Shown here: piece by piece, positions 1 through 64,000 of the stretch
Position numbering within the stretch: the stretch's first letter is position 1
Layout: every line of letters starts with the position of its first letter
NCBI GenBank assembly: GCA_009914755.4
Contig: CP068257.2
Coordinates: 43,680,001 to 43,744,000 of the forward strand
Length of the DNA stretch: 64,000 nucleotides
Direction: 5' to 3'
DNA from: the human T2T-CHM13v2.0 reference genome, Homo sapiens
Translations under genes and position numbers: made by a program
The notes under the pieces: model-generated
Databases searched by the model: none
Seen by the model: only the letters and a program-made list of their open reading frames with translations
Told to the model about the DNA's origin: nothing

Positions 1-510
1 GAAGCTATCCCATAACTGGGTATATACCCAAAGGAATATAAATTATTATAAAGATACATGCACACGTATGTTCACTGCAGCACTATTCACAATAGCAAAG
101 ACATGGAATCAACCCAAATGCCCATCAGTGATAGACTGGATAAAGAAAATGTGGTACATATAGACCATGGAATACTATGCAGCTATAAAAAGGAACGAGA
201 TCACGTCCTTTGCAGGGACATGGATGAAGCTGAAAGCCATTATCCTCTGCAAACTAACAAAGGAACAGAAAACCAAACACCGCATGTTCACTTATAAGTG
301 GGAGCTGAACAATGAAAACATACGGACACAGGGTGGAGAACAACACACACCAGGTCCTGTTGGGGGAGGGTGGGGGTGGAGAGCATTAGGGAAAAGAGCT
401 AATGTGTGCTGGGCTTCATACCTAGGTGATGGGTTGATAGGTGCGGCAAACCACCATGGGACATGTTTACCCATGTAACACACCTGCACATATACACCGG
501 AACTTAAAAA
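1..510 (+). mobile_element. LINE-1 (L1PA-like) 3' end: ORF2 C-terminal remnant plus 3'UTR
   Basis: Frame 2 reads ...IAKTWNQPKCPSVIDWIKKMWYI(stop)MEYYAAIKRNE..KTKHRMF, matching the conserved L1 ORF2 C-terminus. The typical L1 3'UTR follows (G-rich 'gttgggggagggtggggg', '..acctgcacat.. aacttaaaaa'). The frame is interrupted by a stop at ~164-166. Confidence 0.9.
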
Positions 511-3500
511 GATATTAGAGGAGAACACGGACCTTAGAATAGCAACTCTCCCAAACAAAGACGCAGCCCCACGTGGAGCAGAGGAGGAGAAGATAAAGTG
601 GACTGCAGCAGAAGCTAACACAACTTTATCACCAAAGACCCCAGAAACCAAGTCAGAAGGCCAGTGGTGGACATGGGAATGATAGATGCTAAAGAATGCT
701 CAGCTTATAGTAGCCAGAGAAAATCCTGGCAAAGGTGGAAAGTGTGAAGGCACCAGGCATCAGTGGCACGCGAGTGTGATCTCCGGAGGCGGGGGAGGTG
801 GGGGAGGCCGGGGCGTGAGGGGCTGTGGTTATCAAAGGGAACCGGCTCTCTTAGGGGGGCTCTTTTACTTTCTCTGTTACTCAGAGCAGGGACCAGCCAG
901 CTCTGTCGAGGCCTGGAAAGTAATGGATTTAAGCTTTGCGGCCACATGGTCCGTGCACCCACTCTGCTCTGTCCATGTTTTTCTTTGTATTTTTCTCCAA
1001 GCATTTAAACACGTGCAAACCATCCTTAGCCCAAATGCAGCCAAAAGCTCCTGTGGGTGGAGTTTACTGTCTTACGCCCGGGAGCGGCTCAAAGTGTGCC
1101 CCAACCAGCAGCCTGGGCACCCTTGGTGCTGTAGGAATGCAGGTGCCCTGGCCCACCCGGACCCTGGTGTGGGGGGGGGGCCCACCCAGGCCTCTAAGAA
1201 GCCGTCTAAGGGTGCCGCCCAGGTCTTTGAGAAGGGCAGCCTTGGCCAAATGGTCATACCTGTACACGGGCCGGGCCGCACGACTTCTTTAGAGCTGGGG
1301 CCAATGGAAGCCCCCTGAGTGCTCCTCAACAGGGGCCTGGAACCCCGGCTCTTGTTAAAATGCAGATTCTGACTCAGCAGGTCTGGGCTGGAGCCTGGGA
1401 CTCTGCATTTCTACCCAGCGCCCAGGGGTGCCCAGGCTGCTTCTGGGACCTCACTTCCTGGCCGTGGTACCTTCACAGCACCAGCCACTAGCGTGGAACT
1501 TGCACTGCAGCTTCCGACAGCTGCAGAAATGGGCATGTAGGTGGGGTGGGGGCTGGGACCTGAGCTTGTTGTCTGTCCCTCCCTTTCTCACTGGGGCATT
1601 GAGGACACACATGAAAGAGGCGAGGGGGCGAGAAACAATGCTGGCATCTCCATCCTGGGAAGAGGCTGGGAAGAGTGACTCAGTCACAAAAAATAAACAA
1701 CACCAGCTTTTGTCTTAGAAATTCACCCTGTTTGACTTCATGGATTCCCATCGGTCTGCAAGGACCCGGGTTAGCCTGGGATCCTCTTCTGTGGCTTTGG
1801 TGAGCAGATCCCCACTCCGCCTCCTCTTAGGACGCCTAGTCCTGCCGTGATTGGCCTTGGGGGCCCGGGGGTGACCTCAAGTGTCCCCAGCCAGGCCGCC
1901 CACCCCAATCTCAAGAAGAAACAGGGTGGGAGGAAGCAGGGCAATCTCAGCACCCATGGCAGAGGAGGCCACGGTGGAGGAGGCCACGCCTGGCTCAGCC
2001 TGGAGTTGGGGACGTGAGGAGGGGCTGAGACGGTCACCCCAAGACCCCCACTTCAGGCCAGCTCAGAGGGTCCAGGGTGGGGGTACTTGGGAGAAGGCTT
2101 GTGAGGGGGTCCCTGTGGCCTTCAGGGAATCCCACCCCATTTGGATGTTACCTCCAGGCTGGTCCTAGGGGCTGGGCACCCACAGGCCAGAGGCCAAGGA
2201 ACCAGGAAGTGCCCCCCGACATGCGCTTGGGGAGCCCCAAGCTCCTCCACTCATGAAAAATCGAACCCCCCCACCACCTCCAGGTCAGTCACCGTCTCCA
2301 GGACGTGGGTGGCTGCCCCCACTCCTCTGGCCCCCACTTCTCTGGCTGAGAAACTCCACGTGCACCACCCCAGGGGCTTCAGGCTCCTCCAGAGGGGCTC
2401 CATTCCCCTTCCTGCCCCGTCCCCTGATGTTCCTTCCCCACCAAGCCCTGGGCCATCTTCCCACAGCCTGGGACTAGCCTTCTGGTCACCTGCAGTGGCT
2501 GCCAGGTGGGCTGGGGTGGGGGCTGTCCCTGGGTGCCCAGGCCTCTCGGGGACCCCTGCATGCACTGGGCATGACATGGAGGGTGCCTTTCCCCACCCAG
2601 GGCCCAATGAACCTGGAGGTCACAGCCCCGACCCCGGCCCAGCTCCAGGGTGAGGCCGGGCCCCTCTGGAGCCCCACTCTGGCCTCCTCTCCTGCCCCCA
2701 CCCCCATCCTGCCCCTTCCTGCCCTGGCCCTGTGTCTATCTGCTCTGCAGGCCGTGCTCTGGGAGCCTTGAGGCCCTGCGTCCACCCCCTGGCAGTTCTT
2801 CTAGGCTGGGCTCCAGGATTGGGGCCTGTTACCTGGAGGTGGACTGGCCTCCCTGCTGTCAGGCAGGGCCATTGGGATGGGCGTGGTCACAACTGCTGCA
2901 GACCTGGGTCTGGGAGGACAAGCGCCTTCCTTCCCAGCGGCGAGGTTTTCCATGACTCACTTCAGAGCCAGGCCAAGGTCAAAGGGCACCGGACGCCGGT
3001 CCCTCCTCAGGCAGAGGGAGACAGGAAGGGACACCCAGGCCCCAAGGGGGAAGGGCTGCTGCAGTCGGGACAGGGAGCATGTGTGAGCGTGAGTGAGGGC
3101 GTGAGGCCTGTGTGCAGGCAGCAGGTCAGGTGGACAGGCCGGAGGAATGGCCCTGACTCCACAGGGACCCCACCAGACAGCTGATTGGCAATGCCGAGAG
3201 ATGCTGTGCTGCTGGTCCTTCCTGCAGGGTCGTGGAGGAGCTCGGCCACTTGTGAAGCTGGACGGGAGAGGACAGTGGTGGCAGCCAGACCGGACTCACA
3301 TGTATTCCATCAACACAGTTGAAATGTTTTATGACCGCATGGCAGTATGTTCGGGTGAGGGTCCTGTATGTTTTACACGACACATGTTTAAACGGCATTC
3401 TGTGAGCCCAGAGGCTTTGCCTGCCGGCCAGCAAGGTGCAGTAGAAAAGGTTGAGGGTCCTAGTCTGGTCCCGTGTGGGCACTGCCTGACCAGGTGGGGT

Positions 3501-5047
3501 CAGCACCAGGATGAGAGCCCCAGCCTGCACCTGCCAGCCGCGGTGCCACGTCCTTCCTCCACTTCCCTTCCCGCAGCCCTGGGAAACCCCAGCCCAGTGG
3601 GCTGGCAGGAAGGAGGCCGGTGTGCATGTGCCTGACTGGCCCCTGGTTGGCGCCAGGCACTCTCTGCAGGACCCTGGCGCCAGCCCGTCGGAAGACAAAG
3701 CCTGGAGGCTATTCTTGGAGCATGTGTCACAACCCCAGGAGCGCCTTATAAGGCTCTGTCCAGGCTCAAGATGCTCTCTGAGCGCCAGGGTCTGCCCTGA
3801 CAATGGCCTGCAGCTGGACGTGGGGCCACACGGCCACCTGGCTGCTCCTGGCCCGTTTCGCCCTGGGGTCCAGACTCCCTCCTGTTTCCTGTGAGTCTCC
3901 CCTAAGATTTGAAGGAATTTGACCAACACCTTGGCCTGGGGGGACCTGGGAGAGAAGAGGGGGATGGAGCTCAGAGCTGGCCCTCGGCAGCCTTACATGG
4001 TGATCGTCTGGTCCCGCTAAGCCGCGCCTTGGAGGCTCTGCTGTGGGAGCCTAGCAAGTGTTTATTTTTAGAAGCTCTTACTCCAACACCAGGGCTGGGC
4101 CCAAATAACACATGTATTTTAGTGGTTCAAAAATACAAGTTTATGGTAAGTCATTCGATGTGGAGAAAGTGCCAAACCAGTGAGTGCAGTGAGAGGTTTC
4201 CTGGGGCCACGGGCCTCCTCCTGCAGGTGGCCCAGGTGCACTTGACTAGCTGGAGCGTGTGGCTATAATCCCAGGAAATGTATCCCTCCTCTCGGAGGGA
4301 CTCGGGCTCAGGAGCACACACTGAAGATGGGAGGCCAGGACCCAGAGTGTGACCGTCCTGGCCCTAGGAGGGCAGGGCAGCCTTTGGTTTGCTATCAGAG
4401 CCTCGAGGCCTGGCACTGAGCCCGGCGTCCCCTGGAGCTCCCTGCTGCATTGGATCAGCAGCTGGCAGACAGGTGGGCCAGCGGGCCGAGTTTTCCCCAG
4501 GACTGGGTGAAGGAGGCATTGCTAGGAAGTCCCCAGATGCAGCAGGCACCCAGAACAGCCGGCCCTCCCTGTCCTGGGAGAGGCATCTACCCCACTGGAG
4601 GCTGAGCCCTCGCCCCACCACCGTGGCCCCTGCTCCACATCACCATCACCAGTGGCTTGTTAGAGATGCGGATGGACCCTCAGTCCCCATCACACGGGTG
4701 GTGGATCTCATAAAACCTCCCAGACCAGGCTCTGCAGCTGCGGGGCTCAGCTGGTGGCTCTCGCTCAGGGACTCCTGAAGGGCACCCAAGTGGCTCAGCG
4801 CAGGGAGGGCAGGAAGGGCAGGCGGCTGGGGTGGGGCTCAGCTTGGGCTGTTGGCTGAGGCCACCCCACGTGGCCACACTGGGGCTTTGCAGAGCCGGCA
4901 GCAGCTGGGATCCGAGGGGGAGCATCCCCAGAGACCCAGGCGGGTGCTGCCAGGCCCCTTAAGATGTAACCCTGGGAACCCCAGAAAGTCTGTCTCACTT
5001 CTGCTGGTTGAGCAAGTCAGATTTGAGGAGACGGGACTCAGACGCCG

Positions 5048-5350
5048 TGTGTGGGTGGGGAGTCATGGCCCCCTGGTGTGTGGATGGGGAGTCATGGCCC
5101 CCTCGTGTGTGGGTGGGGGCTCAGGGTCCCCTCGTGTGTGGGTGGGGGTCAGGGTCCCCTCGTGTGCATCCTGGGGTCAGGGTCCCCTCGTGTGTGGGTG
5201 GGGGTCAGGGTCCCCTCGTGTGCATCCTGGGGTCAGGGTCCCCTCATGTGTGGGTGGGGATCAAGGTCCCCTCATGTGTACGTGGGGGGTCAGGGTCCCC
5301 TCATGTGCATCCTGGGGTCAGGGTCCTCTCGTGTGCATCCTGGGGTTGCA
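5048..5350. repeat. Minisatellite, ~28-33 bp unit (gtgtgtgggtgggggtcagggtcccctc), ~10 copies
   Basis: Direct tandem repetition visible in the sequence. The ORFs 4851-5540, 5008-5376 and 5051-5611 are its translations. Confidence 0.85.
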
Positions 5351-5841
5351 CCTCCAGAACCCACATCTGCACTTAGTCAGATTCTGGCTTCTCTGTGGCT
5401 CATTGAAGGGGGAGAAGTCGGGGGGCTGGTTTCGGGGGAAGCTCACGCCCCTGCTGAGCCTCAGGCGGTGGCCAAGGTCCTGCCCACAGGCCAGCCGGGG
5501 AGCGGGCAGGCGGACCAGGGGTCAGCAAACTGCTCTGTAATGAGCCAGAGAATGAATATTTTAGGCTTTTTTTGGCCAGTCACAACTCAACTCTGCCACT
5601 GTGGATTCTAACCTCATGGCATCTGTGTCACACAAGGCGATGTCTGCCGATTCCTGAGGTTAGGACGGAGACACCCTAGGGGGCCTGGTTCAGCCACCAC
5701 AGCCACCTCCAAATAACGCTCTGGGGTAGCGGGGGCTGGACGACGGAGCCTCCCATCCCCCTCCCGCCCCATAACGACATCACTGTCCCATTACTTATCC
5801 CCACGCCATGACCACCCAGCACAATTAGGAATCGGAAAACG

Positions 5842-6125
<284 letters not shown>

Positions 6126-8374
6126 CTCCCCGCCCCCCAAAAAGGGTAAGAAAGCAGAAGGCTCTCTCTGTCCTTCCTTTCCCCTTCTCTGACACTCCTC
6201 CTTGCTGTGGACCTGAGTTTCTGACCTGTCCCATGCCGGCAGCCCCAACAAGGCGGCCAGACCTCAGCCCCAGCCTGGCTCTGAGAGCCACACTTCCTAG
6301 CGGGCAAGGAGGGCTGTTGGCCGAGGCAGGCTGGCTCCTGGGACAGAGGGTCTCCTGGGACGGCCCCTTCCTGCACCTGCCTACCCCATCCTGCACGCTC
6401 TTCCCTCTACGGCTTCTGAAGAGCTAGATCTGGGGTATGTCTGGTGTAAACAGGATAGAGTTGGGTTTTGCTGGGTGAGCCCATACAGCCACTTTTATCT
6501 TCACGGGTGAGTGGAAGCTGACGGGGCCACACCAGCTCAGCCGCGCTGTTCTGTTTACTGTGGTCTCTCCCTGAATGGCCGCTTTGGCTTTTTGAATTCA
6601 TTTATGCAGATTTGTACGTTTCCTCACGGCTCATTTGTGCTCATATGTATGATATTTGTGCGTACACAACACCCACCTCCTCTTCCTCACGTGGGTTCTC
6701 CTGTCCCAGCCCCGCCCTCCTCTTCCTCGCGTGGGTTCTGCCCTCCCGGTCCCGCCCCTCCTCCCCCTGCTCCGTGTTTAGTCCTCAGGTCAAGGTCACG
6801 GACCAGACCCTGTCCCCTGAACCCACCCTCCCCTCAGGCAGGGACTGGACTCTTCGGATCTCTGTGTGGTGCTCTCTGCTCATGGCAGTCCCTCTGATGC
6901 CACCTCTGGGCTGGCCGAGCCTCACAGCATCTGGCGGTGCCCCAGGATGGAGTCGGGGGCAGGGCCCGAGTTCCCCCTTGCTGAGCTGTTTCCCAATCCC
7001 TGAGGCGTTCAGGACAGCGTGGGGGGAAAGCCACGCCCACCGTCTCGCCTCCACCCAGGTCCTGTCCTGCACGGGGCTCTCGGGAGGCCTCAGCATTCTC
7101 CTTGAAGATGCCCAAACTTTACCAACCCCTGTGCCCAGCCCTGGCCCACACCCACGGAAGCAGGGAACTGACCCCATCCCAGCCAGAGCGGGTACTCCAG
7201 GCGGGCCCAGAACCTGGAGCTGGTGCCACCAAACTCGCATGAAGAGTCTGGCTGTCTGTCAGGAGGAGGCGTCTGGGCGCCCCCTGATGCCAGGACGGCT
7301 CTGCCCATTGTCTGCGTCCCTGACTCGAGAGCTTGAGCCCGGGGTGGGCCTCCAGAGGCTGGTGCTCTGTGCCAGCCATACGGGCACCCATGTAGCTGCC
7401 CCTCTGTCTTCTTGCCAAGCTCGGGACCCTCCCCACCTGGGACAAAGTCACCTCCAACCTCTGCGCTTCACTCATCAAAATCACCTCTGCTTAATAAACC
7501 TTGAAGGTCTCAGGTGCTGCCGGCATGGGAGGCTCCTGCCTGCAGGCCTGGGGCCAGGCCCTGGAAAGCGCTTAGGGAGGGCTGGGCTGGCAGCTGCACA
7601 AGGGCAGCCTCGTGAGATGCTGGTCAAGCAGAAAATCCCCAGGGATGTGAGCTGGTTTTTTGTGGGAACTCTGAAAGTGAAAACATCAACTCCCCGAACT
7701 GGGAGGCCACCAGCCCCAGAGGGCCCTCCCCAAGCCCCCGCGGGGTCCCAGCCAGGGCCATGGATGTGGGCAGGCCTACAGCTCACTGGCCAGCTCCCCT
7801 CTGCTTCCTCCCGGGCCACAGCATTCCTGGGGCCACCAGGGTCTCATTGTCCCTCACCTGGCCAGGGTCTCCGTGCCCCTCACCTCCTCTTTGCTGGAAC
7901 ATTCCACACATTCCTTCCCCCGACAGGGCAGGGTTCCTGGGCTGAGGCTGGGGCAGGTGTGCTGGGCCTGGAGCTCTCCCTAAGGTCTCCAGCTGATGTG
8001 GGCTCCTGGGATCTGCACCGTCTCCCCTGGGCCACCCTCGCTGGGCTCATCCTAAAGAAGCCTCCTCCGCCTGCCCCTCCTCCCTCCCAACCCTCAGCCT
8101 CCCCACCCCCCGGCACCCACCATGAGCTGAGCCTGCTGTGAGGAGGGGGGCAGCCCCAGGACCCCACACAGGTGGGGCTCAGCAGCTTCCAGTGAGAAAC
8201 CCATGCAAACTGCCTGGGGAGTTCCGGCAGCGATGGGAGAAGGCACTGTCCTACCCAGGGGGCTGAGAAGGCTGAGCCTTGAATGAATGGCAGTGAGCAG
8301 ACATCAGTGGAGGTGGACAGGACACTGAGGACAGAGTCACCCTCCCAGGGAGTCAGAAATGAGGGGTGCAGGGG

Positions 8375-8895
8375 AGTGGGAGGGAGGTGAGGGGGTGGGG
8401 GTGGGAGGGAGGTGAGGGGGTGGGGATGGGAGGGAGGTGAGGGGGGTGAGAGGGAGGTGAGGGGGGTGGGGGTGAGAGGGAGGTGAGGGTGGGGGCAGGA
8501 GGGAGGTGAGGGGCGTGGTGGTGGGAGGGAGGTGAGGGGGGTGAGAGGGAGGTGAGAGGGTGGGGGCAGGAGGGAGGTGAGAGGGTGGGGGCAGGAGGGA
8601 GGTGAGGGGGGTGGGGGCGGGAGGGAGGTGAGGGGGTGGGGGTGGGAGGGAGGTGAGGGGATCAGTGTGGGAGGGAGGTGACAGGGTGGGAGGGAGGTGA
8701 GGGGGTGGGGGTGGGAGGGAGGTGAGGGGCGTGGTGGTGGGAGGGAGGTGAGGGGGGTGAGAGGGAGGTGAGAGGGTGGGGGCAGGAGGGAGGTGAGGGG
8801 GTGGGGGTGGGAGGGAGGTGAGAGGGTGGGGGCAGGAGGGAGGTGAGGGGGTGGGGGTGGGAGGGAGGTGAGGGGGTAGGGTGGGGTGAAGGATG
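8375..8895. repeat. G-rich minisatellite (gggagggaggtgagggggtgggggt, period ~25-39 bp, ~15 copies)
   Basis: Tandem array. It explains the proline-rich minus-strand ORFs 7880-9346 and 8662-9216. Confidence 0.9.
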
Positions 8896-10451
8896 TGGAG
8901 GGGTCTCCTGGGCTCTGGCCTGAGCTAGGAAGGGGCAGGGCTGGGTCAGGAAGCTGGGTCTGGGCGCTGTGGTGCATCCTGGGTGACTGTGGGACGCTGG
9001 AAGAGGAAGAGTTCCCGCATTTGCGTCTGGGTTGGGACTGTCTAGGCGAAAGCTCAGTGTGAATTGTCTGCTGTGTTCCCGGTGTCCAAGGCCCCCAGGG
9101 GCTGGGTGAGTCCCAAGAGGGATGTAGGCCGAGCAGAGTTGGGCACTGAACCCCCAGGCTCCCCTTGTTGACCACCCAGCCAGAAATTCCCAGGGCAGAA
9201 GGTGGGGTCTGCTCACCCATGGGGCAGGCGGTCTGGGGATGTCTGACGCCTGGGCCTCTGGCCAGCAGGATGTGGACAGAAGTGGCCGCTGGGTGGGGCT
9301 GAGTGCAGAGGGCAGTGCCCATCTGCAGCGTGGCTATGCGCCCCACAGAGTGTGGGCCTGAAGCGGGGAAAGGACCCCCCTCAACACCTCAGGCCGGCGG
9401 GTCCCATTCCAGCTGCCACCCGGACTCAGCCTGAGGCCTCCTCACCTGCACCAGCTTAACTCGGATCCCCAGCCACCACGGCACCATAGCGCCCGATTCC
9501 CATCCCGGTGCCCCTGCTTCGGGCTCACTCACATCCCAGAGAGTCGGTGCCAGCAGGGCAGGGGACAGATCACGTGGGGCTCCTGGGGGACGAACAGTCG
9601 TGGGAGGCAGGGCTGCAAGGAGCCTGTGCGGAGGGGCCTCGAGGCTGGGGTGCAGGGAAGACCCCAAGGAGGAACTGTGCGGGGAGGGGCGAGTGCCCTG
9701 CGGGTGGGGGACCCCTGCCCAGCGGGACAGCCCTGAGAAGCTGGGGCCCAGCGTGGCAGGCAGGCACATCCTTCCCACCCCAGCTTCCCCCATCGCCCAC
9801 GACACCCGTCCACACCTGTGGCCCAGCCACCTACACCCCGGCAAGTCCCACCGGCCTGTTCCACTGGGAAAACCCGCACACCCCCTTATCTGCAGGACAC
9901 TGGCGCCCAAGCTTGTGGGAGGCCTGAGCCGTGGGCAGAGTGGGGGAGGGAGGGAGCCACTGGTTCCCGGGAGAGCTTCCTCTCCCCAACCCCCACAACA
10001 GGTGGCAATACCTGATCCCCAGGAGAAGGTGCTTCCTTCTGCTACCCGGCCTCACTTTCCCACCCTGGGATTCCCGAGCAGCCTCAGTGAGCAGCAGACT
10101 CCAGGCTGGGTCCCCATGAAGCGGGGGACTGCTATGCCTGCAGCCCAGGAGCAAGGTGCACGGTGCACCCGGGGGTGTCTCCAACCTGGTTCTACCTGGC
10201 TCCACGGGCAACGGTCCCAGTGGGCTGTGGTCCCTCCACGAGCTGTGGTTCTGTGGGCTGTGGTTTCGTGGGCTGTGGTCCCTGTGGGCTGTGCTGTGGC
10301 TCTCATCTGCCCCCCAAGGGGCCTGGCTGGACCTCTGTCTCCTCTGACGCTGCACTTGTCTGTGTCTCGGCCTTGGCTGCCGCTCCCCTGCCATGCGGGC
10401 TCGTCCCACACGGCCCCTGCCTTGAAGACATCTTCACATGGAGTTGGCAAA

Positions 10452-10575
10452 GCCCCGGGAGGCTCTGGGCCCTTGTATCGGGGTTGGGGGCGTTAACCAG
10501 CCCCCCGGGAGGCTCTGGGCCCTTGTATCAGGGTTGGGGGGTTAACCAGCCCCCTGGGAGGCTCTGGGCCCACTC
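10452..10575. repeat. Tandem duplication, ~49 bp unit x ~2.4 (ccccgggaggctctgggcccttgtatcggggttgggggcgttaaccagc)
   Basis: Direct repeat seen in the sequence. Confidence 0.8.
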
Positions 10576-12729
10576 TGTTTCTAACTGAGTCAGAGCCAAG
10601 ATTAGAAAAGGCTGAAACCACCCCCTACAACCCAGGGCCCTGGCGCCTTTGCCAGCTGTTTCTAATCAGTCCGTGGTGTCAACCACATGGTGTTGCCCCA
10701 GGATCCCCGAAGCCAAGTCAGCCTTCACTGTGGAGGAGCAGGGCGGCCTTGAAAGGAGCTCTGTCCTCCATGGGGCCTCGGCCAGGAAGGCACAAAGGGG
10801 CTTTGTCCCCAGCCCAAGCCTGGAAGACCCTCCTCCAGCTGTGGCCCTCGGGACTGTCTGGCCGGCTCGTCCTTGGGGGTTGCATCTCCCCAGGCTGCAG
10901 CATGGGCCCCAGTCAGCCGCTGAGGTGCAGAGGATGAGAAATTCCACAGAAAAGCATGTACGGACACCTTGGGGAAGCTTCCGGAAGAATGCATGCAGGA
11001 GGCTAGCCACATGCCCAGGGTGGGACTCGGGTCCAGTTCCCTGCTCCTGCCCCCACAGCATCCTCAAAGCACTGAAACATGAGCGCATGGGCCGTGGGGA
11101 CGCACTGTCGGAGGTCACTGCCTGACCCGGTGCCCAGTGTCTGCCCTGGCCCGTACGGTCCCATCGATCTGCCCCAGACGTGCTGCAGCCGTGTGTTCAG
11201 GGCCCCAGGTCCCCCTAACTCCCGGGCTTGGCTTCCCCCGATACCACCCACGCTGGTCATCTCTTAGTCACCCTGACAATGGCCACTGCTCACAGGACAG
11301 TCCCACGCTCTGTGGCTGGGTGTGGAGGCCCCCACTGGCCCTTCCTGATACCTCTGCCCCCTCTTTTCTCCTCTCTCCCTCCTGTCCCACCCCTGGCTGC
11401 AGTTGACTCTAACATTTCACTGGCATTCACCCCGGCACAGCTCACAGGCTGCATTGCTACCTCTGGGCTTTGCTGCCTGGTGAGGTGTGGGCATCCTTCA
11501 AAGCCCAGTTCCCCAATCACCTCTTCCGGGAAGCCTCCCCTGACTGCCTGGGTGGCAATGACTCCTCCCCTTCTGTGTGCAATGGAAACAGGTGGCCTGA
11601 GGAGTCAAACGGTGCAAACCCTGCCCCACTCTGTTTGGGAAGCACCTGCTGTGTGGCAGGCGCTGCGCTTGGTGCTGGGGATAGACCATGGGGAAGAAAC
11701 ACACAGAACCTGCCCTGCTCTCAAGGAACAGGCCCTGGGGGCGGCCGGGGGCAGAGACCCAAGGCAGACACCCACACAGTGGCGTAATGACAGTGCTTAT
11801 GGTGGGGACCTGGCTGCACAGCAGGTCAGCAAGGGGATGTTCAGGTGACACTGGGGGCACGGAGACCCAGGGGAGAGTGGATTGACAGAGGGGACGCTGG
11901 GCAAATGTCCCGAGGCTGAGGTGGAGTTGCGGGAAGGAGGAGGCTGCCGGGCAGAGGCGCAGAGAGCTTTGCAGGTGTTGGCAGAGACCAGCAGGCCCTG
12001 CGAGGCCTGGGGTGTGTCCTCAGCTGGGAGGGCCATAGAAGGATCTGGGCTTGCAGATGCTGGTGCAGACTGGAGGCCTGGGGTGTGAGAGTCCAGGCGG
12101 GGCTCCTGCCAACACCCAGGGGAGTGGGCCTGGGCCAGGTGGACCGGGAGCTGGCACGGTGGTCAGGTGCTTGGAGGCTGCGTGCCACGCTGGGGACCTG
12201 GAGGTGTGTGAGGAGGTGTCTGTTGCTCCTGGGGCTGCCGCCTGCAGGGCTGGGTGTGCAGCAGTGCGGGGCAATGAAGTGGGCGGGTTCTGGGATGGTG
12301 GACGTTCCCTTTGTTGGGAACGTGTTGGTGCCAAGCTGCCATTTGAGTTTGGCTCTGAGGGGTCTGGGCAGGGGACACACAGGGAATCACACAGGATGGA
12401 GTGAGTTCCCAGGGACCCAGGGTGGCTTGGCCTGAGAACAGCTCCCACTCCCAGATGTGTGGGAAGCCCTCGGCACCAAGCCTCAGCCTCTCCATCTGTG
12501 AAATGGAGACAACGTCACTGGACTTGCAGGCTGTCCATGAGGGTGATGCGATCAGAAAGGGTGGAGTTCCTGAACGCCCCGGGGTCGGGGTCTCACAGCA
12601 GGAGCTTAGCTGGTGTCGGCATCTCCTGGACCCGTCCTCAGCTCCGAGCGCCCAGTCCTGCCACCTGTGTCCAAGTCTGCACTGTGCCCACGAGGCCCTC
12701 AAGGCCGCAGACAGCCCCACACTTCTCGG

Positions 12730-12868
12730 ACGCCGCCCCAGCACGGTCCTTGTGTGAGGTGGACACTCCTTCTGGACGCCGCCCCAGCACGGTCCTTGTG
12801 TGAGGTGGACACTCCTTCTGGACGCCGCCCCAGTACGGTCCTTGTGTGAGGTGGACACTCCTTCTAGG
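12730..12868. repeat. Tandem repeat, 46 bp unit x 3 (cgccgccccagcacggtccttgtgtgaggtggacactccttctgga)
   Basis: Three near-identical direct copies. Confidence 0.85.
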
Positions 12869-15009
12869 GAAGGAGTAGTAACTCTTGGGTGGTCGGGTAG
12901 TTGCCATGGAAAGGGGCAGTAATGCCCAGGTATTGCCGTGGCAACCGTAAACTGACATGGCGCACTGGAGGGCGTGCCTCATGGAAAGCTACCTGTGCCC
13001 CTGCCCTGTGTTAGCTAGGCCTCAATGTGGTCCAGTATCTGAGCCCCGCCTCCTGCCTCAGATGTTCCCGTCTGTCACCCCATTACCAGGGCGGCACTTC
13101 GGGTCCTTTCCAGCCATCATTGTCCTGGCATTGCCACAGTGGACACTGCCACACAGGCTTGTGTGCTTGCGCGTACCCAGGTCCTCACCTCTCTGGGATA
13201 AACCAGGCACGTGGCGGCCGCCCCATTTTCCACCGGCCAGCGGTGGAGGAGTTGCCCAGCCTTGCAGGAAAACAGCTCTCATGCCAGCAGCGGAGCATCC
13301 TATTCAAGTTTTCTCAGGGCTGCCAGCACAAATGCTGCATGCCGGGCGGCTTCCTCAGCAGACCGTTGTTTCTCTGCGTCCTGGAGGCTGGACGTCCCAG
13401 GTCCCCGTGTGGCAGGCCCGGTTCCTCCCGCAGCCTCTCCTTGGCTTGTGGGCGGCGTCTCCTCCCTGGGTCCTCGCAGGGCCACCCCTCCGTGTGTCTG
13501 TGTCCTCCCTCCCCTTATAAGGACCCCAGGCAGACTGGATCAGGGCCTGCCCTAAGGACTGAATTTTACCTTAATCACCTCTTTAAAAGCTGTCTCCAAA
13601 TACAGTCACCTTCTGGGGTCCTGGCTGTTAGGGCTTTGATGCATGGATTTGGGGGACACCGCTCAGCCCCTAACAGCCCCCATCCTCTGCCTGCCTTTAC
13701 CATGGGGCTGAGCCCAGCCCTGCAGGAGTCCCCTGGTTTGATGTCTGCTGTGGCCACGGCGACCCTCAGGCTGCTCCAGCCGCACTTGTGCTTGTCTCTG
13801 CCTGGCCCTGGGGCTTCACCTCCTGAGGGGGTGGAGAGAGAGAGACCTGTCCCTCCCAGCTCTCCTGGCCTTGCCCACTGCAGAGCCCAGAGGGACATCC
13901 TCCACCGTGGGCCTGGGCTCAGGTGTGCTCCGCGTTCTCCGGCCCCTCCTCCAGGTGCGCTGCTCACAGCACACGTCTCCACGTCCTGGCATCCCGGGCC
14001 TCCCTGGGCTCCGTGGCCCCGGAGGGTGCCCCTCCCTCAGCCAGTACTGTGGGAAGAGCCCGGTCCCTCTGGGGCCAGATGAGCAGGGCAGAGTGAGCAG
14101 GTCCCCCTTTGGTGGAGATTCACGATCTCCACCCCGCCCAGCAGCCATCCCAGGCCGCAGTCTGCTGACTATCCCCAGCTCACACTTCTCACCAGCTGAC
14201 ACGGTGATCTGGCCGGGCACCTGCCCAGGGTCCCACCCGCAGAGGAACCCGCCTCTTCCAGGTTGGTTCCGGGCTCCTGGACGGATCACGCGCTGTTGAC
14301 ATGCAGTTGTAGCTTTTTTCTTGTGGGTGGGAGCAATGCTCTTCCCAGCTCCACCTGGAATTCCACCAGGGATGGGTGCAGCATCCTAACCCCGCCTTCC
14401 CTTGGAGAATTCACTGCTCTGGACAGACGCCTGGCCCAGGATTTCAAAGGCGCATCTGTTATGGACCGGGCCCCCAGAGGAGACGTCTTTTTGCCATTTT
14501 GTTTTCTGACCGGAGGGTTTTTTGGAGGTTGCCCTCCCACCCACCGGGTTGCTGGCAGCCCAGCCCGTGCTGTTTTCAGTGGACCCTTTTGCAAATGTCT
14601 TCACAGGCTCCCGGGAAGCTGAGCTGAACAGTGACCTCAGCCTTGAGCAATCCCGAGGATGTGTTTGCTGAGGAAATCATTAAACAGGGAGATGAGAGCA
14701 CTCAACCCCCCACATGCCAGGCTCTGCGGGAGGCTGCTTATTCCTGTGGCCTCGGGCCAGGTGCCCCAGCATTTGCTGCCCTTGGTAGACACTTGTCTGG
14801 CCTGAGCCCTCGGGCACCATACACCGACATGGTTAGGGCAGCCAGGGTCAGCCCGGGCCCCTGGGAGAGCTGAGTGGAGGGACCACTGGCCAAGCACAGA
14901 GGGTGCAGGGTGCCCAGGACCAGGCGTCACCTGATGGTCACCTGGGGGAACCTGCTCACTCCGCCCTGCTGCCCTGCTCACTGCTCGGGGGCCCAGCCAG
15001 GCCGGGGAC

Positions 15010-15140
15010 CAGGGCCTCAGAGTGGAGGGGGGTCAGGGCCCAGGGCCTCAGGGTGGAGGATGGTCAGGACTCAGGGCCTCAGGGTGGAGGCAGTCAGGAC
15101 TCAGGGCCTGAGGATGGAGGGGGTCAGGCCTCAGGGCACT
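15010..15140. repeat. Minisatellite, ~31 bp unit x ~4 (cagggcctcagggtggaggatggtcaggact)
   Basis: Direct tandem copies. Confidence 0.8.
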
Positions 15141-16339
15141 GGACAGCTGACTGGCTTCTTCCCAACCCTTTTCCTTCTTTTCGCCCAACATAACCACTGG
15201 GAGGTATCCACAGAAGGGGGCTCCTCAAACACTGCCTGGTGTCCTCTGTCTCAGCCCCAGGGGAAAGGACTCGCACGGGGCGGAGTGGGAACTTTGGGTG
15301 AAACTGGGCAGGGGGTGCTGGCCAAGGCGGGGGAGAGGGTGGACTCCCATCAGGTCAGGAGCTCCGAGGTGAGGCCTCTGCTAGGGTGGAGGGTCTCAAG
15401 ATGGGGAGGGAGGGGTTGTGGGAAAGGGGAGGGGAGGTGGAGCCGCTCCAGGAGCCTCACGGGCCTTCGGGATGGAGCCGCTGGGCGTTGGCGAGAGGCT
15501 TCCGTCCACGGCACAGCCCCGCACGGGGGCAGAGGACGGGAAGGGACCCAGGGCAGCCCCGAACCACCTCAGACTTTTGGAAAATGAACTGGAAAGAAAC
15601 AAGACTTCTTTTGAAAAGAAGAATGTCCTTTTTTATTTTGACTTTTTGTCATCGATATTTTTTGCGTTACTCCTGGTTTTAAAAAGAATTGCATTAAAAT
15701 ACCGCTTTTCTGATGAGTGAGTTTTTGGAACACCCCCCTGCTCCCTGCTTTAATTTTGCCCTGGAGAGGAGCACCTCATTCTACTCTGGGCTGTGCATCT
15801 TTGGAAGGAATGCTGAGACCCCCGGTTCCCACTGTCCCCGTGGGCCATACCCCGTGAGCCAGCGGGACCAGCTCCGAAGGCAGAAGGTCAGCCCGGGGTC
15901 AGCTTCAGCCTTGGCGGGGGCAGCCGCTCAGCAGAGGGTGGCCCAGGGAGGCCAGGCTGGCTAAGGGCAGGGCCAGGACCACCCAGAATGGGAGGCCCAC
16001 AGCCCACCAAGGGGTTGCCCCGTGGGAAGACATGGGGAATGGGTCTGGCCCTCTCAGCACGCTGTGGAGTGTGGCAGAGGGCGGGGGTCGTGTCCTGGAA
16101 GGAGGAGGCTGAGCCTCCAGAGAGCAGCGTCGGGCTGGAAGATTAGGGGAATGCTGTGTGTACAAGGCCCAGCCATGACAAGCAGTGACTGTGGTTTTAG
16201 CCAAGAGTGGGCAGTGAGGGAGGGGACACACGTGGCGGATAGGGTGGGGAGTGGCCCCCACAGGACATCAGGAGGGACCTAAGTGAAGGAGGAAGCGCTG
16301 GCAGGCCAGGCACCCACCCTCGGGGGCCAACTATCCAGA

Positions 16340-16540
16340 GAGGGGCAGGGGGAGGGCAGGGGGAGGGGGCTGAGAGCGGGCAGAGGGAGGGCTGGAGCAG
16401 GGGCTGAGAGCAGGCATGGGGAGGGCAGGGGGAAGGGGCTGAGAGCAGGCAGGGGGAAGGGGCTGAGAGTGGGCAGGGGCTGAGAGCGGGCAGGGGCTGA
16501 GAGCGGGCAGGGGGAGGGCCGGGGCAGGGGCTGCTGCCTC
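16340..16540. repeat. G-rich complex minisatellite (gggctgagagcgggcag / ggggagggcaggggga motifs)
   Basis: Interleaved short G-rich units repeated ~10 times. Confidence 0.8.
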
Positions 16541-16711
16541 CTGGAAACGTTTCATGTTGTCCTTGCACTATTTACAGTGAGGATTATTTATAAAACCCAA
16601 ATCGCTTTAAAGCCATTTCCAGGTTTTACATGAACAAAAATCTATTTGAAAAAAGAAAATAATAAAATAAACATTTAAAAATCTTTCTTAGAATTCCCTA
16701 AATTTCAGGGC

Positions 16712-17222
16712 CGTGTGTGTGCCCATGTGTGGTATTTGTGTGTGTGCGTCTGTGCATCTGTGTCAGTGTGTCTGTGTCTGTGAGTCTGTGTGTCTGTATC
16801 TGTGTGTCGGTGCATCTCTGTGTCTGTGTGTGTCTGTGTCTGTGTGCCTGTGTGTGTGTCTGTCACTGTGTGTGTGTCTGTGTGTCTGTGCATCTGTGTG
16901 TCTGTGTGTGTCAGTGTGTCTGTGTGTGTGTCTCAGTGTGTCTGTATCTGTGTGTTGGTGCATCTGTGTGTCTGTGTCTGTGTCTGTGTGCTTGGGTGTC
17001 TGTCACTGTGCGTCCGTGTGTCTGTGCATCCGTGTGTCTCTGCATATGTGTGTGTGTGTCAGTGTGTCTGTATCTGTGTGTTGGTGCATCTCTATGTCTG
17101 TGTATGTGTGTCAATGTGTCTGTGTGCTTGTGTGTCTGTCACTGTGTCTGTGCATCCATGTGTCTGTGCGTCTGTGTGTCTGTGCATCCGTGTGTCTGTG
17201 CATATATGTCTGTGTACGCACA
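16712..17222. repeat. TG-rich simple repeat/minisatellite (TGTGTCTG / TGTGCATC variants), ~510 bp
   Basis: Low-complexity alternating purine-pyrimidine tract. It is the source of the Cys/Val-rich and His/Thr-rich ORFs. Confidence 0.9.
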
Positions 17223-19384
17223 CAGCTGATCCTCTGACACCGAGGAGGAGACACAGTGGGGATTCTGGGTCTGGCAGGCTCTCTCCTCTGCATCTCTCAA
17301 GCCTCCCACAACCCCCTTAGTGTCCACCCATGCTGTAAGAGGAGACCATCTGGAGTCCCAGGTGTTTTAGAGACTGGAAACCAGCCCACGGGGCCCCTGG
17401 AGGAACAAAAACCAGCTCCCAGCCAGCGCATGCACACCTGAGACACGCCCTCAGCCACTGGCTTCTGCCACTGCTTTACTGGGTCAGCCATGAGTGGGGC
17501 TGAGGAGCCCGCCCTCCCATCAACGTGTTGCTACCTGGAGAGCATTGACAGACTTGGGCCATTCCTCTCCGTGGCGGGTGCCCCTGTCTTCCTGTCTACA
17601 TGAGTCCAGGGGCCCTGTGGTGCATGGGAACAGCCAGGAGGGGTGGCTCAGCAGGACTAAGATGAGAGACTATCATGAGACCCGGGCACATTCTCACCAA
17701 CAGCGGGTTCCTTTCCGTCCCCGCATCTTCCCTCACCAGCAAGCCCCTGTGCAGATCCCAGACTCCACAAAGGCCCATCAGTCATCACTGTCCACATGTG
17801 CATCCGATGTGTAGGGTGGCGGCGGGGATGAGGCTCAGACAGACAAGACACCCCAGGGTCAGCCAGGCCGGCCTGTCCCACTTGAGCTGGGCTGAGACAC
17901 CAATGTCACCCCTCTTGAAGCCCCCAAAGCTTGCTCTCTGGCCGACAGCTGGCTTTTGAGCCAGAAGGCTGGTGACCCTGTTAGGATCTGGCAGACCCGC
18001 CAGGGTGGCTCCCAACTCACCCACTTCCCGCCCTGAGGTCCTCTCCTCCCTCCCCACCCTCTGGCTACATGGACTCTCCATCCTGGAACACCGGGCATGA
18101 CCTGACTCGCCTTTGCCTCGCCGTTCCCTCTGCCTGCGATGCTGTTTCCCCGACCACACAGGCCTCCCTGGCTCCTGGCCTCCTCCAGTCTTTTCTCAGG
18201 GTCTTCTCCGTGAGGCCCCTCTGACAACCCCGTTCACATTCCTAACCAGCACCCAGCAGCCTGTCTCATTGTCTCTTACTGGAATGTGTGTTTGCACGGC
18301 AGGGATTTTCCCCCTGCTGTGTGGTGATGGATCCCCAGCGTCTGGAACTGCTTCCAATGCGAAGGAGCTCGGAAGCCTTCAGTGTGGGGATGAGTGAGTG
18401 AGGCAGGCGGCTGCCGGTGCGGGGAAGACAGTTAGGGTTGTTCTTACATGATAGTTTTTAAAGATGCCATCTTTTCAACCAAGAAATTCTACTTCTAGGC
18501 CCCTGCCCTGGAGAAACAATGAACTGGTGGGGAAGAGTTTCATCATTTCAAATGCTCGGCCATGGTTTCTGTGACCTGTGGGTCTGGTTCCTCCATGGAT
18601 GGAGCAGATGTCAGCGGCCTTTGACTGGAGAAGGTCGTGGGTCTTGCAGGCTTCAAAAGCTTCTTCGTTTATGTTGTGCCAAGAAAGCTATGGCTGGGAA
18701 CGGTTCCCTCCCTCAGTGTCTGCTTGTGGCAGCTCCCGGGCGTTTCTGGGCTGCCTCACCCCGCACTGCACTGGCCTCAGAGCCAGGCCTTCATCTGACC
18801 AAGTCCCCACCTCCTGCTGTCTTCACTAGTGCTGTTCTTTATCTGTCTTTGGGTTCCTTTTAGTATTTTCCCCTAAATTTTCAAATGATGTGTCTGGTTG
18901 GTTGAATGTGAACCTTTCTTGATTACTAGGTAAATGCATCTGGTCTTCCTGGTGTGGCCGAGTCCCACAGGTGCAGTGTGGGGCACCCACGTGCCTTCCC
19001 TGGAGTGAGGAGTCCGAGCTCTCCTCTCCGTCTCTGCTCATGATGGGGGCCATGCTCCCCCGTGCCCTTCCCAGCAAAGATGGGGCCTCCAGGGCTCCAC
19101 TCCCACTCCCGAGCCCCTTCAGTGTGGACACATCTCACTGTTACCCTGGTATCCGTTCACAGTCACTGAGACTTGGCCAGCAGCTTTGCTGCCTTTGTGT
19201 TGGTTTTTGTCAACACTCTGTTCTGTGTCCCATGCCAGCCGAGAGGCCTGTGGGGGTGGCTAGTGGGGGGAAGCTTGGCCTGCAGGTGAAGGCAGGGCTG
19301 GGGGCCCTTCTGGGCCATGGTGCCAGCCTGTCACCTTCGTGTTTTCTGCCATCAGGTGTCAGGGTCCCACTGGGCCTTCAGCTG

Positions 19385-19915
19385 CCTGTGCTACCTGGGC
19401 ATGTGCCCCCTCCCCAAATATGTGCCCCTCCCCAGACCTGTGCCCCCTCCCCAGATCTGTGCCCCTCCCCACACCTGTGCCCCCTCCCCGGATCTGTGCC
19501 CCCTCCCCGGACCTGTGCCCCCTCCCCAGACCTGTGCCCCCTCCCCGGACCTGTGCCCCCTCCCCAGACCTGTGCCCCCTCCCAGGCCTGTGCCCCCTCC
19601 CGGGCCTGTGCCCCCTCCCTGGATCTGTGCCCCCTCGCCGGGCCAGTGCCCTCTCCCTGGACCTGTGCCCCCTCCCCAGGCCTGTGCCCCCTCCCTGGAT
19701 CTGTGCCCCTCCCCGGACCTGTGCCCCCTCCCTGGATCTGTGCCCCCTCGCTGGGCCAGTGCCCTCTCCCTGGACCTGTGCCCCCTCCCCAGGCCTGTGC
19801 CCCCTCCCCGGACCTGTGCCCCCTCCCAGACCTGTGCCCCCTCCCCAGACCTGTGCCCCCTCCCCAGACCTGTGCCCCCTCCCCAGGCCTGTGCCCCCTC
19901 TCTGGGCCTGTGTTT
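19385..19915. repeat. Minisatellite, 20 bp unit (cctgtgccccctccccagac) x ~26 with higher-order variants
   Basis: Regular 20-bp period. Because 20 is not a multiple of 3, the frame rotates and gives Pro-rich ORFs on the + strand and Gly/Arg-rich ORFs on the - strand. Confidence 0.9.
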
Positions 19916-22269
19916 TCCCAAACATACCCCATGGAGAGGAGCTGGGTCCTCACAGGTTCAAAATTGTCCTATAACCCTGGGGGGGTTACGGTGTGTGCGA
20001 GGGATGGAAACCAGACTCTGAGGTAGACGTGTGTGTGAGGAGTGTCAGCCCCCGTCCCTGGAGGGCGAGGAGGGGAGTCCAGGGAGGCCCCACCCCTGGC
20101 CTGGGGAGATGGGTCTCGGTGAAGAACCAGGGCCACACTGGCATCACAGGCAGGCCCAGTCCTGGTGGATATGTCCAGGCCGCCCCTTTTCCTCCCCTCC
20201 ATCCAGGGTGCACCAGGCTCCTCCCCTCAGAGACCACCCAGCCGGAAGCCCAGGCTCCCCAGGTCACCAAAAGGGGCTTGCAGGGCCTCCTAGGTGCCAC
20301 AGGGTGCCGGGGGTGAAATGTGACTCTACCAGGCAGCCGTCAAAGAAACAGGTGTAACTGCATCCCCAGCGTGGAGAGGAGGCTGGCTCGGGCCAGCAGG
20401 GTCCCAGAGAGAGCCCAGGGTCCGGGAAGCAGAGCAACCTCAGGCAGCTCCAGGGGGACGTTGATGGAGGGACCATTGGCAACGGTGGAGCAGGGAGTAG
20501 GGAGAAAGCGAGCCCATGGCTGGAGCGCGCCAGGAGGGTGAGGTGAGGGCGGGGCCCCTGGAGCCTTAGTGCAGGGAGACAGGCTGCCTGTGCACCTGCC
20601 GAGAAGGAGCCCTCCCCGACCTTGGACTGCCAATACCCGAGGCCAAACCCACCCTCCCCAGCCTGTGCCAGCCCCAGGGTCAGCCTGGGCAGAGCGTGGT
20701 GGGGAGAGGTGCCCAGGGCACCTGGAGGGGTAGGAGGGGACACCTGCCCTGCTGTACACAGTCCCTGCTTCCCCCATGTGCTCCCCACCAGCCTGCAGGG
20801 AGCATGGAGTTGCTTTCACTTCATCAAGATCCTGGAGCACCTCTTCCTGCTGCCTCGAGTGGCCCACAGTTTCCACGACACCTCTCTGGTTTCCGGAGCT
20901 CCTGAGCTGGGATGTAAGCCACCAGCATTCATCTCTGGCCCCTGCCTCAGGCCCTTCGACTCCCAAAATAATGGGCAGGAGTGGGAGCTTCATCCAAGGC
21001 CCCTGCACACTGCCTTGGTTCACAGTGAAATCTGGAACACGGCATCTTGGTTTCCAGGAAAACTGCCTTGGGTGCCATGGCGCAGCCTGCCCACACTTCA
21101 GGCACAGAGCACAGAAGATTCTGTGGTTTCCATACCTGGGAAGAGAAAAGAAAAACCTTCCAGGTACTTTAAAGTTCCAGAAAAATGAGAAATGCTTGGC
21201 CACAGGTACACCTACAAACCCTGCTGTCTGCACAAACCTTGCTGCAGAAGTCACAGGAAGGCTCTAAGGAGCAAAGAAGGAAGAGCCGGCCCCTCCTCTC
21301 TGGGAGACTGTAGGAGAATGAAGGAACCCTAGGTGGCAGCGGCTGAGCTCATGGTCCGCTGACGACATTGCCTGGGGTGGGAAGGAAGCCCAGCCAGCCC
21401 AGGCAGCCATGGGCCAGCCATGGGTCTCAGAGGGAGAACAGAGGCCTCCCGCCACCAGCAGCACTAGTGTGCCAGCCACGTGCCTGGACCTGGACCCTGC
21501 AGCCCTGGGGAGGCTCTCGGATGACAGTGGCCCCAGAGGCATCCAACTGCAGCCTCATGAGAGCCCTGTGCCCCAGCGCCCAGCTAAGCTGTGCTGGATT
21601 TCCTGGCTCAGAGGAACTGTGAGGATAAGGAAGGTTTATTGTAGGTTGTTGTGAGCCATTAAACTTGGGGTGCTTTGTTAGGACACAATGGATAGCAAAT
21701 ACACCACTGACCGGTTAGGAGCCCCCAAACTGGGGAGAAAGTCTCACAGGGGAGCCTGTGCTCACAGGGACGGAGTCAGCCTCACACACAGACACATTTT
21801 GTTATGGGTTGAATGGTGTCCCCTCCCCCCAAAAAAGGACGCACTGAAGCCCTACACCCCCATACCTGTGTGTGTGACCCTACTTGGAAATAAGGTCTTT
21901 GCAGATTTAATCACGTTAAATCAAGTTCATTAGGATGGGCTGTAATCCAATGTGACTGTGTCATCACCAAAAGGGGAAATGTGGACACAGACACAGACCC
22001 ACAAGGAGGAGGCCACATGAAGATGGAGGCAGAGACTGGAGTGATGCACAGGCCAGGGGACACTGGGGGCTGCTGGGAGCTGGGAGAGGCGGGAGGGATC
22101 CTCCCCAGAGCCTCTGGAGGGGGCACGGCCCCACCCACACCTTGATCTGGGACTTCTGGCTCCAGATCTGTGAGAGAACCTCTGTTCTTAGCCATCAGTT
22201 TTGTGGAACAGTGTTGCAGCAGCCCCAGAAAACGAATGCAGATTTCTGCACCTTTTAAGAGCAAAGACA

Positions 22270-22562
<293 letters not shown>

Positions 22563-23420
22563 AAAAGAAAAGACAATCAAAACACAGCTCAAGTGAGCAG
22601 CATTTGTACTGAATCAATTGGCCTCTGTTTAGTACTATTAATTAGACAAGAAAAAAGGGAGTTGTCTTTGTGTACCACTGGGGGTTTGCAGTTTTTAGAT
22701 AATAAGTTTATTTTAAGTAACTATGATTTTCATTTTCTTTCAGTGTTCAGGTAGCCACAACTTGACCATGGGGACCCCTTGAACTGGCACGACCTCCCGT
22801 CCGCACCCAAGTCCCCACCAGCCTGTCCCTCTGATGGTTCTGGGCTGGGTGTGGCAGGGAAAGGGCAGAAGTGAGACTTTGACCTGGTGGGTGCACACGC
22901 CTAGGTGTAAATCTAGCTCCAACATCTTACATGAGAATGAATTGAATTCAGATTCTTTAATGGCTCACCCTGGAGTTTTATCCCTCCTGGTAATAATTTC
23001 ATGACCAACACAATTCTTTGTTTAGCTGAGTATTTTGATTCTGGTGAGCATCATTTCATGTGTGTGGTGTTGTCAACAGCCACAGGTGAGTCTAAAATAA
23101 TAGCACAGGGTCTTGTGACGGTGCTGGGAACCTCTCCGCTCATACTGGCCCGCATGTCTTCGGACGGGAGTCGCAGCGCAAGCTTGCAGGTGGTCATTGC
23201 TGGGAGTGTTAAGGCAATACAGGTCTCTGAGAAGAGAGAAAAAGGTGTCTTTATATTCAGAATAGTCAGGGAACAGCGCTGGTGTTTACAGCTGATGTGA
23301 AGTGACCAACACAGAGAAGAAACAGACACGCCCAGGTCAAGGGAATTTGTCTTTAACATATTTTTTTTAAATAACCCACAATTTGGTGTTGAATTCTAAT
23401 TTTTAAAAGACACTCAGGTA

Positions 23421-23713
23421 TTTATTTATTTGAGACGGAGTCTCGCTCTGTCGCCCAGGCTGGAGTGCAGTGGTGCAATCTTGGCTCACTGCAAGCTCCG
23501 CCTCACGGGTTCACGCCATTCTCCTGCCTCAGCCTCCTGAGTAGCTGGGACTACAGGTGCCAGCCATCATGCCTGGCTGATTTTTTGTATTTTTAGTAGA
23601 GATGGGGTTTCACCGTGTTAGCCAGGATGCTCTCGATCTCCTGACCTCATGATCCGCCCGCCTCCGCCTCCCAAAGTGCTGGGATTACAGGTGTGAGCCA
23701 CCGTGCCCGGCCA
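23421..23713 (-). mobile_element. Alu SINE (minus orientation) with target-site duplication
   Basis: Reverse-complement Alu (tttgagacggagtctcgctctgtcgcccaggctggagtgcagtgg ... ggccgggcacggtggctcac in revcomp). 'caggtatttattt' is present on both flanks. Confidence 0.95.
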
Positions 23714-24142
23714 GGTATTTATTTCTTAATGCCCTATTCCTACAAAGTGCAAAGGCCATTTGAGAATGTCAGAAACTATAATGAAATAAGATCAAAATAC
23801 AATAGCTTTCCACATGGATATTATTAGAGATGCTTGCCCTTAAATTTCACCCTGCAATTCAGGTTAAGGAGCAATTTTATAGGCCTTTATAACATTATGA
23901 TATAATCAATGCTTCTATAAAATCCCGTTTATGAACGACAAGGGACCCATCGTGTGTGTCAGAGTCACTCACAAAACGTTTAATGAGCTGTTCAGGTAAT
24001 GACATGACCCAACAGGGGATTTCCAAAACGCCCAGTCTTTCAAAAACGATATGAAAATCTCCAAATCGGACATTTAAAATGATTCATATTATTATTAGGA
24101 AAAGCATATAAGATGTATTAAAGAAGAAGCATGGTTTGGCTC

Positions 24143-24420
24143 CTTTTTAAACATTTTAATTAGTGGACTTTGTTACTTAGAGCAGTTTTAGGTTTACAGA
24201 AAAACTGAGTCTCAGGTCCAGGGAGCCCCAGTGTCTCGGCTCCCCTGCGACTGACATCCTGCTTCCTGTGCTGCGTTTGTTACAATTATCAGTCGCGCGA
24301 ACACACGGCTCACATTAGGGCTCACTCCTTGCGTCGAACATTTTATGGGTTTTGACAAGTGTGTCATGACATGGATCCACTAGTTGTGGTCCCTTTTATC
24401 AGGTTAAAAATAAAACGGGG
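24143..24420 (+). mobile_element. Old LINE-1 (L1M/L1P-type) 3'UTR fragment
   Basis: 'agagcagttttaggtttacagaaaaactgag ... ctcacattagggctcactccttg..attttatgggttttgacaagtgtgtcatgacatggatccac' matches the conserved 3' region of older L1 families from memory. Confidence 0.55.
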
Positions 24421-24743
24421 CCTTGCAGAGATTTAAATGTGGTAGTAATCACCTTTGTTATATTTTTCCTTCTGAAAATATTAGCCTTGGAAGGAAATGT
24501 TTTAACAACTAGCCACTGTTCTGTGTCTGGGCACATGTCCATAGTGAGCGTATTCTCTTATCTGCTTCATGCTGTTGCCAATTTACAGACCAGTCGCTCA
24601 GAAGCTGTGATTTTTCTTCTGAGCATAAGCTTATCCTCAATATGGAAACTTTAATTCAAAATACAGTTTGGTCTCATAGGAGCATTGTAGTCTTGCTGGC
24701 TGGAATTCACGTGGAGACCGATGCCAGTGCCTCTTTCCTCTGC

Positions 24744-25722
24744 ATCCATCCATCCATCCATCCATCCATCCATCCACCCACCCACCCATCCATCCATCCA
24801 TCCATCCATCCATCCATCCACCCACCCGTCCATCCATCCATCCATCCGCCCACCCGTCCATCTATCCACCCATCCATCCACCCACCCGTCCATCTATCCA
24901 CCCATCCATCCACCCACCCGTCCATCCATCCACCCATCCATCCATCTATTTATCCATCCATCCATCTATCCACCCACCCATCCATCCATCCACCCATCCA
25001 TCCATCCATCCACCCATCCACCCGTCCATCCATCCATCCATCCACCCACTCGTCCATCCATCCATCCATCCATCCATCCATCCATCCATCCACCCACCCA
25101 CCCGTCCATCCATCCACCCATCCATCCATCTATCCACCCACCCGTCCATCCATCCACCCACGCGTCCATCCATCCATCCATCCACCCACCCATCCATCCA
25201 TCCACCCACCCGTCCATCCATCCACCCATCCATCCATCCATCCACCCATCCATCCATCCATCCGTCCATCCACCCACCCATCCGTCCATCCACCCACCCA
25301 CCCGTCCATCCATCCATCCATCCATCCACCCATCCATCCATCCATCCATCCATCCACCCACCCGTCCATCCATCCACCCACCCGTCCATCCATCCACCCA
25401 TCCATCCATCTATCCACCCATCCATCCATCTATCCACCCACCCGTCCATCCATCCACCCACCCGTCCATCCATCCACCCATCCATCCATCCATCCATCCA
25501 CCCATCCACCCGTCCATCCATCCATCCACCCACTCGTCCATCCATCCATCCATCCACCCACCCGTCCATCCATCCACCCACCCGTCCATCCATCCATCCA
25601 CCCATCCATCTATCCATCCATCCATCCATCCATCCATCCATCCATCCATCCATCTATCCATCCATCCATCTATTTATCCATCCATCCATCTATTTATGCA
25701 TCCGTCCATCCATCCATCCCTC
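24744..25722. repeat. (CCAT/CCAC)n tetranucleotide-based simple repeat, ~1 kb
   Basis: catccatccatccacccacccgtc... repeats continuously. It is the source of the 374-aa and 433-aa 'HPSIHPS' ORFs (+) and the 'MDGWMDGW' ORFs (-). Confidence 0.95.
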
Positions 25723-26989
25723 CGTTTGCTCATTTCCACCCAGGAATCCATCATCTCTCAAACTAAGGTTTCGACATCATTCCTTCTTTTCAGAAAGTGC
25801 AAACCAAAGCTAAGACTGGCTCACACATGCCACGCGGGAGTTAGAGTGAGAGCATTTTTCAGATCCTTGTTCTCTTCTGGCCCCACCTCCCGCAGTTTCT
25901 GGAAGTCCCAGGACAGGGAAAAGGAGAGAAAGGCAGAAAAGAAATTATCGAGTGTGGCTCTTCCCTCTCCTCAGAGGAAATTGTTCACCTGCCACCCTCG
26001 GAAATTTAATTTTCAGTGTTAAAACTTGAAATTTTATAGTAGTATGTGTACCAAAGTTATAAAATGGGCAAACTTGTCTAAACGAGGATTCCTACATTGT
26101 TATGACATTTTCCCCAGAGAATCACAAGCTCTGAGATACACTTGTGAACCTTACTTATGCAGACATTCTCTTAAACTGGGATTCTTTCTCTCAGTTTACC
26201 TTAGGCTAACACAGAAACATATTTTGACACAGAAAGAATTTTTTCTCTTCATTGCTCAAGTCACCTGGAGGCAGCTCCTGCCTGGGGTGGATGCCTCCGA
26301 CCCCTGGGAATGACCCCTGCAGCCACCACTGAGCCCCCCACAGAAGGAGGCTCGTGCCTGGTCCAGCTTTCCCACCCGGGGTCTCTGTGGCTGGCTCCCC
26401 CCAGCTCGGGGCAGAAGCCTAATTCAGGGTTGTTCTGCTCAGTTGATCCAGTCGGACGCTAGGATTTGCCTGGGGGCCCGGCCTGCCAGCAGTACAGGTG
26501 AGGGGACGCAGGCTTGGTCACAAGCACCCCTGCTGACCTTCCCTACAGACCTGGCACATTTAATCTTCTTCTTTGGGGAGGAGAAGAGGATGCATTCAGA
26601 AATGCCTTTGCTGATGAGGCCCTCAGGAGCTTGTACTGGAATCACTCAAAATTCCCAAGTAGCCTGAGTGTCCTAATTCATTTCTGTGTACATCTGCCTA
26701 ATTCTCAATCCACGTCTAAGGTTAGAATGAACATTTGAATTAGCCATTCTGGACAACACACACACGCACTATACCATGCATTTAGATCTCTCTGTACCTT
26801 GCTCGTGTCAGCACAAACGCAGCCCCTCTCTTTTCAAAAGCCCGGTTCGTTTTCCAGCAGGCGCGTGCTTTCATTAGACTTTCCCTCCTGTGGGTTCTGG
26901 CAGATTTCCCAACACAAGCACGGCAGGAAGTGCATTGTGTTTGTAGAAAATCCAAAATAATCTCTAGGTGAGTGTTAGGATGAAAAATG

Positions 26990-27185
26990 AATTTAGTGTT
27001 GGTACAGGTTTTTGCTTGTTGTACTTTTTGTGGGGGAGGGTGATAAAAATATTCCAAAATTGATTGCGATGATGGTTGTGCAATTCTGTGAATATACTAA
27101 CAAGCACTGAACTCTATACTGCAAACAGGTGAACTGTATGGTATGTGAATTATATTTTAATAAAGCTGTTATTTTTAAAAAGTAA
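26990..27185 (+). mobile_element. Old LINE-1 3' end fragment
   Basis: '...gtgaattatattttaataaagctgtt' followed by an A-rich tail resembles L1M 3' termini. Confidence 0.4.
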
Positions 27186-27189
27186 ATTT

Positions 27190-27780
<591 letters not shown>

Positions 27781-27952
27781 TTAAAATCCAGGCCAAAGTG
27801 TGTGAGTGTGTGTGTGTTGCGGGTTGGGGGTTGCCAAGCTAAAGTTTACGTGGGAATGGACGGGGCAAGAACAGCAAGACGACCTTGAGGACGACCAAAG
27901 CGAGGGACTCGGCCCCCAGGTGCCAGTGCCCACCACAAAGCTATAGGAGTCC

Positions 27953-28170
27953 AGGCCAGGCCACACAGCGGTCAGTGAAGTGGGATGGAAGGTCCAGACC
28001 AGGCCACACAGCGGTCAGTGAAGTGGGATGGAAGGTCCAGACCAGGCCACACAGCGGTCAGTGAAGTGGGATGGAAGGTCCAGACCAGGCCACACAGTGG
28101 TCAGTGAAGTGGGATGGAAGGTCCAGACCAGGCCACACAGCGGTCAGTGAAGTGGGATGGAAGGTCCAGA
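27953..28170. repeat. Tandem repeat, 43 bp unit x 5 (ccaggccacacagcggtcagtgaagtgggatggaaggtccaga)
   Basis: Five near-identical direct copies. Confidence 0.9.
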
Positions 28171-28680
28171 AACACGCACATGGGACACTTGATCCACAAC
28201 AGATTCAGGATTGCAGACCAGGGGCACGGGGAACCTCTTTACTCGTGGTACCAGCTCAGTTGCAGATGCATACGGAACGCAGGAAGCCGGGGCCCCACGT
28301 TCCCCCATATGCAGTCTGCAAATGCAAACACGGAGGCTGAAACAAACACGTCTGGAAGAAATCACAGGGGAGCATCTCCCCTGCTGTGCCCAGGATCCAC
28401 GGGTGAGCAAGACAGGGTCCCTGTCCGGATGGGGTTTCATTTGGGGGTGCGGAGGGGGTGCAGAACCAAAAAAAAACCAAGCAAGCGAGTGAAACAGGGA
28501 GCTCGGAAGTGGGCGCTCGCATAGGCCAAGGTGGGGAAGGCTGGCAGGCACGTGTGTGTGCAAGGACACCAAATGTTGATCTGCAGAGCAAAGCTGGGCA
28601 ACAGCAACCACATTAACCAATAGACGTCGGCTTATCCAGGCCATGGGACGATGTGTAGCTGTTAACATAAAGGTCTATCT

Positions 28681-29316
<636 letters not shown>

Positions 29317-30120
29317 TCAGACAGAGCCTGTGGCAGAGGCCATGGAGGATTTTCTGGTGGCCACAGACTGTCCTGTGGAATTCCAGCTCGTCGTTGGTCA
29401 ATGGGATGAAGTTTGGCTTTAGAGGTGGATGAGACAAGTTGGGCTCTACCCAGAGCAAACTAAAGCTGCTCCTGGTCAACAAACACCAGCTTAGCTGGCC
29501 CAACCGATGCCTCGGCCCCGGACACACAGCTGGGGGGAGGCCGGGTGAGGAGACTCTGTCCGTGGGATTCCACCTGCCCCGTGGGAGTGAGAGCACAGGC
29601 ATCGCTCACGGCGCTGCAGACCATGTCCACCACAGTGCAGCGCAGCCCTCTAGGCTGCGCCCACATTGCCCAGGCTCCGCTCGGCCTCATCCTCGATTTC
29701 AGGCCTCTGTGACTTACCCTTGGGGCCCAGCATAGCACAGACACTATGTCTGTTTAAATAGGAGAGCATAGAAAAGCCGAGTCCCTGCAAGGGACAACCG
29801 GCTTGAGATGACAGTCAGGGTCTCAGGCGAGACGGCCTCCAGCCGCCTTCAGAGCAGGTGCCTATCAGCGGGGCCACGTGGTGGTTTCACAGTGCCTTGG
29901 TCCCCAGTGCCGAACCTGCCCCCTTGCCCGAAAGCCGGGCTAAGCCAAGCAGCTGTGGTTGACGGTTTTGCCTCAGGAATTGTGTGTGTAATTTAGCGAC
30001 AAAACAAAGCAGGCACAAGGAAGACTCAAACAGGGAGGTCCCTGAAGATGGGAGACAAATGACCAATGGACAGAATTTCATGTCCTATTGGTGGCCTAAC
30101 AGCTTGGAGAAGCATTCCAA

Positions 30121-32143
30121 CTGGATTTTCAACACAAGGAATTGGTTAGACGTCCCTGGCGGGGTGTGTCTCTTCCAGCTGGATTTTCAACACAGGGAAT
30201 TGGTAACACGTCCCTGGCGGGGTGTGTCGCTTCCAGCTGGATTTTCAACACAGGGAATTGGTTAGACGTCCCTGGCGGGGTGTGTCGCTTCCAGCTGGAT
30301 TTTCAACACAGGGAATTGGTTAGACGTCCCTGGCGGGGTGTGTCGCTTCCAGCTGGATTTTCAACACAGGGAATTGGTAACACGTCCCTGGCGGGGTGTG
30401 TCGCTTCCAGCTGGATTTTCAACACAAGGAATTGGTTAGACGTCCCTGGCGGGGTGTGTCACTTCCCACTGGATTTTCAACGCAGGGAATTGGTTACACG
30501 TCCCTGGCGGGGTGTGTCGCTTCCAGCTGGATTTTCAACACAGGGAATTGGTTAGACGTCCCTGGCGGGGTGTGTCGCTTCCCACTGGATTTTCAACACA
30601 GGGAATTGGTTAGACGTCCCTGGCGGGGTGTGTCGCTTCCCACTGGATTTTCAACGCAGGGAATTGGTTACACGTCCCTGGCGGGGTGTGTCGCTTCCAG
30701 CTGGATTTTCAACGCAGGGAATTGGTTAGACGTCCCTGGCGGGGTGTGTCGCTTCCAGCTGGATTTTCAACACAGGGAATTGGTTAGACGTCCCTGGCGG
30801 GGTGTGTCGCTTCCAGCTGGATTTTCAACACAGGGAATTGGTTAGACGTCCCTGGCGGGGTGTGTCGCTTCCCCCTGGATTTTCAACGCAGGGAATTGGT
30901 TAGACGTCCCTGGCGGGGTGTGTCGCTTCCCACTGGATTTTCAACGCAGGGAATTGGTTACACGTCCCTGGCGGGGTGTGTCGCTTCCAGCTGGATTTTC
31001 AACGCAGGGAATTGGTTAGACGTCCCTGGCGGGGTGTGTCGCTTCCAGCTGGATTTTCAACACAGGGAATTGGTTAGACGTCCCTGGCGGGGTGTGTCGC
31101 TTCCAGCTGGATTTTCAACACAGGGAATTGGTTAGACGTCCCTGGCGGGGTGTGTCGCTTCCCCCTGGATTTTCAACGCAGGGAATTGGTTACACGTCCC
31201 TGGCGGGGTGTGTCGCTTCCCACTGGATTTTCAACACAGGGAATTGGTTAGACGTCCCTGGCGGGGTGTGTCGCTTCCAGCTGGATTTTCAACACAGGGA
31301 ATTGGTAACACGTCCCTGGCGGGGTGTGTCGCTTCCCACTGGATTTTCAACACAGGGAATTGGTTAGACGTCCCTGGCGGGGTGTGTCGCTTCCCACTGG
31401 ATTTTCAATGCAGGGAATTGGTTAGACGTCCCTGGCGGGGTGTGTTGCTTCCAGCTGGATTTTCAACACAGGGAATTGGTTAGACGTCCCTGGCGGGGTG
31501 TGTCGCTTCCAGCTGGATTTTCAACACAGGGAATTGGTTAGACGTCCCTGGCGGGGTGTGTCGCTTCCAGCTGGATTTTCAACACAGGGAATTGGTTAGA
31601 CGTCCCTGGCGGGGTGTGTCGCTTCCAGCTGGATTTTCAACACAGGGAATTGGTTAGACGTCCCTGGAGGGGTGTGTCGCTTCCAGCTGGATTTTCAACA
31701 CAGGGAATTGGTTACACGTCCCTGGCGGGGTGTGTCGCTTCCAGCTGGATTTTCAACACAGGGAATTGGTTAGACGTCCCTGGCGGGGTGTGTCGCTTCC
31801 AGCTGGATTTTCAACACAGGGAATTGGTTAGACGTCCCTGGCGGGGTGTGTCGCTTCCAGCTGGATTTTCAACACAGGGAATTGGTTAGACGTCCCTGGC
31901 GGGGTGTGTCGCTTCCAGCTGGATTTTCAACACAGGGAATTGGTTAGACGTCCCTGGCGGGGTGTGTCGCTTCCAGCTGGATTTTCAACACAGGGAATTG
32001 GTTAGACGTCCCTGGAGGGGTGTGTCGCTTCCAGCTGGATTTTCAACACAGGGAATTGGTTAGACGTCCCTGGCGGGGTGTGTCGCTTCCCACTGGATTT
32101 TCAACGCAGGGAATTGGTTAGACGTCCCTGGCGGGGTGTGTAG
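30121..32143. repeat. Large minisatellite/VNTR: 58 bp unit (ctggattttcaacacagggaattggttagacgtccctggcggggtgtgtcgcttccag) x ~35, ~2.0 kb
   Basis: Strict 58-bp periodicity with a few recurring variant positions (cag/cac/ccc, aca/gca/tgc, tta/taa). The ORFs 30142-31889 are frame-rotating translations, since 58 is not divisible by 3. Confidence 0.97.
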
Positions 32144-32217
32144 CAGGATAAGAGGAGCCACGCAGAAATATCGGGCTGCAGTCTCTAATTGGGTTGCTGA
32201 TAATAATATTTGTATTC

Positions 32218-32543
32218 TTTTTTTTTTTTGGCTGTTGTTGTTGTTTTTTGTTTTTGTTTTTGAGACAGAGCCTCGCTCTGTCGTCCAGGCTGGAGTGCAG
32301 CAGTGCAGTCTCAGCTCGCTGCCGTCTCCGCCTCCCAGGTTCAAGCCATTCTCGTGCCTCAGCCTCCCCAAAAGCTGGGATTACGGGCACCCGCCACCAC
32401 GCCTGGCTAATTTGTGTATTTTTAGTGGAGACAGGGTTTCACCATGTTGGCCAGGCAAGTCTCAAACTCCTGACGTCATGTGATCCACCCGCCTCAGCCT
32501 CCCAAAGTGCTGGCATTACAGGCGTGAGCCACCGCGCCAGGCC
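32218..32543 (-). mobile_element. Alu SINE (minus orientation), long poly-T at the left
   Basis: Reverse-complement Alu consensus (gagacagagcctcgctctgtcgtccaggctggagtgcag ... ggcgtgagccaccgcgccaggcc). Confidence 0.95.
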
Positions 32544-32840
<297 letters not shown>

Positions 32841-35420
32841 TAATATTGGTATTCTTATTTTAAACTAGAATATATACAGTTTCAAATAAAGCAAATGAAG
32901 ACAAAACATGTTAATACCATCAGGGGCCAAGATTTTCGGGGTTAGAGAAAAAAGCATACAAGTATAAAGTCAAAGAAGTTGAAGAAACTCTCCAGTTTGA
33001 ATAGGAGGCACCTGTGTAAGCTCTTGAACTCATGCCATATGTTTGTTTCATAAAAATACATTTTTTCTGCTGTGTCATCTGGAATTGCCCAGAAGCAAAG
33101 ACGACTCAGGAGCCACAGTCCCCGGCACCCAGGCTGGCTCTGAGCCCCTCTCCCCACTCACCTGAACCAGGACTCTGGGAAGTGACTGAGCGCGGGCTGG
33201 GCAGCGGCACAGGGAGCTGCTGGAAGCCCAGGAGGCATCAGCAAGTGCAGTGTCACCCGCCACGCCGGCGTCCCCCTGTCGAGAGGGCAGCCCCCAGCTT
33301 GAAGGGCTCCCAGCGCCAGCCGGGGCACGACAGGCATCGAACAGACTAATGGTATAGTGATGGTAGAAAACATCAAATGTTTGAAACTCTGTGAATTTAT
33401 CAAACCGCTTTCAAAACCTCCTGTCCCTCTCGGATGCTGTTAGGGCGCCAAGCCGTGATGCTGCGAACTGGCAAATAGGGGGAGGTAGAAAGCACGTGTC
33501 CCGGCTTTCCTGCGGGAACTTTCTCACCCAGCCGAGCAGCTCACGGGAGAAAGCTCTTTCCAGAGGATCTCCAGCGAGTAAACGCAGAAGGAGTGATGGG
33601 ATCCGAAGATCACCGTTTTGCAAACCTTCAGGAAACGCCAGAGGTGAGCCACTGCCACGAGAGGGTCTGAGCCGTCAGGGCGGGAGTAGGGTAACACAGG
33701 GAAACCGAGTCCCTACAAGGAGAGAGCCGGCTTGAGACCACAGTTAGGGCCTGAGCCGAGGCAGCCTCCTGCTGTATTGAGCTCTAAGGCGGTCCAAAAA
33801 CTCCCTCTGCGGGGCCACCCTCTGCAGCAGCACAGGCTGGAGGGGGTGCCAGCATCCTGCCCTCCAGGGATCCCAGGACCAGGGGCAGGAGTACCCAGTC
33901 CTCCTCTGGGGACCTGTGTGACCAGGCTGACCATCCCCAGAAGAGAGGCACCAGGACGCCCTGTGCCCCCACAAGATGCCAAGGGCAGAGGCCAGCACTG
34001 CCTGGCAACCCCAAGGCTGGAGGAAATGCAGGGAGGAGCTCATCAAATCCGGCCAGGCAGCAGCAGCAGCAGCCCGAGAGTGGGCATCCCATGGGACGAA
34101 CGGCCCGGGATCCACACGCAGATGCCCAGAAAGCGAGAGGACAGAGGGCGCGGGGCGGGAAGACGCGCCTCGGCCGGGGCAGCAAGGAAAAGACGTTACA
34201 ACAGCCGTTTTCAGTCAGGGAAATGTGAACAGGCTGAATATTTAGGGATCCATTGTGATGATTATATTGTGACTGTGTTTTCTAAAAAGGAGAGATATTT
34301 TATCTGCTGGGGGCACATACCACAGTATTTATGGACACAGTGATAGGACGTCTTCATTTCATTTCAAATACCCCATGGGAGGATTTATGAGGCTAGAGGG
34401 AGGCTGGCTATCACTGAAGCTTGGTGATGCATTAATGGATTCATCTTCCTAATAAAAAGTTATAAAATTATGTAAGAGTGGATAAAAGAAGGACATTAAA
34501 CAAAGGAAGTAAAAGGAAATCTCCTTACTGGCGGAGTCCCTGGGTGGTCTGTCTGATTCCAGCTGATACATAATCGTTACTGAAGGTCATAGGTCAGGCT
34601 GCTGGGAGTCTCAGGCTCCAAGGGCTGAGGGCGGGGGCTCCAAGGCGGTCTGCAGACCCCCTCTGTGGGGTGACCCTCTGCAGCAGCACAGGCTAGAGGG
34701 GTCCTAGCATCCTGTCCGCCAGGATCCCAGTACCTGGAGTGGGAGGGCCCAGCCCTCCTCTGGGTTCTCCTGGGGGCCGAGGAGTTGGGCCCAGGGCATT
34801 GTCGGGACACCAGGCCCTCCCATCGTCGGCTTCCTATGAACGCTTAGGCCAGGCCAGGGCAGAACAGTGGGTGAGGGCCTGTGTCTGGGGCCTGTGTCTG
34901 GGGCCAGGCTGCCTGACTCCCAACCTCTTCTCTCCCCTTCCTGCTGTACAACCCTGGGCAAGTTAGTGACTTTGCTGGATCTCAAAGTCCTCATCTGTAA
35001 GACGAGCATCATGCTGTGGGTGTGAGGAACCAATGGGAGCACGGCCGGCTGGCGGCACCTGCCCGGTGCATGGATCCAGGGTGGCTGGAACCCAATTCCA
35101 CATTAACCTGGGGTCTGGCAGCCAGAACCACCAGTCTCTGGGAGACGACTGCCCGGGTCCCCAGCAGGCCAGAGTCAGGCCCTGTCTGGGTCCCCACAGC
35201 CCCCATGCCCGTGCTGTAAACCAGCCTCAGGGGCTGGGGAGGAGGAGTATTCCCAGCCATTTCCCAGGCAGAAGCCTTGGTGCTTCTGCTCTAATTAGGG
35301 CTGGGGGAGGGGACCTGGGGTCATCATCTCCAAGGTCAGTGGTCACCACATTCCAGGAATCACCACCAGCATTGGCCTCAAACTCCTCAGCACCAATTGA
35401 CATAAAATCCATGGGAATTC

Positions 35421-35723
35421 AGCTGAAGCTTCACGCCTACAATCCCAGCACTGTGGGAGGCCAAGGTGGGAGGATCGCTTGAGCCCCTGAGTTTGAGACC
35501 AGCCCAAGCAACACAGTGATACCCCAGCTCTACAAAAAGTACAAAAAACAATTAGCTGAGGGTGGTGGCACGTGCCTGTAGTCCCAGCTACTCAGGAGGC
35601 TGAGGCAAGAGGATTGTTTAAGGCCAGGAGTTCAAGGCTGCAGTGAGATATGATCGTGCCACCACACTGCAGCCTGGATGACAGAGCAAGACTCTGTCTC
35701 TAAAAACAAAACAAATGAACAAA
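35421..35723 (+). mobile_element. Alu SINE (5'-truncated) with TSD
   Basis: '..tcacgcctacaatcccagcactgtgggaggccaaggtgggagg..' to an A-rich tail, flanked by 'aaatccatggGaattc' and 'aaatccatggaaattcc'. Confidence 0.9.
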
Positions 35724-36179
35724 AAATCCATGGAAATTCCCTCAGAGCCAGAAAATTGCTTCCAGCCTTTGGGAACGGAGTGTGGTTTGAGCTGCACTGA
35801 CTGGGCACGGTGGGCCCCACTCTGGGAAGAGAGGTTTCTTTCTGCAGCTTGATCACCCCAGTGGACTAATGAGGCGAGCTGTTCCCAGGAAGTGTGCTTT
35901 ACGTAACTGCTGGTAATGAGACTGGTGGGGCCGTGCGTGTGTGTGCGTGTGCGTGCTCGTGACTCTGGAAGCCTTCAAGCTGCCAGCATTCATCCGTCTT
36001 CTCTAATGAGCCTCATGGGAACATTATCGCCCTGGAGGAAGGAGAAAGCGGGGCTGGGCTCTCTCGCCGGCAGCTCTGCTCCAGAACTGGAAGAACTTAC
36101 TGCTGTCAGGGACACTCCAGAGCTCCTGCCTCTGCTCATTCCTACATCACTCAAGTGAACAGCTCCTGAATTTAAAGAG

Positions 36180-36890
36180 GCACATGTACACATGCACAAG
36201 CATTCACACATGCACAAGCATTCACACATGCACATGGGCCACACACATATATGCGCACATGCATTCACGTGTGTACACACCACATGCATGTCCATAGGCA
36301 CACATCCTCACATGCTATATATTGCACATGTACATGCATTCACACAGGCACACACCACATGTATGTGCACAGAGAGCTGCATCACACAGCACATGTGTAT
36401 ATAGACTCATGTACCACACACATTACATGCATGTGCACACAAACGTATCACACAACACACATGCATATAAATTTGCACCACACACCACACCACACATATG
36501 CATACAGACATGCGCCCCATGCCACACATGTACGTGCACACAAACATGTATCACACAGCACATGTGCATATAGTCAGCACCACACACATCACACACATGT
36601 GTATACATATCACACATAGACTTACACATGTGCAATGCATTCCCACACACACCATGTACATTCATATACCCACATGCATCACACACACTGCCACATATAC
36701 ACGTGTGTTGCATATGTGTGCACATGTACCACATATACCGCATACGTGTGCATGGGTGCATGCCACACACACACACACACCATGTACCTGTGTGTAGGTG
36801 CATGCACTCACATATACCATAGCTATGTACACACACAATTCGTATGTACACATATCTGCACATAGACCTGCATTTACATATATACCTGCC
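36180..36890. repeat. CA/CATG-rich simple repeat tract (~700 bp)
   Basis: cacacatgcacaag / cacatgtatgtgcac low-complexity. It is the source of the His/Thr/Cys-rich ORFs 36192-36892. Confidence 0.9.
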
Positions 36891-38141
36891 ATAGAAGCCA
36901 GATGTGAGAATGAAAACCTCAGAACCCAGAAGCCGTTGTGAGAGGAGTGTGGTGATCAGGAGATGGACTGGGGCTGGGAGAAAGCCCCTCCCACGGGCTG
37001 CAGTGCTCGGGACTTACAGAAGACCCCAGGGTAAGGGACAAGCTGAGCAGCTGATGCTGGAGGCAAAGCTGAGGTGGGCAGCACGGCCCCCCAGGGCCGC
37101 CTCGGTCCCAGCGCCGACCGCGAGTCTGTCCTCCAGCTGCCTCGTTCACTGGGCTTGAGTCGACAAGAACCTGCCAGGGAGGGTGGCAGGACCACGAGGC
37201 TGGGGGGCCTCAGAGTTTGCCCTGCAATGACAAGACCCAGAATGGGGGAAGGGCCTCCGCACACCTGGGGCTCCGCGGGGACCAGGACGTGGTGGCGGCC
37301 GGATCCCAGGATGGGGGGGAAGGGCCTCCGCCTACCTGGGGCTCAGCGGGGACCAGGACATGGTGGCGGCCGGATGGACCCCAAAAACAGAGCAAGACTG
37401 ACGGAGAGCGTGGATCAGGGAGGTTCTGCACCAGCTCTTCGCACAATGAGGAAAGATCTTGCTGCTACAAAATAGAAGGAACTCAGCAAACAACCTCTCT
37501 GAGTGGTGGGTAAAGATGCCCACGCCCTGGCATATGTGGTACTAGAACCTCATGCTGTACAGGCGTTCCGCTCCGCTGAGGGCCTCCTGGACACCTTGAG
37601 TTTGAGGCCAGCAGAGGCCTGGCCTTGCTGCCTACCCACCTGCCTGGCCACTTGTCCACCGACAGCGTGGCCTGGGCCCTGGCAGTGGAACAGGGAGGCA
37701 TCCCTAGTTTCCCCTCTGGCTCCGGGGTCTGAGTGGGGAGCCCCTGGTGTGGGGATGTGTTCATCCTCAGCTCTGCACCAGCCCCCACAGGCCCCAGGGT
37801 TAACCTGGGCCCACAGTTTCTAGGAAAGAGGGGCACGGGCTGAGGATGCAGGGCCCACCCTTCCTGTGGGGGCCAGAGGGCTCCTCTGCCTCTCCCAGGA
37901 CCACTTCCTTCCTCCCACATGGATGACCCGGGGGTCCAACCCTGGAAAATCTGAGCAGCTTGGCTGTGGTTCAACCTCCTCTTTCCACTAGCCTGCACCT
38001 GGGACCCACTTCCTGCCGGCTGCCACTGCTGGCAGGTCCAGGGCAGCCCTGGCCATTGGTCAGCCCTGCAGCCAGCAGCCCACACAGAAACCACGCTGCC
38101 TCCAGCTTGGACCTCAGCATGCGGGGAGCTGTGGGGGCCTA

Positions 38142-38680
<539 letters not shown>

Positions 38681-39197
38681 TCACCCCGCCAGCCCCTCCT
38701 CGGCCTCCTCCGGCTCTGGCTTCAAGGCTTTATCCCTGGTGCTCACAATCAGCCCCCCGCCCAGCAGTTACCTCCATCCAGGCACACACGGCCCTCGTTC
38801 CCCTCTCTGCCCGTGGGGCGCCTCCACAGATGGCTGGAGGACCCATGCAGACCCTCGGCTTGGTAGCCTGCTGCCCATTCCTGTGCCCACAGCCGGGGCT
38901 CCTGTGCCCACAGCCGGGGCTCCTGTGCCCACAGCCGGGGCGGCCTGACCTCGCAGCACAGGGTGTCAGCCGGGAGGATGCGGGGGAGGCGGCTGCCCAG
39001 CCTCCTGTGATCCCGGCAGGTCCTGGCCCTGCACTGGGCCCGGTTTCACCACCTGTCAGCCTCAGGGTAGGATTTTATGCAGAGTCACGCAGTTTACACA
39101 CAAACACACACACGCTGGTATACACACGTATGTGCACACACATGCACAGGCAAGCATATACATATACATGCCGTTATAGATTGAACTGTGTCTCTCC

Positions 39198-39529
39198 CAA
39201 ATTCACATGTTGGAGTCCTAACCCCCAGGATCTGTGAATAAACTTATCTGGAGATAGCATCTGCAGTTAATCAAGTACAAATGAGGTAATTAGGGTGTGT
39301 TTGTGTGTCTTTTAAAGGGGGAGGTCTGGACACCGTGTGGAGACAGCTGTGGGATGCATCTGCACACTGAGGAGCCATGATGGCTGTGGGACGCCCAGAA
39401 GCTGGGGGAGGCCTGGAGCAGCCTCTCCCTTACAGCCTCAGGGGGAATCAGCCTGCTGTGAGATAATAAATGTCTGTTGTTTTAAGCCCCCAGTGTGTGG
39501 TGGCTTATTGTGACAGACCTAGCAAACTG
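39198..39529 (-). mobile_element. MaLR LTR fragment, MLT1-type (minus orientation)
   Basis: The + strand reads 'ccaaattcacatgttggagtcctaaccccc ... gcctgctgtgagataataaatgtctgttgttttaagcccccagtgtgtggtggcttattgtgacagacctagcaaactg'. This is the reverse complement of the MLT1 consensus termini (..ataacaaaataccatagactgggtggcttaaacaacagaaatttatttctcacagttctgg.. / ..gaattt.. end), recalled from memory. Confidence 0.6.
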
Positions 39530-39530
39530 T

Positions 39531-40048
39531 GTACACAGACACAGGCACACAGGCAAAGGCACAGGCACACAGACACATACACACAGACACAGGCACACAG
39601 ACACAGGTACACAGGCACAGGCACATAGGCACATACACAGAGGCCCAGACACACAGACACAGGCACACAGACACACAGGCACACAGGCATAGGCACACAG
39701 GCACACAGGCACATACACAGAGGCCCAGACACACAGACACAGGCACACAGACACACAGGCACACAGGCATAGGCACACAGGCACACAGGCACATACACAC
39801 AGGTACATATACACAGGCACAGGCACACAGGCCCAAACACACAGACACAGGCACACAGGCACATACACACAGACACAGGCACACAGACACACAGGCACAC
39901 AGACATAGGCACACAGGCACACAGACATAGGCACACAGACACAGGCACACAGGCAAAGGCACAGGCACATAGGCACCTACACAGAGGTACAGGCGCACAG
40001 ACACAGGCACACAGGCACGTACACAGGTACAGGCACACAGGTGCACAC
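39531..40048. repeat. (CACAGG/CACAGA)n-type minisatellite, ~520 bp
   Basis: 'acacagacacaggcacacaggc' period ~6-12 bp, immediately abutting the MLT1 end. Confidence 0.9.
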
Positions 40049-40367
40049 AACTCACCCGTAGTCAGTAGCATCAACTTTAAAGTCCAGCATAGCAGGGCTC
40101 AGGACCTGGCTGGACCATATTCCATCTGTTCGACCTTGAAAAGGTAATTTAATGATTCTGAGCTTCAGTTTTCTCACCTGAAAACTAGGAATCATAATAG
40201 TCTCTTCTTCATAGGGTTGTTGCAAGAAGCCGGGACATTTTGCCCTGGGTTTGGCATGAGGGGCTGCAGTGTCTCCTGTACATGCTTTAAATATTTTTTA
40301 AAGTCTCAACTATTTGTACACTAAACAACACACGTCTAAATAATGTGTGGGTCAAGAAGAAATCGCA

Positions 40368-40490
40368 TGCCAGGCAAGGTGGCTCTCGCCCATCGCCCCA
40401 GCTACTCGGGAGGCTGAGGTGGGAGGATTGCTTAAACCCAGGAGTCCATCAGCCTGGGCAATGTAGCAAGACTTAGCCACAAAAAAAAAC
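40368..40490 (+). mobile_element. Alu monomer-like fragment (FLAM/FRAM-like)
   Basis: gccaggcaaggtggctctcgcccatcgccccagctactcgggaggctgaggtgggaggattgcttaaacccaggagt..cagcctgggcaatgtagcaagac + poly-A; about half an Alu. Confidence 0.7.
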
Positions 40491-40499
40491 TTTTAAAGA

Positions 40500-41215
40500 A
40501 GAAATCTTGAAGAAAATATTTTGAATTGAATCATCATGAAAATGCAGAATGTAAGAATTTGTGGAAATGCAGGCAAAGGGTGCTTAGAGGGAAATTTATA
40601 GCTTTAAATACTTAGATTAGAAACAAAAAAAGGCTTAACATCAATAATATAAGTTTCCAATATAAGTAGCATAAAAGAGATAAGCAAATTAAACCCAAAA
40701 AGTAGAAAATAAATAATGAAAGTAGTAGCAGAAATTATTGAAATACAAAACAGATAAAAAGATCAACAAACCCAAAATTGATTTTTTTAGTTGTTAAAAT
40801 TGTTATCTGTCAAGCAAGATCGATTTAAAAAAGAGAGAGAAGACACAAATTGCCAATATCTAGACTGAAAGAAAGAATATCAATGTGGATCCTTGAGACA
40901 GCACAGGATAATAATAAAACTTTATGAGCAACTTTGTCAGTAAATTTAACAACGTTGGGTGACACAAATTTCTGAAAAACACAACTTACCAAAATCAGCA
41001 TGAAATGAAATAGAAAATCTGGATAGCCTTATGTCTACTTTTAATAACTGAATTCGTTATCAAACTCCTTCCACAAAGAAAACTGCACGCCCTGGTGGTT
41101 TTATGGTGAGTTGTATCAAATACGTAGGGAAGAAATAATGCTGATCTTTCACAAACTCATTCAGAAAACAGAAGAAGGGAGAACGTCTGCCATGGCCTGA
41201 ATTTGCCCCCTCCCT
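40500..41215 (+). mobile_element. Old LINE-1 (L1M-type) ORF2 fragment
   Basis: '..agagggaaatttatagctttaaat..', '..aaattgatttttt..', '..ctttcacaaactcattcagaaaacagaagaagggagaac' align in order to the L1 ORF2 consensus (..agagggaaatttatagcactaaatgcc.. / ..ctttcacaaactcttccagaaaatagaagaggaaggaac..). Confidence 0.7.
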
Positions 41216-41560
41216 GCTGCCAAAATTCATACCCTAACCCCAGCATCTCAGAAGGTGACTGTATTTGGAGAGGGGATCTTTACAGAGGTCATTAAGTTAA
41301 AATGTGGTCATTAGGGTTGCCCTGGCCCAGTCTGCTGGCGTCCTCGTAAGAAGAGCAGATGAGGGCACGGACACACACAGAGGGACGGCCCTGTGAGGAC
41401 ACAGGGAGAAGATGGTGTCTGCAAGCCAAGGAGAGACCCCAGGCACCAGCCCTGCCCCTCCTTGATCTCAGACCCCAGGCTCCGGGACTGTGAGAAGGAA
41501 GTGCCTGTTCGAGCCACCAGTTCTGCGCATTCTTAAGGCAGCCCAAACAAACTAATAAAA
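41216..41560 (-). mobile_element. MaLR LTR, MLT1-type (minus orientation), inserted in the L1 ORF2 fragment
   Basis: 'ccaaaattcataccctaaccccagcatctcagaaggtgactgtatttggagagggg..tacagaggtcattaagttaaaatgtggtcattagggt ... gggactgtgagaagg..gccaccagttctg..aaggcagcccaaacaaactaataa' is the reverse complement of the MLT1 consensus. Confidence 0.65.
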
Positions 41561-41935
41561 TCCCTAGTGCGTTGTACCAGGCGGATGTAAGCCTGAGACG
41601 ACACCTGACAAAGACATTATGATAAAACACAATTGGGGAACGTCCCGCACATCAACACAGACACAAAACACTCAACCAGATGTTAGCAATCACGGCCAGC
41701 AAGGGAAGTAAATGTTACACCACGACCAAACGTGCTTCCGCCAGGAATGCAAGAGCCGTTTACTGTTTGAGCATCAATCAGTGTCATTCACAGAAGCAGA
41801 AAACATGATCATTCAATAAATGCAGAGAAATCATTCAACAAAAAAGCAACACCCATTATCACAGATAAGAACTCGAGACAGGCTAAGAACAAAGTGAAAC
41901 TTTCTCCATATGATATGGCCACGTATGAGGAGCCT
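41561..41935 (+). mobile_element. Old LINE-1 ORF2 fragment (continuation after the MLT1 insertion)
   Basis: '..cctgacaaagacat..', '..ccaccacgaccaaacgtg..ccaggaatgcaag..', '..atgcagagaaatcattcaacaaaaaagcaacacccatt..' continue the L1 ORF2 consensus from where the upstream fragment stopped. Confidence 0.65.
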
Positions 41936-42045
41936 ACAGCTAAAATCAGATGTGATGGTGGAATGCCGACCTTACACAAACTCATTCAGAAGACAGAGGA
42001 AGAGGGGAGAATTCCTGCTCTGTCCTGAATTTGCCCCACTCCCTA

Positions 42046-42420
42046 CTGCCAAAATTCACATCCTAACCCCAGCATCTTGGAAGGTGACTGTATCTGGAGA
42101 ATGGGATCTTTACAGAGGTAATCAAGTGAAAATGTGGCCATTGGGGTGGGCCTCCCTAACAGTGTCCCTCTCACTCTGTGAACGGGGTGAGGCTGTCTGC
42201 CTGGCCACTTCTGTTCAATGCCGTACTGGAAATTATAGCCAATGCCACAAGGTGAGACAAATGAGAGTCGTGCAGTTTGGAGAGGGTGCCTGTTATGAAG
42301 GTGTGGTCTTCCACCCAAACCCACCCTCCGGACCCCATCCTGAGCTGCCGGGGCTGGGACCCCACAAACCACATCTCTGCTCAGCCTGCCAGCATCCCCT
42401 TAGACTGCCAATAAGGGGCG
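42046..42420 (-). mobile_element. Second, more diverged MLT1-type LTR copy (minus orientation), preceded by a duplicated L1 flank
   Basis: 'ccaaaattcacatcctaaccccagcatcttggaaggtgactgtatctggagaatggg..tacagaggtaatcaagtgaaaatgtggccattgggg'. The preceding 70 bp (cacaaactcattcagaagacagaggaag..ctgaatttgcccc) are ~85% identical to 41145-41215. Confidence 0.55.
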
Positions 42421-45400
42421 CTGGAGAGACCACCAAGGTCCAAAAGGACAGGAGAGTTCAGGCGAGTGTTCTGGGTTCAGGGAGATTGGAGACATGACGG
42501 TTAAATTCCACGCGTGCTCCTGCACTGCACCCTTGGGTGGGAAGGAACATTACTGGGACAGTGGACAAGAATGGGAAATGGACTGCCCGCTAGATGGTTG
42601 TATCACATCATTAGGTGATTACACCAAGGGGCGTTCCCTGCAGGCACACGCTGAGGTCCACAGTGGGGAGTGGACATGGTGACCCCGCCTTGCTGGGGCT
42701 CAGAAGCTGGTACCTGAGATACAGCTTTGATGTGAACCGAGGCAGCCTCAAGGTCTCTCTGACCTCCCTGCTCCTGTCTCTCCCAAAGCACGAAGTTGTT
42801 CCCTGAATCTCCCTTATCTGCCTGAAGTCCCTACCGGCCAAAGAAGAAAACAATGACCCGGAATCCCCTCCCTGCGTTTCCATTAACTGAGCTTCTATCG
42901 CAAGAAGAAAGGCCGAGGTTTGTCAACACACCTGGCAAATGTCACAACCATTGTCTGCTCCAGCGGACTTTGTTCCAGGCCATTGTCCGTGCTTCAAGCC
43001 CATTGAATTCCCTAAAAATCATTTACTACCACCCTAAAGTCACCCACACTGCCCCATCTCCTTTCCCCCAAGAAGAAGGGTGCATGGCCGTCTGTGGCCC
43101 CCCGGGGTTTGGGGTAATCGTCCTCCTAAGATCCTCCATGCTATGCACATTAGAACACATGTCAGCCTTTCCTCCAGTTAATCTGCCTTCTGTGAGTTGA
43201 TTTTCCAGTGAAACTTCCGAGGGCAAAGGGGAAGTTTTTCCCTTGGCCTCTGCGCGCCTACTTGTTTTTTTTTTTTTTGGTTCTAAAAACACTTTTGAGT
43301 GAGGGAGAGGAAGTGTGATAAAGAAAATGGGGCAAAATGCACAAAGTTAGTGAGTCCGAGTGAGGTGCTCCCTCTCTATCCTCGCAACTTTGTCTTCTAA
43401 GTTTTAAATTTCAAAATATAGCAGTGAAAAGAATGAGAACGTTAAGTCCCGGAAAAGCCATGATTTCTCGCTCAGGGAAGTGGCCACGTGTCCGCGATCA
43501 CAATCAGCGAGGCTCCCACTCCAGGACTGCGAAGCGGTTCCACTGTCAAACACGCCGAGCCGGCGCGTTTCACAGCTGCCCTCAGCTCCTGCAGCTGGGA
43601 GCATGTTTTTCCAATCAGACGTTCTTTCGCAGAACAAGAATGTTCAGTTTTTTGCTTTCGGTCTCACTGTTGGTGACGCTTTCCGGCTGCGTGGGGCCGG
43701 ACACACACAGGCCCACACCACTCATTTCTCTCTTCACCAGCCAGCTTAGGATTGCTTGACCACTGAATGCATATTCCCACACGCCGGGCACTCTCAGGGC
43801 ACGGGGGGTGTCAGGAGCAAGACAGCGAGCTGGCCCCTGCCGCACCTGTGGGCTGCTGGGTGGAGAGTCCTGGTTTCACAGCATGTCCAATGTGGAAGGA
43901 ATAGACAGGCCCCCGGGGTCCTGTGGTTTTCAAAGTCTTCAATCCGTTTCGTACACGGCAGCACTGGGATAAACGAGGCCCAATATGTGAAGCGAAAAGC
44001 AGCCCTGATCTGCCTGAAGGGGGAGCTGCCCCGGGACCTCCTGAGTCCCATGCCCTCTCCTGAGCCCCTTGATCTCCCATGGGGGCCCCAGGGACCAGGG
44101 CACTCAGGGCAGCCAGCAACTCGGGCCCCACACTCGGGCCTGGTGGTTGATGCCGGGAAGGGCCCAGCTGCACAAATGCTGCCCGATGGGTGAGGCTCGA
44201 AGCACAAGGGGCAGCCTCTCCCGGAGCAGCCGCGGCCCCCATCAGGCCACCTTCTCCAAGCCCCTTCTCTCCATGCTTTGTTTTGCTTTTTGTGTGTGGT
44301 GGACACATGAGTGACCTCCCGCCAACAAATCTGACCAGTGATGACTAGCGACCATTCCTGGCTGCTCTGTGAACCGGGGCCCCGTCCACACAGAGAACCT
44401 GGATTCACAGCCAATTCCAGGACTGAGAGCTTCGCTCAGGTCAGAGCCAAGATCCGGGGATCCAGCCGTTCCACCACTGGCCACATGTTCCTTGGTACCC
44501 GAGCCTCTGCTGCCCGGGGGGACCATCGAGCCAGAGCCCCCAGGTAGGCGAGGGGCCTGGGTGGAATATGACGGAACAAAAGATGATGGAACAAAATAGC
44601 CTCATTATTTCACACCAAGTATGGAAGAGCAGTTCCCCCAACTAGCATGTTCTGTGTCATGTTCCACGGCTGTTGGCTGTGAGCACAGCCTGGCCACACA
44701 ACTCCATGAATAGGTGCCACCACTATCCCTACTTGACAGAGCAGGAAACTGAGGCACAGGGAGGCTGCACAGCTGAGCAGCACAGAGCTTGGATTTGCAG
44801 CCGGGGAATCGGACGGCAAAGCTGTAGTCCACCAGCTGCCCAGAGGACCACAGAGAGGTGTGGGGCCTAGGACAGTGCGCCTGAGGGTCCCAGCCTTTGG
44901 GAACCCGGGGCATAGCCCAGGAATGAGAAGCCGAGCAGATGGACAGGGAGGGGAGCATCCTGGCAGCAGAGGTGGCTTAGGGCATCTGAGGGGGTGGGGG
45001 CCAGCCCTGCAGGCCCTGGGAAGGCGGGCTAGTCTGGGCGCAGAGCAGGAGAGCGGCATGGAGTGGGGTCTGTGCGTGGGTTGCCCCTGCACTGGAAGCA
45101 GCTAGGGGCAGGGCCAACCCCACTGAACCTTCCCAGGGTTCGCAGCCCCAGGGAGATGCCTTCCTCAGCTCAGCTTTTAATGCCTCCTCCGGCACTCCCC
45201 ATTGCAGCCCCAGGAGTCCCTCAAGGGGCTATACCTCCCACTCCCTCATGCTCACCAGCCAGAAAATGCAATGGAAAAAAGGACCTCATATTCACAGTTG
45301 CAGGCACACGCAAACGTTAACACAGGCAATCTGCACTGTGTATGGCCAAACACGAGTGAACTTTTAAACTGCAGTGTGAGCTTTAGGCACTTGGAGGGCG

Positions 45401-46500
45401 GGAAGCCCCACATCCCCTGACCCCTCACGCGTCCATCCCTCTGTCCTCATGGTCACCGGGTGAGGCCTCGGGGACAGGGAAACTGGACGGGCCCCACTGC
45501 TGTCCTGGGCCTTCCTCCCGTGCAGGTGATAAGGAGGTGAGAGCATCGTGACGGCTGGCACAGGCCTGAGAGGGAGGGGATGGGGGCTGCTCTAGGTGGG
45601 GTCGGGAGGCCCCACTGGGGAGATTCCTCCAGGAGACCCAGAAAGCTGGAAGCCACCAGCCTATGCAGAGGGCGCTCCCTCCTCATGGATACAGTCCCCA
45701 GAGAACCCCCCCCGCAAGGGCCTTAAAGCGAAGGCTTGTTCTGAGGTTCACCAGGACAAGCAAGTGTGGCTTTGCCCTCTTGCCATCCACACCCCTGGGA
45801 CATCCAATCAGGACCAGTGATCGTCCACTGCCTAGACCAGACCCAGTCATCCCCGAATTCATTACGTGGGAACTGAGGAGGGGGCTCCAGGCAGGGGGAT
45901 CGTGCAGGTGGTCTTGGTGTCCAGGAGGCCTCACAGTATCCACTCACCGCCGTCTCCACCCCCTCAGGCACAGGTCCCTGTCCTCATCCTCATCAGTGCG
46001 GTCCCACAACTCAGGTGCGGCCCCCACTCCCCTTCCCGCCACCCCCCTTCCCCGGCCCTGCCGCCCTTCCCCGCCCAGAGGGAAACATGAGCATCTCAGA
46101 ACAAGAGACAAAGCCCAGGCATTCAGGGAGGATAAAGGGGGAACGCAGCCCCCACCAAAATCTTCCCCAGACACAATGAGGTTTTATCAGCCCATTGTAT
46201 TAAGCAGAATACGAGTCCCATAAAGCCCCCACACCCTGCTCCCTCCCAGGAATGTGTGGCTCTGTGCAGAGGGGACTGGTCACTGTGACGAAGGCCAGGC
46301 ACTCTGACACGGGAGGTCTGGTTATCTGCTGGTAATCCTTAGGGGCCCTTATCCAGGGAGGCAGGAGGGCCCGGGGGAGGCACAGGACTGCAGCAGGGAC
46401 TGTGGGCGGGGAAAGTGGGAGAGCGATTCTCCTGGGGGGCCAGGAGGAGCGGGCCCTGCCCACCCCAAGTGACTCCTTAGGAGCCATGAGATAATGAATC

Positions 46501-46793
46501 TTTTTTTTTTTTTTTTTTGAGATGGAGTCTTGCTCTGTCGCTCAGGCTGGAGTGCAGTGGTGCGATCTCATCTCACCGCAACCTCTACCTCCCGGGCAGT
46601 TCTCCTGCCTCAGCCTCCCAGTAGCTGGGACCACACATGCCCGCCACCACGCCTGGCTAATTTTTGTATTTTTAGTAGAGATGGAGTTTCAACATGTTGG
46701 CCTGCCTGGTCTCGAACTCCTGACCTCAGGTGATCCGCCTGCCTCAGCCTCCCAAAGTGCTGGGATTACAGGCGTGAGCCACCGCGCCCGGCC
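46501..46793 (-). mobile_element. Alu SINE (minus orientation)
   Basis: A poly-T followed by gagatggagtcttgctctgtcgctcaggctggagtgcagtgg ... ggcgtgagccaccgcgcccggcc. Confidence 0.95.
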
Positions 46794-49147
46794 GGATCTG
46801 TGTTGTTTTAAGCCACTGAGTTTGTGGTCATTTCTCACAGCAGCCACAGGGAACTCATACAAACGTGGAAGCAGATCATTTCAGGGGAATTGAAAATATG
46901 CCACAAATGGAGAAATGCCACAAAAAATTTTAAGTTAATAAAAATCGCACAGATAGGAAGAGAAAGTATTATCATCTATGAAGGGAAGAGCTTCGGGGGC
47001 TGTGGCTCTGAGAGCCTGAGCAGAGGGCAGAGCTGGGTGGCTGGTGAGGACGCTGGGCCAGCTCGGGGGCTTCCATTAGGAGCCAAGACCAGGTCCTTGT
47101 GTGTCCCTGGGGCAGGGTGAGGGGTCTGGGGTGCTGTGGCCTCGCAGGTGGCGGGGGCGGCCAGAGACCACTGCTAAGATCAGCCTCATGCTCTGTGCGA
47201 GGGCTGAGCCGAAAACAATCTTGGGGGCCCCACCTCGAGGCCCCGGGGTAGGGAGGAGGGGAAGCTGATGCACTTATTCCTGGAGGCTGAGGGGAGGGTG
47301 CCCTGGGGACCCTCCCTGCTATTAGAGACTGCGCAGGCCGCTACCCCAACCCCCTCTTGTCCCAGAGACAGGACAGGAGAGACAGACGGGAGAGGCAGGC
47401 AGATGCCTCCAGCAGCCATGGGACAGAGTCCAGATGTCTTAACGGCCGCATAAAATGGGGCATGTGGGCTACCCAAGGAGTGGCCCAGGACTCACAGGAA
47501 GCCACCCTCCCGGGCTGGAATCCCAAAAATCCAAGCCCCACTCGCAGTCCTAAGTCTTCCTGCAGAAAACCTCTCCCCCTGGATAAGCAAAGATCCCTGT
47601 GAGCTCAGCCCGACCCCTGCCTAGTCCCTGCTCCCAGCTCCGCAGTCTCCAGGCAGCCATGGTGCCTCTGGCTGAACCATCCACCTGAGGACCCATACGG
47701 GCCAGAGCCAGTGCTTGGGGTCCCCAGCGGCCTCCCTCCCTGCTGCCTCAGCTGCCCCTCTACAGCCCTGGTCACCTGCAAGTCATCTGGCCAAGAAGGC
47801 TGACCCAGAGGCCGGACTGCCTAGTCACGCCGGCAGGGCCCCTCGCAGGGGCACGCTGACAGCAAGGAGGCTCTTAGTGAAACTCAAGGATCTTGGCAGG
47901 AGGTGAAGGCGGTGCCCGAGCCCCCCTGCCTGGCGTGGCCTCAGTGAGCTCCCTGCCCTGCAAGGTTTGGATTTCAGGTCCTAGGCCAGCTCCCCACTGT
48001 CCTGCCTGTCTGAATTCCAACAGATTTTATTTGAAAATGTTGCTTTTAGCCCAGCGTCACCTCTGAGCTGCGACTTTATGTTCATCATGTGCTTCTTCCC
48101 CCACTTCTACCTGCAGACCCAAGAGCAGGGCCGGGTCTCCTCCCCTTAGGAGCAGGGTGAGGGGGTCTGGGAAGCCCCCGCCCACCTCCCTGATCACCTG
48201 GCCCCAAGCTCTGCCCAGGCCCCCTACCTGCATCCAGCCACACCCCACCTGTCCCCAGACCCAGGACATACCACCCCTCTCACGTCAGCACCTTTGGGGT
48301 GGCATCAGGACTTTGGGGACAGAGCAAGCGTGGAGAGGGGACCCCTCCTTGTGAGCAGGAGAGAGAAGCAACCTGACCACACCAGGCGGGGAGAGAGAGA
48401 GAGGTCATCCGGAAAGAGCTGCCGGTGAGCTCATTCCACAGGGGTGCTGGGACCCCGAGGACACAGCCCTGCCTGTCCCAGGGCCCAACAGTGACTGCAG
48501 TGAATGTCCTCAAGCATCAGCTGCTCGATGGCAGCCGGGGTTTCTGACTGACCCTGTGGGGTTTTCTCCATCAAATTCCTTTGAACATCTTTGTCCTTAA
48601 CGATCCTGACTGATCTCAGTTGTTTAGGCCTCTTCTTGGCTGCCAGGCGCACACTCAGGTGTGCTTTGCTTTTAAACGCTGAGAAACCCTCGGCAATGTT
48701 TTCTTTTCTTTTGAACATCACTACAGCAGCCCCCAGGAGGGGTGGGTGGTCCCACCGACAAGGGCCCCCAGGGCCCACAAAAGGCCACTCTCTCATCCCA
48801 AAGTGCATCGTGCCCTGAGCCTGGAAGTCGGGTCTGGCCTTCAAGTAGGAGAGGCCAAGCCCCACAGAACCCCCAAGGGCGAGCGGGAGAGTGGGCGAGT
48901 GGGCGCTTCCCCGACGCCCCTCCTTGGGGCTCAGCGTCACCCTCCCGGCCTGAGTCGGCCCCTGCTGGACAGCTCTGTTCCTGGGTTTGGTGACAACTCT
49001 CCCACACCCAGGGCTGTGACTTGGGGACACTGGTCTGTGGAGTCTGTGGATTCTGCGGACACCTGGTCTGTCACAGAGAAGCCCCGTTAGTCCTTTTTCC
49101 CAGCAAGAACACAGTCAGGGAAAGACCTCCATCTCCACGGCCTCCTC

Positions 49148-49845
49148 ACAAAGACACTGTGAAGACTGAAAAATTAAGCCACACAGTGAGAGAAGCTACC
49201 GTACGTGTCATTTCTTAGGATTCACGGAGGTCTTTTGTCGAGAATGTATGAAGAACTCTGACAAATCAATGAGAATAAAGCACCCGGCTGGCAGAGGCAG
49301 GGACAGACCGAGGCGCGTCGCGATGTGGGTGTCCGGTGAGCACGTGGGAGGGGCCCAACCTCACCCATCGTCCGGGAGGTGCAGACTAAACCCTGAGACG
49401 CCGTCCTACCCCAGAGAGGCCAACATTTCAAAGATCCACAGTTCCAGGCGGTGGGCAGAGTGCCACGGCCGGTGTGGAAAATGGTGGCTGGCATCCACTC
49501 CAGTCTAACGTTTCGTACCTGGGACCCGGCAGTCCCAGGCCTCAGTGTGTGTTCTGGGTAGGAAGCACCTACTGGTGTTCACCCAAAGACATGAGATTGT
49601 TTATAGCATCATTATTCCCAATACCCCTGAACTGGAAAGAACTCAGATGACCACTGGCAGTGGGGTGGGGGTGGAACAGCCACGTAATAGAACACGGGGT
49701 GGCGATGAAACCAGCTCCTGCAATGTGCAGCCACATGGCTGCATCTCACAACCGGGAAGCACCTGTCAGGAGGCACTGTCCCTCCCAGCCTTCTGCAAGC
49801 ACAAGGTGGGCACCTGGGAGGAAGGATACCCTTCATGCTGCGGCC
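49148..49845 (+). repeat. Left arm of a ~0.7 kb inverted repeat pair (partner 54737-55432)
   Basis: The reverse complement of 54737-55432 matches this stretch at ~93% identity. ORFs 49248-49508(+)/55072-55347(-) and 49545-49907(+)/54700-55035(-) give near-identical peptides, confirming it. Confidence 0.9.
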
Positions 49846-49959
49846 GGGGGCCTCGCCCACTCTCCACACCCAGCCCCGGCCCAGCCACAGCCTGGCTTGT
49901 GCTGTGACCACTGCTCCTTCTCTCGCTAGACTGGGTGCTCCTGAGCGTGGACACTGGGC

Positions 49960-50045
49960 CTCTGGTCATCTGTGTGAGCTCTGCGTGGTGCCTGACACAC
50001 AGTAGGAGCTTGGCGAGTGTCTGCTGAGTCAATGAGAAAGGAGTG
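49960..50045 (+). mobile_element. MIR-like SINE core fragment
   Basis: 'gtgcctgacacacagtaggagcttggcgagtgtctgctgagtcaatgag' resembles the MIR core 'gtgcctggcacatagtaggcgctcaataaatgtttgttgaatgaatga'. Confidence 0.4.
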
Positions 50046-51198
50046 TAGGGCCAGAAACACGGGCCGACGGCTCCCTGCCAGTGAGTCACTCTCGGGGCAC
50101 TGCTGAGTCATAAGTTCCTTTCACTTTGGATGGATTTTTAATTGTATGTTCTGAACAGATGGAAATTTCTTGGCTGTTGGGAGTCAAACTGTGGATATTT
50201 GGTGAGTGTATCCAAAAGGAAGTGGCCGCAGTATGAGTCACCCAGGCCATGTGAACTTTGATGGGGGAAACAGAACCAGCAACTTCTGCTGGTTCACGAC
50301 CAAAGGAAGCAGTGCCGGAGCGTGAACAATGGGGTGCAGGCGGCCAAGTTCTGAGTGGCTGCTGGGAGCGCTTTCCCACTGTCTGCGGAGCCCGTGACAC
50401 CACAGTGTCCCTCGAACATGCGGGGATGGCCGGCCAAATCACCCAGCCCGCTTTCACGAGCGACCGCTGAGCTGTGTTGCGGCAGTCCCTCCCAGGGCCG
50501 CTGGGCCAGGCCCAGCTGCGGGGTAGAGGAGAGGATGGGGAGAGGGGCCTGAGATGGGGCAGGGAAGTCTGTGAGCTCAGCCCGGGACCTGGGGCCAAGC
50601 ACCAGGAGGCCAGGGGGAGTCTCCAGGGGCTGGGGCTGGAGCCGCATCAGAGAGGAAAGGGGTGTTTGAAAAAGGGGCAGGGCCTGGGACCCAGGAAACT
50701 GTTCTTCCAGAGACACCCGTGAAGCTGAGCTTTGCCTCTCAGGGAAGCTGTGACCCCACGGGTGCTGCCCAGAGAGATCGGGCCAGGTGGAGCCAAGATG
50801 GACTGGAATTCCCCGACGGGGACAAGGGGCCGGACGAGGCTGACTTGCCCTGTCTGATGAATGGTCAGGTTTGCTTTTTCTCCTGAAAACACGAGGCAGT
50901 GATCCCGGCCAGCTAATTCCAGCAGACTGGAGACGGGATGGTGGAGAATGAGGCTGTGGGCGGGAAGAGCAGATGGGACTCGCCAGCATCCTCACGGCAG
51001 GGCCGCGCTATTGCCCTCCCTCCCCTCCTACTCTCTGGGGTCCCAGGAGCCCCAGATACGCAATGCTGCCAGGCGATTTCTGGCGCCCCGCAGACCCCTG
51101 CCCCTGGAGTTGGGCCAGGTCCCGGCTGGAGCAAAGGGGGCTCCTTCAAGCCCGCTCCTCCCTGTCAAACCCGAGGAGCCTGACAGGCGCAGCGTCAC

Positions 51199-51358
51199 CA
51201 GCGTCACCGGGCCATAGTGAGCGGCCAAGCCAGCGTCACCGGGCCATAGTGAGCGGCCAAGCCAGCGTCACCGGGCCATAGTGAGCCGCCAAGCCAGCGT
51301 CACCGGGCCATAGTGAGCCGCCAAGCCAGTGTCACCGGGCCATAGTGAGCGGCCAAGC
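51199..51358. repeat. Tandem repeat, 34 bp unit x ~5 (gcgtcaccgggccatagtgagcggccaagccagc)
   Basis: Near-identical direct copies. Confidence 0.9.
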
Positions 51359-52115
51359 CTTGGTCTGCCAGAGCCGGCCGCACCAGAAGGATTTCTGGGT
51401 CCCCAGTCCTGGAGGAGCACACGGTTTACACCAGGCCTTGGGAGGGGAAGAGGCAAGGCGTGGGCCCAGCCCTCACTCCCCAGGAGAAACCCTGTTTGAG
51501 CGGCAGAGGAGACTGGAGAGACCCCAGGGCGGGGATCCCTGAGAGGAGAGAAACCCGGAATTCATCCACGGAGGCGTTCACCCAGAGGAGACCCGGAGCT
51601 TCTCCAGGAGAGGCTGGATTGCTCCAACAGGGGCCCTGAGGAGCTGATGGCAGGAGCGGAAGGCAGCTCTGACTCGTGCGTCTGACTCCAGGTGTGGCCG
51701 TTGGGGCTACAGTGGGACCAGCCTGTTGTCACTGAACCCACAAAGTGCCTCCGAGCGCGGGTGGAGAGAGGGGGACCTCCCACCGTCTGCTGGCCTTGAA
51801 TCTTGAATCTAATTCCCGTCTGTGCTTTGATGGGAGAGGCACTGGGAGCGGGCGGCTTTTTCAGTTCCTTTTATCTTGAATGGCCTTTGGGGGATTTTCA
51901 CAGATTCTGAGTTCAAAGCCCAGGGAGGTGTGGGAACGTGACATTCCTCACCGCATTCCTCACCGCATTCCTCTGTAAACCAGGCGGTGTTGGCACCCAT
52001 GAGCCTGTGTCTTCTATGACATCAGGAGTTTTATCCCTCACGTCAGAAATCAGGGTTCCAGGCGCCTTGGTTTTTCTTGGCGCCAGCGGCTTGGCTATAG
52101 AAGAAAAACTGAAGG

Positions 52116-52522
<407 letters not shown>

Positions 52523-54736
52523 TCAGCGGCGGGGCGGGTGGTGGTGTGCACTCGGCCCCTCTGAGATGCGAGGTTGCAGTATTGGCATGTATGAGAGGTG
52601 GTGCGTGAGCTGCTTCCAGGGAGGTGCTCCCACTGGGTCGCCTGGTGAGGGGGACAGCCTGGCGGGGTTGGCCGTGGCACAACCTCCTTCTGGCAGCGAA
52701 GGACCCTCAGGCCGAGGGCTGACCAGAAGTCAGCATGGGCTCAGATGCGTTTCCAGCCCACTATGGGAAGTTCACACAGAATTAAACAGAGGAGTGAGAG
52801 TCCGACCCCCTCCACCTGGCCCCGTTCTCCCGGCCACCTCACGGGTCCTTGGGGTTCAGACTCAGACCTGTGGGGTGAGAGAGAGCAGAAGGTGCTGGGG
52901 AGAGGAGCTGGAGGTTGGAGAAGGGAGGTTGGATGCAGTTGGCGGCCCTCCAGGCTCTGGAGGGTCAGTGGGGCCTGGGAAGAGAGCAGCCGCAGAGGTG
53001 ACTCAGGCCCAGCTGGCGGGGGAGGGACGCAGCCCTCACTGCAACTGGACGTGGGGTGGGGATCCCAGGCCTGGTCCTCCTGGCTCTGGAGACCAGCAAC
53101 CAGCCTGGCCTCTGGGGGCCACTTCCAGCCAGTGCAGTGCTGTGCGTCCCACGCCAGCCTTTCCCCGACCTCTGCACCAGTTCCCTCCACGCCCGGCCCA
53201 TGGGCATCCGGCCCCAGCCGCTCATTCCAGATATAAGTACACGTGAGCCCCTCTCCCACTGCTGGCTGCCAAGGCTGGGCTGTGGGGTGGCGCCTTCTAT
53301 CTCTGCAGATTCCTCTCCTCTCTGCCTCTGCCTGGTGAAACACTCCTCCATAACCATCATGTACAGTCCCTGACGACTGCACAAAGGCTAGGGAAATAAG
53401 GGGACCCCTGGGAAAGGTACTCCTGGGGGTCCCAGATGGGGAGGTTCTGATGCGTGTCCAGGCATGGCCAGCGTGGCTGAGGAGACGAGGCTGGGTGTCG
53501 CCTGGAGCTCCAGCAGGGAGACCAGGCATCCTGGAGGCTGTGCCTGGCCTGTCCGTCCCACACGGGGCAGAGCTAACCCAGGCCACATTGCTGGCCTGCC
53601 ATGCACTGTGCAAAAAGCATTTGGAGAGAGAAAGAAAAGTTTGTGTCCTCAGTTACAAGGCACAGGGTGAAGTCCTTGTCCTTGGGATCCCATGGTCAGC
53701 CCCTGGGCGTGGCTTTTGAGCCCAGTGGGTCCAGAGGGGACTCAGTGAGGTCTTGTCTTGCAGAGTGTGTGTGGCAGTGAGGGGAAGAGGTTCATCTGCT
53801 GCAGGGCCTGGGAACTCCTGACACTTGGTGTGGCCTTGACCACCGGGAGCAAACGCAGTGCACACGGCAACCGGCTCTGACAAGGCAGATGCTCCTGCCC
53901 AGGGCAGGTCGGACCCTGGCTGAGGGAGACACAAACCTGAACGGGCTCTGACAAGGCAGATGCTCCTCCCCAGGGGGTTTCAGACTCTGGCTGAGGGAGA
54001 CACAAACCTGGGAGTGGAGGGGAGTTTAGCACTGGATGGCCCACATGCAGCTAGGATGGCCGCAGTACCCAGGCTGGAGCGAGCGGCTTCTGGGGCCCAG
54101 GAGAGGCCCTCGAGCCCGCTGTCCTCCCGGCTGTCATCTCCTGGCAGGGATCTGCTGGGGAAATAGAATCTGACGCAACGTATTTTCCAACCCAGAAAAC
54201 CTCTTCAGAAAGGTGGAAGAGAAAAAGCAATTCTATTACTGAGTAAGCGTTAAAGCCAGAATGCGAGGTGCGGCTGGGGCAGCCCACTGAAGGCATCGCA
54301 GAGACAGAAACCTCACTCCTTACAGCCGAGTGAACACTGAGCACCTGTGCCTTCAGGGGGGTTTGCAGTTTGGCGAGTGAGGCCCGCTGCTCTGAGGCGC
54401 TAATCTCCCAAGGAAACGTTCCTGAGTTGAGCCTGGGCAGAGGCTTCCTTAGCTAGAAAACAGATTTACATACATTTGAAAAGGACAGAGAAAGACTTAG
54501 AAGAGAAGAGAAGAGGGAGACTCTGTCCTTATTCTGCACAGGGAGGACGGTGTGTGTCCTCAGTTCCTCGCAGGCCACCCTGCAGCTCTCCTGCTGGGCA
54601 GCCCATGGGACACAGAGCGAGAGGACGGTTTGGAGGTGGAGGAAGCGAGGGAAGGACCCTGAGTTGGCTGGGACGTCCAGGCACCGTGGGGATGGAGCCT
54701 TATGCCCGGGGCCCCTGGGAGAAGGGCTGTAGTGAG

Positions 54737-55432
54737 CCACAGCACAAAGGACATCCTTCCTCCCAGGTGCCCACCTTGTGCTTGCAGGATCCTGGGAGGG
54801 ACAGCGCCTCCTGACAGGTGCTTCCCAGTTGTGAGATGCAGCCATGTGGCTGCACATTGCAGGAGCAGGTTTCATCGCAGCCACGTGTTCTATTATGTAG
54901 CTGTTCCACCCCTACCCCACTGCCAGTGGTCGTCTGAGTTCTTTCCAGTTTAGGGGTATTGGGAATAATGCTGCTATAAACAATCTCATGTCTTTGGGTG
55001 AACACCAGTAGGTGCTTCCTACCCAGAACACACACTGAGGCCTAGGACTGCCGGGTCCCAGGTACGAAACGTTAGACTGGAGTGGATGCCGGCCACCGTT
55101 TTCCACACCGGCCGTGGCACTCTGCCCACCGCCTGGAACTGTCAATCTTTGAAATGTTGGCCTCTCTGGGGTAGGTCGGCGTCTCAGGGTTTAGTCTGCA
55201 CCTCCCGGACGATGGGTGAGGTTGGGCCCCTCCCACGTGCTCACCGGACACCCGCATCGCGACGCGCCTCGGTCTGTCCCTGCCTCTGCCAGGCAGGCGC
55301 TTTATTCTCATTGATTTGTCAGAGTTCTTCATACATTCTCGACACAAGTCCTCTGTGAATCCTAAGAAATGACACGTACGGTAGCTTCTCTCACTGTGTG
55401 GCTTAATTTTTCAGTCTTCACAGTGTTTTTGA
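54737..55432 (-). repeat. Right arm of the inverted repeat pair (partner 49148-49845)
   Basis: See the left arm. The outer boundary pairs 'caaaAacactgtgaagactgaaaaattaagccacacagtgagagaagctac' (rc) with 49148 onward. Confidence 0.9.
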
Positions 55433-55583
55433 TAACAGAAGTCCTTAAACTTCATGTAGTCCTTGTGATACACTCTTCTGGTATCTGTGTAAGATATCAT
55501 GATTATATATTTCCTTATTTCACATTCTAAAATCTCTATTATTTTATCTTGAGAGCAATAATCCATATGGAACTGATACTTTA

Positions 55584-56042
<459 letters not shown>

Positions 56043-56655
56043 CTACTTTGACATCATGGCAACTGTAGTGGCTTTCTTCTGCTTGGTGTTTAAATGATAT
56101 ATTTTTGCATTCCTTTACTTGCCATTTTTCTGTGTGTTTTTTGATGTATCCCCCATAAACAGAATATTACTGGATTTTGCTGCCTTCTCTAAACCAAGTC
56201 TGACAATGTTTGAGTGTTTGCTCACTTGCCATTGATGTAACCTCGAATATGTGGGGTTTCCACTGCCATCCTGCAGGTGGGCTTCCCTTCCTGTTCCAAG
56301 TTCCTTGTCTTCTCCTTTATCTTCTTTCTTGTTTTATTACCTATCTTTCTATTATTTTATACTCTCCTTCTATTCGCTTGCTTGCTACAGATTCTTTTAG
56401 TGTTCTATTAGTGGTGACTTCAGAAATTACAATATGCATCTTTGATTTTTAAGAATCTAATGGAAGTTAGTTTTTTACCTCTCCCCAGACAACGCCAGGA
56501 CCTTTGAACTCTTTAATTCCATGATTCCTTGTGATAGATAGAATGACCCCTCCCCCAAAGATGTGCTTGTTCAAATCCCTAGACCCTGTGAATATGTTAT
56601 GTTACATATTACACAATTGAAAAGAGACTTTTAATGAGGGTTGCGGTCTTATGAC

Positions 56656-56838
56656 ATCATCTGGACGGGCCCAGCCTGAGCACGTGAGCCTTCGAGGGCA
56701 GAGAACGTTCCCTGGCCCGTGCTGGAGCGATTCACTGGCTCATGATACGGAGATCATCTGGACGGGCCCAGCCTGAGCACGTGAGCCTTCGAGGGCAGAG
56801 AACGTTCCCTGGCTCGTGCTGGAGCGATTCACTGGCTT
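56656..56838. repeat. Tandem duplication, ~97 bp unit x ~1.9
   Basis: 'atcatctggacgggcccagcctgagcacgtgagccttcgagggcagagaacgttccctggc(c/t)cgtgctggagcgattcactggct' occurs twice head-to-tail. Confidence 0.9.
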
Positions 56839-59800
56839 GGAAAAGAAGGGGAGGATGATGGGGAATGTGGGACCTTCAGGAGCAGAAGCCCCAGCTGACA
56901 GCCAGGAGGGAGAGGGGGCCCTGGGCTCACAATTGCAAAAACCTGAATTCTGCCGACAACAATAATGGGCTCAGAAGCGGGTCCTCTCCCAGGCCTCCCG
57001 CTCAGAGCCCAGCCGGCCAACGCCTGGACTCTGGCCGAGAGACTCTCGGCAGCAAATCCAGTGGAGCCCCCCGACTTCTGACACCAGAAACCGTCTGTGA
57101 GTGCAGGTCTGCGTTCTCAAGCCGCTAAACTCACGGAGATTTCTACGCAGCTGCAGAAGATGAATGCATCTCCCTTCTACGCCTTCTGCTGTGGCGGCCG
57201 TGAGTGTTAACCCACTGCTTCTAAACCCGTGAAGCCTGTCATGTGACGCTGATGTCCTGTGACTCTGGTGGTCCCTACCCCCCAAGGCCTCCACACCCCC
57301 CTCTCTGTGCTGTGTTCTGTGGGCCACGGCCACCCCTCATCAGAGCAGCCCCCTGGGGATCCCTTCCAGTGGTTGGAAGCAAACACTTTCTATTTTCCTG
57401 TGTCTGGAAATGCTTGTATTTTGACTTCATTTTTACAGGATATTTTTCCTGGATATAAGATAGTTGGTTACTGAGCAATGACATAAATTACAATATTATT
57501 GACTTCAAGCCCAAAGGAAAAATGAATATACAGGAGTCCACGTTGATTTGATTAATGATTGAATATGTAAATTCATAAGAAGGGGCAACTCTTAACTACA
57601 GAAAAATTCCAATGGATAAATGTAAAAGGAATAAGGGAAATAGAAAATCATTGTTATGACATTACAGTAATAATTGCTGCTGTCACCACTGATAAATGCT
57701 AAAATTAGTGGACAGAATTTTAAGGAAAAACAGGATATTTACGTAACTCAACATAGCAGTTATTGCAGTGGCTGTAGCATGCGTCCTCACCCTCATTTAT
57801 CTCCCTGTTTCTAGGAGACGGAGCTTAATGTCACTCCCCTTGAGTGTGGACTGAATTTAGTGACTCAATTTCCAAGAATTGAGCAAGAAAAGGGAAAAAT
57901 AATAACTTTATGTTGGAGAAATGCACAGAGTTCACCTTGCCCAAGTGATCAAAGGTGACTTCACAGTGGTAAGTCAGGACAATACCCTGCACCCTGACGT
58001 GATGTCGTGAAAGGGCACTCGCGTACGTGGTATTCTCTCCACAAGTCCATAACCCACGGCAATTGTGAGTAAGCCTCAGACAAACCCCCACCGCGGGTCA
58101 CTCTCCGACATTGCTGGCAATCCTCTTCAAGAGTGTGCAGGTCATGAAAGGCCAGGACACACTGAGAAAGGGTCCCAGATGTGAGGAGACGAAGGAGATT
58201 TGACAGGAGAAGCATGATGGGATCCTGGAACAGAGCAAGAACGTTAGTGAAGAACAGGTGAAATGCTGCTAGAGCCTGTTGGTTCTTTGATAATAGCGTA
58301 CCAAAAACAATTTTTTAGTTTTGATAACTGTACCATGGTTATGTAATACATTAACACTGGGGAAGCTCAGTGAATATGTGGACTCTTGGACTATTTTTAT
58401 AACGCTTCTTGTGTAGAAGGTCTAAAATGATCTCAGAATACAAATTTAAATAAATTAATTTAATGCTCAAAACACCCTTGATTGGAACTTACAGCTGGCC
58501 CTCTGTATTCGTGGGTTCAACCAATCACTAATTAAAAATATTGGAAACAAAAATTGCATCTGTACTGACCATATGCAGACTTTTTCTTGTTATTATTCCC
58601 TGAATAACACAGTATACCGACTCTTTACATAGCATTTACAGCACATTAGGTATTGTAAGTAACACAGAGATGATCTGAAGCATATGGGAGGGTGTGTGGA
58701 GGTGGTATGCAAACACTGCACCATTTTACAGCACGGACTTGAGCATCTGCAGATTTTGGCATCTCCGAGAGGTCCTGGGACCAATCCACTCTGGATACCA
58801 GGAGACAGCTGCATTTTCTCTCTAAACTTTGTAACGGTCTCATTCCATTGTCTCCCAGCCTCCATCATCTCCTTGGGAAAGTTAGCTTAAGTTTTGTTTT
58901 CCTTTGAAAGAAGTTGCCTTTTTTCCCGTTTTTAAAATTTTGTCTTTAGCTTTCAGCAATCTGACTGTGATATGCATAGGTGTATTTTTCTTTGTATATT
59001 TGTCTTGAACTTGTCTGGGTGAGCTCACACACTGGGGTTGGCTGCGGGTGACTCAGCACCTGGGCGAGCTCACACACTGGGGTTTGCTGCGGGTGATCAG
59101 CACCAGTGCACACACACCTCCATCCCCCATCAGACTAGCCTGGGCATGGTCTAATGGTGGTGGCAGAGGCACTGCAGGGAACAAGTCCAGCCACACAGCC
59201 TCACTTCTGAAGCCTGGGCCTGGGCCATGTTTGCTGACACCCCTTTGGCCAAAGAGAGTCACTAGGCTGTATCATCATCAGAGCCTGGGGTGTCCCAAGT
59301 CACACAGCAAAGGTGGGACCCAGAGAGTGGGAGCATGAGCCACCAGTAAAATCTATGCACCAGATTCACTGCCAGTGAGAGGCCCATCCACTACTGCCTG
59401 CCGCAGGCCAGGGGGCATCAGGGAGCACATGAATACTTAATACTCATTTGGACTGACGGTGCAGAAGCTTCTGTGCCCCTTATCCTCTTAACACCCTCAG
59501 GAGGTGTGAAACACCCCCATTTTACAGAGAAGTAAAATCACTCACCCCCAGCACACACCAGGTTTGGGGCAGGGCCAGGGGCTGACCTAACAGTCATCTC
59601 TGGAGCTGCTTTGAGCTACTGCCATGTTCCATGGGGAATGTGGTAGATGGGCATTCCTGTCCCATGGACACCTCCGAGGTCACACGCCCAAGCTGGTCAG
59701 CTGAGAAATGCCATCACCCACCTCACCTAAGACCAGGGGTGATACCCTGCCAGCCCCCTGCCATCATCCTTTTCAAACTCAGACTCTTGACAGTAAAGCC

Positions 59801-61429
59801 CAGAAACCCTGGGTGGTCCCAAATAGAAGCTGCCCCTCAGCTATGGAGCTCTTGGCCTGAAGGCCAGGATCAGCAGCAGGGTCTGAGATGGGCCAGCCTC
59901 CTCAGAAACCCCTGCTTACTTCTCCCACCCAACTGAGACCAGCCCTGGGGTACAACCCTTAAGCTGGGTTTGGCTGTGGGCTCCTCCCCACGGGGGTCCC
60001 TCCTGATGAGGGGAGAGCTCAAGGTGGGGTTGCCACACTGTTCCATGAGCAAAGCCAGAGAAGCCCCCCCAGGACCCGTGGAGGTGCAGCTGGACCACAG
60101 CCAGGTGCTGCAGAGCCTGGGGGCTGGACTCCCCTGGGACGCAGGTGACCATCAGCCCAGTGCAGGCGCCGGCCCCTCCTGCAGAGAGTCCGTCCCAGGG
60201 TGGAAGCCAGGCTCCTTGGTGCCTCGGGTCCAATCAGCCCTCGTGGGGAAGGGGGACTGGATCAGGCAGCTCCAGGGGGAATTTGAGGGACCAAGAGGAT
60301 GTTGCCACTGGCTCAAGGGCAGGGCCTGCCCCTCCACCATGTCCAAGCACTGCCCAGAGCAGAGGAAAGCCCTGGAGGTGGATGCCGCCCAGAGGGACCC
60401 GCACAGCCCACACCAGGAGCTCTGGTGGAGGGAACAGAAGCAGACACCCGCATGGACACCACCCTCCTGCAGCGCTGCCCCCACCCCTGCCCCTCCCCTG
60501 CCTCCTCCCCACCCCTGCCTCCTCCCCTGCCCCTCCTCATCCCTAGCTGGGCTGCTGCAGTGGCTGATGACACTGTCCTGGCCTGGAGGAACAGAGACAC
60601 ATCCTGGAATTGTACGCTGGTCTCATTGTTGTGGCCCCTCTAGATCCCTGCACGGGGGTGTGGGCAGAGCCCACTGGGCTGTGCCGTTCTCTCCCCTTCC
60701 ACAGAGCCTGACCTTTCAGTAGCTGCAGACTTGTTCATGGTGGTTCCAGTGCCTGAACAGGGAGCACAGGAAAGCTGTGGGGCTGTGGGGGGCGGGGAGG
60801 GGAGGGGGCGTCTGTTGAAATGTTCTGTTCGAGATGGGAACTAAGTAACCTCCTTGGCCTGAAAATGGGCATTGGGAGGAAGCAGATTTGGGGACGGGGA
60901 TGTAAGGCTGGGAGGGGTCTGTGCGATCTCTGGGAAGCCATGAGGCTGGGCAAGATGGCCCAGGGAGTGATGAGGTGAATGGCAGAAGGGGCCAGGCACT
61001 GGGGTCTCCGACCCTATGAGGGGCATGGGAGATTGGCAGTGGGGTGTCAGGCGGGGGGTGGGAGAGCCAGGAGAAGCACATTCCAAGGACAGACAGAAAG
61101 AGGTCGGCTGACGGCCATGACTGGGAGGCTGGTGGGTGACTTGCTGGACAGACTTCAGCTGTGGGTGGGGCTGGGCATCTGACTGATGCCATGGGTGCAA
61201 GCAAAGGGCCGAGAGGAGCAGGACAGGACGGTGGGTGTCTGTCCTCCAGCACCACGCAGAGCAGGATGTGGGGAGGGAGGGAGGGGCTGGGTCTTCCTGA
61301 GTCCAGCGGCCGTAGCAGGGAGTGCACATATAGAGGAGGACACACTTGGGGATGCTGGATGGCGGGGACCATGGAGGCTCCCTCGATCTTCCTCATGGAA
61401 GGGGAGCTGAGGGTCAACCACAGAGGTGG

Positions 61430-61680
61430 GGGAGGAGGAGGGACACTGCAGGCTGGGGGATGGAGGAGGGGGAGGAGGAGGGACACTGCAGGCTGGGGGG
61501 ATGGAGGAGGGGGAGGAGCAGGGACACTGCAGGCTGGGGGATGGAGGAGGGGGAGGAGCAGAGGCACTGCATTTGGGGAATGGAGGAGGGGCAGGAGCAG
61601 AGGCACTGCAGGCTGGGGGATGGAGGCAGGGAGGAGCAGAGGCACCGCAGGCTGGGGGGGATGGAGGAGGGTGCCCCATC
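61430..61680. repeat. Minisatellite, ~40 bp unit (ggacactgcaggctgggggatggaggagggggaggaggag) x ~6
   Basis: Direct tandem copies. Source of the Gly/Glu/Arg-rich ORFs 61161-61900. Confidence 0.9.
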
Positions 61681-61880
61681 TCTGCCAATCACTGGGGACC
61701 CATTCCCAAGTCCAGGGCTCTGCCTTGATGAGCCATGCTCCAAGCAATCCTCTCTGGGGCTTTTAGATGAAATATCTGAAGACCAGAGAAAGGGGCAGTG
61801 GGGAAGAGGTCTTTGCAGACCACTCCGGGGACAGGAGAGGAAGAGAAGAGTAGAGCACAGAGATGAGGGGGCATCCTGCG

Positions 61881-62063
61881 TGGAGGTGGCCTGGAGATGA
61901 TGGCCTGGAGGTGGCCTGGAGATGATGGCCTGGAGGTGGCCTGGAGATGATGGCCTGGAGGTGGCCTGGAGGCAGCCTGGAGGTGGCCTGGAGATGATGG
62001 CCTGGAGGTGGCCTGGAGAGGGCCTGGATATGATGGCCTAGAGATGGCCTGGAGATGGCAGGG
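61881..62063. repeat. Minisatellite (12/24 bp units: ggcctggag(a/g)tg / atggcctggaggtggcctggagatg), left block
   Basis: Regular repetition of 'gatggcctggaggtggcctggagat'. It resumes at 62256-62335 after the NUMT. Confidence 0.9.
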
Positions 62064-62255
62064 AAATGCCACGTGGGGGGTACCAATTATTAAGGGGACT
62101 AGTCAATTGCCAAAGCCTCCGATTATGATGGGTATTACTATGAAAAAGATTATAACGAATGCATGGGCTGTGACGATGACGTCGTGGATGTGGTCATTAC
62201 CTAGAAGGTTGCCGGGTTGGCCTAGTTCAGCCCGAATAAGGAGGCTTAAAGCTGG
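62056..62255 (-). pseudogene. MT-CO1: NUMT: nuclear insertion of a ~200 bp mitochondrial MT-CO1 (cytochrome c oxidase I) fragment
   Basis: The reverse complement reads 'ctttaagcctccttattcgggctgaactaggccaacccggcaaccttctaggtaatgaccacatccacgacgtcatcgtcacagcccatgcattcgttataatctttttcatagtaatacccatcataatcggaggctttggcaattgactagtccccttaataattggtaccccc..'. It aligns without indels to human MT-CO1 'ctaagcctccttattcgagccgagctgggccagccaggcaaccttctaggtaacgaccacatctacaacgttatcgtcacagcccatgcatttgtaataatcttcttcatagtaatacccatcataatcggaggctttggcaactgactagttcccctaataatcggtgcccccgatatggc' at ~87% identity. Translated with the mitochondrial code it gives [53 protein letters not shown]. The in-frame tga (Trp in mitochondria) is a stop in the nuclear code. 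Confidence 0.85.
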
Positions 62256-62335
62256 AGGTGGCCTGGAGATGATGGCTTAGAGATGGCCTGGACAGGCCTA
62301 GAGATGATAGCCTGGAGGTGGCCTGGAGGTGGCTC
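62256..62335. repeat. Minisatellite (ggcctggagatg-type), right block resuming after the NUMT
   Basis: 'ggaggtggcctggagatgatggcttagagatggcctggacaggcctagagatgatagcctggaggtggcctggaggtgg' has the same units as 61881-62063. Confidence 0.85.
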
Positions 62336-64000
62336 ATCCCCTGTTGCTGCATCCTCATGGCAGCCAGGGGTCTTTTGGAAGGCCTGGCCAGCCACTGCTG
62401 AGCCACTTCCCCCAGCTTCATCCCCTGTGACTCTGACAAGCCCCCACCAGCCACAGGGATGAGCAGACCCTGCCCAGGGACACCATCCAGCTGCCCATGT
62501 GGCCCTGAGTGCTGGCTTACCTGCCTGCCTATGTCTCTGGGGGTCCCTGTTGGGAGCCCCGGCTCCCCAGCAAGATTGGTCCTCTCCTGGGTGGGGGCTT
62601 CCGCAGCAGCTGGAGAGAAGGGGGAGCATTCCCCATTAATTGAACCTGGGCTGAGTTTCTGTGGGAGCTTTGCCCTGGGAACCCATGGTGGCCATAAAAC
62701 ACCAAACTCAGATGTTGCAAGAACCAAACTCAGAGCCCCTGTGACATCAGTGGAATGAGAGCGGGAAACCAGCCCCTGGGGAATCGGCCATGTTCTGCAG
62801 CAGAGGGAGGGCATGTGAGATCCAACTGAAGCCTCTTCTGCCTTCAGCAAAGGCTGCGGTGCAATCCTGCATTCTTGTTCAGGCAAATGTTTTCCTTGAA
62901 AAAACCTCTTGATGATGAAGCCGGTTTAACTGGTGTTGACCAATGGGGTGTCAGCTTTGAAGGATGACACTGGTCAGCCTAGGAGGTCTTGGTGGTGGAG
63001 GCCAGGGGTCCTACCCAGACCCCGGGGGACCTGGCTGCTGGGCATGTTGATGGCTCCCTTGTTCAACTGCACCCCCTCTGGGAGCAGCCCTTGGTGAAGA
63101 GGATTGTAATACATGACCCCAAAATATGCCACTTTTGCATAAGAATTATTTTGAGCTGAAGGCAATTCAGAAGCTACAGATTCAGGAAGAGCTCTCTACC
63201 CTCCTTTTTCGCCTAAAAGCAGGGCATACATTTCTCTGGGTAAAGGTGTTCCCCTCTCCAGTACCAGGCAGAGGAGAATGACTCTTAACTACGAAAAAGC
63301 CCCTACCAAACAACACTTACCTCCCATGCATTTTTTAATCACCACCAACAATCTACCACCCCTAGGAGCCCAAACCCCCTTTTTCCTTTGTCCTTCTCCA
63401 CAATTTATCACCCTTTGTTAAAATGGTATATAAGTCCCCGTGTCTCATCCCTTCTTTGGGTTTTTGCTTCTTGTCTGTGAAGCTTCCGTGCACATAACAT
63501 TCAAATTTAAATTTAATTTTCTGCTATCTTTTCTGCTGCAAATCTGCCTTTTGTCAGTTTAATTTGCAAACCTCAGGAACAGAACCTGAGGGGAGTGATA
63601 AAGGTTTTCCTCCCCTAAATAAGCCAATAGGGAAGGATACAGTGTATAAAGGTCCATAAGGCCCCTGCTCTTATGGGGGCTACTTGGAAGGGCTACCCCA
63701 GCCCCACAGTGCCCAGGGGTTGGCTGATACCATAAATCTCCTGGGAGAATCAACACTTTGGCCTTGTGTTTTTAAAAACACAGATATGAAAGCAGGTACT
63801 AGCACCACGCAGAGCCCTTCCTTAGAGCGCAGAGGGGCCATTTCTCCCATTATCGGATTCCAACCCCACTTGACAGGTGGGAAACAGCAGATAAAGGACT
63901 CCAGGATGGGGCTTCCCCAGGCCAGAGAAAAAACTCAACCACCCAAAAGTACAGAACCCACCCAGGCTCTGGAGGGGTCCACGGCTGAAAATCCCATCTT

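What the first reader, a model, noticed from the sequence alone, without database searches (positions are those of the whole stretch)
30121..32143. 2 kb VNTR of a 58-bp unit (~35 copies) directly abutting an Alu-Alu pair
The array is very regular (units >95% identical, with a small set of recurring variant positions that define sub-repeat types), which suggests recent expansion or ongoing homogenisation. Arrays of this size and regularity are typically hypervariable in copy number between individuals. The array ends within ~75 bp of two head-to-tail minus-strand Alus. It is not CRISPR-like, since no unique spacers separate the units.
Basis: seen in the sequence. Interest (0 to 1): 0.5.

Follow-up and report, generated by a model that had tools for sequence, protein, structure and literature searches.

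The report
Ordinary CpG-rich 58-bp minisatellite (VNTR)
This is a real but ordinary non-coding primate minisatellite: 35 near-identical 58-bp units in tandem, shaped by duplication and exchange between units, with no sign of a gene, an RNA, or any link to the neighbouring Alu elements.

Summary
Tandem Repeats Finder reports a 58-bp period, 34.9 copies, 96% matches and no indels at 30115-32141. Three more flank bases make it exactly 35 units (30115-32144). Only 10 columns vary.

The array has sharp edges in unique DNA. It is non-coding, matches no RNA family, and no coding exon was detected within about 4 kb. The two minus-strand Alus are real, but they share one 15-bp target-site duplication 58 bp beyond the array. 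They are therefore independent insertions into the flank.

Several internal features point to turnover by multi-unit duplication and exchange or conversion between units:
- a duplicated 5-unit block;
- a near-pure block at the 3' end;
- all four combinations at every pair of recurrent variant sites;
- more diverged edge units.

The array keeps 99 of 105 consensus CpGs and qualifies as a CpG island. Neighbouring Alus have lost most of theirs, which suggests recent homogenisation or germline hypomethylation.

Each unit carries E-box, CCAAT, GACGTC and CACCC-type motifs, so a copy-number-dependent regulatory role is possible but untested. I could not test copy-number polymorphism, the orthologues or the chromosomal locus, because no primate sequence was available to the tools. 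Verdict: a known kind of element, of low interest.

The parts
30115..32144 (.). Tandem array of exactly 35 units of 58 bp. The consensus on the + strand is TTCCAGCTGGATTTTCAACACAGGGAATTGGTTAGACGTCCCTGGCGGGGTGTGTCGC. GC is 55%, there are 107 CpGs, and CpG observed/expected is 0.71.
   Evidence: TRF, unit-by-unit map, shift identities and the exact 35.0 units, CpG-island scan.
30115..31448 (.). Variant-rich 5' two-thirds (units 1-23), averaging 1.87 differences per unit from the consensus. It contains all the multi-site variant types: CA or CC at columns 5-6, G at column 20, C at column 35, and A at column 33.
30637..31216 (.). Local 5-unit (290-bp) block duplication. Units 10-14 have types E-G-C-C-H and units 15-19 have types E-G-C-C-I.
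   Evidence: Unit-type string ABCCBDECFEGCCHEGCCIFBFJCCCKLCCCCKC-. Shift identity shows a slight maximum at 5 units, 0.9667.
31449..32086 (.). Near-pure 3' block (units 24-34), averaging 0.27 differences per unit. Every unit has the intact TCCAGCTGGA palindrome.
   Evidence: Permutation test P=0.0135 for any 11-unit run this pure.
32145..32202 (.). Unique, non-repeat right flank between the array and the Alu target site. It shows no similarity to the unit beyond chance.
   Evidence: Local alignment of the flank to the unit is no better than shuffles: 343-346 of 500 shuffles score at least as well.
30057..30114 (.). Unique left flank, which is not a degenerate repeat copy. The array edge is sharp.
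   Evidence: 258 of 500 shuffles score at least as well.
32203..32217 (.). Left copy of the target-site duplication that brackets the Alu pair (ATAATATTTGTATTC).
   Evidence: It matches 32840-32854 (ATAATATTGGTATTC) at 14 of 15 positions.
32218..32543 (-). Alu 1. On the + strand the T-rich tail lies at the left and the body is at 32257-32543. Identity to an AluY-type consensus is 85%.
   Evidence: blastn and Rfam Metazoa_SRP partial hits on the minus strand. Ten of 26 consensus CpGs are intact.
32554..32839 (-). Alu 2, which is older (78% identity to the consensus) and lies head-to-tail with Alu 1.
   Evidence: blastn and Rfam SRP hits. Three of 26 consensus CpGs are intact.
32840..32854 (.). 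Right copy of the target-site duplication that brackets the Alu pair.

Best explanation
This is a single-locus, non-coding, CpG-rich minisatellite (VNTR) in a GC-rich, minisatellite-dense stretch of a primate, presumably human, chromosome.

A 58-bp segment of unique DNA was amplified into 35 head-to-tail copies. The array is kept homogeneous by repeated misaligned events between units. These would be unequal sister-chromatid or allelic exchange, gene-conversion patches and replication slippage, acting on blocks of one to several units rather than by point mutation.

The 10-bp palindrome TCCAGCTGGA and the CAGGGA-N12-TCCCTG hairpin in each unit could stabilise out-of-register single-strand intermediates. 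The most recent amplification is the near-pure block at the 3', Alu-proximal end.

The array most likely has no sequence-specific function, and its main consequence is expected to be copy-number polymorphism.

Shown here: the structure, the sharp edges, the non-coding status, the block duplication, the reshuffling of variants, the CpG retention, and the independence from the Alus.

Inferred: the molecular mechanism of turnover, the recency, the polymorphism, and the neutrality.
For: - The array is perfectly phased: period 58, no indels, 96% matches. In-register identity is 95-97% against 25% off-register.
- Variation is confined to 10 columns, and the variant types are themselves multi-copy (B, E and F three times each; G and K twice each). 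This shows that variants spread by duplication.
- The 5-unit block E-G-C-C-x occurs twice in tandem.
- An 11-unit near-pure block lies at the 3' end (P=0.0135).
- Columns 5/6, 20 and 35 show all four combinations in each pairwise comparison, which indicates exchange or conversion with breakpoints inside units.
- The edge units (1 and 35) are among the most diverged, with 3 and 4 differences.
- 99 of 105 consensus CpGs are intact and only 2 have decayed to TpG or CpA. Five nearby Alus keep 3-12 of 24-26 and have lost 12-16 each to TpG/CpA.
- It is non-coding. 58 is not a multiple of 3, and a pure consensus array is open for at most 57 (+) or 32 (-) codons. The longest real ORF has no homologue.
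- There is no Rfam family or tRNA in the array and no Pfam domain in open frames across 26000-36500.
- A single-stranded dimer of the unit folds better than all 200 shuffles on both strands (z = -3.65 and -3.58).
- The pattern matches published long-read descriptions of human VNTRs: several motifs, changes mostly by duplication and deletion rather than unit by unit, and segmented arrays such as the VPS53 one (PMC8327921).
- The window holds more than 20 separate minisatellites, in line with VNTR-rich regions (PMC7608644).
Against: - Copy-number polymorphism, the defining population property of a VNTR, was not tested, because only one allele is available.
- The four-gamete pattern could in principle come from recurrent mutation.
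- CpG retention could reflect germline hypomethylation (a true CpG island) rather than youth, which would hint at function.
- A 10-bp palindrome is expected by chance in about 5% of random 58-mers (my estimate), so the structure argument is weak.
- The unit is dense in transcription-factor-like motifs, and neutrality is assumed rather than shown.
- The chromosomal locus and any host gene are unknown.
Confidence: 0.85

Rival explanations
1. The array is a copy-number-dependent cis-regulatory element. It would be a 2-kb CpG-island-like stack of 35 copies of an E-box (CAGCTG), a minus-strand CCAAT box, a GACGTC (ACGT-core) palindrome and a GGCGGGGTGTG (GC/CACCC-type) element. Such a stack could act as an enhancer, an alternative promoter or a methylation-sensitive silencer of a nearby gene, with strength scaling with repeat number. 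This does not exclude its being a VNTR.
For: - Motif counts in the array: CAGCTG 24, ATTGG 35, GACGTC 27, GGGTG 35, GGCGGGG 33.
- The array is the largest segment in the 64-kb window that meets CpG-island criteria (30101-32500, GC 0.545, observed/expected 0.69).
- CpGs are retained while adjacent Alus have decayed, as expected if the array is unmethylated in the germline.
- The literature reports VNTRs that affect transcription (the background cited in PMC8327921 and PMC7608644).
Against: - The motif matches are short consensus strings. The CCAAT flanks do not fit the extended NF-Y consensus, and GACGTC lacks the outer T and A of a full CRE (my inspection, no PWM test).
- No exon or promoter-type island was found nearby.
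- Ten units carry CA or CC variants that destroy the E-box, so there is no sign of constraint on it.
- High CpG content is equally explained by recent amplification of a unit that happened to hold 3 CpGs.
- No chromatin, methylation or expression data could be consulted.
Confidence: 0.15
2. The array is the internal VNTR of a retrotransposon (SVA-like or LTR-borne), or otherwise one member of a dispersed or satellite repeat family, rather than a locally born single-locus minisatellite.
For: - It lies next to Alu sequence.
- Some primate LTRs and SVAs carry internal VNTRs. One paper returned by the search concerns LTR10 (PMC466953); I did not read it in detail.
Against: - Both flanks are unique and unrelated to the unit.
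- No (CCCTCT)n hexamer occurs anywhere in the window.
- The Alus are complete elements with their own target-site duplication, separated from the array by 58 bp of unique DNA.
- There is no second copy of the unit in 62 kb of surrounding sequence.
- No match was found in the viral, prokaryotic or metagenomic contig collections.
Confidence: 0.05
3. The repeat encodes a repetitive protein or a structured RNA.
For: Two open frames of 137 and 149 codons cross the variant-rich part of the array.
Against: - The period is not a multiple of 3.
- The consensus carries an in-frame TAG every third unit. The long ORFs exist only where the G35C variant removes it.
- The ORF has no homologue among 5.8 billion clustered proteins.
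- There are no Rfam hits in the array even at E<=1 and no tRNA.
Confidence: 0.01
4. The regularity is an assembly artefact, such as a collapsed or mis-expanded repeat or consensus polishing that erased variants.
For: Nothing specific. Long pure repeat blocks are where assemblers err.
Against: The array contains an ordered, non-periodic pattern of 12 unit types, private variants and clean unique junctions. Collapse or polishing artefacts would not produce that. I could not test this further without reads.
Confidence: 0.02

Closest known systems
Human non-coding VNTRs described by long-read studies (Course et al. 2021, PMC8327921: for example the 84-bp ZNF667, 54-bp SORL1 and 33-bp VPS53 arrays)
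   Same: - The unit is tens of bp long, the array is kb-scale, and the location is non-coding.
- There are several recurring motif variants.
- Change is driven by multi-unit duplication and deletion.
- The organisation is segmented, with a variant-rich part followed by a pure part, as described for VPS53.
   Different: The specific 58-bp motif was not found in any paper or held supplement that I could search. Whether the expansion is human-specific or polymorphic is unknown.
Classical hypervariable GC-rich minisatellites (Jeffreys type, such as MS32, MS31A and CEB1; from my own knowledge)
   Same: - It is a tandem array of 10-100-bp units in a minisatellite-dense, GC-rich region.
- Interspersed variant repeats are suitable for MVR mapping.
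- Variation is asymmetric along the array, which recalls polar turnover.
   Different: - It lacks the GGGCAGGANG core and any PRDM9 13-mer.
- Strand asymmetry is weak (GC skew 0.19, purines 50%).
- It has no G-quadruplex potential, unlike CEB1 and CEB25.
- The unit is longer than in most classical loci.
CpG-island tandem repeats with promoter activity, such as the subtelomeric 61-29-37-bp TERRA promoter repeats (from my own knowledge)
   Same: It is a tandem repeat that itself meets CpG-island criteria, in a region with subtelomere-like repeat density.
   Different: The unit size and sequence differ. No TTAGGG tract occurs in the window. There is no evidence of transcription, and I judged the unit's partial resemblance to the CTCF consensus a poor match (by eye, not a formal test).
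SVA internal VNTR
   Same: It is a GC-rich VNTR with units tens of bp long that sits beside Alu-derived sequence.
   Different: There is no CCCTCT hexamer. The Alus are full, independently inserted elements with their own TSD, and the flanks are unique.
CRISPR array
   Same: It consists of regularly spaced direct repeats.
   Different: There are no spacers, because the repeats abut at a period equal to the unit length. The context is a primate genome with Alus. The only CRISPR-DR Rfam hit lies outside the array at E=0.78, which is noise.

Membership tests
Minisatellite / VNTR | Repeat unit of about 7-100 bp | tested here: met
   The period is 58 bp.
Minisatellite / VNTR | Head-to-tail tandem arrangement without spacers, spanning hundreds of bp to tens of kb | tested here: met
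   There are 35.0 contiguous units with 0% indels over 2,030 bp.
Minisatellite / VNTR | Copy number varies between individuals or haplotypes | not testable with these tools
   Only one allele is available, and no human or ape assemblies are in the searchable collections (searches returned nothing).
Minisatellite / VNTR | Single locus, that is, not a dispersed or satellite family | tested here: inconclusive
   The unit has no other copy in the 64-kb window. The genome-wide test was not possible.
Jeffreys-type hypervariable minisatellite | Shared G-rich core (GGGCAGGANG) or a recombination-hotspot motif (PRDM9 CCNCCNTNNCCNC) | tested here: not met
   Both have 0 matches in the array on either strand.
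Jeffreys-type hypervariable minisatellite | Marked purine/pyrimidine or G/C strand asymmetry | tested here: not met
   The unit has G19, C13, A10 and T16, giving a GC skew of 0.19 and a purine fraction of 0.50.
Jeffreys-type hypervariable minisatellite | Polarity of variation or mutation towards one end | tested here: inconclusive
   In this one allele the 3' 11 units are near-pure and the 5' 23 units are variant-rich (P=0.0135). Real polarity needs many alleles or observed mutants.
G-quadruplex-forming minisatellite (CEB1/CEB25 type) | Four or more G-runs of at least 3 with short loops per unit | tested here: not met
   The G3+N1-7 x4 pattern finds nothing on either strand.
CpG island (Gardiner-Garden and Frommer criteria) | Length over 200 bp, GC at least 50%, CpG observed/expected at least 0.6 | tested here: met
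   The array has GC 0.552 and observed/expected 0.71 over 2,027 bp. The merged island is 30101-32500.
CpG island (functional sense) | Unmethylated in the germline, or associated with a promoter | not testable with these tools
   The only evidence is indirect: 94% CpG retention against 12-46% in nearby Alus. No exon or Pfam hit lies nearby.
SVA / retrotransposon-internal VNTR | A (CCCTCT)n 5' hexamer, Alu-like and SINE-R parts, and an element-level TSD enclosing the VNTR | tested here: not met
   There is no hexamer repeat in the window. The TSD encloses only the Alu pair and not the array, and the flanks are unique.
Subtelomeric TERRA-promoter repeats | 61-, 29- and 37-bp repeat tracts next to TTAGGG repeats | tested here: not met
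   The period is 58, and no TTAGGG trimer occurs in the window even with 2 mismatches.
CRISPR array | Repeats separated by unique spacers of similar length | tested here: not met
   The units abut, with a start-to-start spacing of 58 bp equal to the unit length.
Coding tandem repeat | Period divisible by 3, an open frame through the array, and protein homologues | tested here: not met
   58 mod 3 = 1, stops recur in all six frames of the consensus array, and there are no homologues.

The most novel reading that the evidence does not exclude
The array is a germline-unmethylated, tandem-repeat CpG island. Its 35 stacked E-box, CCAAT, ACGT-core and GC/CACCC modules would make it a copy-number-tunable enhancer or cryptic promoter for a gene in a VNTR-dense, possibly subtelomeric and brain-expressed, locus. 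Repeat length and the E-box-destroying CA/CC variants would then act as a natural expression dial, possibly one that expanded in the human lineage.
Probability: 0.12. Interest if true: 0.45.

Novelty: already known. Interest (0 to 1): 0.15.

Why it matters
As it stands, it matters little. It is one of tens of thousands of primate VNTRs (more than 55,000 in the human genome according to PMC8327921), and it behaves like the textbook kind.

Its practical value is as a marker. A 2-kb array with about 12 unit types is well suited to variant-repeat mapping of haplotypes and to studying turnover in long-read pedigrees.

It would matter more if repeat length or the E-box-breaking variants correlated with methylation or expression of a neighbouring gene. 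CpG-island-like VNTRs are plausible hidden causes of association signals that SNP arrays miss.

Tried and rejected
1. Protein-level search with the longest ORF across the array (window 30396-30842). There were 753 word-sharing candidates and none was significant, so ORF hits could not be used to fetch other alleles or orthologues.
2. Exact-pattern scans with a 39-nt degenerate unit against the metagenome, prokaryotic genome and viral contig collections all returned 0. These collections evidently hold no primate DNA, so no cross-assembly comparison was possible.
3. Literature. The terms '58-bp' plus VNTR, six phrasings of '58-bp repeat/minisatellite', and a 23-nt piece of the unit found only mycobacterial, organelle or unrelated hits. 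Supplements of two VNTR papers were either not held or lacked the motif.
4. Locus and gene identification.
   - GC3-periodicity ranking of 701 open frames found no convincing exon, only an L1 tail and a COX1-like fragment.
   - A typed Pfam scan of all open frames of at least 45 aa in 26000-36500 found nothing.
   - The locus remains unidentified.
5. Origin of the unit from its flanks. Neither flank aligns to the unit better than shuffles, so I rejected 'degenerate outer copies'.
6. Global higher-order repeat. Identity is flat at 95-97% for all shifts, so I rejected it. Only a local 5-unit duplication exists.
7. G-quadruplex, PRDM9 13-mer, chi-like and Jeffreys-core motifs are all absent.
8. 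RNA-gene origin. There is no Rfam or tRNA signal in the array.
9. A mechanistic role for the Alus. I rejected it because a single TSD encloses the pair 58 bp away from the array.
10. A CTCF-site reading of the CCCTGGCGGGG segment. By eye about 10 of 15 consensus positions match, but the critical GGC block is mismatched. I did not pursue it, and it was not a formal PWM test.

Full report
**1. The observation**

Tandem Repeats Finder reports one array in 29000-33500. It spans 30115-32141 with period 58, 34.9 copies, 96% matches, 0% indels and a score of 3711. The sequence itself shows the units abutting with no spacers.

Cutting the array in 58-bp steps shows that 15 of the 34 full units are identical to the consensus TTCCAGCTGGATTTTCAACACAGGGAATTGGTTAGACGTCCCTGGCGGGGTGTGTCGC. 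All differences fall in 10 columns (5, 6, 19, 20, 23, 33, 35, 46, 56, 57) and give about 12 unit types. The three bases after TRF's end (AGC against CGC) still match 2 of 3, so the array is exactly 35.0 units, 30115-32144.

Identity between the array and itself is 95-97% at shifts of 1 to 17 units. At off-register shifts it averages 25%, with a maximum of 36%. The repeat is therefore real, sits at the stated place, and is far beyond chance.

**2. The surroundings**

The window is primate DNA. It has 13 Alu copies, an L1 tail and a mitochondrial COX1-like fragment. It is 56% GC and carries more than 20 separate minisatellites plus a 1-kb (CATC)n tract. This is the repeat landscape reported for VNTR-rich, often subtelomeric, human regions (PMC7608644). 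No TTAGGG tract is present, so it does not directly adjoin a telomere.

The unit occurs nowhere else in the window. The 58-150 bp on either side align to the unit no better than shuffled sequence, so the array has sharp edges in unique DNA.

A single 15-bp target-site duplication, ATAATATT[T/G]GTATTC, brackets the pair at 32203-32217 and 32840-32854, with 14 of 15 positions matching. The Alus therefore occupy one insertion site in unique flank, 58 bp beyond the array. The adjacency is real but incidental.

**3. What the array is not**

- *Not coding.* 58 is not divisible by 3. A pure consensus array is open for at most 57 codons on the + strand and 32 on the - strand. The 137- and 149-codon ORFs exist only where the G35C variant removes the in-frame TAG, and the longer one has no homologue.
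- *No RNA family or tRNA.* Nothing matches inside the array, even at permissive thresholds.
- *No coding exon detected nearby.* No Pfam domain appears in any open frame of at least 45 aa between 26000 and 36500, and GC3-periodicity ranking found no convincing exon anywhere in the window.
- *Not an SVA-type element.* There is no CCCTCT hexamer, the flanks are unique, and the TSD excludes the array.
- *Not CRISPR-like.* There are no spacers.

**4. Internal anatomy and what it implies**

The unit-type string is ABCCBDECFEGCCHEGCCIFBFJCCCKLCCCCKC-.

- *Variants spread by duplication.* Several variant types are multi-copy (B, E and F three times each; G and K twice each).
- *Multi-unit duplication.* Units 10-14 (EGCCH) and 15-19 (EGCCI) form a tandem 5-unit, 290-bp duplication. 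There is no array-wide higher-order period.
- *Uneven purity.* Units 24-34 are almost pure consensus (0.27 differences per unit against 1.87 in units 1-23). A run this pure arises in 1.35% of permutations.
- *Reshuffled variants.* The three recurrent sites (columns 5/6, 20 and 35) show all four combinations in every pairwise comparison. Without recurrent mutation, this requires exchange or conversion with breakpoints inside units.
- *Diverged edges.* The two edge units are among the most diverged, with 3 and 4 differences. This is the usual signature of arrays homogenised from within (my own knowledge).

Taken together these are the marks of unequal exchange, gene conversion and slippage acting on one to several units at a time. 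They match what long-read surveys describe for human VNTRs, including segmented arrays such as the one in VPS53 (PMC8327921).

Each unit also holds a perfect 10-bp palindrome (TCCAGCTGGA) and a 6-bp-stem hairpin (CAGGGA-N12-TCCCTG). A two-unit single strand folds better than all 200 shuffles on both strands (z about -3.6). This could stabilise slipped intermediates. However, I estimate that a 10-bp palindrome occurs by chance in about 5% of random 58-mers, so I treat this as weak support. All units of the pure 3' block keep the palindrome, while 10 units elsewhere carry CA or CC variants that break it.

**5. CpG content**

The array has 107 CpGs, GC 0.552 and CpG observed/expected 0.71, against 0.34 for the whole window. 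It is the largest segment in the window that meets CpG-island criteria.

Of 105 consensus CpG positions, 99 are intact and only 2 have decayed to TpG or CpA. Five nearby Alus keep 3-12 of 24-26 consensus CpGs and have lost 12-16 each to TpG/CpA. The neighbourhood has therefore undergone methylation-driven decay and the array has not.

There are two readings:
- The units share a very recent common ancestry through homogenisation or expansion. I count about 5-6 private substitutions in 2,030 bp, roughly 0.3%, against 15-22% divergence of the adjacent Alus from their consensus.
- The array is protected by germline hypomethylation.

The data here cannot separate these. Given the independent evidence of turnover, the first is the more economical.

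**6. Possible function**

The unit is dense in short transcription-factor-type strings. The array holds 24 copies of the CAGCTG E-box, 35 of the minus-strand CCAAT, 27 of GACGTC, 35 of GGGTG and 33 of GGCGGGG. With the CpG-island character, this leaves room for a copy-number-dependent regulatory role, which I rate at about 0.12-0.15.

Several points argue against it. The matches are only short consensus strings. The E-box is freely lost in 10 units. There is no exon or promoter-type island nearby. No chromatin or expression data could be consulted.

**7. Comparison with known kinds, and novelty**

The array meets the structural definition of a minisatellite or VNTR in unit size, tandem arrangement and span. 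I could not test the population criterion of copy-number polymorphism.

It is not a classical Jeffreys-type locus, because the core motif, the PRDM9 motif and strong strand asymmetry are all absent. It is also not a G-quadruplex minisatellite, an SVA VNTR or a TERRA-type subtelomeric promoter repeat.

No paper or held supplement mentions this 58-bp motif. Standard TRF-based genome annotation would list an array like this, so I classify the finding as an already known kind of feature. I could not determine its chromosomal locus or host gene.

**8. Verdict**

This is a real, regular, probably young or actively homogenised VNTR. It is of low general interest unless population or epigenomic data show a regulatory effect.

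Noticed in passing
window 62106-62276 (-): An open frame translates to ...[35 protein letters not shown] and matches Pfam COX1 (PF00115, E=6.7e-5, profile positions 20-64). It is a probable nuclear mitochondrial DNA fragment (NUMT), wedged between two minisatellites at 61881-62059 and 62260-62327.
   Followed up: partly
window 49149-49844 and 54736-55431: A non-Alu inverted duplication with 696-nt arms, 95% complementary and 4,891 nt apart. It was also visible as near-identical ORF translations on opposite strands. Such a structure could form a large cruciform or mediate an inversion polymorphism.
   Followed up: no
window 16737-17215 and 39539-40041: Two roughly 500-bp arrays of a related 8/22-bp motif, (TGTGTCTG)n-type and its reverse complement (ACACAGGC)n-type, lie in inverted orientation 22.7 kb apart, with 72% complementarity over 215 nt. 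They bracket the region that contains the 58-bp array.
   Followed up: no
window 24743-25723: A very long tetranucleotide tract, (CATC)n, with about 245 copies and 84% matches. It also scores as CpG-island-like by the window criteria only because C x G is low there.
   Followed up: no
window 1-64000 (for example 5046-5335, 8365-8885, 19402-19912, 27949-28170, 51198-51359, 61423-61671): The minisatellite density is exceptional, with more than 20 separate arrays of 11-216-bp periods in 64 kb. Several are very regular and short: 43 bp x5.2 at 98%, 46 bp x3.1 at 97%, and 32 bp x5.1 at 97%. This suggests a VNTR-hotspot, subtelomere-like region, although no TTAGGG tract is present.
   Followed up: partly
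window 164-475 (+): An open frame beginning TMEYYAAIKRNE... resembles the C-terminal end of L1 ORF2 (recognised from memory). It has no Pfam hit at E<=0.01.
   Followed up: partly
window 28681-28967 (+) versus 32218-32543 (-): An Alu on the + strand 1.15 kb left of the array and the Alu pair on the - strand to its right form a weak inverted pair around the array (220-nt arms, 74% complementary, 3.2 kb apart). It is probably too diverged and too distant to matter.
   Followed up: no
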